The notes: a model not told the origin generated them from the letters alone. A stretch of 64,000 nt of DNA from an uncultured virus (IMG/VR IMGVR_UViG_3300013004_000029) (IMGVR_UViG_3300013004_000029); one strand, 5' to 3'. Positions 1 through 64,000 are shown, counted from the stretch's first letter. Numbers and translations: made by a program.

Positions 1-380
1 ATTTGTTAGAGTATTTGTAGGAGTTTGCGTACTAGTACTACTTGGAGTGATTGTGTTAGTTGGCGTATTTGTTGGAGTTCTTGTTACTGTAGGAGTTGCA
101 GTATTAGTTGGAGTAGCTGTATTTGTTGGCGTATTAGATACGGTTGGTGTTACAGTTACAGTACCGGTTAATGTGGGAGTAGGAGTATTAGTGGGTGTTG
201 CACTATTTGTTACAGTATTAGTAGGAGTAGCAGTATTTGTCGGGGTCGAAGTACCTGTACATGTTGGTGTCTTAGTAGGAGTATTGCTGGTTGTTGGTGT
301 TTGTGTTGGTGTTTTTGTTGGAGTAATAGATGGAGTTACTGTAGTTGTAACTGATGGTGTGGGTGTTGGTGGTGGTTCTC
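1..380 (-). repeat. Thr/Pro/Asn mucin-like coding repeat (TPTNTPT...)
   Basis: Degenerate gttggtgt/gtagga repeats encode TPT units on the minus strand. Confidence 0.9.
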
Positions 381-3300
381 CAAGAGCAAAAACACTATTG
401 CTAGATAATGTAATGTCCGTCCAATAACCTAATAGTGCTGTTGGTGCAGATATGTTGCTTGTTGTTGGAGGGAAGAGGCCTAACATATATTCATTATTTT
501 GACCCCAGCCATATAAAACATTACTAGATTGTTTACCAAGAGAATAGGTCGTGCCTGCAAAAACTTCTGTCCAATCCGTAGATGTATTCACCGACGCTGT
601 TGGAACAAGTCTTTCTCTTGCAGTTCCGTCTCCAAGTTGACCATAGAAATTATCTCCCCAGCCATATAGATTACCATCTGTATTAATAGCAAGGGTGTGT
701 TTTTGTCCACTACTTATAAATTTCCATGACATATTACCAATTTTAGTTAAAAATTGTATATATTGTTTACTATTATTACCTATTTGACCATTAGTATTAT
801 TGCCTAATGCATAGAGCTTGTTATCATTTTTTATAGCAAAGAGGGTGCCATTACTATTTGCTGATAATTGTAGGTATTCATCTTTGTTGAATTTCAAAAA
901 GCTATCTTCACCATTGATGCGGATTAATAAATCTGTTTCGCCATCATATAAAACAGCAAAGAAATTTGGAGCTATGCTTACTACATCATAAACTTTTTCA
1001 TCTATAATTGGCTGATAGCTTCTTTGATACTGTATTAAGTCATAACTATATAGCTTACGAGAATCGCTATGAATATAGTATATAGAACTTGCATTCTTAT
1101 AAACAAAACTATAGACATTAGGAGTAACGAACAGCAATTCACCATCAAGGGTAGAAGGTGATTTTTCTCTCCATTCCCATAAAGTATAATTATTTTTGAT
1201 GCCGTACCATAAATTGCCGATATCCTTGGATGGTGATGCAGTTAAGAAGTATGGGTTGCTTATGACTCTTTTCCATCCTGGGACCCTAAATAGGGTTGGG
1301 GTGATACGAGAAATAGTGTCTCCTTGACCTAATTCTCCATTACTATTCAATCCCCAGCTATATAGGCGCTTTTTTCTACTAACACCAAGATAGTGTTTAA
1401 TATTTAACGATGGGTCGGTATATATGGTTGGAGTAACGCTAGGTGTAACGCTACTTGTTGGTGTTTTGGTGGGTGTGATGCTTGGTGTTATCGTATTGGT
1501 TGGTGTTGGTGTTTTGGTAATATTTAGTTGTCCACAAATATTGATAGAATCCAGTAAAATGTTACCTGAAGTTGTCTTGAATACTATTCTATTAGATGGG
1601 GTTGCTGGTGTGTATAATACAACGCCTTCAGTCCAAACAACATTATTTAATGAATGGTTTGGATAAATATCTGGGTTATAGCTAAATACGGTCTGTGTCA
1701 AGCCTACTACCGGATCAAATTCTGATGTTGGATTTTTCCATAATGTAGAACCACTATCCGAACCTATAGCAACTATAAGATTTTTAGCATTGTTTGGGGG
1801 TGTAATTGTAGGCGTTGGCGTTGGTGTGGCCGTTGCCCTAGTCGGAGTTGGAGTAAATGTGACATTCAATACGGTTGATGGATCAGCGATATTAATTCTA
1901 TCATAGTCACTATTTAATAGATATACTTTATTATCATCATATGCAGTATTAATAAATAGAGATCTAATATTTATAACATTATTTAAGTATACATTCGTCT
2001 TAATATCTGTTGTTCCACTAAGAGCTAAAGAATAGAATGTATAAATAATTTGAGCATCGGGATCGTGTAGTATAACTCTGCTGGAAACGGTATTGTAATA
2101 TAACAATGAATTCCCAATTTGAATTGGTTTATTATTTGGATCGAGAATATTTGGAGAGGTACTATTGGCTAAGGTAACAGTGTTGATTCTTAAGAAAGAT
2201 GTTGTTGTATCATTGAAAGGAATAGCGTATAAATTATTAAAAAATTCATCAATAAAGAAATCACTTATTGGACCATAATTAATACTTGCTAAATTTGGAA
2301 CAGATGTAAAATTAGTATCAAAATAGAGCAATGATGGGTCGTTGGGGTCTGCGACTACAGAGTAGCTACCATTAGCAGGATTAAGTAATGATGTGTAATC
2401 CACCATGAAAAAGACTCTTCTGGCATTTGAATCAATTATGGCTTTGCCTAATTGTCCAGCAGATAAATTATGGGGAATAGATGCTATTATTGTGTTGGTT
2501 GTACAATCTATAATATCTATTGTTGAGGCGGTGGAAACATATATGCGATTTAGGGCGTGATCGACTGTTATATATTTGGGAAATTTATTAACGCTAATAT
2601 ATTGTTCAACTGTATCTGTGGATCCATTTATTACTGCTATTTGACTTGTGGTAATCAGGGATACATAGATCTTATTGGTGTTTTTATTGATAGCTGATGC
2701 TCTTGGATTTTTACCAACATTAACAGATTGTCTAGAGACAGAAGTAATCGGATTATTAGTTAATCCTGTTACTATTGTTATATCTTCGCTATTAAAATTA
2801 GTTATATATGCCTTCAGTGTTAAAGGATTGATATCTCCATCAATTGGTCTATTTCCTGTGGAAACAGTGTCTAAAGAAACCGATAGTGGTAACTGATTAG
2901 GCACATTAACAAAGAATATTCTAGAATTACTGCTATTAATAAAAATTAATCTAGGATCGTCGTAAACCTCGTTAATCTTAATAAAAGAGCCAGCATAAAC
3001 TATACCTGAAGTAACAAATACTTTCTTGGTCGAAGAAGTTATGTTAGATGAATATGTTAAGTATAGTGTATTTGTTGATCTGTCATATAGATAAGTTCTA
3101 CCAGTAGCCTGATCATATATTAGGTCTAAGCCAGAAACCATAAGCTTGGTTGTTCCTGACAAGAAACATTCAGCAGACAAGGACTTATTCGTACTCAGAG
3201 TATTCAATTTAAATAGTTGATTATCTTTTCCATATCCTGTAAACTTAAATGTTGCGTGTAGGGTATTTGATGTAGAGTCTATATAGAAGTCTTTTAATGG

Positions 3301-6300
3301 TTCGGATATGATAGTATTAATGGTGGGTGTAACATTACTATTACCATCAAAATATAGGAGGGAGGGTGTGCTGTTACTATATGATGGTTGATCTAATAGA
3401 ACAAAAACCCTATTTAAGGATGTATCTAAAACAACTTTACCTGGTTTAGCATTATATTGTCTGCAATTAATAATATATAAAACTTTATCATTATATCCGT
3501 CTAACACAACAACAGATGTATCTGTAGATACATAAACCTTATTTAATATATCATCTACTGTTATATTTTTTGGCCCATCATTTATATTTATACTACCAAT
3601 AAAAGCATCTGTATTAGTATCTATAATAGTAACCATATTACTAGTATTATTGGCTATATACAGCTTGTTAGTTTTCTTATTAATTCCTAGTGCTACTGGT
3701 CCACCTTGTCCTGTAACGGATGGGGCGAATGTAACAGCATTTAATTCGGATGAAACGTTGAAGAAACTGCTATCTAAAAATAATGCGCTGCCTATTGGAC
3801 GACTGACGGTTCTCTGTACTGCTCCGTCTTTTGCATATATAATATTATTTCCGTCATATGTAATGGATACAACAGTAGAAGTTGTATATGTTCCGAAACC
3901 TCCTCTACTGACATTATTTTCATAAATTTCTAAAATTCCATTAGAATTAAAATACCAACAATAATTTATATCAGTAAAATCAGCATCTGCTTTTGGGTCA
4001 GAGGTTAGACCAAACATTATACCGGCATTGGTTTGTGATGCACGAGCGGAGCAGTATGCGCTTCTTACGAACCCTTCATTGGAGTATACCTGAGCATTCC
4101 AGTTATTACTGCCGGATGTTTTGGCAAATTTTCCGGGAGCAGTATTCACCACGCCACCAGATACTACCGATGTCCACTGTCCAGCTCCTGTGTCGAATGT
4201 ATTCAATGTTTTATATGAATATGGATCTATTACACTAATATTATTACTTAGAGAATTAGCAACATATAATTTACGGTTTATTGGATCAGAAACTAAATCG
4301 ACTGGACCACTACCAACAGTAATTTGTTGATCTAATAAATTTGATGGGGTAAAGTTTCTTCTAGATGGAGTTATACTTGGAGTAACGGTAGGTGTAGGCA
4401 AAAGAATATTTTTATTAGCTATATCTGAGCTATATTTAAATCTTAAAATATATCTTTGGCCAGGACTAGCTAAGAAAGATTGGGACACCCATCCATCGGC
4501 ATTTAGTAACAAGCATTCGTTTCCATCTACAACAGAATCAACATCAGCATTGCTGACAGTGATAGGAAGATTATTTGTAAGTGGGGTAGTAGACGGAATG
4601 AAATTATTCTTATAAGCAACATACCCTTTGACTATCCTAAAACTATTCATGAATCCACTAAATCTGGCAAAATTTTCGCCGTCTGCGCCTATTCTTAGTT
4701 GTCCTAATGATCTTCCCGGTCTAAGAGATGAGATAACTGTTGAACCTATTTGTAGTCCATCTATAAAGAATTTCCAATTATTATCTTCTCTAGTAATTGC
4801 TAAATTATACCATCTTCCAGTAATAGGTTTCCATGGTACGCTAATAGATGAAGAGAATGTTTTATCTCCAATTAATATACCTATATGTCCAACGTTAACA
4901 ACATTTGTTGTGGATGTTCCATTATAATATAGTCCCCATTTATTATTTAATAATGGTCCGTCTGATTGTCCACAGATACCTATAACTTTTGACACATCAT
5001 CAAAATTGATCCACATCTCAAGCGTAAAATCTCCGCTACAAATAAAATCCCAATCTTGACTATCATCTAGATAAATCCAATTCTGAATATTTTGTTTACA
5101 TTTTGTTTGATCTATAAATTTATTAGGACTATTAGTTATGCTGTTACAGTCTGGGTCCAGGATATCTTTTTTCACACATACACAATATCCTCCAGTATTA
5201 TCTCCATAGAACGAATCATTTATTCCTAAAAATAGGTAGCCAGATGATAGAGCTTTACCAGAATATGTCTTTCCAAAAGATATAACATTATTATTGTTTG
5301 ATACTGAACCCAGTGTTGGATTAGCAGAATCAACTATAACACCATTAATATATCCTCCTGAAAAAGGATTCGTTCCATTAAATGTAGCACAGCCTTCACT
5401 GGAGATAAAAATATTTTCTCCTGTATTAAAATAAACACCTGTATTAAAAAATCCAGATTTGTTGGCCTCTAAATAAAAATTATTGCATACTATTGAATCT
5501 TTAATTATAGCAGATTGGTTGAAATAGGCGCTGGATCCTCCAACTCTATAGTTAAGAGTACTGATTGTCGCGTCTTCGTATACTTTTACCGTTTTTCCCT
5601 CTGGGCTAGTATCTAAGAAATTTTGTGAACCATTAGTTCCATTCATAGGTAAAGATAAAGCTATTTTACCTTTATTTGGAGCTAAATTAACAGCATATTT
5701 ATCCCAATCTGTAACCCCATTCTCAAAACTACTATTACTAAGTATACTATTATTAAATATACATGGTGTAGATGGAGGGGTGGTTGTTGGAGTTGCTGTA
5801 GATGTTGGTGTTTGACTTATGCAGGGTGTAAAGCCGTAACTGATGGACGATAAAAAACTGCCTGTAGCAAAACTCGGAGAAGATAAATCTACAAACAAGT
5901 AGAGTCTACCGCTTGTTGTTGGTATATTATTATATGATGTTCCTACCTTGAATGGGGTTCCATTCATTCCTATTTTACCCAACAACGACTGTCTTTCAAA
6001 TATATAATTAGGTCCAACGGTGTTTGGAAGTCCATTGGGTCCGCTTGGAGTACCAAAACTAGAATCTATCGTTCCAATAGTACCTATTACTAGTCGGATA
6101 TTTCTACCATTTGTTATATCTATATCAACGCCAGTATCTAATGGAGTATTTGGTCCATGGGTTTTTGGGTTGATAGTTAAATTATATTTACATTGAGATA
6201 TGATTGTTGTAGGAGTAGGAGTAGGAGTAGATGTTGGAGGTGGGGTTGGTAATGGTTGTGTAATAGTTCCTAGTGGAGCTGCACATAAACCAGCGGTAAC

Positions 6301-6699
6301 ACCATCTTTGGTAAACGCCAAACCATTTCCAGATATACATAGATTCATAGCCCAGTGTGGATTTGGTGTTAGTCTATTTGGTCTAACATCTATGAAATAT
6401 CTTTCACCGCTTAGTGGAATAGGTAGTCCAACAAATGTCTCTTTAGCGGGAGTATTTCCTCCGTATGGGGCATAGATTTTTCCACCAATATTAACAGCAC
6501 CAAATGTATTGTGGTTGATTGTAAATAGGAATATCTCTCTGCGATTTGATACTCCGTCTTGACCAGTTATTACCAAAAAATAATCAAATACCGCAGCATT
6601 ACATCCGTGAGGATTATAAGATGTTAATACTGCTCCATTAAGGGATGGTAATACACCACGATTAATTGATCCATTTATAATTTGTACAAATTCGATCAT
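1..6699 (-). CDS. Giant multi-domain virion appendage/adhesin (>=2233 aa, runs off the left edge): LecA/PA-IL-like, split DUF642-like, LamG, YVTN-type propellers, RCC1 repeats, Thr/Pro linkers
   Basis: ATG at 6699-6697 with AGGAG upstream. Hand translation of large parts is open ([15 protein letters not shown]..., [55 protein letters not shown]) and in frame to base 1. It is probably absent from the ORF track because no stop lies inside the window. Confidence 0.85.
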
Positions 6700-6710
6700 C
6701 TATTTTTCTC

Positions 6711-9700
6711 CTAGGATGTGGCTAACACCCCTACATAAACCCTAAACACCAGATCTCTATCCTTCTTAATACACGAATCATCCTCACAGAAAGCTCCTCC
6801 AATATATTGATTATTTAAACTAATTACCATACCGTATGGATCTGGTAAATCATTATTTGGCATAAATTTAATAGTATATGTAGATCCTGGTATTAAATTG
6901 ATATTAATTCCAGAAGTAATATCCCAAGTATTATATTGATAAGAATTACTGGCCTGAATATTGACACTTTGGCTATGTAATAGTGTCATATTATTACCTG
7001 GTTGTCCACTGTAAATTTGCACTGTACCTGTACCACTATATAATCCAACAAACATAGTTTCTATTCTAGATAATCTACCAAAAATATTATTTGTAAATGT
7101 TTGTGTCCAAGAACCAGTAGCAGATAGTCCTACTATAGCCGATTTATTTGACTGTTCTACACTTAGAACATTCACATATCTCGGACTGGGTGTTGGAGTA
7201 GCAGTATATGTTGGAGTGACTGTATTGGTAGGAGTATTACTGGGTGTTACGGTATTGGTAGGCGAAAAGCTTGGTGTGTTGGTTGGTGTTGATGTGTTTG
7301 TTGGAGTAAATGTGTTTGTTGGAGTATTGCTGGGTGTTCTGGTTGGAGTTACACTATTTGTAGGTGTTTGTGTTGGAGTGGCTGTTGGAGTAGCAGTCAA
7401 TCCTGGAGTTACGGTATTTGTTGGAGTAATTGTTGGAGTTCTTGATGGAGTTCTGGTATTTGTTGGGGTCAAACTTATGGTGGGAGTATTAGTTGGAGTG
7501 AAACTAATAGTTGGAGTGTTAGTTGGGGTGAAACTAATTGTTGGTGTGTTACTTGGAGTCTGACTTGGTGTTGATGTATTTGTTGGGGTTTGACTTGGTG
7601 TTGAGGATATAGTCGGAGTATTAGTTGGCGTATTAGTTGCGGTATTGCTTGGAGTAATAGTAGGAGTAGGACTATTTGTTGGTGTTGGTGTTGGATCATA
7701 TGATCGACAACTAAATGAAAAGTCTTCATACTCTATAGAATCATCTAGTAAAACAGGAGTATTGCCAACATAGGAACCCCAATACCATACAGACCCATTA
7801 CCCTGTATACCATAATTAATATGCTGTCCAATATTTCCATCAAATACTTTAACTTTAGTCCAATCTCCAGGAATTTGAACAGGTGCGTATCTATCTAGGT
7901 TGTCTCCAAGTCCTAACTGTCCATGATTATTCCAGCCCCATGACCATAATGAATTATCTTGTTTGAGCGCAAGCGTGTGATTAACTCCGCAAACAACAGT
8001 TTTCCAATTATTATCACTGCCTATTTCTACAAAAGTAGATGTACCACCGGTACCATTATTTCCAAAACGACCCTCGTTTGATCCTCTGGCAAATAATTTA
8101 CCGGTCTGACTAATCAACATAGAATGATATGGTCCTTCGCTATAGGATAGCGGAGGTAAATTATTATCTGGGGCAAGTGGTATACTAGATACGATAGTTT
8201 TTATACCCGCAGACCTATCAAACTTAGTTACAATATCAATATCTGGACCTTGTGGTATATTGTTTGAAACAGGGAATGGGAAAGCGTTTGGAATAGAGTT
8301 GTACCCACTCATAGACACAAAAGAAAATCTTTGAGTTATCAAAGTTATCCCAGAATGTAATATTGTATTCAATATTCTCATAGATGTTTTGGTGGCTGAA
8401 CTATTGTATGCCGGAATACCTGAATTGACACCATTCGAGATATCTTCAATATTTGCTAATCTACCTAAAGAAGCACTATTATTTCCAATTGGTATAGAAT
8501 ATAAAATATTTATGCCTTTTGGTGCTACAACATAGACATTCTGTGGCAATGGAAGAGAATATCCTGTAGTAGCCCTAATATTTGGATATATGGTCGCCAC
8601 TGGATTTACTGAATAATCATATCCTGGTAATAGTATTCCATTTATACCAGCAGCACGAACTAAAGGATCATCATTTATTACTTTGGTTAATACATATAAA
8701 ATATAATTATTTCTACTAATTTGACCATAGCTGATATCTAGAATTTTTTGATTTGGGAATTTGGAAATAAATTCTGGATAGTAAAATTCTGTAAATATAT
8801 CAGTGTCACGATCATCCGCCCCACCCCAACCGTATAGTTCCGAACCGTCTTCGCTTGCGGCAAAACTGAATGTTAGGTTTTCAGCTATGGACAGAGCCAA
8901 TGTTTTAGACCATAGTTGTGTAGCTAGTTTAGAATCTACTCTTGGATTATCCGCTACTTGTACATAAGTACGACTATCTGGAATAATTCTAAAAGCTTTT
9001 CCTGTTGTATCAGAAACAATATTTTTCCCCCAGAAATACAGATATTTATCTTCTGGTTGAGAAGGTGTTTGTGTTGGTGTTGGTGTGTTTGTAGGAGTAT
9101 TGGTTGTTGTCGATGTTAATGTCGGAGTATTGGTTGGAGTACTAGTATAGGTAGGAGTAGGAGTTTTAGTAAAATACTGTGCTCCACAAGAAACTATATT
9201 ATCGATAATAATACCGTCATTACCATCTACACTGGTTGATAAATCTTGAAATACTACTCTGGTTACTTCCGATGTAGCTGTATATGTTATAATACCATCT
9301 TCCCATTGTAAATTAGTAAGACTATGATTGGGATATGATGCAGAAGAAAACGTGAAGTCTGTCGTTTTCATCTTAGATGATATTGGTTTAATATTTCTCT
9401 TGTCGGCGCTAGACCAATTTATAGATTTATCATTTTCTCCTATGGCTACTCTTACCGTTTTCAAGACATTATTGGGTGTTAGACTATTGCCTGGGTTTCC
9501 GGTATATTTAAACCTAATAGCATAAGAGTCTCCCACATTCGTATAGAACGATTGACTGATCCAACCATTAGTATATCCAGTTAAGCTTACTGCATAGTCA
9601 CCATTACTGAGTGGTCCAACTCCGCCCTGTCCTCCGAGATAGCCTATTTGTTTGTTAGTCCCTCCAAGTACATAAACTCCATAATAATCCCAATTTTCTA

Positions 9701-12017
9701 ATATTTGAGTTTCATTATTTTCAAAGCTTGGATTTTGGATAACATCAGTAAAATAACATTGTGTTCTAGTAGGAGTACTAGTAATAGTTGATGTAACCGT
9801 ATTTGTAGGAGTTTGTGTATTTGTTGGTGTGTTGGTTGGGGTTTGTGTGTTTGTTGCCGTATTAGTAGGTGTTGTGCTGATAGTAGGACTATTACTAGGA
9901 GTCTGACTGTTTGTGGGTGTGTTACTTGGGGTGATTGTGTTTGTTGGTGTGGCAGTATTAGTTGGGGTTCTGGTGTTGGTAGCTGTCGGCGTAGTTGTCG
10001 ATGTATTAGTTGGTGTGGCTGTATTGGTGGGTGTGCAGGTTGTTGTTCCTGTTGGTGTTTGTGTCGGAGTAACAGACATAGTAGGCGTGTTGGTTGTTGT
10101 CGGAGTAACGGGCGGTGTTCTCGTAGGCGTTGCAGTAGGAGTGGGAGGAGGAGTACTAGTACTTGTAGCAGTAGGGGTTGGTGTTGGTATAAGGGTGTTG
10201 ATATCACTGTATACCGCATTAGGAAATACTATATATTTTGTTGATGATGTATTCAGATTTGATAAAGAATTTGCAAATATGGTACGCTCATAATTTTCAT
10301 ATGTTTGACTAAATTCATCATTAGATGTCATTGCAAAATATGAATTTGCAGATAATTGATTGGATAGCTGTGTTACTATGCCAGCAAATGTAGTGGTAAT
10401 ACCAGAGATATTGAATACCGTACCGTCGCTTCTAATAGCGTCTATACTAACACCCGATCCGGATCCAAACCACGGAGCACTTAGAGCAATATCTGTCCAT
10501 GTCGCTCCTCGTGTTGATGCTAGTGGTATGGTAGATAAACTATGTGCTGGTCTCAGATTACTATCGAATGCAATACCTGGATTATATGATATGTTGTATA
10601 ATAATACTATTTCATTTGTTTTGGTTAAAGCTATGAAAAAACCATTTGCTGCACTTTTATAGCCCATAAGAGAATTTACAGCTATAACTTTTTTAAATGA
10701 ACCATAAACAGTTACAGGCGTTAATGAAATATCGGTCCATAATTTTAGATCATCATTACCGTCTATGCCATATGCTGTATATGCTGAGTAGCCTGGGGCA
10801 GTAGATCCTCCTTGTATATTCCTTAATCCTCCGTCTGCGCCCAAGGTCGTTAATCTAGGATAGTCTACTACTCCGAGAGTTGGAACGTTTGGACCCCAAA
10901 CATAAACCTGATTCAGAGTATTTACTCCATAAAAACATCCATGCACATAGTATATATCTTTCCAATTATCTGCAACAGAACCTTCTATAGTAATTCTGGT
11001 TAACCATCCAGCAGTATTAGCGGGTACGCAGGTTGGTGAACCAGATCTGATATTGGGCCAATCAGTGTAATATGGACTAGGGATAGTATATGATCTGTGC
11101 TGATTGTCTCCAGGAGAGGTATAATTTGTTCTACCATCATTGGCAACATTACTATGAGAAGAAATATAAACCGAATTATACATATCTAGAATTTTTGCAT
11201 AATTACCGGCATCATTAAATCTCCAGCTGGGTCCATTTGAACACGAAGTTATACCAGCTTTAGCATTTAGGATGGTTGTAAGAGTTCCAGGATTACCATC
11301 TCCAAGAACTTTTCTATATTCTGGTCCAAATAAAGCCATTCTTTGTGGACTATAAATATCTATAGTATTGGTATAGCTAAATATTGGTGATTGTGGGCGA
11401 TCATACATAGGATATGTTCTACTAATAAAAGTTCCACCACCAGCTATACTGCCGAAAATAGTTGGAACTCTTTTTCTATATCCCAAACCCAAGCCGCTAT
11501 ATGCTTCTAGACGAGACTGATCCAGATTTTGATAAACATTATTATTTACAATAGTCCATAATTGTCCTGTTGTTGTAATAGCGTGAAGAGAAAATGGTGT
11601 TAATAAAACCTTTTTCCATTTTTTCCCCGAAAGCTGTGGCCAAGAAGCAAATTTATTAAACATAGTTTGATATGGATTGGCATCAAATTGCCCAGCATAT
11701 ACATAATGTTTTGGGGCGTGTAAGTAGACATCTCCATTATTGTCAACAATAGCAAAAGATCCCACATAAGGAGGACATAGATCGGGAGCATTATTATATC
11801 CATCAGCTATTGGATTAGTATAACAACTACTAAATGACTGTACTCCACCACCAATATCAATAGCTTCAGGAGCAAAAGTGTTGTGGTAAAATACTGATGA
11901 TGGACTGGTATTATAAATACCTCCTAAACCCACATATTGACCACAACTTGTGTCTCCAAAACTTCCATATATCTGTGGATTATTCCAGGGATTATATCCT
12001 TTAACATATATCGCCAT
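6711..12017 (-). CDS. Large virion appendage protein: RCC1-like repeats, DUF642-like carbohydrate-binding domain, long Thr/Pro linkers
   Basis: RCC1 blade [37 protein letters not shown]...[21 protein letters not shown] (DUF642/choice-of-anchor-C-like); three PT tracts. Confidence 0.75.
7180..7695 (-). repeat. Thr/Pro mucin-like tract (about 170 aa), includes tandem [10 protein letters not shown] units
   Basis: Seen in the translation of 6711..12017. Confidence 0.9.
9765..10195 (-). repeat. Thr/Pro mucin-like tract (about 140 aa)
   Basis: Seen in the translation of 6711..12017. Confidence 0.9.
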
Positions 12018-12029
12018 GCTTTATCCTTT

Positions 12030-13112
12030 TTAGCAATTACTACATTCGATAGTTAGAAAATCTGTAGATGTTTTATTCATACCATCTTGAGATGTCACCT
12101 CAATTTTTGCAACAATAGGGGATACATTTTTAATATTTACCAACGCACTTATCTGGCCCACACCATCTCCAAATCCTGCTATTCCGCTAGCAGGGGTGAT
12201 AACAGATGTATTATTATCAACACTAAACACATATTTATATGGTTTACCTTTATCAAAATTTCTAGCATCAACAGTAATTGGAAATGCTTGATCTCCACAA
12301 GCTCCCGAAAGAGTTAGTTTTGGACCATTTGTAAATTTTACAGATGGGTAACTGATTGTTCTTCTGGGTAGACAAGACTTACATCTAATTGGAATAGATT
12401 GCACAATAGGAATACAAGAATCGAATGGTTCTGCGACTACAGAAACTTGTAATATTGCATACAAATTATTTTGTCCATAATTTTCTTTATAATCTGGATC
12501 AAGCACGTAATTTGTAAAACAATCTGGGCAATCTGTTGTATCAAGCGATGGAGCAAACATCATATAAGCATTTATATTTTGGCTAGTGCTCTGTGGTGTA
12601 ATAACCCCTTCTTTTGGCAATATCTTAACTGGCCAGTTTGATTGAAAATTACTTAGTTTATATTGATATTTTGTTCCGGGTAGTAATTGAGAAATATTAA
12701 TACTTAAATATTGATAATTTTGATTTTCTCCTTCGAGAACAAAAGATGGAGCAGGGAATGAGATGACCGGTATTTGACTAACACTACACCCTGTTGCACC
12801 ACTTCCTTGTACCAAACCACCTATAGCCGGAACAAATACTGGGTATGTTGCTGTTGATGACATAATGGCGTAATAGGCTTTATTACTCTCTAATTGAGTG
12901 AGACTAGAATTTTTATCTCCTACTCCATTTGTTTTATAAAAAGTAGGAATAATACCAGCACTATTTTGAGATGTATAAATAGAGTCAACATTTTGTATAA
13001 ATGTATTATATTGTGCTCTTTGATCAGAAGACATATTTGATGGTGGCGTAAGAAGAGTGAGCGGTTCTTTGCCTAAATATGTAAATATAAAAAATCTGGT
13101 TGTGATTATCAT
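12030..13112 (-). CDS. Putative virion protein with two copies of the Cys-capped beta-sandwich repeat domain
   Basis: NISQLLPGTKYQYKL... and ARNFDKGKPYKYVF...DFLTIECSNC; lies in the structural operon. Confidence 0.6.
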   Translation of the reverse strand: MIITTRFFIFTYLGKEPLTLLTPPSNMSSDQRAQYNTFIQNVDSIYTSQNSAGIIPTFYKTNGVGDKNSSLTQLESNKAYYAIMSSTATYPVFVPAIGGLVQGSGATGCSVSQIPVISFPAPSFVLEGENQNYQYLSINISQLLPGTKYQYKLSNFQSNWPVKILPKEGVITPQSTSQNINAYMMFAPSLDTTDCPDCFTNYVLDPDYKENYGQNNLYAILQVSVVAEPFDSCIPIVQSIPIRCKSCLPRRTISYPSVKFTNGPKLTLSGACGDQAFPITVDARNFDKGKPYKYVFSVDNNTSVITPASGIAGFGDGVGQISALVNIKNVSPIVAKIEVTSQDGMNKTSTDFLTIECSNC

Positions 13113-13124
13113 TTATTTAAACTC

Positions 13125-13601
13125 CTAGCTCAAATTGATTGCTGGGGCCGTTAGAGCAATGTTTGTGTACTGGTAGACGGTATTGGAAAGAGCAAAAGAT
13201 ATATCGACATTTGTACCAAGGAATATGCGAGATGGATCTATCTGTAATTGGCCAATAACAGTATTTTGATAAATAATAGATATTGGTGTCAAAATATTTG
13301 GGCTGCTTGTTTGAACAATTGGTAACTTTATATTAACGCTTGATACGTCTGTATTAGTGGTTGCAAACTTAGCAACAACATTACCACCAACTGTATATGT
13401 ATAATTATTTGTCTGATTAAGGAAATATGAAACCTGATTAATTGGCAATGGAGTAGCTGTAGGTGTTGGAGTTGGAGTATTCGTAGGAGTGGCCGTTATT
13501 GTTGGCGTAGGAGTACTGGTTGGACATATTATGGTTAATATATCCTGTGCTACTGAACATCCATCAGATAACGATACTTTTAAGATCAAATTATTAATCA
13601 T
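13125..13601 (-). CDS. Hypothetical virion protein with PT linker
   Basis: 158-aa ORF with a [18 protein letters not shown] tract. Confidence 0.6.
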   Translation of the reverse strand: MINNLILKVSLSDGCSVAQDILTIICPTSTPTPTITATPTNTPTPTPTATPLPINQVSYFLNQTNNYTYTVGGNVVAKFATTNTDVSSVNIKLPIVQTSSPNILTPISIIYQNTVIGQLQIDPSRIFLGTNVDISFALSNTVYQYTNIALTAPAINLS

Positions 13602-13630
13602 ATTATTGGTCTCTGTACTATACTAATACA

Positions 13631-15115
13631 CTATTGGGGCAATATACATGTTTTCAACAATTTATTTGGATCACAGGTTTCTCCAAGTTCTAATCCAGAT
13701 TCTGTGGAAACATTTTGTGGATATTCTATCAATTCAAAATTTCTGGGAAGTTCGGAACAATTTCTTGTGTTTACCAAATATACTAATCTAGTGTTTTTTA
13801 CAACGCCAGTTTCCAAATCTTTTAAAGAAGCATATATTATTGAGATTTGGTTATTTGTCATATTAAACATGGATGTTACTGTTTGTTGTGTTTCTCCGGC
13901 AAAAAATCTTCCAGTCATAGGTTCTATAGATATGGGAGCATTCGCAGGTATTGTGTAGAATTTATATTCGTAATATCCATTAATAGTAAGATTATTAGCT
14001 GTTAAGCTAAGTGGGGTATCTATATAAGAATTATTGTTCTCAATAATATTAGGAACACTAGCTGTATTATTGGTGCCAAAAGATTGATTGATGGTATTTC
14101 CTAAAACATCAAGATTTGTAAAATTAATAGTAAACTGATCATTAATATTAGATAATAATGCTTTTTCAATAATTGGTTGATTAATAGATGTGTCAAGTTT
14201 ACAGATGGGGCATATGATTTGTGCAATATCTCTGCTGAGTGTAGTGCTGTTCCTCAATAAAGAAATTTCTACAAGAGCAGATTGTGTGCATCTGAGACTC
14301 ATTTGTACCTTGCAAGAAATATTTCTTGATGATGGAGTAATAGTAAATCCATTCAAATATTCTTGAGTAAATTTATTGGTGCAGCATGGGTTTGAGAATT
14401 CATATGTCTTCTCATTTAATGGTATAGTATTAAGAGATTGAATATCTAATACTCTGTATTTAATAGCATATTCTGTTCCAGGTTCCATATTTGTAATATC
14501 AAAATCTAGACTTACAGTATCTAAACATTCTAGTCTTTTGACAGCAGAAAGGCTCGATAAAATATTTTCAGTCACAGAAACTGCCTGACCAGCAGATGAA
14601 CAGCTACTATAAATGATATTTTCTTCTGGATCTTTAATTCTAACCCAAGTAATATCTGTATGAGGATTAGTATTTGTTGGGTGTGGAAAAATATTAATGG
14701 TATAGTTGATTGGATCGTTATCTGCTATTTGATTAGCAGTGGATTCTGATATAATATTCGCTGAATATCTATCCATTTCCGATGCTCCTATGCCATCGGA
14801 CATTAATGGTGGACGAGGAGCTATTGGATGATCCGGTCTTTCAACTGTGCCACCACCCTCTATTTGATTATTTAAATTAGCTTCCAAGACCACAACATCA
14901 TTAATAACAATATTGAATCGGGCACGATCACAACTATGTCCCTTTCCGCAAGGAGCACCAACAACAGTGGTTGGATCATCAACATATATAGCCTCAACCA
15001 TATATCCTTTAAGAGTAAATCTGTTTGGTATAATGACCGTATTTAATGTATTATTTTTAAATTTGATTCTTTCCATTGTTTTTACCTTATGCACAATTTC
15101 TAATGTTGAGTACAA
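13631..15115 (-). CDS. Putative virion protein: His/Cys N-terminal domain plus two Cys-capped repeat domains
   Basis: GHSCDRARF...NPHTDITWVRI; TNMEPGTEYAIKY; NNLTINGYYEYKF. The true start may be MERIKF. Confidence 0.6.
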   Translation of the reverse strand: MYSTLEIVHKVKTMERIKFKNNTLNTVIIPNRFTLKGYMVEAIYVDDPTTVVGAPCGKGHSCDRARFNIVINDVVVLEANLNNQIEGGGTVERPDHPIAPRPPLMSDGIGASEMDRYSANIISESTANQIADNDPINYTINIFPHPTNTNPHTDITWVRIKDPEENIIYSSCSSAGQAVSVTENILSSLSAVKRLECLDTVSLDFDITNMEPGTEYAIKYRVLDIQSLNTIPLNEKTYEFSNPCCTNKFTQEYLNGFTITPSSRNISCKVQMSLRCTQSALVEISLLRNSTTLSRDIAQIICPICKLDTSINQPIIEKALLSNINDQFTINFTNLDVLGNTINQSFGTNNTASVPNIIENNNSYIDTPLSLTANNLTINGYYEYKFYTIPANAPISIEPMTGRFFAGETQQTVTSMFNMTNNQISIIYASLKDLETGVVKNTRLVYLVNTRNCSELPRNFELIEYPQNVSTESGLELGETCDPNKLLKTCILPQ

Positions 15116-17228
15116 AAATCTTAGTAAATATTACTGTTCCCGTATTATCTAAAATAGAGGCTATGCAAGTCTTATTATTATTTAGTGCCTTGTCAATGTT
15201 GCTCACATCTACACTAACAGAACCTTGACTATCCGTGGCTTTTATCTCAAACGAAGCCGCAACTAACTCAGATTTATCAGATGCTTTTGTAATCTGTATT
15301 ACGTATGAACCAGCTAATGATTCTTTGTTTTTCTTCCATGCGAAAGTAACAACAGGAATTTGATTGTCGCAACTATCTGTAACAGTATCAATAAAAATGT
15401 CACTGGTTGCTGGGGGCGGTGTTGGACTTGGTGTTGGAGAAGGTGCTGGCGCACATGGACATTCTTCTATAACAATTCCATCATCTATAGCTGTTGTTGT
15501 ATTACAAAAATCGCTAAAGTCTATATTACCAAAAACTTCATTTTGTCTTGGTCCAAAAGACTGAGTATCAGAATTTAAGGTGATTGTTTTTATACCAAAA
15601 TTAGAATATGTATTGGAGCCGTAATATCCTGCTAAAACATAAGATTTAGGAGATATTTCTATAACTCTTTTAACTATATTATGCTCATCAAGTGAGCTAA
15701 ATCTGTCTAATTTAATTGGAGATGCTGTAGTAATATTATTAGATAATTTTAAATATCCAAACAATACTCTGGTTGAAGTATCATATTTTGTTACAGATTG
15801 TGACTTAATTCCAAGGGTGCCATAACTATCTTCGGGCTGTCTATCACAAGGAACTGTTGTGCAGTCGCGGTAGTCTAGTCCTGAATAATTAAATTGTCCA
15901 GTAATTAATGATTGTTTTTCTAGCCAGTGTAATAGTGATTGGTTTGATCCTCCTAACTGATCCAATGAATTACTTTTGATAGAGAGGTTTAGAAATAAAA
16001 TAACTTCTGAGCCTAGATCTAATTGATTGCATCGGATATTCTCAAAATTAACTTTTAGTGAACCACTATTAGTATTATCGGAAATAGTAAATACGGTATT
16101 GGGTATGATTACTGGTTGATCGGTCGTTGCGATACCGGTTTCTGCATATTTATTAATTTGTAAGCTAGTGTTGTTGTTATTAATGATTAAACAAATTATA
16201 TTCTTATTATCAATTGTTTTAACGAAAATATTTTGTAGATAGGTATTTTTATTATCGGTGTTGGCATAAATATATCCTTTATCTCCAAAATTTTCATCCA
16301 TAGTACCAGAAAACATATTGTATTTAGCTACTATAACCGTGTTTTGTTTTATAGATGAAAATGTTTCAAATACAATATATAAAGTATCATTAGAAAAATA
16401 AACTTCTTTACCAATGAATTTACTACCGTCGAACTCTGATAATGATGATCTAAGTTGTATATATGTTTTATTATTATTGAAAGTGTTATCTATAAGACCA
16501 GAATTAGTAAGTCTCAATACTATACCAAGAGATCTTTTATTAACAATGTCATATCCATTACAAAATAGTAAAATTTTATTATCTGTTTGAATATGCAAGC
16601 CAAAAACATCTAAAAGTTTAATTGACGATGATTCACCTATTGTATCTATTGTTACGTATCCGGTTCCAGAGCCAAATGTTCTGTCCAATGCTCCTGTTGC
16701 TGAATATCTGGCAACTAGTGCTTTGTAGTCTGTTTGTCCTGCTGCTATAATTTTGGTTTGTCCTGATACGGTTTGTGTTGTTATGTGATCAAATTTTGCA
16801 GAGACTCTTAGGTTGTTGGAGTTATAGAATATGCTATTAACTTTGCCCTTGGTTCCAAAATCACTGTCTATAGAGAAATATGTTGAAGTTTTACCGTCTG
16901 TTTGTTGTACATATTGTAGTTTTGTTTTACCAACAAGCGCCCTAGATACTGGAACATTATCATTAATAGATAAGCATGATCCATAACCTGTCATAATTAA
17001 CTCATTATCTGATATTTTAGTAACAGATGTAAGCTTATCAGTAGATACCAACTTTAGAGAATCTTTAACAGTATAATTATTACAGGCAACACTGGTTTTG
17101 AGATTAACGGTGATACATGCAACTGTTGGAGTTGGTGTTGGGGTTTGGCATGGTGGGCAGTTGATCCCTGTATTTTCTTGTCTAGAAAAATTTAATGGGT
17201 CTTTGCCGATTTGTACCTGTTTTACCAT
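15087..17228 (-). CDS. Delta-60-like beta-propeller repeat virion protein
   Basis: LVARYSATGALDRTFGSGTG; IQTDNKILL...LRLTNSGLIDNTF; GTMDENFGDKG. Confidence 0.65.
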   Translation of the reverse strand: MVKQVQIGKDPLNFSRQENTGINCPPCQTPTPTPTVACITVNLKTSVACNNYTVKDSLKLVSTDKLTSVTKISDNELIMTGYGSCLSINDNVPVSRALVGKTKLQYVQQTDGKTSTYFSIDSDFGTKGKVNSIFYNSNNLRVSAKFDHITTQTVSGQTKIIAAGQTDYKALVARYSATGALDRTFGSGTGYVTIDTIGESSSIKLLDVFGLHIQTDNKILLFCNGYDIVNKRSLGIVLRLTNSGLIDNTFNNNKTYIQLRSSLSEFDGSKFIGKEVYFSNDTLYIVFETFSSIKQNTVIVAKYNMFSGTMDENFGDKGYIYANTDNKNTYLQNIFVKTIDNKNIICLIINNNNTSLQINKYAETGIATTDQPVIIPNTVFTISDNTNSGSLKVNFENIRCNQLDLGSEVILFLNLSIKSNSLDQLGGSNQSLLHWLEKQSLITGQFNYSGLDYRDCTTVPCDRQPEDSYGTLGIKSQSVTKYDTSTRVLFGYLKLSNNITTASPIKLDRFSSLDEHNIVKRVIEISPKSYVLAGYYGSNTYSNFGIKTITLNSDTQSFGPRQNEVFGNIDFSDFCNTTTAIDDGIVIEECPCAPAPSPTPSPTPPPATSDIFIDTVTDSCDNQIPVVTFAWKKNKESLAGSYVIQITKASDKSELVAASFEIKATDSQGSVSVDVSNIDKALNNNKTCIASILDNTGTVIFTKIFVLNIRNCA

Positions 17229-17240
17229 GTAGTCTACTCC

Positions 17241-19544
17241 TTAGTTAATAATCCATACAGAGTCTTTGTTTACTACACCCTGAGAAACATAGACCCTTAA
17301 TTCTGTGATTATATTTAAATTATCTCTAACGTCTGAAGATCTGTACCATGACTTATCCGCTCCAGCTACTATGTATATACCATTTTCAATAGGATCTGTT
17401 TGGTTTTTAACTAATACTCTATCATTAATGGATGTTTGTATTCCATCTATTACAGGTAGTCCTGTTAGAGTTATATTAGCAACTGTAGCTAAACGAACCT
17501 GTCTAATAATAACATCATCAACACATCTCAAGTCAGATTGTATAGCACCTTGTGTTGAAAAATTGGATGGTAATAACCATTCACTCTTAGAATTAATGTT
17601 GCCTTGTTGTATGTAAACAGGACAATAGTTATCTTGTGATCCGGCTAAATTATCGGAGAATAATTTGCACCATTCTCCTGTGGTGGGAACATAAGAAACT
17701 AAAACCCAAGGAGCAAATTGACTACCAGAATTTTGTACAGTATACACATCTGAACCTGTCCATGTATTTCCTCCAATATTATTCTTAACTAATACTAAAT
17801 CTCCATTATCTAAAGATATTCCATCTATAACGAGCGGAGATCTAGAACCTGTCATTATAGCTGATCTATATGATCCAGATAGATTTGTGTATGGTAGTGC
17901 TTCTGTGGTACCAACCTTAACTATGAGATAGTTTCTCATAGCACATCTATTAACCAAGCTTGGTGTGGGCGTATTGGTAGCTGTAGGACTACTTGTGACC
18001 GTAGCTGTTGGTGTTGGTGTGGATGTTGTTGTTGGTGTTGGAGTATTAGTACTAGTCACACTAGGAGTAGGAGTATTGGTTGGTGTCTGGCTAGGTGTAG
18101 TAGTATTTGTTGGGGTCTGAGTGTTAGTAGGTGTTGGTGTTGTAGTCTGAGTTGGTGTGCTTGTAGCCGTATTTGTCGGAGTTAATGTGTTTGTAGGAGT
18201 TGGAGTAGGTGTGACATTAATAATTTTACGACAATCATCAGAAAAATAGAAACAGATATTGCTATTTACGGGATCGTTAATAAAGAAAACAGATGCTCCT
18301 GTACAATCTGTTACATTCTTATATTCTTCTGACTCACAAGATACTAATACAGATCTACTCTTTAATAGATTTCTACTATCATCATATAAATTAATGGTTA
18401 AATAATTCAGTTCGCAGAATTCTTGTTTAACCGCGATGAAAGCTGTTGTTAAATACTCATAATACTGTGCAACAAAATTATCTTCAGTAGAATATACCTT
18501 AACATTATCTGTTCCAATAATTTCAAAAAAGTATCTATTGCCAATATTTAAATTAACAAAAACAACCTGTATTCTATGATGAGGAGAAATAAGCTTATTG
18601 TTAGTGCAGCAACCTAGGAAGTACGCTGGTTTATCAGTACCTATACATTCATCGAGAGGATAGTTGGTTGGGCTAGGTGTTGGTGTTTGACTGGTAGTAT
18701 TGGTCGGTGTTAATGTAGTGGTTGGTGTTGCGGTCAGTGTTGGTGTTAGTGATGGAGTAATAGACTGTGTTGGTGTTGATGTATTGGTAGGAGTAACTGT
18801 AGGTGTTGCTGTAGTAGTTGGTGTCGCACTATTCGTTGGTGTGCATGTATTAGTTGCAGTATTAGTAGGCGTCTGTGTTGGAGTAGATGTGTTAGTCGGA
18901 GTAGTTGTATTAGTAGGAGTATTTGTTGGCGTTGGCGAAACTGGTGGTGTTTCACTTGGCGTAGGGGAGTTGGTTGGTGTCTGTGTAGGAGTTGTAGTAT
19001 TAGTTGGTGTTTGGGAAGGCGTTGCTGTATTAGTAACAGTATTAGTTGGTGTGTTAGTTGTTGTAGTAGTCGGAGTTGGTGTTGAAGTTGGAGTCTGGCT
19101 ATTAGTTGGAGTATTTGTTGTTGTGCTTGTGACAGTAGAGGTGGGCGTATTTGTTGGCGTCTGACTAGGAGTATTGGTGGGAGTTGGAGTATTAGTAGGC
19201 GTTGGAGTTATACCGGGAGGGATTCCTCCACAGTCTAGTGTTATATTATCCTCTACAACCTCATCTGTAGAAAGATCTGTCAAAGAAGCATTAAAAATAT
19301 AATATCTTGCATCTTGACATGTGGCCTTGACCAAGAAATTACCAAGAACAGTAGAATTGGCAACAAAAGTTTCATAAGGAGGATCAAAACTAACTGTGCC
19401 GTCAGAAGTAACTTTTGTAAAATTTAATTGATAGCTATGGCCAGGAATTAATCCACTAATATTTAAAAAGATTTCTACTCCTAATGAACAAACATCAGGA
19501 TTATTGGTTTGAATAATAGTTTTTGTAAATTGTAGACTTAACAT
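17241..19544 (-). CDS. Tail-fibre-related protein: two Cys-capped repeat domains, long PT tracts, two C-terminal tail-fibre-type domains
   Basis: [19 protein letters not shown]...[17 protein letters not shown] matches a motif common in phage tail fibre proteins. Confidence 0.65.
18660..19210 (-). repeat. Thr/Pro mucin-like tract (about 180 aa)
   Basis: Translation of 17241..19544; a second tract lies at about 17960-18215. Confidence 0.9.
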
Positions 19545-19554
19545 TTATTTCCTC

Positions 19555-20202
19555 TCACTTGCACTTTAGTGTGGCCAGTGTACTATCTGAAAAATTATTG
19601 TATGAGTCTGTGACTGTTAATTTAACAATAACAGATTTTGATCTGCCAGAATATTGCACCAAAGTATTGATATTTTCTACATCTGTTGTAGCAATAACAG
19701 TACCGCTAGGAGGAGAGAATTTAAGATTACCACTTTCTCTAGAATCGAGAGCAGAAAAACTATAAGCATATCTATTCCCAGAAATTAGATTAGTAATTTT
19801 TCCAATTAAACTATTATCAAATCCTCCACAGTCTATAATAATATTATTTTGTTCAAATGAAGCAGCTAGGAATTTTGGTTGTCCACATTCGAGGGTCATA
19901 ATATCTTCAACCCTATCTGTGTTATCATTATTGTTAACAATAGATACTTTTATAACATGAACTCTAGTATTTTTTAGTTCTGCTACAACCATAAAACTTT
20001 CGGAAATCTGTGTTCCAGTAATATTAAAATTATTAGGCTTAAATACTGCTGATCCTGAGCCGATTGTACTTAATGAGCAATTATATTGTACTCCTGGCAC
20101 CATGTTCTCAACCTTAAAGGATAGGATAACCCCTTTAGGACAACAGTCTGGATTATCAATTTTTTGGGTTGTATTATCAAATTTTACTGATAGTTTTGAC
20201 AT
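19555..20202 (-). CDS. Protein made of two Cys-capped repeat domains
   Basis: ENMVPGVQY...DIMTLECG; TNLISGNRYAYSF...FSPPSG...TLKCK. Confidence 0.6.
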   Translation of the reverse strand: MSKLSVKFDNTTQKIDNPDCCPKGVILSFKVENMVPGVQYNCSLSTIGSGSAVFKPNNFNITGTQISESFMVVAELKNTRVHVIKVSIVNNNDNTDRVEDIMTLECGQPKFLAASFEQNNIIIDCGGFDNSLIGKITNLISGNRYAYSFSALDSRESGNLKFSPPSGTVIATTDVENINTLVQYSGRSKSVIVKLTVTDSYNNFSDSTLATLKCK

Positions 20203-20210
20203 AATCTTTC

Positions 20211-20954
20211 CTAATTACAGGTTGAACACTGAACTAATAAGTAGTCTTCAAAAGAATCTTGTGCTTGATTTTCTACAACTATTTTAATACAATATATATT
20301 GCTTTGTCCAATAAATTTAGCAACAGTATTTATGTTTTGAATGACATCACCGGCTGAAACAACCCCACTAGCTGGTTGAAAAGAAATAGTTGTTTTGGGA
20401 TTGGTTTCGAGTGAAGAAAATGTATAAGTATAATTTTCTCCTAAAGTAGCATTATTAATTAATGCTTGTATATTTACTTGAGCATCACATCTGTAGGGCG
20501 CAGCAACCGGCAATAATGGTCTGTCGGCAAATCTAACATATTCTGAAAGTACTATTGGTACTGGCTCTGTTGGACATGTAATAATACTGCCACATTTAAC
20601 AGTTACCATGTCGGAGGCGGAAGACGGAGAACCGGTTCTTGTTATAAGAACATTCATTATGTAGACCTGACTATCATTTATAGTGGCTACAGTAGAAAAC
20701 TTTTGTGTTGCTTTGGATGCGTAGAATGTTTCTGTTGATGGTGAAAAAATGTTATCATTAAGATTTTTTAAAGAATATTGTATAGTATATTGTCTACCAA
20801 GCTCTAAACCATTAGCTACTACAGATACTATAATTCTTTTGCATTTTATTTGGTCTGTGTTTAGCTCTACAATTTTACTAGTTTGTATATCGTATGTTTC
20901 TGGAGTAAAATAGTGGCTAAAATCAAAGTCTATAGATAGATTAGTATCGTTCAT
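20211..20954 (-). CDS. Protein made of two Cys-capped repeat domains
   Basis: NGLELGRQY...DMVTVKCG; NNATLGENYTYTF...FQPASG...DYLLVQCSTC. Confidence 0.6.
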   Translation of the reverse strand: MNDTNLSIDFDFSHYFTPETYDIQTSKIVELNTDQIKCKRIIVSVVANGLELGRQYTIQYSLKNLNDNIFSPSTETFYASKATQKFSTVATINDSQVYIMNVLITRTGSPSSASDMVTVKCGSIITCPTEPVPIVLSEYVRFADRPLLPVAAPYRCDAQVNIQALINNATLGENYTYTFSSLETNPKTTISFQPASGVVSAGDVIQNINTVAKFIGQSNIYCIKIVVENQAQDSFEDYLLVQCSTCN

Positions 20955-21006
20955 TTTTTGACCTATTATTGATCATGGGACGTCCTCATATTAAATTATA
21001 CACTGT

Positions 21007-21954
21007 TCATGTGTTTTTATGGTTATTGCATCGTACAACAGCCATCGCATCGATATTATTGAAACCATCAAAAATACGACACTTAATAAGGCTCTCAACT
21101 GTATCGCTCAAAATTTGGATATTGGTATAAATATTCATCTCTGGTTCTGATAAGTATACTATTCCACTAGGATTATCAAATACCACATATTCTGGATTAT
21201 CTATACTGCTAAATGTATATGAATATTGCTGATTTAATTGACCGGTTAAATTGACATTGATCAATTTGGGAGATGTGCAGCATTCCAAATCAATAATGTG
21301 TTCGGGGAAACTCATAGAAAAATCAACAGGCTTAGGCAGAGGAGTTTCCGTATTACTTGGAGTAATAGATGGGGTTGGGGTATTGGTAGCAGTTTGTGAT
21401 GGGGTGACAGTATTAGTTGGACTGTTTGTTGGAGTGTTGGTTGGAGTCTGTGTGGGCGTAGGAGTATTAGTTGGAGTTTCGCTTGGAGTAGAAGTATTGG
21501 TAACAGTATTTGTTGGAGTAGGAGTTGCTGTGCTTGTATTGGTTGGCGTAGGAGTTTGTGTCGGTGTATTTGTTGGGGTTTCTGAAGCTGTAGGTGTTGG
21601 AGTATTGGTGGATGTGTATGTGGGTGTTTGTGTGATACATAATTCGCCGCACTCTATAGAAGCGAAATCTGTATATATATTAGTACCATTTTTGGTAATT
21701 GATAATTTTACTAAATGAGAACTTGAACTTTCAATTATACCACTTACTTGTGCCGTTGTATATATATTACTAGTAGGAGAACTTGGAGTATATGAATATC
21801 CGCTTGGATTTAGAATAATTGATCCGCTGGGCGTAGAACCCTGATGAGTAAATGTTACTGCGTATATTTCATTTACTGATAATGGTATTCCACTAAATGG
21901 TATAACAATTCCATCTATGCACTTACTAATACTATAATTAAAAATTTTAGGCAT
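21007..21954 (-). CDS. Two Cys-capped repeat domains joined by a Thr/Pro tract of about 95 aa
   Basis: DFASIECG, then the PT tract, then ECC...YSYTFSS...PSG...AVVRC. Confidence 0.6.
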
Positions 21955-21966
21955 AAAATATTATTC

Positions 21967-22443
21967 CTATGAACAAGCTCTACAACAAATAGATGCTATA
22001 TTTTCTGCTACAACCACATTATTAAGCTTAACAACAAATTTCACCAATGTAACGCTTTCTGGGCCATCCATACTCAAAATAACACTTACGCTTCTTGATG
22101 CATTGGAGGTGGGTAGTAGAGATCCTGTACTATCTCCAGTAAATTGAACTCCATTATTATTTAAGTCAACAAATTCATAAGTATAGCTTTCTCCAACTGT
22201 TAAGTTGGATACTGTAGCAGTGAGGGTGTCTCCGGTACAACAGAAGGTAGAATAGTCACTAAAGGTTATGATTGGCACTGTTGATGCAGATGCGTAGACT
22301 GGTAGGTATTTGATAATAATACCATTAGTTAATTTAGAATACATAATACCAGTTGTGGCATTAATAACTAATTCTCCTACTCCTATTTGATCTGGTGCTG
22401 GTGGGTTGGAGGTGGTTATATCTCTTTTTATATATCCTGACAT
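21967..22443 (-). CDS. Small fibre-like protein: fibre-head-type N-terminus plus one Cys-capped repeat domain
   Basis: YIKR...PAPDQIGVGELVINATTGIMY resembles the short N-terminal motif of phage fibre/tropism proteins; SNLTVGESYTYEF...ICCRAC. Confidence 0.55.
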   Translation of the reverse strand: MSGYIKRDITTSNPPAPDQIGVGELVINATTGIMYSKLTNGIIIKYLPVYASASTVPIITFSDYSTFCCTGDTLTATVSNLTVGESYTYEFVDLNNNGVQFTGDSTGSLLPTSNASRSVSVILSMDGPESVTLVKFVVKLNNVVVAENIASICCRACS

Positions 22444-25034
22444 TATGGCGCTACTCCTGTAAATACTACAACACCGAAGTCAATATCTACATTACCACTT
22501 ACTCTTAATTGTTCTGCATATAAATATCCATTTACTGTAAGTGTAGCATAGTTTTGACTACTAATATTGTATGGTACTGATCCATTGATAACAACTTGGG
22601 ATTCATCGTTATTATTATCGTCATAATCTGCATTAATATATAATGCATAATTATTTGATGAACCATAAACCCCAAAATCTATGTTTGCTTTTCCTGAATT
22701 TAATATTGTTGCTGTGCCGGGTCTGATACTAAACCTGTTAGTAGTTGCACCATTAGTTACAGAACTAGATAAATATCCACCTCTTGTTGTTGAATATATT
22801 TCAGCTGATCCTGATGATATGCCCATGGTGGCTACTAGCAATACTGTTGATCCATTTACAATACTTTGACTATTAATAGTTGTATAATATGTATTATTAT
22901 TTTGTATAATACCTATTGTATCACCGGTAACAAACTCCGCAGAATCTATAATATCATTTATAGTAATTTGTGTACTACTATTAATTGTAGCATTTCTATG
23001 GGGGTATTTATTCCATTGTAAATTAGAGTCATTAAATATTAGATCATTACCAGTAATAGTTTTCCATTTTGCCAAACCATTACCCATGTGAACTAACATT
23101 GCTCCAGATGGCATAACTGATGAACGATCAATAACTAGTCCACTAGTAACAACATATCCATCGGTAAATATATCTGGTTCATTACCATCTATAGTATATT
23201 CATTATTAGTATTAACTTTAATATTTTTGTCAAAGCTAATAGCGGATGCACCTAGTGATATATATGAATAATTAGATAATCTATTGTTATTATCTAATGT
23301 AAGTAAATAATTATTGACTAGATTTGGAATCTGGATATCAGCATTAATATTTAACCCACTATTATTTATATATATATTAGATAAACCGGATGATGATACC
23401 GGGCCAGTTTTCACAAGAATACCACTTGTATTTCCAACTATAATATTTTCTACATTATAGTCGCTAGGAATTATATTCTCTCCACTTGCTACTATAAGTT
23501 GTCCTGTGGTTGAAGCAGTATTGTATCTGAATTCATCAGATGTTATACTGGATACACTTGCTGATCCATTAACGTCTAATGCAACAGATGGGTTTTTACC
23601 AATACCTAGATTACCGGAAGATACGACTATAGCTGGATAACCACTATTTTGTATTTGTATTTTATCATTATCTACAGTTATATAATTATTGTTTCTACCT
23701 ACTGCTACAGTATTGTTTCCACTATAATAAATAGTATCTCCAATAATAATATTATTACTTCCTGATACTATATTATTTTTACCCAATACTGTATGATTAC
23801 CAGTTGTACTATTACCTATACCTATTTTTGTATAATATTTACTAATATCTAAAACGTTGGATAGTTGCTCATTATCTGCTATATCAACAACAAATGCTCC
23901 TTGTGTTGTGGCAGTGGTGGAGTTTAGTATTTTTGACTTGATAACGGCATAATTGATTTGGTTAGCGCTATCATTTTTTCCAGATAGGTTTATAGCAGCA
24001 GGGGTGTCTCCCACCGATGGTATTATGGACGGTTTATGATACAATGTTAATATTGATGGGTTGCTTGAGTGGCGGTTTTCTACTCTGATACTTTCAGCAC
24101 ATGCTGTTTGAAAGATATGTAGAGGAACTTGAGGTATATAATTTGGAGGCATATTCAAGCCAAGCTTACCATCCGCATCAAAAAATAAGTTTTTCCCAGA
24201 CTTTCCATAAACAATAAAGTTATATGATCCATTTTGTAGATTAAATTCATTATTTCCAGAAGCTCTAAGAATGGATGTATAATCAAATTTATCTCCAATC
24301 AATAAATCATGATTTTCATTAGTATAAATATTGGATCCGTCAAATCCTCCATTGCCATCATTGATTTGTAATGAATAAGATGATCCTTGTGGAGTACCGG
24401 ATTGAAGTACTATATTTTGTGATAGAGAAAGCCATCCTGATCCTGTGGATAAAAATTGAATATAATTATCATCCGATAAAGAGTAACCAGATAAACCATC
24501 AATTTTTTGAGAACCAGATGGTATAATAGATAATGTATGATTGTTTGTATTAGTTGTTTTAAATTCTAAAATTAATCCAGCATTATTTTGTGTTGATGCT
24601 GGAAGTAATCCGGACGAATCGACAGATGATAAATCAACAACGTATGTGGCTTTATACGTATCTACTACAAAATTTCCAGATGATTGCACAAAATTATTGA
24701 AAGCATTTTTGTTATTAACTTCATTAGGAACAATATAAATAACCTTACTACCGGCTGTACTAAAGGCGACTACATTATTATTATTCGATGAGCTAACAAC
24801 GGATTCTCTCTGCAAAGCAATATAATTTCCACTTGATACTATATTACCTATACCAGATTCAAATTCCAAATCTCCATTATTAAATAAGTTTCGAGCTAAA
24901 TATGCTACTCTATTATTTATATATGTTAAGTTTATTGGGTTGTATCCGGGCGTAGTACCTGATGGAACAATAGTCCCATTACTATACGAAAAAGGACTGG
25001 CTAAATTATCGAATAGTTTTATGATATTGGTCAT
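22443..25034 (-). CDS. Putative tail fibre / minor tail protein
   Basis: Beta-rich G/S/N sequence, GNLGIGKNPSVALDVNG fibre-type motif; directly downstream of the TMP. Confidence 0.6.
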   Translation of the reverse strand: MTNIIKLFDNLASPFSYSNGTIVPSGTTPGYNPINLTYINNRVAYLARNLFNNGDLEFESGIGNIVSSGNYIALQRESVVSSSNNNNVVAFSTAGSKVIYIVPNEVNNKNAFNNFVQSSGNFVVDTYKATYVVDLSSVDSSGLLPASTQNNAGLILEFKTTNTNNHTLSIIPSGSQKIDGLSGYSLSDDNYIQFLSTGSGWLSLSQNIVLQSGTPQGSSYSLQINDGNGGFDGSNIYTNENHDLLIGDKFDYTSILRASGNNEFNLQNGSYNFIVYGKSGKNLFFDADGKLGLNMPPNYIPQVPLHIFQTACAESIRVENRHSSNPSILTLYHKPSIIPSVGDTPAAINLSGKNDSANQINYAVIKSKILNSTTATTQGAFVVDIADNEQLSNVLDISKYYTKIGIGNSTTGNHTVLGKNNIVSGSNNIIIGDTIYYSGNNTVAVGRNNNYITVDNDKIQIQNSGYPAIVVSSGNLGIGKNPSVALDVNGSASVSSITSDEFRYNTASTTGQLIVASGENIIPSDYNVENIIVGNTSGILVKTGPVSSSGLSNIYINNSGLNINADIQIPNLVNNYLLTLDNNNRLSNYSYISLGASAISFDKNIKVNTNNEYTIDGNEPDIFTDGYVVTSGLVIDRSSVMPSGAMLVHMGNGLAKWKTITGNDLIFNDSNLQWNKYPHRNATINSSTQITINDIIDSAEFVTGDTIGIIQNNNTYYTTINSQSIVNGSTVLLVATMGISSGSAEIYSTTRGGYLSSSVTNGATTNRFSIRPGTATILNSGKANIDFGVYGSSNNYALYINADYDDNNNDESQVVINGSVPYNISSQNYATLTVNGYLYAEQLRVSGNVDIDFGVVVFTGVAP

Positions 25035-25049
25035 ATTTTTATTCTTTCT

Positions 25050-28000
25050 TTATGCTATATTTTTTCCGGGAATGACTCCTGGTTTAGATGCTGTTCCTTC
25101 TCCTGATCCGTTCCTGTCGTAGTTTTTGAGTTGTTCTCCGGCTTGAGCAAGGATGGTGTTCTTTAATTGTTCTGGTAAATTGGCCATTACTTCTCCACCG
25201 TTTAATGTTACATTCACACCTAAGTTCTCACTAGTCAATCTAATTTCAGTTGGTATATTTACCGCAGCTAATTGGGTCAATAATGAATCAAGTTTACCTG
25301 CAAAAGCTTCTAATCCGCTAGTGTTCAATACACCAGCACCTTGATTTTGTTGGCCGCTAGAGGTGGGAACTGCTCTTGGAGCCGATACAGGTGCTCCAGA
25401 TGAGGCTGGAGGAGTATAGGCACCGCTACCTTGTCTTGGTTGTGGTATCTGAGGAGGTAGTGTTTCTCCTGTTCCTTGAGGAACTGATGGGGCAGATGGT
25501 GGTACTTGTCCTGCCATGCCTGCTGCTGCACCAGCCTGTACTCCTTGTGGCTGATATGTCACGCCAAGTTTTTTCTCCATTCGTGCCCTGGTTTCAGGAT
25601 TTAATCTACTTAAATATTGTTGCTGTCTTTCTGATCTAACTTCTTCAGCACTCATGCCTCTAATATATGCTTCTTTATGAACATTTTGTAGACCCATTGG
25701 TCCGGGTCTGCTTGGTTGTTGTTGTTGAGTAGGAGTTATTGCTTGTGTTGGTGGAGCATTATTAACATTAGCCATATTAGTCGCAGCTTCTCCGACCATA
25801 CCAGCTACTTGTTGTTCTGTTTGTAGATTAGCATAGGATTGAGCAGCGGCCTGGGAAGGGTCTGTGATCTGTGTATTGCCAAACATATCTACATTAGAAG
25901 ATCCATATACTGTTGGTCTTTGAACACCCGGTTTTGGAGCCGATGCGGCGATAGCTTGTCTTTGTTGTGCTGGTGTTTGAGCATTTCCTGTAGTAAAATC
26001 ATCTGGTTTGGATACTGCTCCAGGTACGCCGGAATATGCAACATTAGGATCGGAATTATCGACAGCCGTTCTTCTTGGTGGGGAAGATGCGGAACCATTC
26101 GTATTTGCTGCTGTTGTGGGCGTAGGTGTCGCTGCTTGATTTGCAGCAGCATTCTGTGTTGGAGTAGTGGGTGTAGACGGCTTAGAAGGTGGAACACCAT
26201 CAACCATTTCAATAAGAGACTGTTTTCTTTTTGCAAAGTCTTCTTCGGATTCTCCGGGTAAAGCGTGTTCTTCGTAGTTCATACCAGATGCAGAAGCCGT
26301 AAGATGTTTTTTACCCTTAGCATCTCCAGTTAGCACAGCATTCTCTTGTTCTTTTTCACGTATTGTTCTTTCTGCCTTTTGTTTGTCTTCATCAGTCACC
26401 GCACTAGCTCTGGCCTTTTTAGCTTCTTCAATCTCAGCTTTATTTTTGGCTACTCTTTCTTTAGTTTCTTCTGGTGTAAGTGCTGGTTTGCCTGGATCTC
26501 CGGGTTTATCTTTTCCTACTTCCCCTGGAGCTGTAATGCCAGCGATCTTAGCTTCTTCCATAGCTTTTTTAACTGCTTCTGCACCCTTTATCATAGCGTC
26601 TTCAATTACTACGCCTGTTTTAGCTATAATTTCTTCTTTCTCATTCATTAATACTGTGTTGGCTGTAGCAGCAGCTTCTTTGAGAGCAGCTTGTTGGCCA
26701 GCTAAAGCGTCTTGTAATGCTTTGACTTTTGGATCTTCTTTAGCTCCTTTTTTCATCATATCTATATAATCTTTCATACTCTTGTCACCAATTTTCATTT
26801 GTGACGTATCTATTCCTCTAGCAGCAAACATGCTTTCATATACGCTGCCCATCATCTTACTTTGAGCATCTGGATCTACCGCACCTAATAGTGGAGCTAA
26901 CTCTTTGGCCATACTAATAGTATCGCCACTTTCCTGTGCATATGCTTCTTGGGCTGCTCTTTGGGCTTGTTGATGACTACCACCTTGATTACGCACTTGA
27001 TTATATGCCTTATTAGCAGAATAAGATTCTTGGAAGCTGACTCCTTTACCACTTAATGTTCTATTTAGGTTATTGAAGGTATTGCCCATTTTCTTCAAGT
27101 CTTGTGGTGTGGATGTTAATACCTTCTCCATGAATCCACCAGCAGCACCAAGTTTAGCAGCTCTCTCTTGCATTACATCTTGTAGTTCTTGCATTATGCC
27201 ACTAATATTGTCTTTAATATCATTAGGCAAAGCCATAATTTCATCACGAGCTTGTTTTGTAGATTGAGCAAATTGTGCTGTTGCATTAGCCGCTGCTGCC
27301 ATAGCTCCAGTTGCACCCTTAACAGCATTAGGATCTCCACTCATTAATGCTGGTCTACTAGCTTCATTAACTTGTTGTTGATTCTCTGCTGCCTGATTTG
27401 TTGCTGTTTTTAATTGATTATATCTATTAAGCATAGCTTTTGGACTAGCCGCAACGTCTGGCGTAGTACCAAGTCTCATTGCTCTAGACTGTGTTCTAAC
27501 AGCAGCATCAGCTTGCCATGAGATTTTCTCTCCAGTTCCTCTTCTGAATGCTAGGGTACTATTTGCAATAGTAGAGAAAGTATCTGCATTATTGTTTCTA
27601 ACTTCTTGATCTTTAGATGCTCCTTTTTGAGCAGCATCGCTCATCATAGCTATAGCATTGGCTGCTGTCTGGGCTTGTGCTTTTAATGCTTCCATAACCT
27701 TTCCAGAAGCTGCTATCTTATCGGCTAATTCTGGTACAGCCTTAAGTAAATCATTGAAGTCTAATTGAGAGATGTCTCCTTCAAAACCATCAACAAACGT
27801 TGATATCTTTTCTTTCATGCTTGCAGAGATATCAGGACCAAAAGCTTGTTCAACAGTTTTATTCATAGCATCCTTGACACTAGATCTGGTTTCTGAATCG
27901 TCTTTACCAGATGCCGTGGCTTCTTTAACAGCACTTCCAAAACTTTGTTCTAATTTACGAGGCAGTACTGCTGACTGAACCATTGCTTCGCTACTAGATC

Positions 28001-31000
28001 CTGCCATACCAGCATTTTGACGAGCAGCTTGTTCAACCTCATTTATACTGTATGCATTTGGATTGGATAATATATCAGCAGATTTAGAAATTTGACCTTG
28101 TTGTAAAGCAGCTGACGGATTGTCTATAGCTTCTATACCAAGTTTTCCATTTTCCATTATTTTATCTGCTTTGGCAGCAGCACTATTTAGAGCATCGGCC
28201 ATTCTTTCAAATGAAGTGCTGACTTTTTGTGCTGCCTTAGAGGCTTTAGCGTTTTCTTTTGCTAATTTGGCTGCTTCACCAGCCGCTTTTAGATCCGCCC
28301 CTTGTCTTTCCATTGCTGCTTTTCTGGCGCTCTCTAATGTTTTAGCTTCTGCGTCAGTAACCTTACCATCTGCATAAACAGCTTCTAATAAAGATTGATA
28401 TCCTTTATCTGTAAGTGCTATAGATTCAGATAATTGATTAAATTCTGATCTTGGCATTGAAGATTCTAGTTCTTCAAGAGTTTTCCCTGTCTTTTGCATT
28501 TTAGCCATTAACATTTCTTTTGCTGCATCTGCTGCTGGCTGTGCTGACTCTACTCTTTCGTCTACAGTTTTGGCAGAAGATGGTCCTACGCCAGCGGACC
28601 ATTCGGCCCATGTTCTTTCTTTTTTCTTAGCTCCAGCAACAGCTTCTTCTCTACTAGCAGATGCTATCGTAGTAAAATTAGCTTGCGCTCTAGCTTCTGC
28701 TTCTTTTCTAGTTTTTTCAGGAGCTTGGGTATTTGCAGCAATCGATAAGTCTTGAGACATTTTACCTCTAGCTTTATCTATTGTCTCCATTCTTTTTTGA
28801 CTAGCTGCTTGTCTTTCTATCTCTGGCATTTGAGACTGACCATATAACGCACCACCAATTCCGCCTATAGCGGCACCAGCGGCCATACCGAGAGGTCCAA
28901 ATGCTGAACCCATCATCATACCCATTGAAGCGCCAGAAACTGCCGATCCTCCAATAGTAGATATTTGTCTACCTTCTTTTGATTTGTCTCCTCCTGCGGC
29001 TTTACTGAAGTATTCAACACCAGCACTACCCAACATGGATATGCCCATTTCGGCAGCATACATTCCCATGCCGCCCATACCACCACCGCCGCCTCCACGA
29101 CCCCCTTTACCAAAACCTCTTTTACGTTTACCGTCTGGACCTCTGGTGACACCATCATCACCCATTTGTCCACCACCTCCGCCCATACCAAAAAATCCTC
29201 CAACTCTCCCCATAATACCATTACCGGTGCTTCTCCATCCTTGTTTGCCTCCACCGATATCAACTTTTTTCATACCCATCAAACTACCAACAGCACTATC
29301 TGCACCTTTTGCTAATTTAATGATACTATTTACAGCACCTCCGACAGCTTGAGATAATGCTTTGGTTGGATTGCTTCTTAATGTAGCAGCAAAAGAACCA
29401 ACTCCACCGCTAGCTTTAGATAAGCCACCAGCTAATGAGGCGGCTCCACTATGTAGTCTGGCCATACCTCCAGCAACCTTAGATGCACCAGCAACAATTG
29501 GAGCAAAAGCTTTATTTGCTGTAGCCAATATAGCAGAACCGGATGTTCCTCCTGCGGCCATACTACTAGCTTTATTCTTGAATTTTGTTGCTGTTGTACT
29601 GTATTGTTCAGCTCTAGCATTATTTCTTTCTATATAGTTTTTCTTTTGTGGAGCTACAGTAATATCTCCACGCCCAGCATTTGCTAGTGCTTTATGAGGA
29701 TCTTGTCCAGTACTAACAGCACCAGCATAAATTGCTGCTCCTTGAGATTGTGATTTTCTATTTTGTTTAGCCTGTTCTAAAGCTTGTGATGCAGATCTTT
29801 GAGCTTCTTCTTTGCTAGCTCCTGCTTCTCTAGCTCTTCCGTATGCTTGTCCAGCTACTAGCTTTTCTTCTTTTTTGGACATTGGTTTAGCTAATGTTTT
29901 TGTTCTTTCTAAAACTTCGTTTCTAGCATAAGTTTTAGCTTCTGTGGCTGTCTTACCCGATTTTCTAGCTTCTTGATATTTATTTTTTTCAAAATCTTGT
30001 AAGTCTTGAACAGTTTTTGCTCTATTCGCTTCAAAATTGGCGGATGAGGTAATCTCTCTACTTTTGGGTGAAGCAGGACCATAGGGCGTTGGGCCAACTC
30101 TTTCCTTTTTCTCTTGTTTAGCGGTCACCAAACCATTGTCAGATTTCCACTTTTCTATTTTTTGTTGTTTAGAAGCAAATTTTACCGCTGTTTCTTCTTT
30201 TGCAATTTTAGAGGCTTCTGTTGCAGAGGCTCCGGATTTTACGGCGGCTTTTTTCGCATTTTTTTCAAATTCAGCTTTATCTTTATCATTCTTTTTAATT
30301 GTATCTGTACTAGAAGTTATATGTTTAAGTGGCTTTAGGTCAATTTCAGAACCACCTTTTTCTATTGTTCTTGCTAGTTTTTTCATTGCTGCTTGCACAT
30401 CATTTATCGGCCACTTTTCTACACCTTTTTCTAATTTTTCAAAAGCAGCAGAATTAGCTTGTATACTTGCTCTTAGTTTAGCAGCATCTCTTGGAGACAT
30501 ACCAGATAAAGCTTGGTCTATTACGCCACCAGCAGCTAATTTTTGTACAGAGCCTCCGCTGTGGTATTTCGGTAATTTTGCTAAAGTTTGAGCAGCAACT
30601 TTGCCTCCCCTATTTAATTTTCTAAGAGTATGATGTCCAATTTGACCAGCAGCGTGTTTGTTAATAACAAATTCACCCTCTTGAGCCATAATCGGAATTT
30701 CTCCTCCGATAGCGAAACTACGAGATTCATTTAATTGAGACCCATATTGCTCAAGCAGTCTTCTTTTCTGGGTTTCTGCTCGTGTTTTTCTTTCTTCTGC
30801 TTCCCATATTTGTTGTTGATAGGGGTTTTTAACACTCTGACCAGTTAATTTTCCAAAAAATCCTGGTTTTATATCATGGCTTCTAAAAGTTTGTATACCA
30901 GATTCGGCATCTTGAATTTCTTTATCTAGTCTTTTTATAGTGTCTTTTAGTTCTAGTTTTTGCTGCCTATTAAGAACAACAGTAATACTTCCTGGTTTAG

Positions 31001-34000
31001 GACTTACTTTTGATTGAATAGCAGCTTGTTTAGTTTGTATTGGTGTTGATGGTCTTGTTGCTGTGACCAATGCTGGTTTAGAAGTCGAAGTTATCGGTTT
31101 TGCGGATGGTGGGGTTGATTGTTGAGATAATCTATATTTTCTTTGAGATAATCTGTCTATCTCATCTTCTAATTTATGTATTTCTGTTTGATATGGATTT
31201 TGTTTACTTCCAAAAAAACTAGTTTTTGTATGACTTGCTAAAACCTGTCTTCTAGCATTTAGATCATCAATCTGAGATTGTATAGCTAAAAGCTCACCAC
31301 CAGATGATTGTGTCCTAGATGTTTGCGCGACAACAGGTTTTCTTCTTATTGGCCTTAATGAACCACCAGCAAATCTTTGGATGGGTCCGCCATTTGCCTT
31401 TAAGAACTCAAACTGCATATGTTTAAGAAAAGGAGTATATTTTTCATCATTCATATCAACAATATCTGAGCCTTTGATAATATTAGGCTGTTGTTGATAT
31501 CCATAATTAAGTGAACTATTTGGATCTTTATCTATTGTATGGTGTTTAGCATCTAATGGTATCTTTGTGACTTGAGAGCCATATTTATTATTGGGTTGCG
31601 ATCTTTCATTGGCATAAGTATCCCAAACCTTTTTAGCGTGTTGACTTACTTTTCCTCTGTGTGAGGTTAATACTCCACCTCTAGCTGTTACAGCTTCCAT
31701 TACGGCATCATAAAGTCTTGGGCCATATCCTTTAGTAGCCTTGCTCAATCCAATATTCCAAATTCCCTTTTCTATTTCTTTAGCTGTTACAAAACCTTCT
31801 CTTACATTATTCTTGAAATAGAATGCTGTTATTTCATGACCAGATGATCTTAATCCTATTTTACCAAATTGTTTTTGTGGCTTGGGAGGCATACCTCCTT
31901 GAGCAAGACCGTATCGCTCCGGGTATCTTCTGGCTAATCTAGCTAAAACTAGGTGGGGTCTGGATCCTGCTTTACTTTTTAGTGATGTTTTTTTAGCTCT
32001 TAGAGATTCTATAGCTTCAACAATACCTGGTTGTTCTGTTCTAATTTTCTCTGTAATCCTGGATGGATATGCAGTTAAAGCCTTCTCTATTTCAGATACT
32101 TGTTTATTTGTTCTAGATTGTGTTTTATCAATAATTCTTGGTAAAATTTGTTGTCTATTGGCAAGCTGACCGGCTCTAGATTTTAAATCTTTTTCTACTT
32201 CTGGATGAAACCCACTAAAATCTCCTCTTAATATTCTTTCTCTAGCTGCTGTTCCACTTTCTCCATTGGGATCTCGGGGTACTTCTCTTACTCCAAAACC
32301 AGCTTCTTGATATTTCTTTAAAGATTTTTCATCTTTACCAGCAACTAATGCTTCACTACCTTTGGCTCTACGAATAAATAATCTTCTGCCAGTTTCTGGA
32401 TCTTTGCCCACATCAAAAACGTGAGGAATAGCAAAACCAGATGTTTTTTTACTGACATAAGCATCAGGAAATGCTTTTTGAGCTAATTTATGTCTAAACT
32501 CTTGAGGAAGCAATGCTGTACGAGCAGAATGGATATCTGTGCCAACAGGTTCATTAGGACCAACCAAAACTAATTTTTTATGTTTAGCATTAGACATCAA
32601 TCCTTGATCATGACCAGCTTTTGTAGGAGGAGAAAAACTACCAAATCCAAGACTGATCTGCTCCTCTTTTACTATAGGTAGTTCATTTTGTCTTTTGATT
32701 CTTTTCTTGAAATTGGGCAGCAGACCTAGGGTTACTAGCTTGCTTTTATCTCTAAGACCCATCTGTAACATTGCTTCAGTTTCACCACTATCTTGAGCTG
32801 TTATAGTATGAGTTCTTCCGTATTGCTTTTCTCCAGTTGCTGTTCTATGTCTTAATTGTTTCTTTAAGATTTTCTGTTCTTCTTTTGTACTACTAGATAA
32901 TGCTATAACTCTATCAGAATGATTTAAGTCAACCAATCTATCTGGAGATACCGAAGCTGCTGTATCTATTATACTATTTGCTTTAGATACATCCCCTAAT
33001 GTTTCGATAGGAAATCTATTTGTTTTACGTAAAGTAGCATTATCTGATATTTGTGTTCTCTGATTTCCTTCCGCAAAAGAACTTTTACCACTACCGGGCG
33101 AACCCACTACTGTGGTTAGTCTGGATAGTCCGCCAGATTTTCTAGCTTTGATAGCTTCTTCAGTAAGAATTCTCTTATATTCATCGAGATTAACTCCAAG
33201 TCTTTCCATTTCTGCTTTAGCTTTTGGACTATTTCTTAAAAAGTCACTATCTATCCAACCAACATTACGAACAGCTGGTTGTTTTGATTTTATGCCACCA
33301 CCTTTAGCAAAAAATTGATCTGGCTGAAAAGGTATCTCTCCTCCTCCATATCTCTTAAGTTGTTGAGCAAGCTCTAGTTGTCTTGGGGTGGGACCTGTGG
33401 TAGTTCTTAAAGAATCTGTCAAAGATGTAACATTTGTTTTGAGAGATAATTTACGACTTCTTTCCTCTGTTCTTTTTTGAATATAAGCTTTAGCTTCCTG
33501 AAGATTGTATTGATTCGTTTTTAAGAAATCTAGAACTTGATTGTGTTCCCATTTTGGTAAACCACTTCTATTTAATAGGTCGAAAAATTCTTGACCAAGC
33601 CTATTGGATTTTGTACTTCCGAATGGACTTGCTCCAACACCCTTTTCGTTAGGCACTAATTTATATGTAGATCTAGATAATTTACCACCATTAGCAAATT
33701 TTTGGATTATACCACCCATAGCTCTATTTTGAGAAGCTCTTAGAGAAGCTAATCCTCTACCTATCTGACTAGATGTTCTTTGTCCTTTAGAATTTCTACT
33801 TTTGCCTACTGCTTTTCTTTTTGCTGCTTCTGCTAGAGTTCTTCCTCCTTCTCCTCCATATGTGATGTCTGTTGGCACACCAGCAGCCTGTGGAATACCG
33901 AAGACTTTAGCTAGTTCTGGAGATAGGCCAGAAGCACCAAGATCTATAGAACCTAATGGTTTATCGATACCCATTAATCCTAAGATAGCTTGTTCTAACA

Positions 34001-37000
34001 AGCCTCCAGCAATACCAGAATGAATAGGTTTTCTTTTTAATTTACTAACATTATCTTTTGGTAATATCATACCAGCTTCTTGTGCTATGATTTTCATAAC
34101 CTTTTGGGTTATTCTAGCAGTTTGATTTCTTATTACGGCAGTAACTCTAGCGGCTGTTTTACCCTCTAATGCTCCTATATGTAAAGTAGCTGGAGTGTCT
34201 TTGATTCTTCTTCCTGTTTTTCTGTCTCTTGCTCCAGGAATCATTACTTCTGTGCTACTTCCTCTAATACCAGCAGGTGCCATAGCACCAATAACTGCTA
34301 CGTTTGTTCTTTTTGCTCTAACAGAAGTTTCAGCCTGAGAAGTTTTTCTTAAGGTTCTGGCTTCTTCTAATTGAGCTATTAATTTAGATCTAGCTTGAGA
34401 GCCGATATCTCCTCTGTTTCCTAAATCTGACCAAGAAGCAATGCTACCAAAATTAATGCCAAGTTTTTTAGATTCTGCTATTAATTCAGACCTACCCATA
34501 TTTTGTAGTGGTTTATCAGAACCCCCACTAAGTCTTTGTATCAAACCGCCTATAGCATGATATCTTCGACCCTTACCACCTCTTTGATATACTACTCTTA
34601 AATCTCCTGTCTCTGCTCTTTTTCTCATACTATCTGTATATCTTTTTCTAACTTCGGATGTTGTTCTTTTTACTTTTTCTCCTTTTTCTGCCGCCTGTTT
34701 AACAGCTTCGGCTCTTCTTTTTCTTCCCTTTTCCGTATCTGTATATACAATCTCTCTAATCTCAGAGAATCCTTTTTTAAGCACGGCTGGGGCTGCGTCT
34801 ATCATTGCTTTTCCAAGAGGAAATAGGTCTTTATCTCCACGAATAGGATATCGTAATTTACTTGCAGATGCTAATAATGCATCTTTTAAATTAGATAAAA
34901 CTTTAGGATCAGATAATAAATTATATGCCTCGCTGGATGTACCCCCTCTAAAAGTACCGGCTCCTGGCCTTACCTTTTTGCCATTCCTAGAAATTTGAAG
35001 TTGTTGAGAAAATAGTTCTTCAGGACTTGTGCCTTGTATTAGCGATAAGAATTGTTCTTTAGAAATATTTGCATTATTTTTCTTTAGTAATTGATTCCAT
35101 ACAGGTCCTTCTTTACCCAGTGTTATACCTATATTGGTTAAACCTCTTGCGTTTCTACTTCCCCTACCAAATAAATCTTTAATAATCGGGCCGGGATCTA
35201 GATGCATGAAAACACTACCGCTAGCATTTGTTTTACCAACTTTAACAGGCTTGTCTGTTCCACTGGATAGTCTTTGAATTTTTCCTCCCAAAGCATATCT
35301 TATAGCTCCTCCATTAGAAGCCATCTGTGCTATATTCTCTGCTCCGATTGCTCTGACAGATTTTCTTTTGATAACAAAAGATCCTTCTGGTAGCGTTGTT
35401 CTGAAATTATCTCCTCTGCCAGAACCGGGAACCATAAATATTCCACCACCGCCAGCCCTATTCAAAGCAACAGATGAGTTGGGTCTATCTCCAGCACGAT
35501 TTAATCTTCTTAGATTACCATATCCTGCTTTTTTTGCTGATTCTCCAACAAATACCATTTCTCCTGCTTCTAGAGCGACAGGAACCTGACCTCCTTGAGC
35601 ATAACCCCTAGGCGCTCCACTCATTCTTGTACCTGGACCACCACCTGGTCCTCCACCACCTCTTCTCATTCCACTAGCGAAACCAGAAGCAAATCTAAAA
35701 GCTCCGATAGTGCCTTTAACAGCTAATAATCCTGCTATTGCTGGCATTGCATGTTTGGAAGCATCGGCTACTGATATAAGCGCACTAGCTAAATCTAAAG
35801 CAACCTTGACCATGGTCTGAAATTGATTTGAACTACCTATACTTCTAACAAGAGCAATAAATTCTTGTTGTACTTTAGCCATTTGTATTGCTAAAGCCTG
35901 TTGAGCTTTTGCGGCATCAGCTGTTAGAGAACCTTGTCCTCTTTGAGCAGTCATTAGTGCTCTTTCAGCTGTTGAGAATTGTTGTAATAATGGAATAACT
36001 TTACCTACCTGTCTAAAGCCTCCAAGCTCTTCGATGATAGATGAAAATCTAATATCTCTAGTATCTAAGCCAGCCAAACCACGACTTAATCTTTTAACAG
36101 CCTCATACGGACCAACGAATTTACCTTCAAGATCTGTTAACTCTATACCGTATTGTTTTAATAGGTCGATAGTATCTTTTCTTTGAATTCTAGTAAATAT
36201 TGTTCTTAAGCCTGTGGCAATAGTTTCTGCACTTTCACGGGTTGTTGCTCTAACACTAGTGAATAATGCTATGAATTGATTCAATGCTTCAGAATTTTCT
36301 ACCACACCTTTACTGGCTGCGGCGAACACACCACCAGTACGCTGGATAGCAACGATAATATCGTCGGCTTCAACGGCAAATTTAGCGGCAACCGAGTTTA
36401 TTGAACCAAGAGCAGCCTCTAATTGTGCTGTAGATATAGAAAACTGTCGCATTAAAGCAATACTACCTTCTACTGTCTCATTAAGATTACCGAAAGATGG
36501 AGCGAGAACACTTTTTGCTAATGCTTTTAATGCTTCTTCTGTCTCGTTAGCCGATAAACCAGCCTGAGCAAGCGTACTAGAAACGTCTATTAAAGAACTA
36601 GAAGAAACACCAAGACTAGTAGACAACGCAGTAATTGTTTGTTCTAGTCCTTCTAGTCCTTTTAAGGATGTGCCAGTAACTTGAGATAGTTGTACTAACT
36701 GACTATTGAATTTGATAAACTCACTAGATGCTTGTCCTAAAGCATTAGTAAATTTGAAAATAACACCAGTAACTAGTGAGAATGCAGCAAATCTACGAAT
36801 GGCTAATGCTGACTGTTTTCCGAACTCAACCATAGAATTAGAAGAATCTGTTATACTAGCAGTAGTTTTAGCTTGTTGAGATTGTAGTCTTTGAGACTGT
36901 TGTGTAACAGCAGCAATATCTTTTGGTACAGATCTGACGTCTACCGACCTTATAGCTGTTCCAAGTTGACGAAAAGCAGATGAAGCAGAAGATGCTGATG

Positions 37001-37202
37001 AATTGATCTGCTTTAGTGTGGAATCTAGTGCTTTTAGCGAACTATTGAGTCCAGAAGCAGCCGAGGCTACAGTTGGACTAATTTGAATATTAACATTTCC
37101 ATTAACTGTACCAAGTTGTTTGCGTAAATTAGATATAACTGGCTTGAGATTATTTGGTCCAGTAATATTTAATTGTGCTGTGAGATTAAAAGCTGCCATC
37201 AA
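25050..37202 (-). CDS. Giant tape measure protein (4050 aa) with embedded cargo domains (polyvalent TMP)
   Basis: N-terminal TP901-type TMP core (FNSQLVQLSQVTG...IATGLRTIFTRI); two GE[FM]V..GL..LN motifs; internal P-loop, HIGH-type NTase and GNAT motifs; Gly-zipper hydrophobic segments; lies after the tail tube and chaperones. Confidence 0.9.
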   Translation of the reverse strand: MMAAFNLTAQLNITGPNNLKPVISNLRKQLGTVNGNVNIQISPTVASAASGLNSSLKALDSTLKQINSSASSASSAFRQLGTAIRSVDVRSVPKDIAAVTQQSQRLQSQQAKTTASITDSSNSMVEFGKQSALAIRRFAAFSLVTGVIFKFTNALGQASSEFIKFNSQLVQLSQVTGTSLKGLEGLEQTITALSTSLGVSSSSLIDVSSTLAQAGLSANETEEALKALAKSVLAPSFGNLNETVEGSIALMRQFSISTAQLEAALGSINSVAAKFAVEADDIIVAIQRTGGVFAAASKGVVENSEALNQFIALFTSVRATTRESAETIATGLRTIFTRIQRKDTIDLLKQYGIELTDLEGKFVGPYEAVKRLSRGLAGLDTRDIRFSSIIEELGGFRQVGKVIPLLQQFSTAERALMTAQRGQGSLTADAAKAQQALAIQMAKVQQEFIALVRSIGSSNQFQTMVKVALDLASALISVADASKHAMPAIAGLLAVKGTIGAFRFASGFASGMRRGGGGPGGGPGTRMSGAPRGYAQGGQVPVALEAGEMVFVGESAKKAGYGNLRRLNRAGDRPNSSVALNRAGGGGIFMVPGSGRGDNFRTTLPEGSFVIKRKSVRAIGAENIAQMASNGGAIRYALGGKIQRLSSGTDKPVKVGKTNASGSVFMHLDPGPIIKDLFGRGSRNARGLTNIGITLGKEGPVWNQLLKKNNANISKEQFLSLIQGTSPEELFSQQLQISRNGKKVRPGAGTFRGGTSSEAYNLLSDPKVLSNLKDALLASASKLRYPIRGDKDLFPLGKAMIDAAPAVLKKGFSEIREIVYTDTEKGRKRRAEAVKQAAEKGEKVKRTTSEVRKRYTDSMRKRAETGDLRVVYQRGGKGRRYHAIGGLIQRLSGGSDKPLQNMGRSELIAESKKLGINFGSIASWSDLGNRGDIGSQARSKLIAQLEEARTLRKTSQAETSVRAKRTNVAVIGAMAPAGIRGSSTEVMIPGARDRKTGRRIKDTPATLHIGALEGKTAARVTAVIRNQTARITQKVMKIIAQEAGMILPKDNVSKLKRKPIHSGIAGGLLEQAILGLMGIDKPLGSIDLGASGLSPELAKVFGIPQAAGVPTDITYGGEGGRTLAEAAKRKAVGKSRNSKGQRTSSQIGRGLASLRASQNRAMGGIIQKFANGGKLSRSTYKLVPNEKGVGASPFGSTKSNRLGQEFFDLLNRSGLPKWEHNQVLDFLKTNQYNLQEAKAYIQKRTEERSRKLSLKTNVTSLTDSLRTTTGPTPRQLELAQQLKRYGGGEIPFQPDQFFAKGGGIKSKQPAVRNVGWIDSDFLRNSPKAKAEMERLGVNLDEYKRILTEEAIKARKSGGLSRLTTVVGSPGSGKSSFAEGNQRTQISDNATLRKTNRFPIETLGDVSKANSIIDTAASVSPDRLVDLNHSDRVIALSSSTKEEQKILKKQLRHRTATGEKQYGRTHTITAQDSGETEAMLQMGLRDKSKLVTLGLLPNFKKRIKRQNELPIVKEEQISLGFGSFSPPTKAGHDQGLMSNAKHKKLVLVGPNEPVGTDIHSARTALLPQEFRHKLAQKAFPDAYVSKKTSGFAIPHVFDVGKDPETGRRLFIRRAKGSEALVAGKDEKSLKKYQEAGFGVREVPRDPNGESGTAARERILRGDFSGFHPEVEKDLKSRAGQLANRQQILPRIIDKTQSRTNKQVSEIEKALTAYPSRITEKIRTEQPGIVEAIESLRAKKTSLKSKAGSRPHLVLARLARRYPERYGLAQGGMPPKPQKQFGKIGLRSSGHEITAFYFKNNVREGFVTAKEIEKGIWNIGLSKATKGYGPRLYDAVMEAVTARGGVLTSHRGKVSQHAKKVWDTYANERSQPNNKYGSQVTKIPLDAKHHTIDKDPNSSLNYGYQQQPNIIKGSDIVDMNDEKYTPFLKHMQFEFLKANGGPIQRFAGGSLRPIRRKPVVAQTSRTQSSGGELLAIQSQIDDLNARRQVLASHTKTSFFGSKQNPYQTEIHKLEDEIDRLSQRKYRLSQQSTPPSAKPITSTSKPALVTATRPSTPIQTKQAAIQSKVSPKPGSITVVLNRQQKLELKDTIKRLDKEIQDAESGIQTFRSHDIKPGFFGKLTGQSVKNPYQQQIWEAEERKTRAETQKRRLLEQYGSQLNESRSFAIGGEIPIMAQEGEFVINKHAAGQIGHHTLRKLNRGGKVAAQTLAKLPKYHSGGSVQKLAAGGVIDQALSGMSPRDAAKLRASIQANSAAFEKLEKGVEKWPINDVQAAMKKLARTIEKGGSEIDLKPLKHITSSTDTIKKNDKDKAEFEKNAKKAAVKSGASATEASKIAKEETAVKFASKQQKIEKWKSDNGLVTAKQEKKERVGPTPYGPASPKSREITSSANFEANRAKTVQDLQDFEKNKYQEARKSGKTATEAKTYARNEVLERTKTLAKPMSKKEEKLVAGQAYGRAREAGASKEEAQRSASQALEQAKQNRKSQSQGAAIYAGAVSTGQDPHKALANAGRGDITVAPQKKNYIERNNARAEQYSTTATKFKNKASSMAAGGTSGSAILATANKAFAPIVAGASKVAGGMARLHSGAASLAGGLSKASGGVGSFAATLRSNPTKALSQAVGGAVNSIIKLAKGADSAVGSLMGMKKVDIGGGKQGWRSTGNGIMGRVGGFFGMGGGGGQMGDDGVTRGPDGKRKRGFGKGGRGGGGGGMGGMGMYAAEMGISMLGSAGVEYFSKAAGGDKSKEGRQISTIGGSAVSGASMGMMMGSAFGPLGMAAGAAIGGIGGALYGQSQMPEIERQAASQKRMETIDKARGKMSQDLSIAANTQAPEKTRKEAEARAQANFTTIASASREEAVAGAKKKERTWAEWSAGVGPSSAKTVDERVESAQPAADAAKEMLMAKMQKTGKTLEELESSMPRSEFNQLSESIALTDKGYQSLLEAVYADGKVTDAEAKTLESARKAAMERQGADLKAAGEAAKLAKENAKASKAAQKVSTSFERMADALNSAAAKADKIMENGKLGIEAIDNPSAALQQGQISKSADILSNPNAYSINEVEQAARQNAGMAGSSSEAMVQSAVLPRKLEQSFGSAVKEATASGKDDSETRSSVKDAMNKTVEQAFGPDISASMKEKISTFVDGFEGDISQLDFNDLLKAVPELADKIAASGKVMEALKAQAQTAANAIAMMSDAAQKGASKDQEVRNNNADTFSTIANSTLAFRRGTGEKISWQADAAVRTQSRAMRLGTTPDVAASPKAMLNRYNQLKTATNQAAENQQQVNEASRPALMSGDPNAVKGATGAMAAAANATAQFAQSTKQARDEIMALPNDIKDNISGIMQELQDVMQERAAKLGAAGGFMEKVLTSTPQDLKKMGNTFNNLNRTLSGKGVSFQESYSANKAYNQVRNQGGSHQQAQRAAQEAYAQESGDTISMAKELAPLLGAVDPDAQSKMMGSVYESMFAARGIDTSQMKIGDKSMKDYIDMMKKGAKEDPKVKALQDALAGQQAALKEAAATANTVLMNEKEEIIAKTGVVIEDAMIKGAEAVKKAMEEAKIAGITAPGEVGKDKPGDPGKPALTPEETKERVAKNKAEIEEAKKARASAVTDEDKQKAERTIREKEQENAVLTGDAKGKKHLTASASGMNYEEHALPGESEEDFAKRKQSLIEMVDGVPPSKPSTPTTPTQNAAANQAATPTPTTAANTNGSASSPPRRTAVDNSDPNVAYSGVPGAVSKPDDFTTGNAQTPAQQRQAIAASAPKPGVQRPTVYGSSNVDMFGNTQITDPSQAAAQSYANLQTEQQVAGMVGEAATNMANVNNAPPTQAITPTQQQQPSRPGPMGLQNVHKEAYIRGMSAEEVRSERQQQYLSRLNPETRARMEKKLGVTYQPQGVQAGAAAGMAGQVPPSAPSVPQGTGETLPPQIPQPRQGSGAYTPPASSGAPVSAPRAVPTSSGQQNQGAGVLNTSGLEAFAGKLDSLLTQLAAVNIPTEIRLTSENLGVNVTLNGGEVMANLPEQLKNTILAQAGEQLKNYDRNGSGEGTASKPGVIPGKNIA

Positions 37203-37220
37203 ATAATCCTATAAATTAGT

Positions 37221-37258
37221 AAATAAAAAACCGACCCAAACATAATTCGAGTCGGTTT
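37221..37258 (-). terminator. Putative intrinsic terminator/attenuator just upstream of the TMP start
   Basis: Minus strand AAACCGACTCGAA-TTATG-TTTGGGTCGGTTT followed by TTTATTT. Confidence 0.6.
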
Positions 37259-37294
37259 AATATGAGGGTTATAATAACAGACAACAAAATACTA

Positions 37295-38173
37295 TCAAGC
37301 TTCACTATTTGGCTTTGATTCAGCAGATTCCTCTTTTGCTGATGGAGAAGGTTGCGGTTGTTCTGCTTCATCTTTTGTTTCTTCTAAAATGGGTTTTCCG
37401 TCGTCATCTAAAAATGGTTTGAATTCAACAATATAATTACCTTCGATATCTACTCTATTGCCAAACTTATCAACGAATTCTCCTTTTTCATTAATAAATC
37501 TTCCATTCTCATCGATTAGTCTGCCTTCTTCATCTACTAATCTTCCTTGTTTGTCTATTAGTCTTAACTTATCATCAACAAATTTATACTTCTTTAAAAA
37601 TTTGTTTTCTGGTAAGTTGCTTTCATAATCACTATCCAACCCATATAACATATTAGCCAAATTTTGAGCACCTAAGATTGCAACTGATTCGTTACCTCTA
37701 TTTAGGTAATCTTCCATATTCTTAAATACCGGCTCTTTAGTATCATTATACACCACGCATACAGAGACTAGATAATTAAACTTAGCATTATCAGCCTGTC
37801 CTTCTGCGCTATGGTTATCAAGAGATGATCTAGCTCCAATTAAGTCTCTAATATCTTCTCTAACACCTTTCATATCCATTGCTATATTTTTGGCTTCCTT
37901 TAGTGAAATACCACCGAGGGCCAATCGTCGTTCCGAGTCTAATAGTTTTTGCTGTAATTCGGTCAACCTAGCTTGCTTTTCATTATTCCATAATCCTTGT
38001 TCGGTTAGAACATCATCCATTTTTGCTCTAACTACGGCCTTCGACTTGATAGCGTCTGTGAAGGTTTGATTATAAATCTTTTGTCCTTCTCTTTGGTCTT
38101 GAAGGCTAGGACTTCTAACCAAAATTTCTCTTTCCTTTGAATCTATAGTTGTTTTAAAAGTTCTGCCTGTCAT
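37295..38173 (-). CDS. Putative tail assembly chaperone with C-terminal (hydrophobic)-D-x-x-G repeats
   Basis: Position between tail tube and TMP; LIDKQGRLVDEEGRLIDENGRFINEKGEFVDKFGNRVDIEG. Confidence 0.5.
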   Translation of the reverse strand: MTGRTFKTTIDSKEREILVRSPSLQDQREGQKIYNQTFTDAIKSKAVVRAKMDDVLTEQGLWNNEKQARLTELQQKLLDSERRLALGGISLKEAKNIAMDMKGVREDIRDLIGARSSLDNHSAEGQADNAKFNYLVSVCVVYNDTKEPVFKNMEDYLNRGNESVAILGAQNLANMLYGLDSDYESNLPENKFLKKYKFVDDKLRLIDKQGRLVDEEGRLIDENGRFINEKGEFVDKFGNRVDIEGNYIVEFKPFLDDDGKPILEETKDEAEQPQPSPSAKEESAESKPNSEA

Positions 38174-38175
38174 AT

Positions 38176-38490
38176 TTATTCTCCTTTGTCCTGTCTGTTA
38201 TTATTAAAATAAAACTTATAATGATACTTATAACCCTTCTCTTTATTGTAGAGATACTCTTCCAACTCGTCCAGTGCGGATCTCAATTGATGATTACCAT
38301 TATTGAGTATATTATTACGTGTTTGTTGCCAAATTTTAAAATAGGCCCTAGCATTTTCTGTGTCATCTTCCCATAGATAACCAAATGATTCTTCGAATTT
38401 AGCCAAAGCGCCTATCATTGTTGTTTGGAATCTCTTAGAGATATTATGTATTAAATCATCTAGATCTTCATCTTTTCTATTATTTTTCAT
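38176..38490 (-). CDS. Hypothetical protein (tail module)
   Basis: 104-aa ORF tightly packed in the operon. Confidence 0.6.
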   Translation of the reverse strand: MKNNRKDEDLDDLIHNISKRFQTTMIGALAKFEESFGYLWEDDTENARAYFKIWQQTRNNILNNGNHQLRSALDELEEYLYNKEKGYKYHYKFYFNNNRQDKGE

Positions 38491-38493
38491 ATA

Positions 38494-39528
38494 TTATTTC
38501 CTATAATTAGCAGCCTTTTGTCTAAGCTGATTATCTATATCAGCTTTTACGTCTGGCAAATCGAATTCTTGAACTTCTCCATGTTGCTGTACAGACCTTA
38601 TCCTACTATCAATAATTGATTTCGAATAATCGTCGTTAAGATCAGACACCCTTTCTAAATCCTCTTGATTATTAGCCATTATAAAAACTTCCTGAGCATT
38701 CTTGTGAACTTTTGTAGCGGCTTCTTTTGTCTTATCCTTCTTTATTTTTTCTTTTTGATATAAAATCCATCCGTCCAACATATCGTCATCTTCAATAACA
38801 AAATCCTCAGGACAATCTGTGTGATCATACACCGAATCATACATAATTGAAAAATTAATTAAACCTCTTTGATCATCCGATAGATATGCTCCGCCCTTTA
38901 CTCCAAAAGGATTTTTTTTATCACAATTCCACATTGATCTCCATAAACCACTTCTAGCTATCGCCCTTAATTGTTCTACCGTTATAATTTTATCATTACT
39001 AGTATTCACTAATGAATTGAATAAAATATATGAATTATTACTATTAAATTTAAATACTTTTTTATTGTTGTTATCATATAAACAATTGCATAGTATATAT
39101 TCATTTTTTATACTACTAGCATACCCCTCCAATGTATTCTGGTACAAATCATTTCTTTGCATCAATATTTTACCTAACTGATTATTGAGTTGAGACAAGT
39201 TTTTTCTTACGCTTTTAAGCATTTTAGAATTTAATCTATTTTCATACAAGCTAATTTTAGTTTTATCTATCTTTTTTTCTAATTCTTTAATTAAACTTTC
39301 AGTATTAATATTCCAATATCCATAAGCAATAAGTAAATTAGTTAGGTTTTGTTCTCTAAGCCAAGTTTCAAATCTTTCGTCTTCTATAATCTCAAAATAT
39401 ATCTCCATAGCACGTTGCTTAATCTCATAAGACGGACTATGAAGACAGTATTTATTGTTATTAAATACGAAATATGTTTTTCCTGATATTATTCTATATA
39501 AGTCGTACTCAAGATCCTGTTTGGTCAT
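38494..39528 (-). CDS. Hypothetical protein, possible tail assembly chaperone
   Basis: 344-aa helical ORF between tail tube and TMP. Confidence 0.5.
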   Translation of the reverse strand: MTKQDLEYDLYRIISGKTYFVFNNNKYCLHSPSYEIKQRAMEIYFEIIEDERFETWLREQNLTNLLIAYGYWNINTESLIKELEKKIDKTKISLYENRLNSKMLKSVRKNLSQLNNQLGKILMQRNDLYQNTLEGYASSIKNEYILCNCLYDNNNKKVFKFNSNNSYILFNSLVNTSNDKIITVEQLRAIARSGLWRSMWNCDKKNPFGVKGGAYLSDDQRGLINFSIMYDSVYDHTDCPEDFVIEDDDMLDGWILYQKEKIKKDKTKEAATKVHKNAQEVFIMANNQEDLERVSDLNDDYSKSIIDSRIRSVQQHGEVQEFDLPDVKADIDNQLRQKAANYRK

Positions 39529-39661
39529 GTTTGACCTGTTTTCTTAGTTCTGAAATCTCTTTATCTTTATTTTTAATTTGTTCCTGTAATACATCCAGCA
39601 ATTTTTGAGAATGATAAAGATCCGCGTAAAGTCTTCCTATAATATTAAATAATTCATCCAT
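39509..39661 (-). CDS. Small coiled-coil protein (50 aa, not in ORF track)
   Basis: Hand translation MDELFNIIGRLYADLYHSQKLLDVLQEQIKNKDKEISELRKQVKHDQTGS*, preceded by GAGG RBS. Confidence 0.65.
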   Translation of the reverse strand: MDELFNIIGRLYADLYHSQKLLDVLQEQIKNKDKEISELRKQVKHDQTGS

Positions 39662-39691
39662 TTTTATTCCTCTATTTTAGTTCCTATATAT

Positions 39692-39723
39692 AAAACCAAA
39701 AGGCGGCAATGAGCCGCCAATTG
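39692..39723 (-). terminator. Hairpin/terminator after the tail tube gene
   Basis: Minus strand GGCGGC-TCATT-GCCGCC-TTTTGGTTTT. Confidence 0.6.
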
Positions 39724-39759
39724 GATATTATATAATAATCTCTATTCTAATACTGTCAA

Positions 39760-40932
39760 TTAGAATGTAATACTAGGATCAGAAGCGTAACTTCCAGCAC
39801 CATCTAGTTGTAGATAGTTATAGTTTTGGAAGCTGTATGTTAGTGTAACATTACCGCCGCCAGTATCACCACCACTATAATTGACAGAAGTTACTCTGTT
39901 CTTTGTACCAAGATCAATGGTTAAGCTATCGCTATTTGTAGCACCGCAAAGCTTAACTTTAATTTCTTGATCTCTATAACCGCCGTCAATCTTGCCTTGA
40001 TCAATATCACCAGCAGATAGTGGATCAGGAGATCCATCTGAGCTAATATCATATACTGAGTCAGAAGCACAAGCATATCCAGCGTAGTTCTTGAAGTCAT
40101 ATCCGCTGATAACGATTGCTTGATCATTACCTGTAACACCGTCAGCATTACTACGATGTCTACCAGCAATAACTTCGAATTCACTGGTAACTTCGAATGG
40201 GAAGGTTGCATAACGACAATACTTTCCACGAGTTCCAAGTTCTTGAATAACTTCACGACCAATAGACATTGTAACACTAACACTTTGTAGAGGATAGTCT
40301 TTAACACCTAATGGTAGGGTGCTGTTTGTCTTATCAAGAGTCCATCTCTGATAAGAAGAAGCGGCTGTACCACTACCGATAACATGTCTATCGGCACCAA
40401 GATTAGCGGCGATTGGATTACTACTACCTAGCCACTTTCTTGTATCTCCAACTAGAGTTAACTGTTCTGTAGCAACACCGTCTAATGGTAATTGGATCTG
40501 AACATTAGAGACATACATACCACTGCAATAAACAGCTGCCTGAGTATTACCACTAGCATAAGGAACAGCTTCAGAATAAACACCTAAAGCAATTTCAACA
40601 GCATTTGAAGCTAGTTCTGCTGGAGCTTTGTTATTAGCATTAGCATGTCCACCATTTACTGTTGTATATAGTGGCTGAGTGCCGTCGATAGCTTTACTAA
40701 TAGTGCATTCGACCTGAGGACTTTGGCTTTCCATACGGCCATAAACTTCGGTTTGACCTAGCTGGAACATTGGTTCAAAAGCAACACTTGTTGAGAAACC
40801 AACGCTCTGAATGCCTTGTGGAACTGTCCAATCTCCGGTTGTTGTTATTTCGGTGCCGTCATTATTAAAACCACTAACATATGTTGGTCTCACAGCTAGG
40901 GCACTAGATCCGAAAAATATACGTTTGGCCAT
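39760..40932 (-). CDS. Major tail tube protein (putative)
   Basis: Duplicated tube-type motifs (IQSVGFSTSVAFEPMFQLGQ / LQSVSVTMSIGREVIQELG), GGAG RBS, followed by a terminator, position after the neck genes. Confidence 0.7.
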   Translation of the reverse strand: MAKRIFFGSSALAVRPTYVSGFNNDGTEITTTGDWTVPQGIQSVGFSTSVAFEPMFQLGQTEVYGRMESQSPQVECTISKAIDGTQPLYTTVNGGHANANNKAPAELASNAVEIALGVYSEAVPYASGNTQAAVYCSGMYVSNVQIQLPLDGVATEQLTLVGDTRKWLGSSNPIAANLGADRHVIGSGTAASSYQRWTLDKTNSTLPLGVKDYPLQSVSVTMSIGREVIQELGTRGKYCRYATFPFEVTSEFEVIAGRHRSNADGVTGNDQAIVISGYDFKNYAGYACASDSVYDISSDGSPDPLSAGDIDQGKIDGGYRDQEIKVKLCGATNSDSLTIDLGTKNRVTSVNYSGGDTGGGNVTLTYSFQNYNYLQLDGAGSYASDPSITF

Positions 40933-40988
40933 TGTATTGTCTCCATTTTAGAATGAAATAGGTGTTCTTGTTTAATTACACCAAATTT

Positions 40989-41981
40989 TTAGTACCAGGG
41001 GAAAATTTCTAACTTATATCTTAGACTACCAATAAAGGTATTTTGACCATAATTATGAAGGTCTATCACATCAGCTTTCTTGATATACACCACAGTTAAT
41101 TTATAAGTATTATCTTGTACCAAATCGCTATAAGATAAACCGCTAGGATTAATTGACCCATCATAATTTAATGGATAAACTTGATCATTAACTACCTTAT
41201 TAATATCATACAAATAAATAGGACGATCTTTTTGAGGAATTAATATGTCCAAAATAATTGATCTGTCAGAATATGTTTCTGTTAAAATATGAAGCATAAT
41301 GTCTTGGTATACTATATTCCTGGTTGACCCTATTTCATAGGGCTTCATATCCATTCCGGGTAAAAACTCCAATACTATAGCTGGCATTTGTACTCTATGA
41401 TTAGACGTTATTTGTTTAATATTGTTGAATTTAGTCGGATCATATGAGTATTGTTGCAGTTCCTTAAACCATGCTGATTCATTTGACTTGTAAACCTGAA
41501 CATTTCTGTAAGAATGCTCTATTTGAACAATAGAACTTGCAGCAACGGGTTGTTCAAATTGAACCCTGCCCATAGGATAATTTAAAGAGTATGTGTGGGG
41601 TGGTGTTCCTTGTGGCCCAGGATAAAAAAGGCCATTAATATAAATTCCAGATATATTTATGGGCGATGCTTGTGTATATGTGGAACAATCTTCCCAAACC
41701 CAATCTTTTCTATTGGTCTCCCAAGCAATGCCGCTAGGTAGAGCAGGATCACTAACAGGATTCAGTCTACTCATATCTCCACCGTACAGCGTATTGGTAG
41801 GTTTATTAATATTGGTAAATGCTCCTATATTTAAAAATGCTGTATCAAGAAATGATTTAAAATTATCTTCTAATTGAGATAATACAGAATATTTAGCATA
41901 TTTATCTATATGAAAAAAATGAGTATAGTCCTGATACTGACAGCATTCGCAGTTTGTTGGTGTTGGTGATGGGGTAGTCAT
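40989..41981 (-). CDS. Putative tail terminator / neck protein
   Basis: Position just before the tail tube; RVQMPAIVLE...YEIG motif. Confidence 0.5.
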   Translation of the reverse strand: MTTPSPTPTNCECCQYQDYTHFFHIDKYAKYSVLSQLEDNFKSFLDTAFLNIGAFTNINKPTNTLYGGDMSRLNPVSDPALPSGIAWETNRKDWVWEDCSTYTQASPINISGIYINGLFYPGPQGTPPHTYSLNYPMGRVQFEQPVAASSIVQIEHSYRNVQVYKSNESAWFKELQQYSYDPTKFNNIKQITSNHRVQMPAIVLEFLPGMDMKPYEIGSTRNIVYQDIMLHILTETYSDRSIILDILIPQKDRPIYLYDINKVVNDQVYPLNYDGSINPSGLSYSDLVQDNTYKLTVVYIKKADVIDLHNYGQNTFIGSLRYKLEIFPWY

Positions 41982-41989
41982 GTGGTTAC

Positions 41990-42637
41990 CTATTCATTAA
42001 AAATGCTAATGATTTGTTTTTCTATTTTGTCTTCATTTTTATCAATAGCCCTAGTCATCCAATTGTTATTGATGCTACCAGCAAATTCACTAGGTACTCT
42101 CCAATTTTTATTGCTTTCCACCATAATTGCCATACCACTTCTGGAGAATGGATTTTGACCAATACGAACACTATAGTTTTTAACTATTGGTTCTGTTCCC
42201 TTAAATAACAACCATTCCAGCCAAGGAAGAGCATATCCTCCTTTAGCGTCAACAACAAAAGCATCAGAAGAACTTATAGCCGGTTCTCCATCCTTGCTTA
42301 AAGCAGTTAATTTTAATTTAATAGAAATACCCCTATTATTAATAACAGATTGTTCGGTACTGATACTGACTGTGTTTGCAAGTATCTCTACTACTGTATC
42401 GATATTAACTTCATTGGGTAATCCAAATTCATACTTTAAACGTCCAGACATTAATGATTGATATTCTGGTTCATTCTTAAGCATGTCTGTGATACTTTCT
42501 CTTAAAGCTATTTCTATTTTTGGTATTCGTTTTTTAATGAATTCATCAACTTGAGGCTTTAATGCCTTTAGTATATTGCTAGCTATCTGAGAATCACTCT
42601 CTAATATTTTTAATTGAATATTCATTGTCTTTGCCAA
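41990..42637 (-). CDS. Putative neck/tail completion protein
   Basis: Synteny; PWLEWLL...NWMTRAI. Confidence 0.45.
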   Translation of the reverse strand: MAKTMNIQLKILESDSQIASNILKALKPQVDEFIKKRIPKIEIALRESITDMLKNEPEYQSLMSGRLKYEFGLPNEVNIDTVVEILANTVSISTEQSVINNRGISIKLKLTALSKDGEPAISSSDAFVVDAKGGYALPWLEWLLFKGTEPIVKNYSVRIGQNPFSRSGMAIMVESNKNWRVPSEFAGSINNNWMTRAIDKNEDKIEKQIISIFNE

Positions 42638-43128
42638 AGTGTCAAGATATAGTTTGTATCACCAAGACCTGCTGGTTGTGGTTCTGTTAATCTTGTGTAA
42701 TTAAATAAGTTAGAATTAACATCAATACTAATTTGTGATGTATTTTTAAGTTTGGCAATGAATGCTGACGAGCATATGGTTTGTATGACTCCATCTGGGA
42801 TCCTGATTGTATCTGAACCCCATTTCATAAAATATTTACTATCAAATATTACCGCCATATGTACCGTCTCTTCGGAATCAGATTGTGTTAATCCTCTTCC
42901 TGAACAAACTGGACAAATTTGGCCATCTCCAAACGGAACACTTCCTGACATCTTAAACTTATTTGCTGACCTCTTGGAGATAGGGTCAAAGATGCAATTA
43001 GAACACAGGGTTTGACTTGTGCCAGAGTATTTTAACTTACATGGTATGCTGAGAGCACCCTCTTTTAAAATGGAATCTATAGCATCATTATATAGTGCTT
43101 TGAGTTCGGATGTAATAAGATCTGCCAT
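42622..43128 (-). CDS. Putative head closure protein with CxxC motifs
   Basis: Synteny; CSNC...CPVCSGRG. Confidence 0.5.
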   Translation of the reverse strand: MADLITSELKALYNDAIDSILKEGALSIPCKLKYSGTSQTLCSNCIFDPISKRSANKFKMSGSVPFGDGQICPVCSGRGLTQSDSEETVHMAVIFDSKYFMKWGSDTIRIPDGVIQTICSSAFIAKLKNTSQISIDVNSNLFNYTRLTEPQPAGLGDTNYILTLWQRQ

Positions 43129-43153
43129 ATATAATCCTTATTAAATGAATATA

Positions 43154-44071
43154 CTATGATACACCGATATATAACCCATTGGTCTGTTTATCATATCTTT
43201 TGAAGTAGTTGTCATATTGCTTCATATATGTCCAATTGATAACTATAGATTCGTCATCATTAATAACAGGATATAAGTAACCAAAAATAAAAGCTTTTTT
43301 AGATTTAGTATAACAATAATTATTGTAACATTTATATAAACTAAATGTTGACTGAGTTAATTTATTATAGATAGTAATATATGGCTTTTGTTGAATATGT
43401 CCTATCTGTAGATTTTCATTAGAAACTATCTGTCCAAATATTCTTTCTAGTGAATGACAATAAGTGGCATTGTATGAATCAGAAACTTTTCCAGTCTCTA
43501 ATAATGGGTATATAGCATCTATAAAATTTTTCGTAAAATACTTTTTAAATAATTCAGTTCTAGACATAAACATACTACCAGCCATAAAACGTTTTTTGGT
43601 GGTAGATATATTTAGTAATTTTGCCAATATATCAATATATAATTTATTTTTACCAATATTTGTCATTATGAGAGTAGGATCTGTAATAGCTCCAATATTC
43701 TTATTGTTATGTAATAAAGATGTATTTTTTTCTAGTATCTCTTTAGAACCTATTAAACTATTAAATAGTATATATTTCCAGTCAAATTTAGCTATTATAG
43801 ATTTTTTGCTATGAATTTTTATAAAATACGGATATTTATCTTCGTCCAAATCCTGTATTTGAAGAAGGAATGGTCCTATGTCTCCTCCTCTATTTTCTAC
43901 ATAACGTATATTAATAATATTTAATTGCTTTAAATCATTAATTATTTTTGAATTATCATTATCTGAGCATAATGCTATATCAATATGAATATCATCTTTT
44001 ATAGATAACAATAGGGGAAATATATCTTCCCATATGTCTGTATAAAAAATATAGATTAATACTGCGACCAT
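43154..44071 (-). CDS. Rhamnan synthesis F (RgpF)-like putative glycosyltransferase
   Basis: Motifs IYIFYTDIW, VENRGGDIGPFL, FIKIHSKKS, FMAGSMF, CHSLERIFG are typical of the RgpF family. Confidence 0.8.
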   Translation of the reverse strand: MVAVLIYIFYTDIWEDIFPLLLSIKDDIHIDIALCSDNDNSKIINDLKQLNIINIRYVENRGGDIGPFLLQIQDLDEDKYPYFIKIHSKKSIIAKFDWKYILFNSLIGSKEILEKNTSLLHNNKNIGAITDPTLIMTNIGKNKLYIDILAKLLNISTTKKRFMAGSMFMSRTELFKKYFTKNFIDAIYPLLETGKVSDSYNATYCHSLERIFGQIVSNENLQIGHIQQKPYITIYNKLTQSTFSLYKCYNNYCYTKSKKAFIFGYLYPVINDDESIVINWTYMKQYDNYFKRYDKQTNGLYIGVS

Positions 44072-44277
44072 TATTCCTGTTTTATTGCTTGTGCTACTTG
44101 TTGTTGTTGCACTAAAGAGATGTCCTTGGTTTTATAAGATGATGTTAGATTTTCTATCGGTCTAGAGATAATAGTAACTGTTTTGTTAACCGTGTCTGTA
44201 CTTGCAGCATAATTACTGTAGTATATTTCTGTTTTTAAATTAAAAAATTCTAGATTAATATTACTGATTTTTGTCAT
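44071..44277 (-). CDS. Small hypothetical protein
   Basis: MTKISNINLEF... start at 44277 just after the upstream stop; the track start at 44325 overlaps the upstream gene. Confidence 0.5.
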   Translation of the reverse strand: MTKISNINLEFFNLKTEIYYSNYAASTDTVNKTVTIISRPIENLTSSYKTKDISLVQQQQVAQAIKQE

Positions 44278-44281
44278 TTGA

Positions 44282-45685
44282 TTATACTGAAGGGCTTGGC
44301 GTTGGAGTTGGTGTAGGTGTTGCACAAGGGTTGTCTGGACACCCTATTATATATGTCCATGAAGTTCCTTCATCTAGACCTATAACAGTTACAGTAATAC
44401 TATTAACACCTGAAGGTTTACAGAAGGTTAAGGTTCCACTACCCGAAACAGAACCAGTGTCGATGAATGTTTGTCCTCCTCCTTCAACCTGTACACTAAA
44501 TGAATCAGGTATGGTATATGCATCGTATGAAAATACTACTTGTCCTTGATTAGATGGCATATAATAATGATTTATAGTAGTTCCATAGCCTCCACTTGTG
44601 GCCTGTGTTCCACAAGATAATGGGGTGGATGTTGATGGAGTAACTGTTGGAGTTGCCGAAGCTGTTAATGTAGGAGTATTAGGTGGTGTAGCGCTCGGTG
44701 TTGGTGTTGGTGTTCTGGTTGGGGTTAATGTTGGAGTATTCGTTGGTGTTGGTGTTGGTGCAACGTCCGTCATTGTTAGTATAAGATTCCAAGATTCTAA
44801 ATATCCACTTACTGGAACATCATCGTCTAGTATAATTAATGACCAGTTTCCTACGGGAATAGTTCCAATAAGTCCTTGAAGTGACGATTCTAAAGTTTCG
44901 TTTTCAAACTTAATGATATCTGTTTTATCTAAAATATTAGTATATCCAAAATTATTTACATTATATAAGTATGTGCTCTGTGTGGCTTTGTTGGAAAAGG
45001 TAAAATTAAAATTGGGTCTATTATTTTGTATTTTATTATGTCCAGCTAATAATATTTTATTTCCACTCGGTGGCTGTAATAAAATTCTTAAGTCTTGAGG
45101 AGATGAATGATTCAGATTATTTAATGCTACCTCTATATTCTCTATGGTTCCAGAGTCATATACATTAATAGTGCTGACTCCAGAGCTATTATCCAGAATA
45201 TTGATTTGGCTACCGGTATATGAATATGCAAATGGATCCAATATGCGTGAATCGCAACAGAGATCTTCACAATCATTGTCGGGTAATTGTACTTTACAAA
45301 GTTCTAGGGGAACTTCAACAGGAACATTCTTTTGTACAATAGTTATTGTTCCATATGCTATACGTTCTAATGTATATCCGCTACCGACATATTGTTCGTT
45401 TGGATGCTGTAGTTCTAAGTCATAAACAGCATTTGCAAAATTATAGAGTTGAGTAGTTTTAGCTGGTATTTTTAATAATACATATCCATTATGGCTAGTT
45501 AAACTATAATTAGGACTTTTTTCGCAATTACTGAATGAGTATATCTCTCCAGTATTTGTTTTCCATCTTAAAAAAACAGCATAGTTAGTAATATTAATAT
45601 TATTTAGATTAGCATCCAAATACTTAAATACCACCTCTAATGCTGAACCATTTTCTATAGAAAAATCATATAATGCTGCTGCCAT
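44282..45685 (-). CDS. Virion protein: BppU-like N-terminal domain, proprotein-convertase P-domain, PT linker, small C-terminal beta domain
   Basis: YDFSIENG...AVYDLEL...GTITI; IENIEVALNNLNHSSPQDLRILLQPPSG...GNWSLIILDD...SGYLESWNL (P-domain signature). Confidence 0.7.
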   Translation of the reverse strand: MAAALYDFSIENGSALEVVFKYLDANLNNINITNYAVFLRWKTNTGEIYSFSNCEKSPNYSLTSHNGYVLLKIPAKTTQLYNFANAVYDLELQHPNEQYVGSGYTLERIAYGTITIVQKNVPVEVPLELCKVQLPDNDCEDLCCDSRILDPFAYSYTGSQINILDNSSGVSTINVYDSGTIENIEVALNNLNHSSPQDLRILLQPPSGNKILLAGHNKIQNNRPNFNFTFSNKATQSTYLYNVNNFGYTNILDKTDIIKFENETLESSLQGLIGTIPVGNWSLIILDDDVPVSGYLESWNLILTMTDVAPTPTPTNTPTLTPTRTPTPTPSATPPNTPTLTASATPTVTPSTSTPLSCGTQATSGGYGTTINHYYMPSNQGQVVFSYDAYTIPDSFSVQVEGGGQTFIDTGSVSGSGTLTFCKPSGVNSITVTVIGLDEGTSWTYIIGCPDNPCATPTPTPTPSPSV

Positions 45686-45703
45686 AAAATTCCTAATTTA
45701 GTT

Positions 45704-46222
45704 TTATGAGTATAAGTCTCTGCTTCTATCTTCGTTGTAGGGCAACATAAATGGATCAAATTTATTACCAACGAATGGACTAAGAATAGCTCTAACTGCA
45801 CTAGCATTAGAAACGTCCCAGTGCTCTGTAAATTCTTGATAAAGTTGACATGGGCCATGTTCTAGAATTTCTTTCCATCCGGCCAAACTTCCGGCAGTAG
45901 ATATTTGTGCTGGTCCAAGGCTAGCCCTAATACCTTCCAATGCAGCTTTTGTCCTAAAGTTACTTTGATCTATAATACAAGCCGTTTTTAAACTTAGCAA
46001 ACTAATAAAAATAGTATCATTGTCTATAGTAGGATCAGGACTAATGATATCGTTTACAACATCAACTTCATAGGAATGATCCAAAACCACATCAAATTGA
46101 ACATAAGTGGCGGCGGTTGCTGCTACGTGTTGTATCCTTTGATCTGTATACCTATAATTTTCGGGGTCTGTATCATTAATCATTACTCTAACAATAGCCG
46201 TTATAGTATCTTGCCAAGCCAT
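45704..46222 (-). CDS. Head-tail adaptor protein (putative)
   Basis: First gene after the MCP; VRVMINDTD...YTDQRI N-terminal adaptor-type motif. Confidence 0.6.
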   Translation of the reverse strand: MAWQDTITAIVRVMINDTDPENYRYTDQRIQHVAATAATYVQFDVVLDHSYEVDVVNDIISPDPTIDNDTIFISLLSLKTACIIDQSNFRTKAALEGIRASLGPAQISTAGSLAGWKEILEHGPCQLYQEFTEHWDVSNASAVRAILSPFVGNKFDPFMLPYNEDRSRDLYS

Positions 46223-46281
46223 GAGATTCGTTCCTATTAAGGTGAGTAAGAGTATCTCTTTAGGATTTTATACACCTTTAT

Positions 46282-46317
46282 AAAAAAAAGTAGGGCCAGC
46301 GGTTTACGCCAGCCCTA
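46282..46317 (-). terminator. Intrinsic terminator after the major capsid gene
   Basis: Minus strand TAGGGCTGGCG-TAAAC-CGCTGGCCCTA followed by CTTTTTTTT. Confidence 0.8.
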
Positions 46318-46354
46318 ACTTTCATCGGTGAACCTACTTATTTAGTTGACACTA

Positions 46355-47380
46355 TTATAGAGCGCCAAGTAGAACTCTACGATTGTCTAGAACAGCAAAG
46401 CCCTGTTCTGCCCAGCCATAGAAACCAGCTCTCTTTTGACGATGTAGTGTATCGTCTTCGAAGATTTGAACTTCTTCACGAACTGGCATAATAAACGAAT
46501 CGCTCTTGCGCAAGTCAAGACCGACAACAATTTCAACCTTGTCGTCAGCGGCACCGTTATCGGGCAATGTGCCATTGAGAGTGTTGCTATAGAATAGCTG
46601 ATACTCTTGACCAACGCCGAGTTCATCAAGATCATGTAGGTTAACACCAAAGATTCTGTTGATGGCACCATCAGCAGCGGTGTAGATTTCACGACGAGTG
46701 ATATCGTCAACTAAATCTAGACCCCAATTACGAATGTCTTCCATACTTTCTGGAGAGACATAGAGATCGGTGAGGATACCACGGTTATTACTAGCCGAGT
46801 TACCGCCGCCGTTTCTACGCATAACTGTCTTCATGAGACTTACTAATCTCTTTGTAAACTGACCAGCTGATGCATCGCTATCATAGACAACGATGTTACG
46901 ATCAACGCCAGCAGCAAGAATGGTGTGCCAGCCGTCATCGTTCATCTTCTTAACAAATTGACCTTCTAGAACTTCCATAGCACGACCAACTACGTCCCAA
47001 CGAGCATCACGGGCATACTTGAGTAGCCAGTCGATACTAGCGCCGATGTCATAGGTTGGTACCATGACGTAATCGCCTTCAACATGGCGTTCTGGAATAT
47101 AGCCATGATTTGGGATTGTATAAGCTACGAAGTCTTTTTCTGTGCCTGGGGACAGAAAATCAAGTGGAAACTCTGGAGTAGCACTTTGAGCTAGTCTGAT
47201 TGGTTCAAAAATACCGTCTAGGATGTTGCCGCTTAATAGGGCTTGTCTTAGTGGTAATTCTAGAGCCTTAGCAAACTCGTGGGTTGCTGCTAAAGAAGTT
47301 TCTCTATTCATCGAGCCGGAACGAACTAAAAGATCAGTTAGTTCCGAAGTGGGCTGAAAAGTTTTATTGTTGCCTGCCAT
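46355..47380 (-). CDS. Major capsid protein (HK97-fold, putative)
   Basis: 341 aa; follows protease and cement genes; C-terminal RAGFYGWAEQGFAVLDNRRVL; strong RBS, terminator, C-ending codon bias. Confidence 0.8.
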   Translation of the reverse strand: MAGNNKTFQPTSELTDLLVRSGSMNRETSLAATHEFAKALELPLRQALLSGNILDGIFEPIRLAQSATPEFPLDFLSPGTEKDFVAYTIPNHGYIPERHVEGDYVMVPTYDIGASIDWLLKYARDARWDVVGRAMEVLEGQFVKKMNDDGWHTILAAGVDRNIVVYDSDASAGQFTKRLVSLMKTVMRRNGGGNSASNNRGILTDLYVSPESMEDIRNWGLDLVDDITRREIYTAADGAINRIFGVNLHDLDELGVGQEYQLFYSNTLNGTLPDNGAADDKVEIVVGLDLRKSDSFIMPVREEVQIFEDDTLHRQKRAGFYGWAEQGFAVLDNRRVLLGAL

Positions 47381-47408
47381 TGTTTATTCTCCCTGTTTGA
47401 AAAATGAA

Positions 47409-47864
47409 TTATAGATTTACTGATACTTTAGCGTAACCGTTGGAATCTACTGCACTGAGGAATTGACCAATCTTAACTGCTCCAGCAGCTTGTGTTGTGC
47501 TGATATAGCCACTGTTAGCTACATAAGCATCAGCGCCTGCCGATGGTGTGCCAGCTACGAGGTTTGTGGTAACCTGTCCCTGACGCAATAGTGTTACTTT
47601 GCCTCCAACTTGTACTTCGTCTTTGTGCCAATTGATGTGCTGTCTTGTTAGATCAAGGTCAACAACATCATTGAGTAGAATACCAACTGGCTTGGCTCCA
47701 GATGCATTTGCGGCATAAGCAACAACAGCATTGGCATCATCCATAGATACGCCAACACCACTGCTAGTAACCACAACTGAAGCAACGCCACCACGAGTAG
47801 CGGTAGTATTCATGAAAAAAGAAACGTCTGATAGAAGTTCGATACGATCTGGTTTTAGAGCCAT
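47409..47864 (-). CDS. Capsid cement/decoration protein
   Basis: 151 aa, Gly/Ala/Val-rich (PVGILLNDV, KIGQFLS), directly upstream of the MCP. Confidence 0.65.
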   Translation of the reverse strand: MALKPDRIELLSDVSFFMNTTATRGGVASVVVTSSGVGVSMDDANAVVAYAANASGAKPVGILLNDVVDLDLTRQHINWHKDEVQVGGKVTLLRQGQVTTNLVAGTPSAGADAYVANSGYISTTQAAGAVKIGQFLSAVDSNGYAKVSVNL

Positions 47865-47886
47865 TGTATAATCTCCGATAAAAGGG

Positions 47887-49395
47887 TTATTTGGATATGC
47901 CTAATCTGCTAGTTACAAAATCTACTAGAGCTGCGCGAGCTGATGATACAGTATTTTCAACATCATCTTGACCAACTGATAAATTGACATTTTCTTCAAG
48001 TTCGGCAGTCTCTAGAACAGCAGGATCAGCTGTTGTTTCTGAAGCCTTCTTCTTAGCTTTTTCTTCTGTATCATCTTCTTCTTTCTTATCTTTTAGCCAT
48101 GGTGGCATTTTGCCTGCTAGCGACACAATGGCTTCAAAAGCTTCATCGTCTACAGATTCGAATTTTTCTACTGTTGATAAAGCAAGCTCGCCATCGACAC
48201 CCTTGTCTGTTAGTTGAGCTACTCTCTTCATCTTCTTTTCTTTCTTCATGGCTTCTTCTTCTGCTTTCTTATAGCCAGCGATAGCTTCTAAAGCAGCATC
48301 AAGATCAGCCTTCATCTTTTTGACTTCTTCGTCCTTCTTGGACATTTCAGTCTTAACCTTGGCTAATGATTCGTTAAGATCAGAAATAGTTTTGTCATGT
48401 TCAGCTTTGAGCTGTTCTATTTCTGTATCCTTAGCCTTAATAGAATTTTGTAGTTCGTCCACATTGGTAGAAGCTACTTCAGTTACAGTTACTTCTTCCA
48501 CTGGATTAATTGTTTGTGCCTCTGTTGCTGGTACAACTTCTGCAACCGATGTTTCTTCTTTCATTGTACTATTCTCCACTTGATTAAGGTTGGACTCTTG
48601 TTTAGATACACCTGATATTACAAAATCGTCTTTTTTTTCCAAATTAATATTTTCATTTTTATTCAATAGATTGTCTTTAGTAAAAATTACACTGTCTGGA
48701 TTTGCTGGTTTATCAACAAACCCCTTGCCAGAAAAGGTAATATTTCTAAGAACACGACCTATTTTATAGTTATCGTGCTCTCCCATTCCGCCGTATGCTC
48801 TAAGATATTTTGTTAAATAAGCGGTAGCTTCATTTCTGGATAAAACTTTATATTCTCCAGTTGTTTTATTTAAGAGACCATAATCAAATCCCTTAAAAAA
48901 GCATTCCATGCTAACATACTTAGTACCATCTTCTATTTCTGCTATTAATTTATCTGCTCTATTTTTTAGTTCAGGAATTGTATAACCTTTATAGATTACA
49001 GAGCCTGTTAAAATATGATATGTATTTGGTAAATTTTCTACTGGGGTATTATCGTCAATTAATACTCCTTCGGTTGTAACAGGCCAATTTGATGTTATAT
49101 GTCCGACTATATCGCCTTCATTATGTTCTAGATTTGTGGGCTTATCTTCTGGAGTGCTTTTGGCTTGCCATACTTCTGCTTTATCAAAAATATCGTCATT
49201 CTTATTCCAGTTTGATGTCACAAGAATAGATTGGACATAATATAAATCAGAATCATTTACAGAAGCCAAACTCTTGATATGCTTAGTTTGACTAGATGTT
49301 GAGCATGGTTCTACATATGATGCATAGGATATTGAGGCTGATGCCTTGATAGTCTCTTCTAGGCCATCTAGTTTTTCTTGTTCAAATATTTTCAT
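47887..49395 (-). CDS. Prohead protease-scaffold fusion (putative)
   Basis: NKNDDIF, KPTNLEH...IVGHI, VSMEC, FSGKGFVDKPANPDSVI followed by an acidic coiled coil; lies between portal and MCP. Confidence 0.75.
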   Translation of the reverse strand: MKIFEQEKLDGLEETIKASASISYASYVEPCSTSSQTKHIKSLASVNDSDLYYVQSILVTSNWNKNDDIFDKAEVWQAKSTPEDKPTNLEHNEGDIVGHITSNWPVTTEGVLIDDNTPVENLPNTYHILTGSVIYKGYTIPELKNRADKLIAEIEDGTKYVSMECFFKGFDYGLLNKTTGEYKVLSRNEATAYLTKYLRAYGGMGEHDNYKIGRVLRNITFSGKGFVDKPANPDSVIFTKDNLLNKNENINLEKKDDFVISGVSKQESNLNQVENSTMKEETSVAEVVPATEAQTINPVEEVTVTEVASTNVDELQNSIKAKDTEIEQLKAEHDKTISDLNESLAKVKTEMSKKDEEVKKMKADLDAALEAIAGYKKAEEEAMKKEKKMKRVAQLTDKGVDGELALSTVEKFESVDDEAFEAIVSLAGKMPPWLKDKKEEDDTEEKAKKKASETTADPAVLETAELEENVNLSVGQDDVENTVSSARAALVDFVTSRLGISK

Positions 49396-49407
49396 GTATG
49401 ATCTCCA

Positions 49408-51600
49408 TTATTCTGTATATAGGTATGAATAAAATGAAGCTTTAGCCTGTTTTTGTTCTTCTACCGTTAATGTTTTGTCTAATTGTGCAGATAATCCTTT
49501 GAGCCAATTATTATACCCCAGAAATAATGTTTTCTGCTCTTCTTTGTTTATCTCGCCAAATACTTTCATGATATTATCTTTATCTATTGTTGAAAATGGT
49601 TTGGTGGCAAATAGTATTTTTGACTTGGTTTCCTCTAATTCCTTAGACTCTTCGCTAGATAATGATCTTAGGTTTTTCTTCTTATAGAAATCTAATAATA
49701 TAGGATTTATTATTTCACTTATTTTTTCTTGTGCATCATTCGCCCAAACCATAAGGGTTGCCCCTGTTTGGGGTTTAAAGACTTTTGTTTTGCGTGGCGA
49801 AGAATCTTTAGAAGTCTTGGGGCGACCTTGACCCGGTACTCCTGGCAAAGATTCTGGCGAATCTTTTGCCAACTGCGTTGGGTTAGCATTAGGCATTTGA
49901 GAGGTCTTCATTTCTAACGCTGTTTTCTCTCCACTTTTCTTTTTGTCCAACTCCAACCCCACTTGACTGGGTGTTACGGTTCCTCCTTGGAGAGCTATTT
50001 TCTTTAGAGCATTTTCTAGTTGTGGATCATGCCATGGGCCAGATTTTCTTACCATTCTATTACTATTCCTATCTCTTGTTTCCCTATTAAGTCTGGTTCT
50101 TTCCATATCTGGATCAAAGCCAAATCTATTTTGTAGCATTTCGTCTGAGATTAGATTTCTATCTGCTAATTGAATTAATAATGCCTTTTCACTATCTTCA
50201 TTACTTAGATCCATTCTATCAAATTCTATTTTAGCTGAGTATTTAAAACCCATTGCTTTTTGAACAAGGGCCATTTCTTGTTCCCAGAAATTGATTATAA
50301 CATCTCTTCCGTATTGGAGTCTTTGAGTAAGAGTTTTTAGACTGATGAAATTGTTTGTGGTTCCAGCCGCACCGAATGTTCCTGTTAGGGTTGGAGGAAT
50401 ACCAAGACCAGCATAAACACTGTTTAAATGTGGAATGTATTTACCTTCTCCAAGAAATTGATGTACTGTAGTTTTGGATTCTATTAACTCAATATCTGGA
50501 CCCCACACAAGATCCATTGTACCACCACCAACATTGTTACCTAAAATTTGTGCTAATTTAGCGGTGGCTGCTTTTGTTGGGGCGATCTTATGTTCTAGAT
50601 TTCCTAGTTTAAAAATTCTGATATTAGAGATAGCACCGTCTAGTGCTGCCATATCTGCTAATTTAAGCTTTTCTATAACAATGATATCATCCATAATGGC
50701 ATAAATCATTGGGAAAGCCCATGCTTGCCAATCGTCTTTTTTGTAGTGATATACAATAGTTTTATTTGGATCTAATAAATAGGGTTTTCTATTTTTAGCT
50801 GCTTCTATAATTTCTGTTGGTAAAGATTCAACAATTTTCTTTTCTGCTTCAGTTTTGGGACTATTAATAATTTTTCTAAGATTACCCGGTAAACTAATCT
50901 GATATGTTTTATTGGCTACGAAAGAAGCTAGTGCTCCACCAGAAACATCAACATAATAAGGATCTATGAAAGTATATTTCCAGGGAACTTCTCTTTTTTC
51001 TAATTTGATTTGATCTGGGTCTTGTACGATAAGATCTGGACTAGAAACAGCTTTATACAAATTATCTGCAACTTTAACGCTTAATTTTGCTGTTTGTCTA
51101 TTAACAACAATATTTCCTGTTTTATATAAGTTATTAAGAAATCTTTCGCTACGTTCTTTACCATTGATTTTTTTAAACCATTGCTTATAGAATCTTTCTA
51201 TTCTTTTGTTTTTGTGAACTGGTCGGATTCCTTGAACCGCAAAATCCGCCATAAGATCAATAACATTTTTTACCAAACCAACTCTTTGATAGATATCTTC
51301 AGCTTTTTTAATTACATTTTTTACTTGAGAAGGAACTTCTTCGTCTGGTCTAAAATAGTAGTAGTCGGCTCTTGTTAATCCGGGTCTGCCACCAGTATTT
51401 GTGTCTAGATTAGAATAGTCTAAGCGATATCTTCTTGAACCTTCAGCCTTTTGTATACCTATAAATTCTTCAAGAGAATCTGAGGATTTATTAAGAGCTT
51501 CCTGTTTGCTGTTAAGGTCATCTCCCCATGTTACATATGCTTCAGCTTTTTCTGTACTAGCATTTTGAACACTTTCGCTTTTTGGATATTTTTTGCTCAT
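49408..51600 (-). CDS. Portal protein
   Basis: 730 aa directly after TerL; LVKNVIDLMADF, AGLGIPPTL, IEFDRMDL, GRP tail motif. Confidence 0.75.
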   Translation of the reverse strand: MSKKYPKSESVQNASTEKAEAYVTWGDDLNSKQEALNKSSDSLEEFIGIQKAEGSRRYRLDYSNLDTNTGGRPGLTRADYYYFRPDEEVPSQVKNVIKKAEDIYQRVGLVKNVIDLMADFAVQGIRPVHKNKRIERFYKQWFKKINGKERSERFLNNLYKTGNIVVNRQTAKLSVKVADNLYKAVSSPDLIVQDPDQIKLEKREVPWKYTFIDPYYVDVSGGALASFVANKTYQISLPGNLRKIINSPKTEAEKKIVESLPTEIIEAAKNRKPYLLDPNKTIVYHYKKDDWQAWAFPMIYAIMDDIIVIEKLKLADMAALDGAISNIRIFKLGNLEHKIAPTKAATAKLAQILGNNVGGGTMDLVWGPDIELIESKTTVHQFLGEGKYIPHLNSVYAGLGIPPTLTGTFGAAGTTNNFISLKTLTQRLQYGRDVIINFWEQEMALVQKAMGFKYSAKIEFDRMDLSNEDSEKALLIQLADRNLISDEMLQNRFGFDPDMERTRLNRETRDRNSNRMVRKSGPWHDPQLENALKKIALQGGTVTPSQVGLELDKKKSGEKTALEMKTSQMPNANPTQLAKDSPESLPGVPGQGRPKTSKDSSPRKTKVFKPQTGATLMVWANDAQEKISEIINPILLDFYKKKNLRSLSSEESKELEETKSKILFATKPFSTIDKDNIMKVFGEINKEEQKTLFLGYNNWLKGLSAQLDKTLTVEEQKQAKASFYSYLYTE

Positions 51601-51651
51601 ATTTTCGATTCTATTGTAATGGGATTGCGATATAATTACTTGTCAATACAC

Positions 51652-53691
51652 CTATTCTCTATATATTCCTTTATATATGTCTTCGTTTACTGCGGATGTA
51701 AACCATTCTGGTCCTTTATATAGTGTTCCTTGACAATTGACTATATTCCTACGATTTTCACCTATGATATCATATTCGACTGGCTGTAAAGTTAATCGGC
51801 TTTGTCTTGCTAACATATTTGCTATTAATAATGAACTATATCGGTCTTTTCTTAATCTACCCTTTTTACCGTTTGGTAGCTTAACTTCTGGAGTATCCCA
51901 TCTATCTCTTGAATTAGGACCTGTGCTTGTTTGTGACATAACTATTGTTGTCAATTCATTTTTAAGTTCTTCTATTTCAAGAATGCATTCACTTACGCTA
52001 TCATAAATATTATGTGTTAAATCTGTTGTCATAATATCTTTACCTTCAGCATCTAATGCTAGTCCGAGAGTTAAACCATCGAACCTAGGAAATAATAGTG
52101 TTTTATCTTCTAGGTCTTTTCTTAATCCATGATTTGCTTGACTAGTCCATTCTGCCTTAGCAAACTGTACGAGTTCTATGATATGTTGTCCCGGTTGATT
52201 ATCTGTGTCTTTGGATTTATTGTAATCAATAACTGGCCATAATAGTGTTTCACCATCTTCTAGCTTGGACGGATCATGCAATGCTTCTTCGATGGCTACA
52301 CCACCACCCTGAGCATCCATACCAATACGTGAACATGGAAATGTTTTCATAAGATTTCTAATTTTTCTTGCACAAAACCCATAGAAATCATGTTCTTTAA
52401 CTAATCCTGTCTTTTGTCTTTCTTTAAAGTTATTTCTATTAGTTGTCCAACAATATACAACTCTTGAGTGATCTTGATATGCTTCTAGTATAACTATACT
52501 GAAATTATCTTGTTCACTAGCAGGATCGATTCCATAGATATATTGTTTAGATGAATTACCTGTAATCACAGCATCAAATATGATAGGATTAGAATTTATT
52601 ACTACGGGATTAGAGTCATTGACTACGCAGCTCTCAATTAAACTACGCTTAAAAAATCCATTACTATCAGACGTAAAACAAGCACCATATTCCATATTAT
52701 ATATGCCAGTATGAATAGTGGCTTTTGCTCTACTTACCTGTTTATCATCCATGAAGCCTTTTGGAATAAGCTCATATGGGATTCTAATAATGCTATAATC
52801 TTTCCAATTAAAATTAATAGGAACTTCACCTTTGAAGATTTCTTCTAATTTATGAGGATCTCCTTTGCTCTCTATAATTGCTTTATATCTATTCCAATAT
52901 TGTGCGAAATGTTTAAAGGAATAATCTGCTGTACCACTAATGATAGCTTGATTACCCATTTTTGTATTTAATGATTCTAGCTGTTCATTCCATAGCCCAG
53001 CTTCTATCATAGCTTCTCTTTTGGCTTGTTCTTTAACATTTTGTATAGGACTGGCCGAAACTGCTGCGAAGCCTGAAACAACTGTCTCATAAATATCTGG
53101 AGATATAGATGCAAATTCGTCAGCAATAATAATATGAGCGCGTAAACCTCTAATTTTACTTCCGTCGCCCATCGGCACAGCAATAGTCCAACTGTCTCCT
53201 AGTCGTATTGTACATCTATCAACGTCTCGACGAGGACCGTCATCATTACCGTTGTAGATGCTTCTAAGAATAGGACTATTTCTCCACATGGTTTCCATGT
53301 ACTCAAAGATAATCTTACTCTGTCTGAAAGCTGCACCAACGATAACTATTTTAGTTCCTGGATAAAATGTACAACGCAATAGAGAATATAAGGCTAGTAA
53401 AAATGATTTACCCCAACCACGACTAGCAATATACATTGGAAAAGCTCTAACCCAAAATTCTTGTAAAATTAATATTTGTATTGGATGTAGTTCTATATTA
53501 AATAAAAGCTTACATGTTGATCCAATATAGTCAGGACTCCTAAGTAATCTAAGCAGATGCAGGTCCGGATTTTCTATATCCTTTTCTGATCTGTGTATCA
53601 TTGGATTACGATCTATAGATAGGACAGATAAATCACCTAGTCCTAGCCAAGCATCTTCAAATATCTTTTTCTGACTTTCCTTCAAGTTCAT
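51652..53691 (-). CDS. terL: Terminase large subunit
   Basis: Walker A ASRGWGKS, IRGLRAHIIIADEF (Walker B), nuclease GIDPAS and DRYSS. Confidence 0.9.
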   Translation of the reverse strand: MNLKESQKKIFEDAWLGLGDLSVLSIDRNPMIHRSEKDIENPDLHLLRLLRSPDYIGSTCKLLFNIELHPIQILILQEFWVRAFPMYIASRGWGKSFLLALYSLLRCTFYPGTKIVIVGAAFRQSKIIFEYMETMWRNSPILRSIYNGNDDGPRRDVDRCTIRLGDSWTIAVPMGDGSKIRGLRAHIIIADEFASISPDIYETVVSGFAAVSASPIQNVKEQAKREAMIEAGLWNEQLESLNTKMGNQAIISGTADYSFKHFAQYWNRYKAIIESKGDPHKLEEIFKGEVPINFNWKDYSIIRIPYELIPKGFMDDKQVSRAKATIHTGIYNMEYGACFTSDSNGFFKRSLIESCVVNDSNPVVINSNPIIFDAVITGNSSKQYIYGIDPASEQDNFSIVILEAYQDHSRVVYCWTTNRNNFKERQKTGLVKEHDFYGFCARKIRNLMKTFPCSRIGMDAQGGGVAIEEALHDPSKLEDGETLLWPVIDYNKSKDTDNQPGQHIIELVQFAKAEWTSQANHGLRKDLEDKTLLFPRFDGLTLGLALDAEGKDIMTTDLTHNIYDSVSECILEIEELKNELTTIVMSQTSTGPNSRDRWDTPEVKLPNGKKGRLRKDRYSSLLIANMLARQSRLTLQPVEYDIIGENRRNIVNCQGTLYKGPEWFTSAVNEDIYKGIYRE

Positions 53692-54175
53692 AAACTCTTC
53701 TCATGATTGCTATTGCCATTTTTTCGGCATTTGATGGGGATCCGCAAAATAATACTTTGATATTGAAATATACCTGTAATTCTGTTAAATGTTTTAGTAT
53801 AAATGCTGGAGAGATTTTTAACTTATCCCACATTTTCTTAGGAACATTTGAACCAATAGGATATTGTAAAACATCTTCTAGATCAAACTCTAGAAGAATA
53901 AAAGGATATTTATATGTTGTCATTCTATTGATAACGTCTTTAAATCTTTTTTCTGTAATATTATTAGCTATTTCACTTACGCTTTTTTTACGTTCAATAC
54001 ATAATAAATGCTCAAAACCTTCCATAGAATAATCGCCAGTATCTAGTTTTCTAGACGCTACTTCGTGTCGTGGAAAATCCCACGGTTGCTGTTCTCTGGT
54101 ATCAACTATAATTTTGATGTTATTGTAATCTATCATTTTTCTTGTCCTGCAAAATTTTAAAAAATACAGATTCAT
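53657..54175 (-). CDS. ERCC4/XPF-family nuclease (probable start MIDYNN at about 54136)
   Basis: IIVDTREQ, LDTGDYS, IERKK signature. Confidence 0.85.
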   Translation of the reverse strand: MNLYFLKFCRTRKMIDYNNIKIIVDTREQQPWDFPRHEVASRKLDTGDYSMEGFEHLLCIERKKSVSEIANNITEKRFKDVINRMTTYKYPFILLEFDLEDVLQYPIGSNVPKKMWDKLKISPAFILKHLTELQVYFNIKVLFCGSPSNAEKMAIAIMRRVYELEGKSEKDI

Positions 54176-54398
54176 AGGAGTCTTCCATACCCTGAATCAT
54201 TTTGTGGTGTTGTTTACATAATGTTATTCCATTATTAACATCATACCTTAAGGCTGGATAATTAGCCCATGTTCTTATATGGTGAGCATTTAATTTTTTC
54301 TTATTTATACATCCTGGCCACTGACAGCAAAAACTATCTCTTGTATAAACATCTTTTCTCCATTTTTTATATATTGGATCATCATAGTTTCTAAACAT
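54120..54398 (-). CDS. HNH endonuclease
   Basis: WRKDVYTRD..CQ..GC...AHHI...NGITLCKQHH; upstream of TerL. Confidence 0.9.
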   Translation of the reverse strand: MFRNYDDPIYKKWRKDVYTRDSFCCQWPGCINKKKLNAHHIRTWANYPALRYDVNNGITLCKQHHKMIQGMEDSYESVFFKILQDKKNDRLQ

Positions 54399-55404
54399 AG
54401 CTATATGCTTTAATATCAGAGTTAACCATATCTTCTACTAATTCTGCAAAAGAAATTTCTGGAACCCAACCTAGCTGTTTACGAGCCTTTTCTGGAGATC
54501 CTTTAAGATATTCTACTTCTGCTGGACGATAAAGATTAGCATCAATTTCAACATGTTGAGTATAGTCTAAATTAACTAAGCCAAATGCTATCTTAAGAAA
54601 ATCTAATACTGTTCTAGTTTCTCCGGTAGCTATAACATAATCATCAGGAACATCTTCTTGCAACATCATCCACATTGCTCTTACGTAATCTTTGGCGTGT
54701 CCCCAATCTCTATGAATATTAATATTGCCTAATTTAAGCGTACTGGTTGTATCTATACCTGTAACTAATTTGCCTATGTATTTTGTTATTTTACGAGTTA
54801 CAAAATTTTCGCCTCTTCGTGGACTTTCGTGATTAAACAGAATACCGGAACACCCAAACAGACCATAGCCATCTCTATAAATTTGTACCATTCGATGAGC
54901 GGCTAGTTTGGAAACGCCGTATGGACTTTGTGGCATAAATTCTGTATTCTCGTCTTGATATGTTTCATTAGAAGCATAGTCTACAGATACGTTTCTCCCA
55001 AACATTTCACTAGTACTAGCCTGATAAAACTTGGTATCTGATGAATAATTTCTTATAGCTTCTAGTATATTAATAACTCCAGTAGTATTAATATCTATAG
55101 TTGTACTTGGTTGTTTGAAACTAGTACCAACATGGCTTTGTGCAGCTAAATTATAGAATTCATTTGGTTGAAACTTTGAAACCATTGCTGATACTGCGGA
55201 AGGATCAGTCAAGTCGAATTCTTCTAGCTGGAAGTTAGGATTATGAATGATATTATTTAATCTTTGAAAATTATTACTGCTACTTCTGCGATATAAACCT
55301 ATTACAGTATATCCTTTGGATAAAAGAAGTTCTGATAAATATGATCCGTCTTGTCCGGTCACTCCGGTAACCATAGCAATTTGATTATATTCTTTAGTTT
55401 TCAT
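54391..55404 (-). CDS. gmd: GDP-mannose 4,6-dehydratase
   Basis: GVTGQDGSYL, NLAAQSHV, YQASTSEMFG, SPYGVSK, NHESPRRGENFVTRKI, RDWGHAKDYV. Confidence 0.97.
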   Translation of the reverse strand: MKTKEYNQIAMVTGVTGQDGSYLSELLLSKGYTVIGLYRRSSSNNFQRLNNIIHNPNFQLEEFDLTDPSAVSAMVSKFQPNEFYNLAAQSHVGTSFKQPSTTIDINTTGVINILEAIRNYSSDTKFYQASTSEMFGRNVSVDYASNETYQDENTEFMPQSPYGVSKLAAHRMVQIYRDGYGLFGCSGILFNHESPRRGENFVTRKITKYIGKLVTGIDTTSTLKLGNINIHRDWGHAKDYVRAMWMMLQEDVPDDYVIATGETRTVLDFLKIAFGLVNLDYTQHVEIDANLYRPAEVEYLKGSPEKARKQLGWVPEISFAELVEDMVNSDIKAYSYV

Positions 55405-55405
55405 A

Positions 55406-56212
55406 TTATTCTTCCACACTTTCCGGTGTTAAAAAAGGTTTGTCTACGGATCCATCATTGTATTGATGCAGTGAAAACATTTTGTCTCTGGCCTTTTGAG
55501 TTGCCATAGCAAGTATTTCCATCTGCTTTCCTTCTTTCTCTCGTATTTCTTCGTCTTCTAGCATTCTTATTAGTCCTACCCATGAACTTTTACCATCTTC
55601 TACTCGTTTAATTCTTTGTTCCCTAGTTGCCTTAAGATCCTTACTGATTTTTTGCTGTTCATTAAGGAGCTTTGTATATTCATTAGTATAATTAGCGATG
55701 CTGTTGCGGGCAAAGCTAAGTTGTGTTTCAAGGTTGGCCAGTTTTGGAATATCTCTTTGATCTTCTGGTTTAGCATATTCAGCATCCACAAGCTTTTGTA
55801 ATTTGTCGGTATCTGCTATGTGACGTTTACGCTCTTTCATGCTGCGATTAATAAGAATATCGATAGTTATAAATTGTTTGATTTGTAATTCTTCTGCTGG
55901 TAAAACGTCTTCTCTAAATTGTTTTATTAAACCTATCCATGTATCTTCAAAGTATTTTAATTCTCCATTATTATCATCAAATTGACGAACAATTTCTTCC
56001 CAGAAAGTTTTAGCATGGAGTTTGTACCTTAAGGTTTCGTCATCTTTCTTTTCGTCTGGGGAAGCAAAAAGCTTTTGTTCTTCTATGTATCTCTTAATAG
56101 GTGCTGTGCTTCTGTTTAGATACTCAGCAATCTGTTCTATTGACAATGAATTTACATTGTCTCTTATGTATTTTTCTTCATCAAGAGATAATTGGCCGCG
56201 CTTTTTATTCAT
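55406..56212 (-). CDS. HTH plus coiled-coil protein, candidate terminase small subunit
   Basis: N-terminal EEKYIRDN...SIEQIAEYLNRS HTH, long coiled coil, upstream of TerL. Confidence 0.4.
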   Translation of the reverse strand: MNKKRGQLSLDEEKYIRDNVNSLSIEQIAEYLNRSTAPIKRYIEEQKLFASPDEKKDDETLRYKLHAKTFWEEIVRQFDDNNGELKYFEDTWIGLIKQFREDVLPAEELQIKQFITIDILINRSMKERKRHIADTDKLQKLVDAEYAKPEDQRDIPKLANLETQLSFARNSIANYTNEYTKLLNEQQKISKDLKATREQRIKRVEDGKSSWVGLIRMLEDEEIREKEGKQMEILAMATQKARDKMFSLHQYNDGSVDKPFLTPESVEE

Positions 56213-56840
56213 TGTCGGTTATTATTTCCTGTATATGTTTTTGTAATTTTTTAATATCTGCCTTATGAACCTTAACCCCGTGTTTTAACCGCAAATAAAT
56301 CTCCCTATGTTCCCCTTGAAGAACCTCATCCAACTTCTTGATCAATTCTTTGTTACCCATAATATCCTGAAAATCTTCACTATCTTTATTACGTAGTAAT
56401 GATTGGTCTTCTATTGTGGTGGGTTTCATAATATTTTTTTTACTATCATTCCTATCATGCCACTTTTTATATAACTCACACTCCATTTGATTGGCAAACT
56501 CTGTACATTGATTATTAGAGTTTTTAAAGTGTTTATCATAAAATGGACAGGTTAAACAAGGCTTGTCAGGACGCTTGTAATTGTCTCTTTTGTAATTAAA
56601 GAGCCTATTTCTTACATGGGTCCACAAGAAATTTTCCAAAGGTCTTTTATTATCGTATTTTTCTAATCCTTCCAGGGCAAATACAGCTGCCTGCTGATAC
56701 ATATCATCATAGCTATGATAACCGAATTTGAATTTATGGCCCAATCTTTTGCTTATATTATCAAGTACTTTTAAAAATTCTTCTTCGCTAACATTATTTG
56801 GTAATGAACTATTATTTGTTGTCTTCTTTTTTTTCTTCAT
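56205..56840 (-). CDS. Phage sigma-70-like factor with Cys-rich insert
   Basis: Region-2-like YDDMYQQAAVFALEGLEKYDNKRPLENFLWTHVRNRLFNYKRD; CLTC...C...C insert. Confidence 0.7.
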   Translation of the reverse strand: MKKKKKTTNNSSLPNNVSEEEFLKVLDNISKRLGHKFKFGYHSYDDMYQQAAVFALEGLEKYDNKRPLENFLWTHVRNRLFNYKRDNYKRPDKPCLTCPFYDKHFKNSNNQCTEFANQMECELYKKWHDRNDSKKNIMKPTTIEDQSLLRNKDSEDFQDIMGNKELIKKLDEVLQGEHREIYLRLKHGVKVHKADIKKLQKHIQEIITDNE

Positions 56841-56973
56841 CTTCTAAAAGCTCTGCTATGCTTTTCCCTTCGTCTAGTTGTAATTCTTCCGGAGTTACGA
56901 TAGCACCGTCTGTAGCGCAAGCTTTGATTTCTAAAACTGATGGTACGATTTTAATCTCATCAAAATTATTCAT
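56812..56973 (-). CDS. Small acidic protein (53 aa, not in ORF track)
   Basis: MNNFDEIKIVPSVLEIKACATDG...EDEEKKEDNK*; GGGAG RBS; first gene after the leftward promoter. Confidence 0.6.
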   Translation of the reverse strand: MNNFDEIKIVPSVLEIKACATDGAIVTPEELQLDEGKSIAELLEDEEKKEDNK

Positions 56974-57003
56974 TAAATTTCTCCCGTATTAGGATTGTAT
57001 ACT

Positions 57004-57032
57004 ATAATACTTTTTTGTACACTTTCTGTCAA
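57004..57032 (-). promoter_or_regulatory. Sigma70-type promoter for the leftward operon
   Basis: Minus strand TTGACA-17 nt-TATTAT. Confidence 0.75.
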
Positions 57033-57064
57033 TAAGATTATCAAATTTAAAAACCAAATACTAC

Positions 57065-57092
57065 TTGCATAATATTACCAATAGAGTACTAT
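57065..57092 (+). promoter_or_regulatory. Possible sigma70-type promoter for the rightward sugar operon
   Basis: TTGCAT-16 nt-TACTAT. Confidence 0.45.
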
Positions 57093-57133
57093 ACTACAAG
57101 GTGTGAGGGATTTTTTTCAGAAGGAGACTAAAT

Positions 57134-57370
57134 ATGGCTAATTATAAGAAATGGACCCAATCGGATCTAGAATTTATTCAGAACAATCAGAAGCTATATA
57201 GTGATGACGAATTGGCCGCAAAGCTATCTCAAATTTGTGGTCAAAATATTACTACCGCTATGATTAGGCGACAAAGACGCAAGCTACATATTGAAAAGCC
57301 AAAGGGCAGGCGTCCAAAGAATAGGGTTGTGTCGAATGAAGCGCCAGCTGTTCAACCAACCGCCAACTAA
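57134..57370 (+). CDS. Small HTH DNA-binding protein
   Basis: KKWTQSDLEFI...SDDELAAKL...TAMIRRQRRKL; AAGGAG RBS. Confidence 0.65.
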   Translation: MANYKKWTQSDLEFIQNNQKLYSDDELAAKLSQICGQNITTAMIRRQRRKLHIEKPKGRRPKNRVVSNEAPAVQPTAN

Positions 57371-57391
57371 GTTTTATAGAGAACTTATCAA

Positions 57392-59218
57392 ATGTGTGGT
57401 ATAGTAGCTTACAAGGGCGGGCAGAAATGCTTGCCCTTTTTGCTTGAAGGATTAAAAAGATTAGAATACCGGGGCTATGATAGTGCCGGAATTAGTTACA
57501 TTATGTTTCATAAGATTGTGACTAAAAAGCAGGCAGGATGTGTTGCAGATCTAAAAGCAATTATTGATACTGAACATGGATCTACTGCCAGGGTGGGTAT
57601 TGGCCATACTAGGTGGGCAACTCATGGCAAACCATGTTCAAGAAATGCTCATCCTCATAATACTTTAGACAATCGATTAAGTATGGTTCATAATGGTATT
57701 ATTGAGAATTATTTAACTTTAAAGGAAGAGTTATTACAAAAGGGATATCTATTTAAGAGTGATACCGATAGTGAGGTTTTGCTCTATTTAATTTATGATT
57801 ATCTTATTAAAGAAACTGGGGATTTGTGCGAAGCTGTAAAACTAGCTTCAGAAAGAGCTACCGGGGCCTTTGCTATTGTCATATTAGACATATTAAATCC
57901 AAATACTCTGGTTTGTGCAAAAAGAGGGAGTCCTTTGGTTGTGGGCGAAAATGATGGAGAGTTCTTTGTGGCATCTGATGGTATAGCTATACATGAACAT
58001 TGTAATGAAATTATAGTGCTAGAGGATAATACTATATGTAAAATTAGTGATAAAATAGAATTATTTAATATGGATGGTCAAATAGTATCACCGTGTAATG
58101 TACAAAAATTATATTATCAGTTATTCAATATAGAAAAGGGTGAGTTTGATCACTTTATGTTAAAAGAAATATACGAACAACCACGATGCATAGAAGATTG
58201 TACTAGTGGGCGAATCGATGGATATAGAATGATGTTGGGGGGACTTGTGGGATATGAAGATAAAATATCTAACGCTAAACATATAACTATATTAGGTTGT
58301 GGTACTAGCTGGCACGCTGGATTATTAGCCAAGTATTATTTAGAGGAATTTTGTCATATTAAAGTTAGTGTGGAATATGCTAGTGAATATAGATATAGAA
58401 AGCCATATATAGATAGCGAAGATATAGTTATAGGTATTAGTCAAAGTGGTGAAACTGCTGATACTTTGAGCGCATTAGAGCTAGCTAAAAGTAAGGGAGC
58501 TTTTATTATTGGTATTTGTAATACTCCTAATTCCTCTATGGTTAGATTAACTGATTGTGGAATATTTCTTAGAGCAGGAATGGAGATTGGTGTTGCAAGT
58601 ACAAAAGCGTTTACAACACAGGTCGTATCTCTCCTAATGTTAAGTTTATGGATAGAACAAAATAAATCTGAGCGTCCTATGGATATTGATTATAGAAAAG
58701 CTCTTATTAATGATTTGAGAAATTTACCTGATACTATGAGAAAAGCTTTGGATGGACAAAAAATAGAATCAATAGCTAAAAAGTTTATTAAAGCTAAAAA
58801 TTGTTTGTATCTTGGGCGTCAATATAATTTTCCTGTGGCTTTAGAGGGTGCATTAAAATTAAAAGAAATTAGTTATGTTCATGCTGAAGGATATCCGGCA
58901 GCAGAAATGAAACACGGACCTATTGCTCTAATAGATAAAAATATGCCTGTGGTAGTAGTAACTAATCACAAGAACCATTATGATAAGATATATAATAATA
59001 TTAAAGAAATTCAAGCTAGAGAAGGAAAAATAATATCTATTAATGATAGTAATAGTTCTATTGGAGACTATAATATATGTGTACCTCAAATTATTGATCC
59101 GTTATCTCCGTTGGTTTCTATAATTCCTTTGCAACTGTTTGCTTATTATAGTGCTGTAATTAGAGGGTGTAATGTGGATAAACCTAGGAATTTAGCTAAA
59201 AGTGTAACCGTGGAGTAA
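57392..59218 (+). CDS. glmS: Glutamine--fructose-6-phosphate aminotransferase
   Basis: MCGIV, LEYRGYDSAG, GHTRWATHG, SQSGETADT, EGALKLKEISY, PRNLAKSVTVE. Confidence 0.98.
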   Translation: MCGIVAYKGGQKCLPFLLEGLKRLEYRGYDSAGISYIMFHKIVTKKQAGCVADLKAIIDTEHGSTARVGIGHTRWATHGKPCSRNAHPHNTLDNRLSMVHNGIIENYLTLKEELLQKGYLFKSDTDSEVLLYLIYDYLIKETGDLCEAVKLASERATGAFAIVILDILNPNTLVCAKRGSPLVVGENDGEFFVASDGIAIHEHCNEIIVLEDNTICKISDKIELFNMDGQIVSPCNVQKLYYQLFNIEKGEFDHFMLKEIYEQPRCIEDCTSGRIDGYRMMLGGLVGYEDKISNAKHITILGCGTSWHAGLLAKYYLEEFCHIKVSVEYASEYRYRKPYIDSEDIVIGISQSGETADTLSALELAKSKGAFIIGICNTPNSSMVRLTDCGIFLRAGMEIGVASTKAFTTQVVSLLMLSLWIEQNKSERPMDIDYRKALINDLRNLPDTMRKALDGQKIESIAKKFIKAKNCLYLGRQYNFPVALEGALKLKEISYVHAEGYPAAEMKHGPIALIDKNMPVVVVTNHKNHYDKIYNNIKEIQAREGKIISINDSNSSIGDYNICVPQIIDPLSPLVSIIPLQLFAYYSAVIRGCNVDKPRNLAKSVTVE

Positions 59219-59221
59219 ATT

Positions 59222-60142
59222 ATGAAAATTCTTTTAACTGGCGGATATGGTTTTCTGGGGCGATATGTATATGATAAATTAATAGCTAGTGGATATAATG
59301 ATACAAAAATATTTGGATCTAAAGAGTATGATTTAAGAGATAAAGATCAGACACTAAAGCTTGTAGATAGTTATAAACCTGATGCTGTTATTCATTTAGC
59401 TGCTACTGTTGGTGGCATAGGTGCCAACATGAAAAATCCTGGAGTGTATTTTTACGAAAATATGGTTATGGGATTAAATCTGATAGAGAGCAGCAGAGTT
59501 GTAGGAATTAATAAATTTGTGCAGGTTGGGACGGTGTGTTCTTATCCTAAATATTGTGCTGTGCCATTTAGAGAAGATGATTTGTGGGAAGGCTATCCTG
59601 AAGAAACAAATGCTCCTTATGGAGTTGCTAAGAAAGCGTTATATGTAATGTTAGAAGCATATAAAAAACAATATAACTTTAATAGTACTATTTTGATACC
59701 TTGTAATTTATATGGTCCATACGATAATTTTAATCCAGATTCTAGTCATGTTATACCAGCATTAATTAAAAAGGTGGCGGAAGCCAAGGAATATGGAGAC
59801 AATGGCATAGAGTGTTGGGGAACTGGTAGTGCTACTAGAGAATTTTTATATGCTGAAGATGCAGCAGAGGCTATTGTTAAAAGTATTAAAATAGATACTG
59901 CTCCGTCTCCTATTAATCTTGGTACTGGTGAGGATATTAGTATAAAAAATTTAATTGACACCATATGTAGTGTTATGGACTATAATGGAACAATTGTGTG
60001 GGATACATCTAAGCCAGATGGTCAACCTAGAAGAAAATTAGATGTATCATTATCTAACAAAATTTTAGGATGGAAAGCTAAAACTCAATTGCGTGATGGT
60101 TTACAAAAAACAATAGAATGGTATTTAAGGAGAAGTACATGA
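59222..60142 (+). CDS. fcl: GDP-L-fucose synthase (epimerase-reductase)
   Basis: GGYGFLG, LAATVGGIGAN, CSYPK, YGVAK, NLYGPYDNF, SHVIPALI, WGTGSATREFLY, KPDGQPRR. Confidence 0.95.
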   Translation: MKILLTGGYGFLGRYVYDKLIASGYNDTKIFGSKEYDLRDKDQTLKLVDSYKPDAVIHLAATVGGIGANMKNPGVYFYENMVMGLNLIESSRVVGINKFVQVGTVCSYPKYCAVPFREDDLWEGYPEETNAPYGVAKKALYVMLEAYKKQYNFNSTILIPCNLYGPYDNFNPDSSHVIPALIKKVAEAKEYGDNGIECWGTGSATREFLYAEDAAEAIVKSIKIDTAPSPINLGTGEDISIKNLIDTICSVMDYNGTIVWDTSKPDGQPRRKLDVSLSNKILGWKAKTQLRDGLQKTIEWYLRRST

Positions 60143-60465
60143 AAAATTTATTAGCGTCTTTTATTTTTGTAGTACTACTATGTTCGTCTTCATACGCTCA
60201 ACAAGTAGTAGTACCTGTGACTAGTTATGTTCCAACTACAGTAGTTAATAATGTTGTTGTACCGGTATATAGTACGTACTATAGACCTGTAACTACTTAC
60301 TACTATAATCCTGTTGTGGCTGCTCCTGTGTGGATAGCTCCTCCATACTACAATTATATTGTACAAGAACGAGCGGGCTTGTTTGGATGTCAAAGAACTT
60401 ATGTTAATATAGTTCCTAATTATCCTGGATTTTTTTATGGAAATCAAATTATTAGACCATACTGA
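60139..60465 (+). CDS. Secreted Tyr/Val/Pro-rich protein
   Basis: Signal peptide MKNLLASFIFVVLLCSSSYA; VTTYYYNPVVAAPV; AGGAG RBS; ATGA overlap with the fcl stop. Confidence 0.65.
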   Translation: MKNLLASFIFVVLLCSSSYAQQVVVPVTSYVPTTVVNNVVVPVYSTYYRPVTTYYYNPVVAAPVWIAPPYYNYIVQERAGLFGCQRTYVNIVPNYPGFFYGNQIIRPY

Positions 60466-60868
60466 TAATATTTCTCAGTATCTAGAATGTGTGGCCTCAC
60501 TAAATAATAGTGGGGTCGTATTGTGTGACGAGGAAAGCATTAAGTTTGCTCTGGAAGCTAGACCAAGTAATATATTAACATTCGTAGGAATAGTAGATAA
60601 TAATATTGTCTGTACTGCTACTACAATTATGGAGCGTAAATTAAGATATAAACAGCTATGCTGTCATATAGAAGATGTTGCTGTTCATCCATCTCAACAA
60701 GGAAAAGGGTATGGAAAAGAAATTGTAGATCATTGTATCAAAGTAGCAAAAAAGAATAATTGTTATAAGGTTAAATTAAATTGTAATCCTAGTTTAGTGG
60801 AATTCTATAAAAAAATTGGTTTTGATGATGGTGGAATGCATATGGTTTTAAATCCTATTGACACCTGA
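60437..60868 (+). CDS. Glucosamine-6-phosphate N-acetyltransferase (GNA1-like GNAT)
   Basis: TATTIMERK...HIEDVAV...QGKGYG...CYKVKLNC...FYKKIGF; in an operon with glmS. Confidence 0.85.
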   Translation: MEIKLLDHTDNISQYLECVASLNNSGVVLCDEESIKFALEARPSNILTFVGIVDNNIVCTATTIMERKLRYKQLCCHIEDVAVHPSQQGKGYGKEIVDHCIKVAKKNNCYKVKLNCNPSLVEFYKKIGFDDGGMHMVLNPIDT

Positions 60869-60929
60869 ATTTTTTTTGGTAAATTGCGAGAAGTTCAGAT
60901 TTGTCACAACTTTTCGTAAGGACACGACC

Positions 60930-62528
60930 ATGAACAAAAAAGTTCTAGGCATAGAGAATTTGGAATCTAGAACCCTCTTGTCAGTAGCTCCTAATGATAC
61001 TTTCTTAAATAACCAATGGGGTTTAAATAATATATCGTCGTTTGGAGCTTGGAGTCAAAATACAGGCTCTAAAAGCGTTGTGGTGGCTATTATAGATAGC
61101 GGTATAGACCTAACACATAAAGATCTCAAAGATAATTTATGGATAAATCCTGGAGAAATTCCAAATGATGGTATAGATAATGAGGGGGATGGATATATAG
61201 ATGATGTTAATGGATGGAATTTTGCAAACAATAATAATGACGTGCAGGACAGATATGGTCATGGAACTCATATTGCTGGAATAATTGGTGCAGTGGGGAA
61301 CAATTCTTTGGGTGTTGCTGGCGTTAATTGGAATGTTAGTCTAATGCCTCTTAAGTTTTTAGATGATAAGGGGGTTGGAGATACGGGTGGCGCTTTGGCT
61401 GCTATGGATTATATCCTAATGATGAAGAACTCTTACCATATAAATATTGTGGTTGCTAATGCTAGCTGGGGTGGAGGAATTGGCTTTAGTAATATGTTGT
61501 ATGGGGAGATTCAAAAATTAAATGATGCTAATATACTACTAAGTGTGGCTGCTGGAAATAATGGTAGTGATAATGATATTACTTTAAGATATCCTAGTTG
61601 TTTTGATATTCCTAATATTATTAGTGTGGGGGCTTTGGGATATGATGGAATACATTTAGCATCATATTCTAATTATGGCGCCGTTCAAGTTGATCTGGCT
61701 GCTCCTGGTGGTATGATATATTCAACATTGCCATGGAATAGTTATGGGTATTTAAGTGGAACTAGTATGGCTGCTCCTTTTGTTACCGGGACTGTGGCTT
61801 TATTAAATGCAGTTAAGTCTAATTTGAGTGTTGCAGAAGTTAAGAATGCTATATTTGCCGGGGTGGATAAAATACCAGAGTTGTTTGGTAAGGTTGCTAC
61901 TAATGGAAAATTAAATGTTGAGGCTGCTGTTGATAGTTTGCTGGGAATTCCGTATGAACATAATAAGGCTCCTATAGGATCTATTAACTATCAGTCATTA
62001 AGGCTTGTTGGGGGCTGGGCAAAAGATCCTGATAGTTTGGTATCTGTTAATGTTCAATTATGGATAGATAATAATCTGGTAGGATCAAAGATAACAAACT
62101 CTGATGGAGGTTTCGTTTTTAATCTGGGTGGCCTGACAGTAGGGGATCATATTATAAATATCAAGGCTCAGGACGTTCAAAGCAAATCTTGGACAGATAT
62201 AGCTTCGACCAAGGTTACTATAAAGCCTCCTGTGGTTCATGTTGGCTTCTTATCAATCAACAGAGTTGTTGGCTGGGCGTATAGTGAAAGATCTGGTTCT
62301 TCTCCTGTGGTTGTTAGAATACTAGTGAACAATAGACTGGTGGCATCTCAGTGGGCTAATGGATATAGACCAGCATTACAAGCTTCTTTGGGTAGCTCGT
62401 ATCATGGTTTTAATATCTCATTAGATAGGATCTGGTTTCATAGAGGATCAAATAATATAAAGATTCAGGTATACGACCCTATTTCAAAACAAGTTTCAAT
62501 AGCATGGACAGGAACAACATATAAATAA
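60930..62528 (+). CDS. S8 subtilisin-like serine protease with Planctomycete-type LEPRxLL leader and C-terminal Ig-like domains
   Basis: Catalytic triad IIDSGID / HGTHIAG / GTSMAAP; AAGN oxyanion motif; N-terminus MNKKVLGIENLESRTLLS; AAGGA RBS before ATG 60930. Confidence 0.9.
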   Translation: MNKKVLGIENLESRTLLSVAPNDTFLNNQWGLNNISSFGAWSQNTGSKSVVVAIIDSGIDLTHKDLKDNLWINPGEIPNDGIDNEGDGYIDDVNGWNFANNNNDVQDRYGHGTHIAGIIGAVGNNSLGVAGVNWNVSLMPLKFLDDKGVGDTGGALAAMDYILMMKNSYHINIVVANASWGGGIGFSNMLYGEIQKLNDANILLSVAAGNNGSDNDITLRYPSCFDIPNIISVGALGYDGIHLASYSNYGAVQVDLAAPGGMIYSTLPWNSYGYLSGTSMAAPFVTGTVALLNAVKSNLSVAEVKNAIFAGVDKIPELFGKVATNGKLNVEAAVDSLLGIPYEHNKAPIGSINYQSLRLVGGWAKDPDSLVSVNVQLWIDNNLVGSKITNSDGGFVFNLGGLTVGDHIINIKAQDVQSKSWTDIASTKVTIKPPVVHVGFLSINRVVGWAYSERSGSSPVVVRILVNNRLVASQWANGYRPALQASLGSSYHGFNISLDRIWFHRGSNNIKIQVYDPISKQVSIAWTGTTYK

Positions 62529-62623
62529 ACTGGCCAATTCTATATAGGGGTGCCTACTTTTTTTAGACCACCGCAGGGTTTCCCTAATTTTTCGACAGTA
62601 CTTACCCAAAACGAAAAAACCCC

Positions 62624-62705
62624 CCTAAGTTGTTGAGGGGTATGGACTTACGTTGAGTTTTATCCGCAAAATTTGACGTAAGTTCTTTATCTGTATGTAC
62701 TTATG
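62624..62705. repeat. Pair of palindromic sites C[CG]TAAGT-N15-ACTTA[CT]G
   Basis: 62624-62652 CCTAAGT-N15-ACTTACG and 62677-62705 CGTAAGT-N15-ACTTATG. Confidence 0.75.
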
Positions 62706-62746
62706 TCATATCTCGTAAAAAAACCAAAAAAATTTTCTCTAAGGTA

Positions 62747-62775
62747 TTGACACGGGAAAAGACGATATGTATAAT
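62747..62775 (+). promoter_or_regulatory. Consensus sigma70 promoter P1
   Basis: TTGACA-17 nt-TATAAT with A-tracts upstream. Confidence 0.9.
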
Positions 62776-62803
62776 GCGTTCAACACAAGAGGAGATGAGA
62801 AAA

Positions 62804-63043
62804 ATGGTTACCTTGAACACCCGAGACGAGTTGGTTGAGTTCCTGTACGGTGCGAACAGCACTTGCCCCGATACTCTGGTTGGTGTGGCTCGTATTGGTG
62901 GAGAGTTGCTTGAGGAGGCTCTGACCTGTGAGCTTTCTGACGGTACTTTCAGCATCAACGATTTCTTCCCGATGGGCGATGAGGGTGAGGGTATCACCGT
63001 TGATCGTGAGGGAACGATCTTGAACGACTATCTGTACTACTGA
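62804..63043 (+). CDS. Small acidic early protein
   Basis: MVTLNTRDELVEF... downstream of P1 and GAGGAG (alternative ATG at 62795). Confidence 0.7.
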   Translation: MVTLNTRDELVEFLYGANSTCPDTLVGVARIGGELLEEALTCELSDGTFSINDFFPMGDEGEGITVDREGTILNDYLYY

Positions 63044-63049
63044 TCAGTA

Positions 63050-63077
63050 TTGACACGATCAAAAATCTTGCTAAAAT
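63050..63077 (+). promoter_or_regulatory. Sigma70 promoter P2
   Basis: TTGACA-16 nt-TAAAAT with a TG extended -10. Confidence 0.75.
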
Positions 63078-63102
63078 AGGGACATCAGAAAGAGAGAAAG
63101 AA

Positions 63103-63291
63103 ATGAATAGCAACTACTTCCAGCCATCGTTTGACACAATGCAGACTAGCACGATTCAGTTGACCTTGCGTGAGGCACAGATACAACTCAATCATGCGAA
63201 GGGTGCGGTGAGAGAGGTACTGTGCGAAGTGATTAGGGCTGCTGCTACTGAACTTCTGATCAGGTATAGAGCAAATAAGAATACGCTCTAA
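63103..63291 (+). CDS. Small early protein (62 aa)
   Basis: ORF follows P2 with a purine-rich leader. Confidence 0.6.
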   Translation: MNSNYFQPSFDTMQTSTIQLTLREAQIQLNHAKGAVREVLCEVIRAAATELLIRYRANKNTL

Positions 63292-63391
63292 CATACTGAT
63301 ACATAAGTACTTACGACTAGCGGGCGGGCCGAGTTTGACGTAAGTGTATGCTGCATAATGACTTACGTTAACCTTACGATATTGTAAGGTT
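63287..63391. repeat. Second pair of palindromic sites plus a hairpin
   Basis: 63287-63315 degenerate TCTAACA-N15-ACTTACG; 63339-63367 CGTAAGT-N15-ACTTACG; hairpin AACCTTAC-GATATT-GTAAGGTT at 63370-63391. Confidence 0.7.
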
Positions 63392-63398
63392 CAAGCTA

Positions 63399-63426
63399 TT
63401 GACACTCATAAGCCGATAAGTATAAT
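63399..63426 (+). promoter_or_regulatory. Sigma70 promoter P3
   Basis: TTGACA-16 nt-TATAAT. Confidence 0.85.
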
Positions 63427-63455
63427 AGGGACAACACGAGAGGAAAGGAAAAAAG

Positions 63456-63605
63456 ATGACGATTCAAGTGCAAAACACAGTTCGCCGGTTGGTTGCTCGT
63501 CACGGATATTCGGCTACGTTTGTTCGCCATATGGGCGAAGGTATCTGCCTGTATAGCATTGGTGGTATTTTCTATCGTATTCGTGGTGACGGTACGATCC
63601 TCTAA
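63456..63605 (+). CDS. Small early protein (49 aa, not in ORF track)
   Basis: MTIQVQNTVRRLVARHGYSATFVRHMGEGICLYSIGGIFYRIRGDGTIL*; AAGGA RBS after P3. Confidence 0.7.
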   Translation: MTIQVQNTVRRLVARHGYSATFVRHMGEGICLYSIGGIFYRIRGDGTIL

Positions 63606-63619
63606 ACAAGCGTACAGTA

Positions 63620-63647
63620 TTGACTCGCTAGAATAATTCGCTACAAT
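63620..63647 (+). promoter_or_regulatory. Sigma70 promoter P4
   Basis: TTGACT-16 nt-TACAAT. Confidence 0.7.
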
Positions 63648-63670
63648 ACAAGCACACAAAGGAAAAGAAA

Positions 63671-63871
63671 ATGATCAAGCACAACAACAACCTGAGTAAG
63701 ATTTTCGCTGCTATGACCGCTGGTAAGTATATCGGGGTGATCGACCCCAAGGGTAATGCTCACTGCGGATTGGTGAATAGCATCATGAGGGAAGACGGTA
63801 GCGGAAAGAATTGGATCGTGACGATCAGTAATCGCTGTGTGAATGAGAAAGTTTTTATTCATGCCTGCTAG
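63671..63871 (+). CDS. Small early protein (66 aa)
   Basis: ORF with AAGGA RBS after P4; GLVNSIMREDGSGKNWIV. Confidence 0.7.
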   Translation: MIKHNNNLSKIFAAMTAGKYIGVIDPKGNAHCGLVNSIMREDGSGKNWIVTISNRCVNEKVFIHAC

Positions 63872-63874
63872 GGC

Positions 63875-63903
63875 TTGACTGTGCAGAATCCATAGTGTAG
63901 AAT
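63875..63903 (+). promoter_or_regulatory. Sigma70 promoter P5
   Basis: TTGACT-17 nt-TAGAAT. Confidence 0.75.
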
Positions 63904-63921
63904 ACCGAAAAGGAGTTACTC

Positions 63922-64000
63922 ATGATCAGCCTGATTATTGACCTGTGCTTCGCTTCTGCGATTACCATTCTTCTGTTCTTTGTGTTTCGAGATATCGAAA
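63922..64000 (+). CDS. Small membrane protein (partial, runs off the right edge)
   Basis: MISLIIDLCFASAITILLFFVFRDIE...; AAGGAG RBS. Confidence 0.6.
   Translation, partial: MISLIIDLCFASAITILLFFVFRDIE

Follow-up and report, generated by a model that had tools for sequence, protein, structure and literature searches.

A fibre-like protein of a large tailed phage is predicted to carry domains nested in the loops of other domains

Can a beta-sandwich domain still assemble when its chain is interrupted twice by hundreds of residues of other domains? This question is raised by a minus-strand gene at the beginning of a 64,000-nucleotide stretch of an uncultured virus (IMG/VR IMGVR_UViG_3300013004_000029), hereafter the window, in which a first-pass annotation had seen a DUF642-like domain split into three pieces. 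We consider it likely that the three pieces fold as one domain and that the product of the gene, at 2370 aa, is a distal tail-fibre-like protein from a large tailed phage, with a nested architecture that originated by insertion.

Results

The gene and its orthologues

Translation of window positions 6699..1 gave a single open frame without a stop, in agreement with the first reading; 2233 aa lie in the window, and the frame runs off its edge. The full-length ORF, 2370 aa with its stop, was found in another IMG/VR record (G001), whose sequence matches window positions 1-6699 at 100% identity. At least 120.7 kb of the phage genome were recovered, and one related contig reaches 233 kb. The genes for the terminase, the portal and the tape-measure protein (4050 aa) all lie upstream on the same strand, in a block that includes a tail-fibre PHROG.

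Three orthologues, 65-76% identical, keep the entire nest except for one module of 160 aa. Together with the window/G001 they make four independent metagenomic records (the others being L010, which is P0004, P0005 and P0006). Since every record is metagenomic, the architecture might be suspected of being an assembly chimera or a frame artefact. This is hardly credible, as the same frame and the same domain order recur in all four records at 65-76% identity, and the window and G001 differ at only 2 of the 17,000 overlapping bases compared.

Table 1. Features of the nested protein and the contiguous reference domain (window positions)
Feature	Position	Strand	Residues (aa)	Remarks
Nested protein ORF	1..6699	-	1-2233 inside the window	137 further codons and a stop past window position 1 (2370 aa in total)
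N-terminal domain	6250..6699	-	1-150	No family from family searches; 28% of columns invariant among 4 orthologues
Second domain	5800..6207	-	165-300	Between Pro/Thr linkers; no Pfam family
DUF642-like piece 1	5689..5769	-	311-337	Starts at conserved Cys313; BLASTP and profile; contacts to piece 3 at residues 313, 333, 335 and 340 in the complex model
LamG, N-terminal strands	5509..5667	-	345-397	Weak collinear matches to tandem-LamG proteins, in the strands that directly precede the LamG core
PA-IL/LecA-like lectin domain (predicted)	5158..5496	-	402-514	Lodged in a loop of LamG, the insert as a whole covering about aa 398-542; VIA-align fold matches, ESM Atlas lead to PA-IL
LamG, core and C-terminal part	4555..5073	-	543-715	Pfam Laminin_G_3, LamG-unit profile, fold matches
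DUF642-like piece 2	4414..4530	-	724-762	Two strands; interface with piece 3 at residues 729-765; 69% of columns invariant
Pro/Thr linker into insert 2	4342..4413	-	763-786	Protein highly conserved
YVTN propeller 1, blade 1	4183..4332	-	790-839	1l0q_A alignment spans model residues 8..400
Innermost insert, 160-aa tail-fibre module	3703..4182	-	840-999	Between blades 1 and 2 of propeller 1; missing in 3/3 orthologues
YVTN propeller 1, remainder	2875..3702	-	1000-1275	TIGR02276; AF2 pLDDT of 77-91 in blocks covering about aa 1000-1150; 1l0q_A Z 19.5
YVTN propeller 2	1864..2874	-	1276-1612	Paralogue of propeller 1 without the insert; internal 25% match
Pro/Thr linker out of insert 2	1798..1863	-	1613-1634	
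DUF642-like piece 3	1519..1797	-	1635-1727	Ends at conserved Cys1722
RCC1-like propeller	385..1422	-	1760-2105	After the nest and a Pro/Thr linker; Pfam RCC1 87.1 bits, RCC1_2 59.5 bits; phrog_7220
Long Pro/Thr linker	1..384	-	from 2106	Leads to a C-terminal domain of ~90 aa beyond the window
Contiguous DUF642-like domain, neighbouring gene	9150..9758	-	P0002 754-956	Reference for the split domain

A DUF642-like domain in three pieces

The DUF642-like domain of the nested protein, a predicted beta-sandwich, consists of three collinear pieces (Table 1), and the neighbouring gene, encoding P0002, holds a contiguous copy. When P0002 aa 754-956 was compared with the nested protein by BLASTP, three collinear matches were obtained, at aa 313-337 (E 0.019), 735-762 (E 5e-6) and 1625-1734 (E 1e-19, 37% identity over 118 aa). 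A profile made from the P0002 domain and 42 contiguous relatives (43 domains) matched the whole nested protein at E 4.3e-16 in a search among 5 sequences; its positions 10-27, 58-97 and 101-177 fell on aa 311-335 (iE 0.15), 725-762 (iE 8.6e-8) and 1638-1736 (iE 1.9e-8), respectively. This non-overlapping, collinear three-segment pattern was repeated in 3/3 orthologues. These matches bear out the split first proposed, at aa 313-337 (nt 5763-5689), 736-757 (nt 4494-4429) and 1635-1734 (nt 1797-1498). Profile positions 28-57 had no counterpart in the split protein, which may have lost one or two strands or have others in their stead. Taken alone, piece 1 does not reach significance, and its assignment draws on collinearity, conservation and the complex model described below.

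DUF642 (PF04862) is a galactose-binding-like domain that occurs in cell-wall proteins of plants and PEP-CTERM proteins of bacteria. The Pfam model found no match in the split protein at E <= 0.1, and on the contiguous neighbour it scored 22.9 bits (E 7.8e-5), below the gathering score of 27 bits. A search of 1.84 billion representatives with the contiguous copy yielded 44 relatives at E <= 0.001, and 11 of the 14 relatives scanned pass the Pfam gathering score; the phage domain is therefore homologous to DUF642 through intermediates, although the phage copies themselves stay below the cut-off. No report of DUF642 in phages emerged from the portion of the literature covered by our search, in which the papers using both words were plant studies.

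A complex prediction of aa 308-766 with aa 1628-1738 joined piece 3 to pieces 1 and 2, with ipSAE values of 0.80, 0.81 and 0.80 in three runs, while none of 3 controls rose above 0.00. At least 87% of the contacts were common to the runs, and the partner had a pLDDT of at least 76. In the calibration of the tool, which is only approximate here given the custom 4-row alignment, 116 of 157 solved complexes attained the mark, as did 2 of 215 mismatched pairs. The confident interface on the first chain is limited to residues 313, 333, 335, 340 and 729-765, which belong to pieces 1 and 2 and not to LamG, and the strand-like pairs include 752:1694, 754:1692 and 738:1707. The AF2 models of aa 309-766 and aa 780-1630, both from 4-row alignments, were poor (mean pLDDT 43.5 and 54.1). 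The complex prediction, then, brings the pieces together by strand pairing.

We also considered that the pieces might be decayed relics of an ancestral DUF642-like domain broken up by insertions or recombination, now mere spacers between LamG, the propellers and RCC1, with no common fold and no hub. The weak scores of piece 1 and the unmatched profile positions would agree with this, as would the pLDDT of 23-34 that AF2 gave to pieces 1 and 2 when piece 3 was left out; such a low value is nevertheless no surprise for a sandwich that lacks a part. Decay is made very unlikely by conservation, the pieces being among the best-conserved parts of the protein: 53-69% of their columns are invariant among the 4 orthologues, as opposed to 38-56% in the inserted LamG and PA-IL-like parts, and with pN at 0.17 and pS at 0.75, purifying selection acts on them. 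The complex model, moreover, joins precisely these pieces. The terminal cysteines, Cys313 and Cys1722, are also kept; this pair is specific to the subgroup and absent from the classical DUF642 members of the alignment, and it probably staples the sandwich at its two ends. All of this favors a single domain assembled from three pieces.

A LamG domain in the first gap, with a lectin-like domain in its loop

The two domains expected in gap 1, a LamG domain and a LecA-like domain interrupting it (nt 5490-5180, aa 404-506), were both recovered. Pfam Laminin_G_3 (PF13385, cut-off 27.6 bits) scored 46.8 bits on the whole protein (aa 553-690) and 51.9 bits on aa 338-735. A LamG-unit profile matched in two parts, at the same places in 4/4 orthologues: positions 61-216 on aa 543-709 (E 1e-33), and positions 9-56 on aa 356-396, where the iE of 0.1 is not significant by itself. 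A fold search with the AF2 model found the ConA-like jelly roll, the LamG core (model residues 230-405) matching CBM40, pentraxin and LamG chains with Z scores of 10-11.6 (2v73_B: Z 11.6, rmsd 3.5, 154 aligned; 4pbp_A: Z 11.4) at a local pLDDT of only 40-76.

The part lodged in the LamG loop is predicted to adopt the PA-IL beta-sandwich fold. VIA-align matched it over aa 402-514 to PllA, EclA and PA-IL, aligning 97-99 of the 121 residues at identities of 22-24% (6ygq_A: Z 10.4, rmsd 2.9, 99 aligned, 24% identity; 5odu_A: Z 9.8; 3zyb_A: Z 9.7, 98/121 aligned, 24% identity). The fold would thus extend over nearly the whole 121-residue galactose-binding lectin, at Z 9.7-10.4. These fold matches are to be read with caution, as they were drawn from a low-confidence AF2 model (local pLDDT 41-78 per 10-residue block). 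Searches of aa 400-520 found no Pfam family, PA-IL (PF07828) included, at E <= 1, and a PDB sequence search of this part found no lectin at E <= 10. PA-IL (LecA) is a free tetrameric lectin, whereas the domain described here sits within a LamG loop.

Propellers in the second gap

The first-pass annotation had placed YVTN-like propeller blades on 'PT stalks' in gap 2. The propellers were confirmed by the NCBIfam YVTN repeat TIGR02276 (40.8 bits in 2 stretches, cut-off 27.85) and, in the AF2 model, by a propeller fold resembling 1l0q_A, the YVTN propeller of an archaeal S-layer protein (Z 19.5, rmsd 4.1, 218 aligned, 24% identity). The 1l0q_A alignment runs from before to after the 160-aa module. 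Blade blocks of this model have a pLDDT of 64-91; the low-confidence areas of the AF2 models are the N-terminal LamG strands, the 160-aa module and ~135 residues in the middle of insert 2. The stalks hold for gap 2, which has Pro/Thr linkers on both sides, and not for gap 1, which has none. The linker at aa 763-786 shares 96% amino-acid identity with the L010 orthologue, at 38% third-position identity.

The innermost module and its probable gain

Within propeller 1, the region at nt 4180-3750 had been called a ConA/SPRY-like domain. A discrete block is indeed present, as aa 840-999 are absent from 3/3 orthologues with clean, in-frame junctions, and the rest of the nest is kept. The fold label fared less well: the module matched no Pfam family at E <= 1, SPRY (PF00622) included; the best PDB match by phmmer had an E of 0.47, and a 10-sequence profile found nothing in the PDB at E <= 5; its AF2 pLDDT was 22-49. 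A SPRY-like fold is a lead from the ESM Atlas language-model search (rank-9 cluster, score 0.89, with SPRY on 35% of members). Homologous modules, at 41-51% identity, occur in phage tail proteins with Phage-tail_3, Peptidase_S74, Peptidase_G2 or Gp34_trimer domains, and the module is common to fibre and central-fibre proteins.

The module could instead be ancestral and have been lost from the other three lineages by a clean in-frame deletion. Deletions between short repeats are common, and the evidence consists of presence and absence. We nonetheless regard loss as unlikely, because the module is present in 1 of the 4 orthologues, is missing from the most divergent of them (P0006, 65% identity overall) and from the paralogous propeller 2, has close counterparts in unrelated tail proteins, and differs in composition from its flanks, with a GC of 0.40 (GC3 0.28) against 0.29-0.31 (GC3 0.09-0.21) in the adjoining blades. 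Gain by insertion also has a parallel elsewhere: P0035, a more distant relative, carries a whole LamG domain (90.9 bits) at a third site of the same DUF642-like domain, between profile positions ~120 and 121. The precise presence or absence of the module and this LamG in a third loop support, at the sequence level, the proposed evolution by in-frame loop insertion.

Discussion

Collinear profile matches, the complex prediction and the LamG, PA-IL-like and YVTN fold matches together support a nesting that would be three levels deep, with domains within loops of other domains. At its core, a DUF642-like beta-sandwich of ~190 aa would serve as a hub that the chain leaves twice and rejoins twice. 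The first excursion, made without linkers, would carry LamG bearing the PA-IL/LecA-like lectin in its own loop; the second, reached through the two conserved Pro/Thr linkers, would carry two YVTN-type propellers, the first with the 160-aa module. From the hub, the chain would proceed to the RCC1-like propeller and the small C-terminal domain. Such a polypeptide would be topologically branched and could display up to six carbohydrate-binding-type modules, and it would have arisen as whole domains were inserted in frame, one after another, into surface loops. The nest would show how phages can build branched multi-binder proteins by this route.

Nested insertion as such is known, as are lectin modules in loops of phage tail proteins; what is unusual here is the depth, and the ~1,260 aa held inside a host domain of ~190 aa. 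In the evolved Dit and Tal proteins of siphophages, according to the sections of the source available to us, a lectin-type beta-sandwich at the tail tip has one or two carbohydrate-binding modules set into its loops as extra host-adhesion sites (PMC7291167). The lodging of modules in loops of a host domain is shared. Here, however, the host domain is DUF642-like and belongs to a fibre-like protein of 2370 aa, not to a Dit beside the tape measure, and the inserts total ~1,260 aa, include whole beta-propellers and would themselves contain inserts, to three levels. An identification as an evolved Dit was rejected, since the gene lies ~18 kb and 11 ORFs past the tape-measure gene and PHROGs assigned no Dit or tail family. 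Recursive domain insertion has been catalogued from ECOD and AlphaFold, with examples such as cyanobacterial RpoC2 SI3 and NdhH, and the parts of that catalogue available to us report nesting up to six levels (Protein Sci 2026, PMC13114784). As far as those parts go, the A1-B1-C-B2-A2 topology and the presence of more than one insert in a host are shared, whereas our larger insert stands on Pro/Thr linkers and does not rely on close termini. The inserts here, about 386 and 872 aa, are also 2x and 4.6x the size of the ~190-aa host, and the context is a probable phage adhesin with a live presence/absence polymorphism.

The split, the nesting, the presence or absence of the innermost module and the purifying selection on the pieces were shown; from the position of the gene after the tape measure and the kinds of domains encoded, we infer a multivalent adhesin borne on the virion, whose modules would bind host surface glycans. 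The nesting could be real without the protein being the receptor-binding protein: it might be an accessory decoration that weakly binds environmental polysaccharide, mucus or particles, or a structural spacer within a very large tail-tip complex, the primary recognition of the host then falling to the product of one of the ~10 further large fibre-like genes that lie downstream. We judge this somewhat improbable, though it has points in its favor: the tape-measure gene is followed by ~40 kb of genes for fibre-like proteins, among them products of 1768, 1918 and 2274 aa; PHROGs named only the RCC1 part (phrog_7220) of the nested protein and assigned it no tail-fibre family; and in evolved Dit proteins the affinity of the decorating carbohydrate-binding modules for the host is below that of the true receptor-binding protein, in the sections of PMC7291167 available to us. 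All identified modules of the nested protein are of carbohydrate-binding types (LamG, PA-IL-like, DUF642-like), and the innermost one is shared with fibre and central-fibre proteins, which fits an adhesin, primary or accessory alike.

For the adhesin that we favor, the N-terminal domain possibly provides the anchor to the virion. The second domain is faintly similar to the PA-IL-like insert (E 0.015 in a single comparison), and the product of the next gene, 686 aa long, contains a paralogue of the C-terminal domain of ~90 aa (E 2.5e-18). Relatives of the phage terminase were found in bins labelled Alphaproteobacteria and Flavobacteriales.

A DUF642-like domain split into three segments

On the minus strand, window 6699..1 reads as 2233 codons without a stop and continues past the window edge; the complete ORF encodes 2370 aa. 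The first-pass annotation had claimed that this fibre-like protein, referred to here as the nested protein, carries in three separate pieces a DUF642-like domain that is contiguous in the neighbouring gene product P0002. Indeed, the piece peptides were found at the positions it had assigned, and when the contiguous domain (aa 754-956 of P0002) was compared with the nested protein by BLASTP, three collinear matches resulted: piece 1 at aa 313-407 (E 0.019, convincing over the first ~25 residues only), piece 2 at aa 735-762 (E 5e-6), and piece 3 at aa 1625-1734 (E 1e-19, 37% identity).

A search of a representative library of 1.84 billion proteins identified 44 relatives of the contiguous domain at E <= 0.001, nearly all of which carry it unbroken or as tandem copies. 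The DUF642 Pfam gathering score was passed by 11 of the 14 relatives scanned, and the P0002 copy lies under this cut-off (22.9 bits vs 27). A profile built from the P0002 domain and 42 relatives matched the 2370-aa protein in three ordered segments without overlap (see the table). A first homology search, in which 8,000 candidates were scored, gave 29 proteins at E <= 0.001, including three orthologues of 2219-2226 aa that are 65-76% identical and, apart from aa 840-999, align end to end; all three show the identical three-segment pattern. Profile positions 28-57 have no counterpart in the nested protein, which may mean that some of the ancestral domain was lost or replaced between pieces 1 and 2. 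The DUF642-like host goes entirely unnoticed by domain finders built for contiguous domains.

Coordinates of the profile matches on the nested protein (aa) and of genes on the window or beyond it
Feature	Position	Strand	Basis
DUF642-like piece 1	aa 311-335		DUF642-like profile 10-27, iE 0.15
DUF642-like piece 2	aa 725-762		DUF642-like profile 58-97, iE 8.6e-8
DUF642-like piece 3	aa 1638-1736		DUF642-like profile 101-177, iE 1.9e-8
LamG, N-terminal part (putative)	aa 356-396		LamG-unit profile 9-56, iE 0.1
LamG, core	aa 543-709		LamG-unit profile 61-216, E 1e-33
C-terminal domain, ~90 aa	aa 2280-2370; L001:8338-8610 (locus outside the window)	+	
Fibre-like genes of 1768, 2370, 686, 906, 1085, 287, 611, 651, 1918, 2274 and 561 aa	window 1-24000 and G001 beyond		
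Protein with tail-fibre family	window 17241-19544		PHROGs
Tape-measure protein, 4050 aa	window 25050-37202	-	PHROG tape-measure families, best E 1.8e-20
Portal	window 49408-51600		PHROGs
Large terminase	window 51652-53691		PHROGs
Two nucleotide-sugar epimerase-like genes and a glutamine amidotransferase/GlmS-like gene	window 54391-55419, 57392-59218, 59222-60142	-, +, +	

The three pieces are predicted to assemble into one sandwich

Invariant columns among the four orthologues make up 60%, 69%, and 53% of the three pieces vs 38-56% of the PA-IL-like and LamG parts described below. Between the window gene and that of the orthologue L010, the pieces have a pN of 0.17 and a pS of 0.75, the latter being saturated.

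AlphaFold2 on aa 309-766 with a 4-row alignment reached a mean pLDDT of 43.5 and was silent on pieces 1 and 2 and on the N-terminal strands of LamG. Assembly was modeled as a complex of two chains, both with the 4-row orthologue alignment: aa 308-766, a long chain from piece 1 through the interrupted LamG to piece 2, and aa 1628-1738, which holds piece 3. The ipSAE was 0.80, 0.81, and 0.80 in three runs vs 0.00 in all three controls; the runs had at least 87% of contacts in common, with a pLDDT of 81 for one chain and of at least 76 for the partner. In this tool's calibration, which is only approximate here because our own alignment was supplied, the 157 solved complexes include 116 that reach the mark and the 215 mismatched pairs include 2. 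The halves of a split protein tend to pass such a test, which in this case is the very question posed. The confident interface on the long chain consists of residues 313, 333, 335, 340, and 729-765, corresponding to pieces 1 and 2, and leaves the ~390-aa LamG unit untouched. The pairs with the lowest error are antiparallel (750:1696, 752:1694, 754:1692 and 737:1708, 738:1707, 739:1706), as would be expected of strands within one sandwich. The model supports, though it does not demonstrate, the binding of piece 3 to the first chain. Together with the fold matches described below, the collinear matches and this model support the proposed architecture of a domain split three ways, with inserts nested in it.

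Piece 1 begins with a cysteine, and piece 3 has another near its end; both are invariant in the orthologues and may be joined by a disulfide. In an alignment of 43 domains, this pair is confined to the phage-fibre subgroup: both cysteines are present in P0002 and in the relatives P0033, P0034, P0036, and P0039, while the second copy in P0035 has the first cysteine in the alignment and the second in a displaced last strand.

The first gap: a LamG domain carrying a PA-IL-like lectin

Pfam Laminin_G_3 matches aa 553-690 with 46.8 bits (51.9 on the sub-segment) and is the only family named when single sub-domains are scanned against Pfam. Using phmmer, aa 338-735 matched 21 of the 29 proteins. In six of these 21, all tandem-LamG proteins (P0010, P0021, P0023, P0026, P0028, and P0029), a weak match to aa ~346-397 (iE 0.0017-0.7) lies no more than 45 residues upstream of the match to the LamG core (aa ~550-710). 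A profile of 70 full LamG units also found two parts, with the split position equal in all four orthologues. The match of the putative N-terminal part is weak yet consistent.

The ~146 residues between the two LamG parts were modeled by AlphaFold2 with a pLDDT of 41-78 per 10-residue block, and fold searches were restricted to the better-scoring blocks. This insert resembles PllA-like, EclA, and PA-IL lectins over almost the full 121-residue fold (6ygq_A, Z 10.4, rmsd 2.9, 99 aligned, 24% identity; 5odu_A, Z 9.8; 3zyb_A, Z 9.7). An ESM Atlas lead is likewise to PA-IL, which 17% of the members of one cluster carry (score 0.91). The Pfam PA-IL model did not match the insert, and the best hits among the sequences of solved structures, kinesin motor domains at E 0.15, were judged to be due to chance. 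The LamG core of the same low-confidence model (mean pLDDT 43.5) matched CBM40, pentraxin, and LamG chains with Z 10-11.6. No donor copy of the PA-IL-like domain was found elsewhere in the 120.7 kb of phage sequence.

Two further observations concern these domains. Over the LamG core (aa ~523-672; window ~4680-5130, minus strand), third-position identity to L010 is 0.75-0.90, and because this is far above the 0.51 of the whole gene, it suggests a recent exchange of the segment between the two phage lineages. In addition, the second N-terminal domain, at aa 165-300 (window 5800-6207, minus strand), faintly resembles the PA-IL-like insert (one comparison, E 0.015), with a common 'G..Y......SG.L.L' stretch, and may be a second PA-IL-like lectin.

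The second gap: two propellers and a probably gained module

The second insert (aa 763-1634) has a Pro/Thr linker at both ends. Its interior matches the TIGR02276 YVTN repeat (40.8 bits vs a cut-off of 27.85), and seven-bladed YncE-type propeller families match it under their full-length cut-offs; the NCBIfam scan found propellers only. Propeller 2 (aa ~1276-1612) is a paralogue of propeller 1 with 25% identity. The AlphaFold2 model of aa 780-1630 (4-row alignment) was poor overall (mean pLDDT 54.1), with values of 61-74 for blade 1, 77-91 for blades 2-5, and 64-89 for most of propeller 2. The structure it matched best was 1l0q_A, a YVTN propeller from an archaeal S-layer (Z 19.5, rmsd 4.1, 218 aligned, 24% identity).

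Between blades 1 and 2 lies a 160-aa module (aa 840-999) that is missing from all three orthologues, with a clean, in-frame junction at the blade boundary. The range aligned to 1l0q_A (model residues 8..400) starts ahead of this module and stops past it, which supports, but does not prove, that blade 1 and blades 2-5 form one propeller, since the range gives the first and last aligned residues only. The module is 41-51% identical to internal modules in 10 other proteins, and five of the nine carriers scanned with Pfam have phage tail domains: Phage-tail_3 (two proteins, one below cut-off), Peptidase_S74, Peptidase_G2, and Gp34_trimer. Its GC content is 0.40 (GC3 0.28) vs 0.29-0.31 (GC3 0.09-0.21) in the flanking blades. 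The module reads as a gain in the lineage of the window phage, because only one of the four orthologues has it, the paralogous propeller 2 lacks it, its GC content is higher, and it is widespread in other tail proteins; its loss from the other lineages is a less likely alternative. No second or donor copy was found in the 120.7 kb recovered.

The module matches no Pfam family, and its best hit among the sequences of solved structures had an E of 0.47; a 10-sequence profile gave nothing at E <= 5 against solved structures. For the 'ConA/SPRY-like' label of the first-pass annotation, the one lead is an ESM Atlas cluster (rank 9, SPRY on 35% of members, score 0.89). AlphaFold2 pLDDT over the module is 22-49.

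The linker at aa 763-786 (window 4342-4413, minus strand) is conserved above every folded domain. Compared with L010, it is 96% identical in protein and 38% at third codon positions, and the conservation is therefore at the protein level. This suggests a specific role, such as hub packing, glycosylation, or processing at its SRRN motif. The same 38% led us to reject, for this linker, the idea that Pro/Thr-linker DNA is held identical between phages as a recombination substrate.

A third insertion site and the hub as a possible scaffold

In P0035 (2839 aa), a fibre-like protein of more distant relationship, DUF642-like domain, Pro/Thr linker, and RCC1 follow each other as in the nested protein. 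Its second DUF642-like copy (aa 1851-2244) is unbroken at both sites that are split in the nested protein. It instead contains a complete, uninterrupted LamG (aa 1982-2189; LamG-unit profile 3-214, 90.9 bits) between DUF642-like profile positions ~120 and 121, with the final strands of the host continuing at aa 2185-2244 (37.1 bits). P0035 is a second, independent case of insertion, and the DUF642-like host has therefore taken up whole domains in three different loops. Together with the presence/absence of the 160-aa module, it supports the proposal that these proteins evolve by in-frame loop insertion.

Phage receptor-binding proteins are usually pictured as a linear series of swappable modules. 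In the nested protein, putative binding modules are gained sideways, in loops, leaving the rest of the fibre undisturbed, and one such step is seen as presence/absence between close relatives. We tentatively propose, as a reading somewhat short of probable, that the DUF642-like sandwich serves repeatedly as a hub tolerant of insertions, closed by a terminal disulfide, on which branched multivalent adhesins are built. Site 1 would have received a LamG and site 2 a propeller pair in the clade of the nested protein, and site 3 a LamG in P0035, so that three loops were used in different lineages. The inserts, totalling 6.6 times the size of the host, would serve as hosts in turn, and the conserved first-to-last-strand disulfide would hold the hub shut across 1,409 intervening residues. 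The tolerance of such large inserts points to the Pro/Thr linkers and the possible disulfide as what enables it. Forms with one big insert only were not seen among the 44 relatives, a search in which split domains score poorly. If true, receptor-binding proteins would here evolve in a way that differs from the usual swapping of modules end to end. The hub could also be a scaffold for domain insertion and the re-targeting of phage adhesins.

Comparison with known nested proteins

According to a 2026 survey, insertions occur in 20% of multidomain proteins, nesting reaches six levels in cyanobacterial RpoC2, and inserts are generally smaller than their hosts (PMC13114784). The nested protein has three levels, and its ~190-aa sandwich, which tolerates ~1,260 inserted residues over two loops, opposes this size trend; the two inserts are 2 and 4.6 times the size of the host and include linker-tethered tandem propellers. 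Siphophage Dit proteins of the 'evolved' type have one or two carbohydrate-binding modules inserted in galectin-domain loops (PMC7291167). The nested protein unites catalogued nesting with loop insertion of the evolved-Dit type. Besides its depth of nesting and the size of its inserts, it differs from these cases in that the host is a DUF642-like domain in a fibre-like protein, and one of its insertion steps is polymorphic among relatives. In literature outside subscription journals, we found no report of DUF642 in phages, the texts with both words being plant studies, and no nested phage fibre among the matches listed, judging by titles and the starts of abstracts.

Genomic context and putative function

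In the window, which represents the structural arm of a tailed phage, nearly all genes lie on the minus strand; no tRNA gene was found in it. The IMG/VR record G001 (80,257 b) is 100% identical to window 1-6699; it differs at two of the 17,000 overlapping bases compared and extends 56.7 kb past window position 1, giving a joined sequence of at least 120.7 kb. The ~40 kb located 3' of the tape-measure gene consist of consecutive large fibre-like genes with many Pro/Thr linkers (merged coordinates 51984-91748), an unusually large adhesion arsenal.

The gene for the nested protein is one of these fibre-like genes. All of its modules with an assignable family or fold (DUF642-like, LamG, PA-IL-like, YVTN propellers, and RCC1-like propeller) are of types that are commonly carbohydrate-binding or cell-surface; PHROGs named the RCC1 part only. 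Given these module types and the position of the gene, a plausible inference is that the protein is a multivalent tail-tip adhesin with the sandwich as a branching hub. Such an adhesin could act either as the primary receptor binder or as an accessory decoration. The ~90-aa C-terminal domain, for which no family was found, has a paralogue at residues 139-229 of the 686-aa product of the next gene (32% identity, E 2.5e-18).

Tail length usually follows ~1.5 Å per tape-measure residue, and the 4050-aa tape measure thus implies an exceptionally long tail of ~600 nm. Orthologues of the nested-protein and P0002 genes are both present on a related 232,683-b contig in IMG/VR, and the family may therefore be one of jumbo phages. 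Against isolated phages, tblastn found only 24-25% identity, to Bacillus phages. Terminase relatives (76-79% identical) come from short contigs whose bins carry the conflicting labels Alphaproteobacteria and Flavobacteriales, and we claim no host from them. Finally, the epimerase-like and GlmS-like genes adjoin the packaging genes and may represent phage-encoded sugar metabolism.

Follow-up and report, generated by a model that had tools for sequence, protein, structure and literature searches.

Why should the tape measure protein (TMP) of a tailed phage carry, in its middle, a series of blocks that do not look like tape? The question is raised by the window, a stretch of 64,000 nucleotides from an uncultured virus (IMGVR_UViG_3300013004_000029). 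Its TMP gene, which lies among terminase and portal genes in a late operon, starts with a TTG codon at position 37202 that is directly followed by ATG and translates into a TP901-type TMP of 4050 aa, whose database twin, P0002, has 4049 aa. The protein contains a PhageMin_Tail domain (PF10145, aa 188–382; 3.2e-23; 83.1 bits, where the cut-off is 33.2) and also matches three PHROG TMP families. The N-terminal core is kept in 72 of 72 relatives at 52–85% identity. The C-terminal part is an Ala-rich, helical-looking tape with a Gly/Met-rich hydrophobic stretch at about aa 2540–2800 and a Pro/Gln-rich tail, and one segment of it, C3 (aa 2801–3560), recurs in 44 of the 72. TMP lengths across the family run from 1958 to more than 7385 aa, and the complete relatives have genomes of 233–244 kb. 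The phage is probably an uncultured aquatic jumbo phage whose tail is long and non-contractile.

The original prediction, made from the DNA alone, had the middle of the protein cut into blocks by nine recurrences of one double-Gly motif and bracketed by two copies of GE[FM]V...L..LN. All nine strings were found within about 25 nt of where they had been placed, each once in the TMP (Table 1), five of them in a full form, GGx[IV]Q[KR][FL][AS]xG, and four as the short core [FY]AxGG; the two brackets were confirmed at aa 547 and 2176. In a six-frame translation of the window, the full motif occurs five times, every time in the TMP frame, and the short form [FY][AH]x(1–2)GG seven times, as against 0.41 in 2000 shuffles. 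The full motif was counted 111 times in 81 non-redundant related giant TMPs, compared with a mean of 0.06 and a maximum of 1 in 50 shuffles, and is often doubled ([FY]AxGGx[IV]Q[KR][FL]AxGG). The letters YGL of motif 6 are the conserved end of block B5 (PExYGL in relatives).

Table 1. Features of the TMP gene, in order along the protein; nucleotide positions are those of the window.
Feature	Residues (aa)	Position (nt)	Strand	Basis or remark
TMP gene, 4050 codons + stop		25050..37202	-	single unbroken frame
N-terminal TMP core	1-531	35610..37202	-	PF10145 + hydrophobic Gly-rich end
Two junction elements	531-571 and 583-649	35256..35612	-	HMM 22.7 and 27.2 bits
Short motif 1, RGYAQGG	532-538	35589-35609	-	
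Full motif 2, RYALGGKIQRLSSG	635-648	35259-35300	-	
B2	649-879	34566..35258	-	pI 10.3, basic
Full motif 3, RYHAIGGLIQRLSGG	880-894	34521-34565	-	
B3	895-1159	33726..34520	-	pI 10.9, basic, alignment A4
Full motif 4, RAMGGIIQKFANGG	1160-1173	33684-33725	-	
B4	1174-1296	33315..33683	-	
Short motif 5, FFAKGGG	1297-1303	33294-33314	-	
B5	1304-1763	31914..33293	-	alignment A2, AF2, Foldseek, VIA-align, PDB profile
Short motif 6, YGLAQGG	1764-1770	31893-31913	-	
B6, GNAT-like	1771-1934	31401..31892	-	alignments A3 + A5, AF2, Foldseek, VIA-align
Full motif 7, KANGGPIQRFAGG	1935-1947	31362-31400	-	predicted disordered (AF2)
B7	1948-2161	30720..31361	-	coiled-coil-like
Complete junction element	2156-2232	30507..30737	-	junction HMM 67.0 bits
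Short motif 8, SFAIGG	2162-2167	30702-30719	-	
Full motif 9, KYHSGGSVQKLAAGG	2212-2226	30525-30569	-	
C-terminal part	2233-4050	25053..30506	-	translation, composition

The motif belongs to a larger unit, a junction element of about 80 aa with the consensus FAxGG - DTVPAxLTPGEFV...L..LN - GGxVxxxQKFAxGG. The complete copy reads SFAIGG - GEFVINK...LRKLN - KYHSGGSVQKLAAGG and comprises motifs 8 and 9 and the second bracket. The elements at aa 531–649 run [FY]AxGG ... GE[FM]V ... L..LN ... GGKIQRLSSG and hold motifs 1 and 2, a weaker third copy of GE[FM]V...L..LN spanning aa 583–649. Each of 73 long TMPs has 2–10 copies of the element, the tape part of relatives included. Its alignment profile (A6) matches Douge gp16 (2.4e-8), residues 732–793 of lambda gpH (8.4e-7) and, weakly, residues 1017–1088 of JBD30 gp46 (0.068). 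Judged by these profile matches, [FY]AxGG is a fragment of an apparently ancient TMP junction element, which lambda gpH shares. The linker role foreseen for the motif stands in part. It is a flexible Gly-Gly hinge at the border between successive modules, and both motifs flanking B6 are disordered in the AF2 model, as a linker would be; however, it is more than a simple linker peculiar to this TMP, being a piece of a widespread element.

Block B5 comprises a P-loop domain, an NMNAT/PPAT-like HIGH nucleotidyltransferase and a C-terminal helical bundle. Its AF2 model (pLDDT 87.6, pTM 0.80) was aligned by VIA-align with M. jannaschii NMNAT (Z 12.9, rmsd 2.8 Å over 147 aa) and NadM (Z 13.2), and residues 9–284 of the model with a zeta-toxin P-loop kinase (Z 8.3). 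Foldseek returned NMNAT and PPAT matches with a probability of 1.0, and the profile search of PDB sequences returned MJ0951 (1.2e-5). The Walker A motif lies at G1367–K1373, and the nucleotidyltransferase motifs are PPTKAGH, ending at H1531, and ESGTAAR (S1649–R1654). Walker A G-K, HIGH G..P..H and S.T..R are invariant in alignment A2, the copies of which are 28–37% identical. The full two-domain form is almost confined to giant TMP-sized proteins: nine of the matches listed at E ≤ 1e-30 are shorter than 1000 aa, and seven of these begin within the first 9 or finish within the last 5 residues, like contig-end fragments, unlike P0102 and P0109, in which the match is not at a protein end. The idea that B5 is a free-living enzyme acquired as cargo was therefore rejected, and a block so nearly restricted to TMPs could serve the TMP itself instead of being cargo.

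In B6, the stretch ATKGYGPRLYD is invariant, as is the GNAT core motif in 19 sequences. The core of the AF2 model has pLDDT values of 70–94 and the flanks, which include both motifs, values below 50. The Foldseek list is mostly GNAT, and all 50 among the VIA-align matches listed have the acyl-CoA N-acyltransferase (GNAT) fold at Z 6.1–7.6, as read from the entry titles and, for the less explicit ones, by judgement. These scores (up to 7.6) are middling. Of 30 viral loci with B6, all 30 place it within a giant ORF. At the same junctions, relatives have, besides other modules, ADP-ribosyltransferase (ART) modules (PF03496), which were found in P0025 and in five of 48 viral-locus TMPs, four of the five over the cut-off. 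By eye, the ART modules retain the STS and ExE motifs, and four of the five viral-locus modules have the junction motif on both sides; the fifth, in L059, has a weaker LASGG downstream. Recognisable enzymes had been noted in this region, and the P-loop, HIGH nucleotidyltransferase and GNAT-like assignments are borne out by fold and motif; no module of the window TMP scores above a curated cut-off in Pfam or NCBIfam.

The other four blocks, B2, B3, B4 and B7 (833 aa), gave no fold, family or free-standing homologue in our searches. B2 had no match in Pfam, PHROG, NCBIfam or the PDB, B3 no PDB, Atlas or near-length homologue, and B4 no Pfam or NCBIfam family. B7, which looks like coiled coil and has a Pro/Ser/Thr-rich spacer and an internal repeat, FFG..NPYQ, gave only weak coiled-coil family matches. 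B3 occurs in a different order in P0008 and L080, and B4 is found in relatives at positions 1148–2883. The description of the region as not tape-like holds for B5 and B6 (624 aa), the two blocks modelled. Its description as basic is correct throughout, with a pI of 9.6–10.9 for every block and a net charge of +129 for the module region.

Comparison of the relatives shows where the modules end. Interior BLAST HSP ends fall within 10 aa of a motif in 139 of 285 cases (49%, 10% expected) and within 20 aa in 193 (68%, 20% expected). Upstream of B5, 23 of 33 TMPs have the motif at a distance of 40 aa or less, and upstream of B6 9 of 12 do, as against 10% of random windows. The motif is not a strict two-sided delimiter, since just 4 of the 33 B5 copies have it within 40 aa downstream. 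B5 is present in 32 of the 72 relatives, B6 in 12, B3 and B4 in 10 each, B2 in 5 and B7 in 3, and their order changes. The inter-junction segments (n = 432) form 184 clusters, 132 of them singletons. On the tree of the N-terminal core, the 13 occurrences of B6 take 11 state changes, compared with 12.2 for shuffled labels. As the original prediction supposed, homologous TMPs vary in a modular fashion at the motif: modules are gained, lost and reordered, and homology breaks there. The findings support a TMP middle that is a chain of separate modules, at least two of which are globular and enzyme-like.

What might such a chain do? We consider it moderately probable that the TMP consists of a core, a polymorphic array of enzyme modules set at hinges, and a C-terminal tape, and that it is ejected to act in the host. 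The array would be made of independently folding modules, namely the P-loop and NMNAT/PPAT-like nucleotidyltransferase, the GNAT-like acyltransferase and the four basic blocks, and would be present in the virion. Cysteine is absent from the TMP (0 of 4050 residues) as against 198 of 15,840 residues (1.25%) in the other 33 ORFs of the window, and it accounts for 17 of 333,457 residues across the TMP family, which agrees with a protein that is kept and transported in an unfolded state outside the cytoplasm. A point against this reading is that TMPs form trimers or hexamers, and folded copies of the 51-kDa B5 cannot fit the TMP density inside tail tubes, which is ~20 Å wide (JBD30 paper); unfolded storage therefore has to be assumed. 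The cysteine-free, strongly basic chain may be kept in the tail tube in an unfolded or metastable state and would leave the tail before the DNA, as TMPs do. Once in the host, with its supply of ATP, acetyl-CoA and NAD+, the modules would refold and could work as early takeover or counter-defence enzymes. That the hinges are also cut, freeing the enzymes, seems to us rather doubtful. The shuffling of modules among related phages suggests that, if this reading is true, the enzymes taken into the host by the tail form a changeable set.

The same anatomy could be explained in other ways. The modules and junctions might serve the tail, through spacing, assembly check-points, binding sites for chaperones or the tube, or an envelope channel, the enzyme-like folds being remnants of no catalytic use. 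Such roles would agree with a junction element that is repeated in all 73 long TMPs and also found in ordinary ones, with the near restriction of B5 to TMPs and with four blocks bearing no enzyme signature. We nevertheless hold them to be unlikely, as the catalytic signatures of B5 (Walker A G-K, the HIGH His and S.T..R) are invariant at such low identity, the GNAT core motif and the STS and ExE of the ART modules are retained, and module content is almost independent of the core tree, unlike what a structural need would produce. A plain ruler, in which 4050 aa measure an extremely long tail of ~600 nm, with the motif array as no more than the repeat structure of the ruler, is very unlikely. 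P23-45 and P74-26 have, in the accessible part of the source, a 5002-aa TMP and tails of 0.8–1 µm, and TMP lengths in the present family vary widely; however, the good-confidence predictions for B5 and B6 are of compact alpha/beta domains instead of helices, and the P23-45 TMP itself is described there as containing a folded RNA polymerase.

Most improbable of all is that the motif owes its conservation to being a DNA-level hotspot for cassette swaps by homologous recombination, one of the roles first suggested for it. The boundary motifs of polymorphic toxins are thought to act so, and the homology break points do coincide with the motif, but the DNA of its five full copies is 47–62% identical with at most 8 exact bases in common, and identical residues share the same codon in 32 of 68 cases (summed). 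As the copies have diverged in both DNA and codons, conservation is at the peptide level. It is also quite unlikely that the TMP is a polyprotein precursor cut at [FY]AxGG while the tail is assembled or within the producer cell. There the modules would be freed or lost, the core and tape would stay in the tail, and the enzymes would act late in the producer instead of being injected. The window TMP has no HExxH motif, and a search for C48 and C39 peptidases in three complete relatives found none, although an HExxH module, possibly a peptidase, occurs in 25 of 73 relatives. Enzyme modules devoid of cysteine are hard to explain if they act in the cytoplasm only, and it would be strange to express late cytoplasmic enzymes fused to a virion protein. 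In favour of a precursor, the motif closes modules at their C-terminus, an arrangement known from polyproteins, and the junction profile matches the glycine-rich C-terminal part of gpH. According to the accessible accounts, lambda gpH and T5 pb2 are cut in tail morphogenesis, but the cut T5 fragment remains in the tail.

Against this background, the array of ejected modules that we favour can be compared with known systems. To our knowledge, the embedded enzymes of known TMPs act on peptidoglycan, in the periplasm, and known TMPs have a single junction and a single cut. T5 pb2, mycobacteriophage TM4 and lambda gpH resemble the present TMP in having enzymatic domains within the TMP or in being processed, and its junction is homologous to gpH 732–793. 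As far as the available descriptions go, pb2 is cleaved after R1127, which separates an enzymatic domain, and gpH is shortened by ~14 kDa in its glycine-rich C-terminal region to give gpH*, the cut being within or beside the matched region, by estimate 20–40 aa upstream of the match. The modules described here differ in needing ATP, acetyl-CoA or NAD+, and every boundary between them has its own copy of the junction motif. In polymorphic toxins, the pre-toxin motifs VENN (CdiA) and DPxGL (Rhs) mark the border of module exchange, with one boundary per protein and the toxin at the C-terminus, whereas here many boundaries lie within one putative virion protein.

Contractile injection system effectors (Sle1, Tme) likewise have exchangeable functional domains on a TMP-like carrier (PMC13277306; PMC11126660), and the effector is proposed to take on an adapted conformation inside the lumen of the tube and to fold once ejected (PMC13277306). 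In the portions of these papers available to us, the domains are single and C-terminal, belong to bacterial nanomachines and come without an array or GG junction motif. Polyvalent proteins similarly unite many conflict-type domains (ART, GNAT, kinases, NTases) in one huge polypeptide of polymorphic content, with a zincin-like peptidase as a hub, and are predicted to be delivered with the DNA (Iyer et al. 2017, PMC5512222, as far as accessible). Their carriers, however, are MuF, portal or head-associated proteins; 'tape measure' has 0 occurrences in that paper, and a term search of its available text found no conserved inter-domain GG motif. The NTases there are Pol-beta and the kinases Ser/Thr/Tyr, compared with HIGH and P-loop domains here, and the window TMP lacks the HExxH peptidase. 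By analogy, delivery of a payload into the host by the tail is plausible, and its closest precedent is the RNA polymerase fused to the P23-45 TMP. The accessible text on P23-45 and P74-26 describes a TMP, gp96, of 5002 aa that bears the virion RNA polymerase as well as metallopeptidase and transmembrane domains, and in the authors' proposal the enzyme is brought in along with the TMP when the phage infects (bioRxiv 10.1101/2022.12.01.518664). Both are giant TMPs with a folded, cytoplasm-acting enzyme, but gp96, as described, has one N-terminal enzyme, whereas the window TMP, in which no RNA polymerase was seen, has an internal, shuffled chain of at least seven modules with a repeated junction motif. 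A TMP-fused enzyme is thus precedented in P23-45, and what sets the present TMP apart is the repeated-junction chain of modules of other kinds.

The TMP gene is one unbroken reading frame, 4050 codons long. Its product matches PF10145 (PhageMin_Tail) in Pfam over aa 188-382 with 83.1 bits against a cut-off of 33.2, as well as the PHROG tape measure families 4211, 28 and 167, and by these profile matches it is a tape measure protein (TMP) of the TP901 type. The listed start, a TTG at 37199-37202, has an ATG directly after it, and this ATG is the likelier start because P0002, an identical protein in the database, is 4049 aa long. The gene belongs to a late operon that runs entirely on the minus strand, with head genes upstream and fibre-like ORFs downstream, which is the position of a tail module; the two giant downstream ORFs are probably tail fibres. 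Genes for sugar nucleotides and glycans lie in or next to the structural module, a small protein with a sigma-70 region 2 is also encoded, and an S8 subtilase is the sole recognisable protease within the window.

Features of the window and of two related loci discussed in the text
Feature	Coordinates	Strand	Remarks
Large terminase	51652-53691	-	upstream of the TMP gene
Portal	49408-51600	-	upstream of the TMP gene
TMP	25050-37202	-	
Junction element copies in the TMP	aa 531-571, 583-649, 2156-2232	-	found with the element profile
TMP block B7	30720-31361	-	
Fibre-like giant ORF, >2233 aa	1-6699	-	RCC1 repeats and/or Laminin_G_3 / DUF642-like
Fibre-like giant ORF, 1768 aa	6711-12017	-	RCC1 repeats and/or Laminin_G_3 / DUF642-like
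Four sugar-nucleotide and glycan ORFs	43154-44071, 54391-55419, 57392-59218, 59222-60142		products over the four: RgpF-like protein, GDP-mannose 4,6-dehydratase, GlmS-like amidotransferase, NAD-dependent epimerase
S8 subtilase	60858-62528	+	170 bits
Sigma-70 region 2 protein	56205-56840	-	
HExxH module of a relative	L070 TMP aa ~2490-2790 (L070:17444-18346)		invariant Y-H-E-x-T-H and downstream GDND; also in L019, L031, L048, L069, L074, L020, L045
EF-hand-like loops of a relative	residues ~2097-2290 of L025:11501-19366		TMP middle region

The closest relative is a viral contig of 232,683 bp at about 70% identity; the related records classed as complete number three and span 233-244 kb. A tblastn search of 50,697 GenBank phage records with the TMP middle gave no match, and the nearest record, G001, is without the TMP. 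Nine contigs in the bacterial genome collections carry TMP relatives, all from bins of metagenome-assembled genomes. The labels of these bins (L112-L120) name Alphaproteobacteria, Chitinophagia, Verrucomicrobiales, Flavobacteriales, Rickettsiales and even Thermoplasmatales; the nine are probably mis-binned phage contigs and hence no guide to the host. Given the size of the complete relatives and the missing GenBank phage match, the source of the window is an uncultured jumbo phage.

A word-indexed protein search returned 29 relatives of 2623-6201 aa, and an IMG/VR scan returned 206, of which 80 loci were kept for analysis, with TMP frames spanning 1958 to >7385 aa; removal of near-duplicates resulted in 81 TMPs. 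All 72 relatives above 1900 aa have the N-terminal core, and 51 have a junction block. The inter-motif stretches of the middle region (aa ~530-2230 of the window TMP) are far more scattered: B5 was found in 32, B6 in 12, B3 and B4 in 10 each, B2 in five and B7 in three. Their order is also altered, as B5 stands ahead of B3 in P0008 and L080 and B4 behind B5 in P0017. The smallest members, such as L021 (1958 aa), consist of the core, two junction elements and tape, and nothing else. When the long TMPs were cut at the junctions, the resulting 432 segments fell into 184 clusters, 132 of them singletons.

The original prediction held that homologous TMPs would vary in their modules at the motif, and this gain, loss and reordering of blocks bears it out, as do the ends of the alignments. 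In a BLAST comparison of the window TMP with the 80 others, 139 of the 285 interior HSP ends at aa 500-2300 (49%, 10% expected) fell within 10 aa of a predicted motif and 193 (68%, 20% expected) within 20 aa, percentages that describe a pattern and carry no probability, since the HSPs of kin are dependent and the motif itself can lengthen an HSP. Upstream of B5, a motif is present within 40 aa in 23 of the 33 TMPs, and downstream in four; for B6 the counts are nine upstream and seven downstream of 12, compared with 10% of random windows. On a FastTree phylogeny of the N-terminal core, B6 requires 11 changes for 13 occurrences (12.2 with shuffled labels) and B5 17 changes for 33 occurrences (24.4 with shuffled labels). 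In all 30 further viral loci with B6 the block lies within a giant ORF and, by eye, also between such motifs.

All nine of the predicted motif strings are present, each once and within about 25 nt of its assigned place, and the two GE[FM]V...L..LN brackets were located at aa 547 and 2176. Five of the nine motifs fit a ten-residue pattern, GGx[IV]Q[KR][FL][AS]xG, mostly preceded by [KR][YF][AHN]x, and the other four are a short core, [FY]Ax(x)GG. The long motif is in effect the short form doubled, [YF]AxGG - x[IV]Q[KR] - [FL]AxGG. A six-frame translation of the window holds five copies of the long motif, all in the TMP frame, and seven of the short form against 0.41 in shuffles; over the 81 TMPs, the long motif occurs 111 times, compared with 0.06 on average over 50 shuffles. 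The suggestion that the motif is a recombination hotspot fails at the DNA level: the five DNA copies are 47-62% identical, share at most eight exact bases and use the same codon for identical residues in 32 of 68 cases. Hence, what is conserved at the junctions is a peptide and not a DNA site.

The motifs at aa 2162-2226 belong to an element of ~80 aa with the consensus FAxGGxVxxDTVPAxLTPGEFVINKKAAxxIGxxxLHxLNxADxxxGxNxGGxVGxxQxFAxGG, which occurs in two to ten copies (mode 5) in every one of the 73 long TMPs. Among the TMPs of solved virions, the profile of this element matched gp16 of mycobacteriophage Douge in two copies (2.4e-8), residues 732-793 of lambda gpH (8.4e-7) and, weakly, residues 1017-1088 of JBD30 gp46 (0.068). 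In the virion structures of these three phages the element region is not resolved, only the final 25-42 TMP residues being so. A complex prediction with three copies of the element, whose own fold is uncertain, scored 0.00 and argues in neither direction. By these profile matches, the motif between the modules is a split-off part of an old TMP element. In lambda this element (gpH 732-793) lies in or beside the zone of TMP processing. For the JBD30 TMP a cut at residue 1066 has been proposed, and T5 pb2 is cut after R1127, which splits off its enzymatic domain.

Of the modules themselves, B5 (aa 1304-1763) is the best defined. Its alignment comprises 14 locus-derived homologues at 28-37% identity and one at 87%. 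A Walker A motif (GxxxxGK[ST]), here GSPGSGKS, has G69 and K70 invariant. HIGH-superfamily enzymes are marked by (H/T)xGH following strand one and, towards the C-terminus, by a motif of the ISxTxxR type; in B5, a HIGH-type G..P..H (PPTKAGH in the window) and an S.T..R (ESGTAAR in the window) have G218, P222 and H228, and S346, T348 and R351, invariant in 15 sequences. HMMER aligns both regions to chains of MJ0951, NMNAT and PPAT, and the B5 profile found MJ0951 among the PDB sequences at 1.2e-5 and NMNAT, NadR and PPAT chains weakly. The AlphaFold2 model made with this alignment is alpha/beta (pLDDT 87.6, pTM 0.80). In VIA-align, its residues 210-380 superimpose on M. jannaschii NMNAT 1f9a with Z 12.9 and an rmsd of 2.8 Å over 147 aa, on NadM 2qjo with Z 13.2, on PPAT 4nah with Z 12.4 and on TmcAL with Z 9.3, and the Foldseek matches to NMNAT and PPAT have probability 1.0. 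Residues 9-284 match the zeta-toxin P-loop kinase 6epg in one VIA-align row (Z 8.3, the P-loop within a larger model), and BFVD returned viral cytidylyltransferase-like proteins and weak polynucleotide-kinase and zeta-toxin rows.

By fold and motifs, the block thus agrees with the proposed P-loop kinase plus HIGH nucleotidyltransferase, the kinase being putative. In the window B5 has no Pfam or NCBIfam match over cut-off, and PF16581 appears below cut-off in relatives only. Because no curated family model was reached, the modelled nucleotidyltransferase part is filed at the level of the HIGH (NMNAT / PPAT / cytidylyltransferase-like) superfamily only. We considered a NadR-like kinase plus NMNAT that would rebuild NAD+ and a TmcAL- or PNK-like RNA enzyme, candidates that the fold scores do not separate (NMNAT Z about 13, PPAT 12.4, TmcAL 9.3). 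Searched exhaustively with the B5 profile, 1.84 billion representatives gave 220 matches, 90 of them at E <= 1e-30. The full two-domain block is almost solely found in proteins of 1000-7279 aa. Seven of the nine listed matches shorter than 1000 aa start in the first nine or end in the last five residues, as expected of a protein truncated by the end of its contig; the remaining two, P0102 and P0109, have no such edge position. Beyond about 1e-7 the matches are free-standing nucleotidyltransferases of 180-200 aa.

B6 (aa 1771-1934) was modelled by AlphaFold2 with 18 homologues and both flanks. Its core has a pLDDT of 70-94, whereas residues 1-22 and 184-206 of the model, which hold YGLAQGG and KANGGPIQRFAGG, score under 50 and lack secondary structure. 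The Foldseek matches are mostly GNAT enzymes (Gcn5, AAC(6') and similar, probability 0.9-1.0), and all 50 listed VIA-align rows, judged by their titles and by reading the less explicit ones, are of the GNAT fold with Z 6.1-7.6. The predicted GNAT block is therefore recovered at the level of fold lists, and the modelled B6 appears to have a GNAT fold, the match being consistent but middling. The acetyl-CoA-binding motif A of GNAT enzymes reads Q/R-x-x-G-x-G/A. In B6 the invariant A68, G71, Y72, G73 and P74 (ATKGYGPRLYD) lie at the expected strand-helix junction, with a spacing that is not canonical. B6 has no PF00583 or other Pfam or NCBIfam match; in a search of the Atlas, PF00583 is found on 13% of the members of one neighbouring cluster.

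The eight separate blocks gave nothing over cut-off in Pfam, PHROGs and NCBIfam, and the profiles of B6, B3 and B2 matched nothing among the PDB sequences. Near-length homologues of B6 with its flanks and of B3 were not found, so that at this sensitivity neither was seen in a free-standing version. B3 gave no usable match in the ESM Atlas, and B2, B3, B4 and B7 matched nothing in any library searched. All blocks are basic, as had been said of the unassigned ones, with a pI of 9.6-10.9. In translation, B7 shows two FFG..(K)NPYQ..I...E units at TMP aa ~1985-2015 and ~2105-2140, each followed by a charged helix, with a Pro/Ser/Thr-rich stretch between them.

Relatives carry further modules. PF03496 (ADP-ribosyltransferase exoenzyme) matches the protein-database relative P0025 with 32.7 bits and occurs in five of 48 locus TMP middle regions, four above the 23.4-bit cut-off and one at 23.3. 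These modules keep STS and ExE, start right after ...[FY]AxGG and close with ...VQQ[FL]AxGG. HExxH is present in 25 of the 73 long relatives against one after shuffling, mostly within a conserved module, LYHE[LM]THQLF...GDND, which is possibly a zincin-like peptidase. Pfam does not recognise this module, and its profile has no match among the PDB sequences. The window TMP contains no HExxH, and Peptidase_C48 and Peptidase_C39 are absent from the three complete relatives and from G001. The middle region of the L025 TMP has EF-hand-like calcium-binding loops just below the Pfam cut-offs.

The TMP is also devoid of cysteine (0 of 4050 residues), while cysteine makes up 1.25% (198 of 15,840 residues) of the remaining 33 window ORFs. 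If the TMP had the same rate, a complete lack would have a probability of about 1e-22 over its whole length and 5e-10 over the middle region alone. The 81 TMPs of the family together contain 17 cysteines (333,457 residues), and 64 of the 73 long ones lack it altogether. Enzyme modules free of cysteine would suit a chain kept outside the cytoplasm and transported in an unfolded state, and would fit poorly with enzymes that work solely in the cytoplasm of the producer.

We lean slightly towards explaining the array as a polyvalent effector borne by the TMP, which carries it and delivers it into the host. The chain would be kept unfolded or metastable in the tail lumen, because folded modules of 51 kDa, in TMPs that are trimers or hexamers, exceed the lumen; the JBD30 paper describes a TMP density about 20 Å wide within the lumen. 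Such storage has been proposed for T5 pb2, for the P23-45 RNA polymerase-TMP (bioRxiv 10.1101/2022.12.01.518664) and for the Sle1 effector (PMC13277306). At infection the TMP would exit first, and modules that need ATP, acetyl-CoA or NAD+ would act only after reaching the cytoplasm and refolding there. The Gly-Gly junctions would allow each module its own folding. Against carriage and delivery stand the near confinement of B5 to TMPs, the half of the array that is without assignment and the majority of B5 copies that have no downstream motif.

The junctions may, furthermore, be cut. The kinship of the motif with the gpH processing region is circumstantial support for this, and we regard cleavage at the Gly-Gly junctions as doubtful. 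A bolder version, which we consider improbable, makes the [FY]AxGG junctions the substrate of a conserved TMP processing, the same one that converts gpH to its cut form gpH*. The tail would then store a polyprotein free of cysteine and inject a mixture of individual enzymes before the DNA, with the payload re-assorted module by module between phages. The cocktail would hold ADP-ribosyltransferases, a GNAT and a kinase plus NMNAT-like enzyme, the last of which would replenish NAD+, or a different nucleotide cofactor, after its destruction by abortive-infection defences.

TMPs are usually taken as rulers and channel formers. The window represents a whole family (the 206 IMG/VR relatives) in which the TMP would be a carrier of shuffled conflict-type enzymes, and if this is true, the tail lumen is a second compartment for injected proteins, besides the head. 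The near-absence of cysteine is a simple signature by which further tail-travelling proteins could be recognised, and [FY]AxGG - GEFV - [FY]AxGG is a candidate determinant of gpH processing, open to mutation in lambda. The modules form a reservoir of enzymes yet to be explored; more than 130 types of inter-junction segment are singletons and Pfam recognises almost none. In PMC open-access full text and bioRxiv we found no report of a phage TMP with a chain of several cytoplasm-type enzymes, nor of a conserved motif at the junctions of modules of this kind or its link to the gpH processing region. Cell-wall hydrolases embedded in TMPs, one RNA polymerase fused to a TMP, polyvalent proteins carried in the head and TMP-like effectors of contractile injection systems have already been described. 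The action of the TMP-fused virion RNA polymerase of P23-45 in the host was called unsuspected in 2022 (bioRxiv 10.1101/2022.12.01.518664).

A further comparison is with the polyvalent proteins of phages and conjugative elements (Iyer et al. 2017, PMC5512222), in which a single polypeptide unites between two and fifteen different catalytic domains of conflict type. A zincin-like HExxH hub domain is present in about 36% of those described there and is not obligatory. The window TMP likewise has several domains of catalytic type (P-loop, HIGH nucleotidyltransferase, GNAT-like), to which relatives add the ADP-ribosyltransferase; the HExxH motif, in contrast, is absent from it, and the 25 relatives that hold one have it as a candidate for such a hub. 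As predicted for polyvalent proteins, the window TMP might enter the recipient cell together with the DNA.
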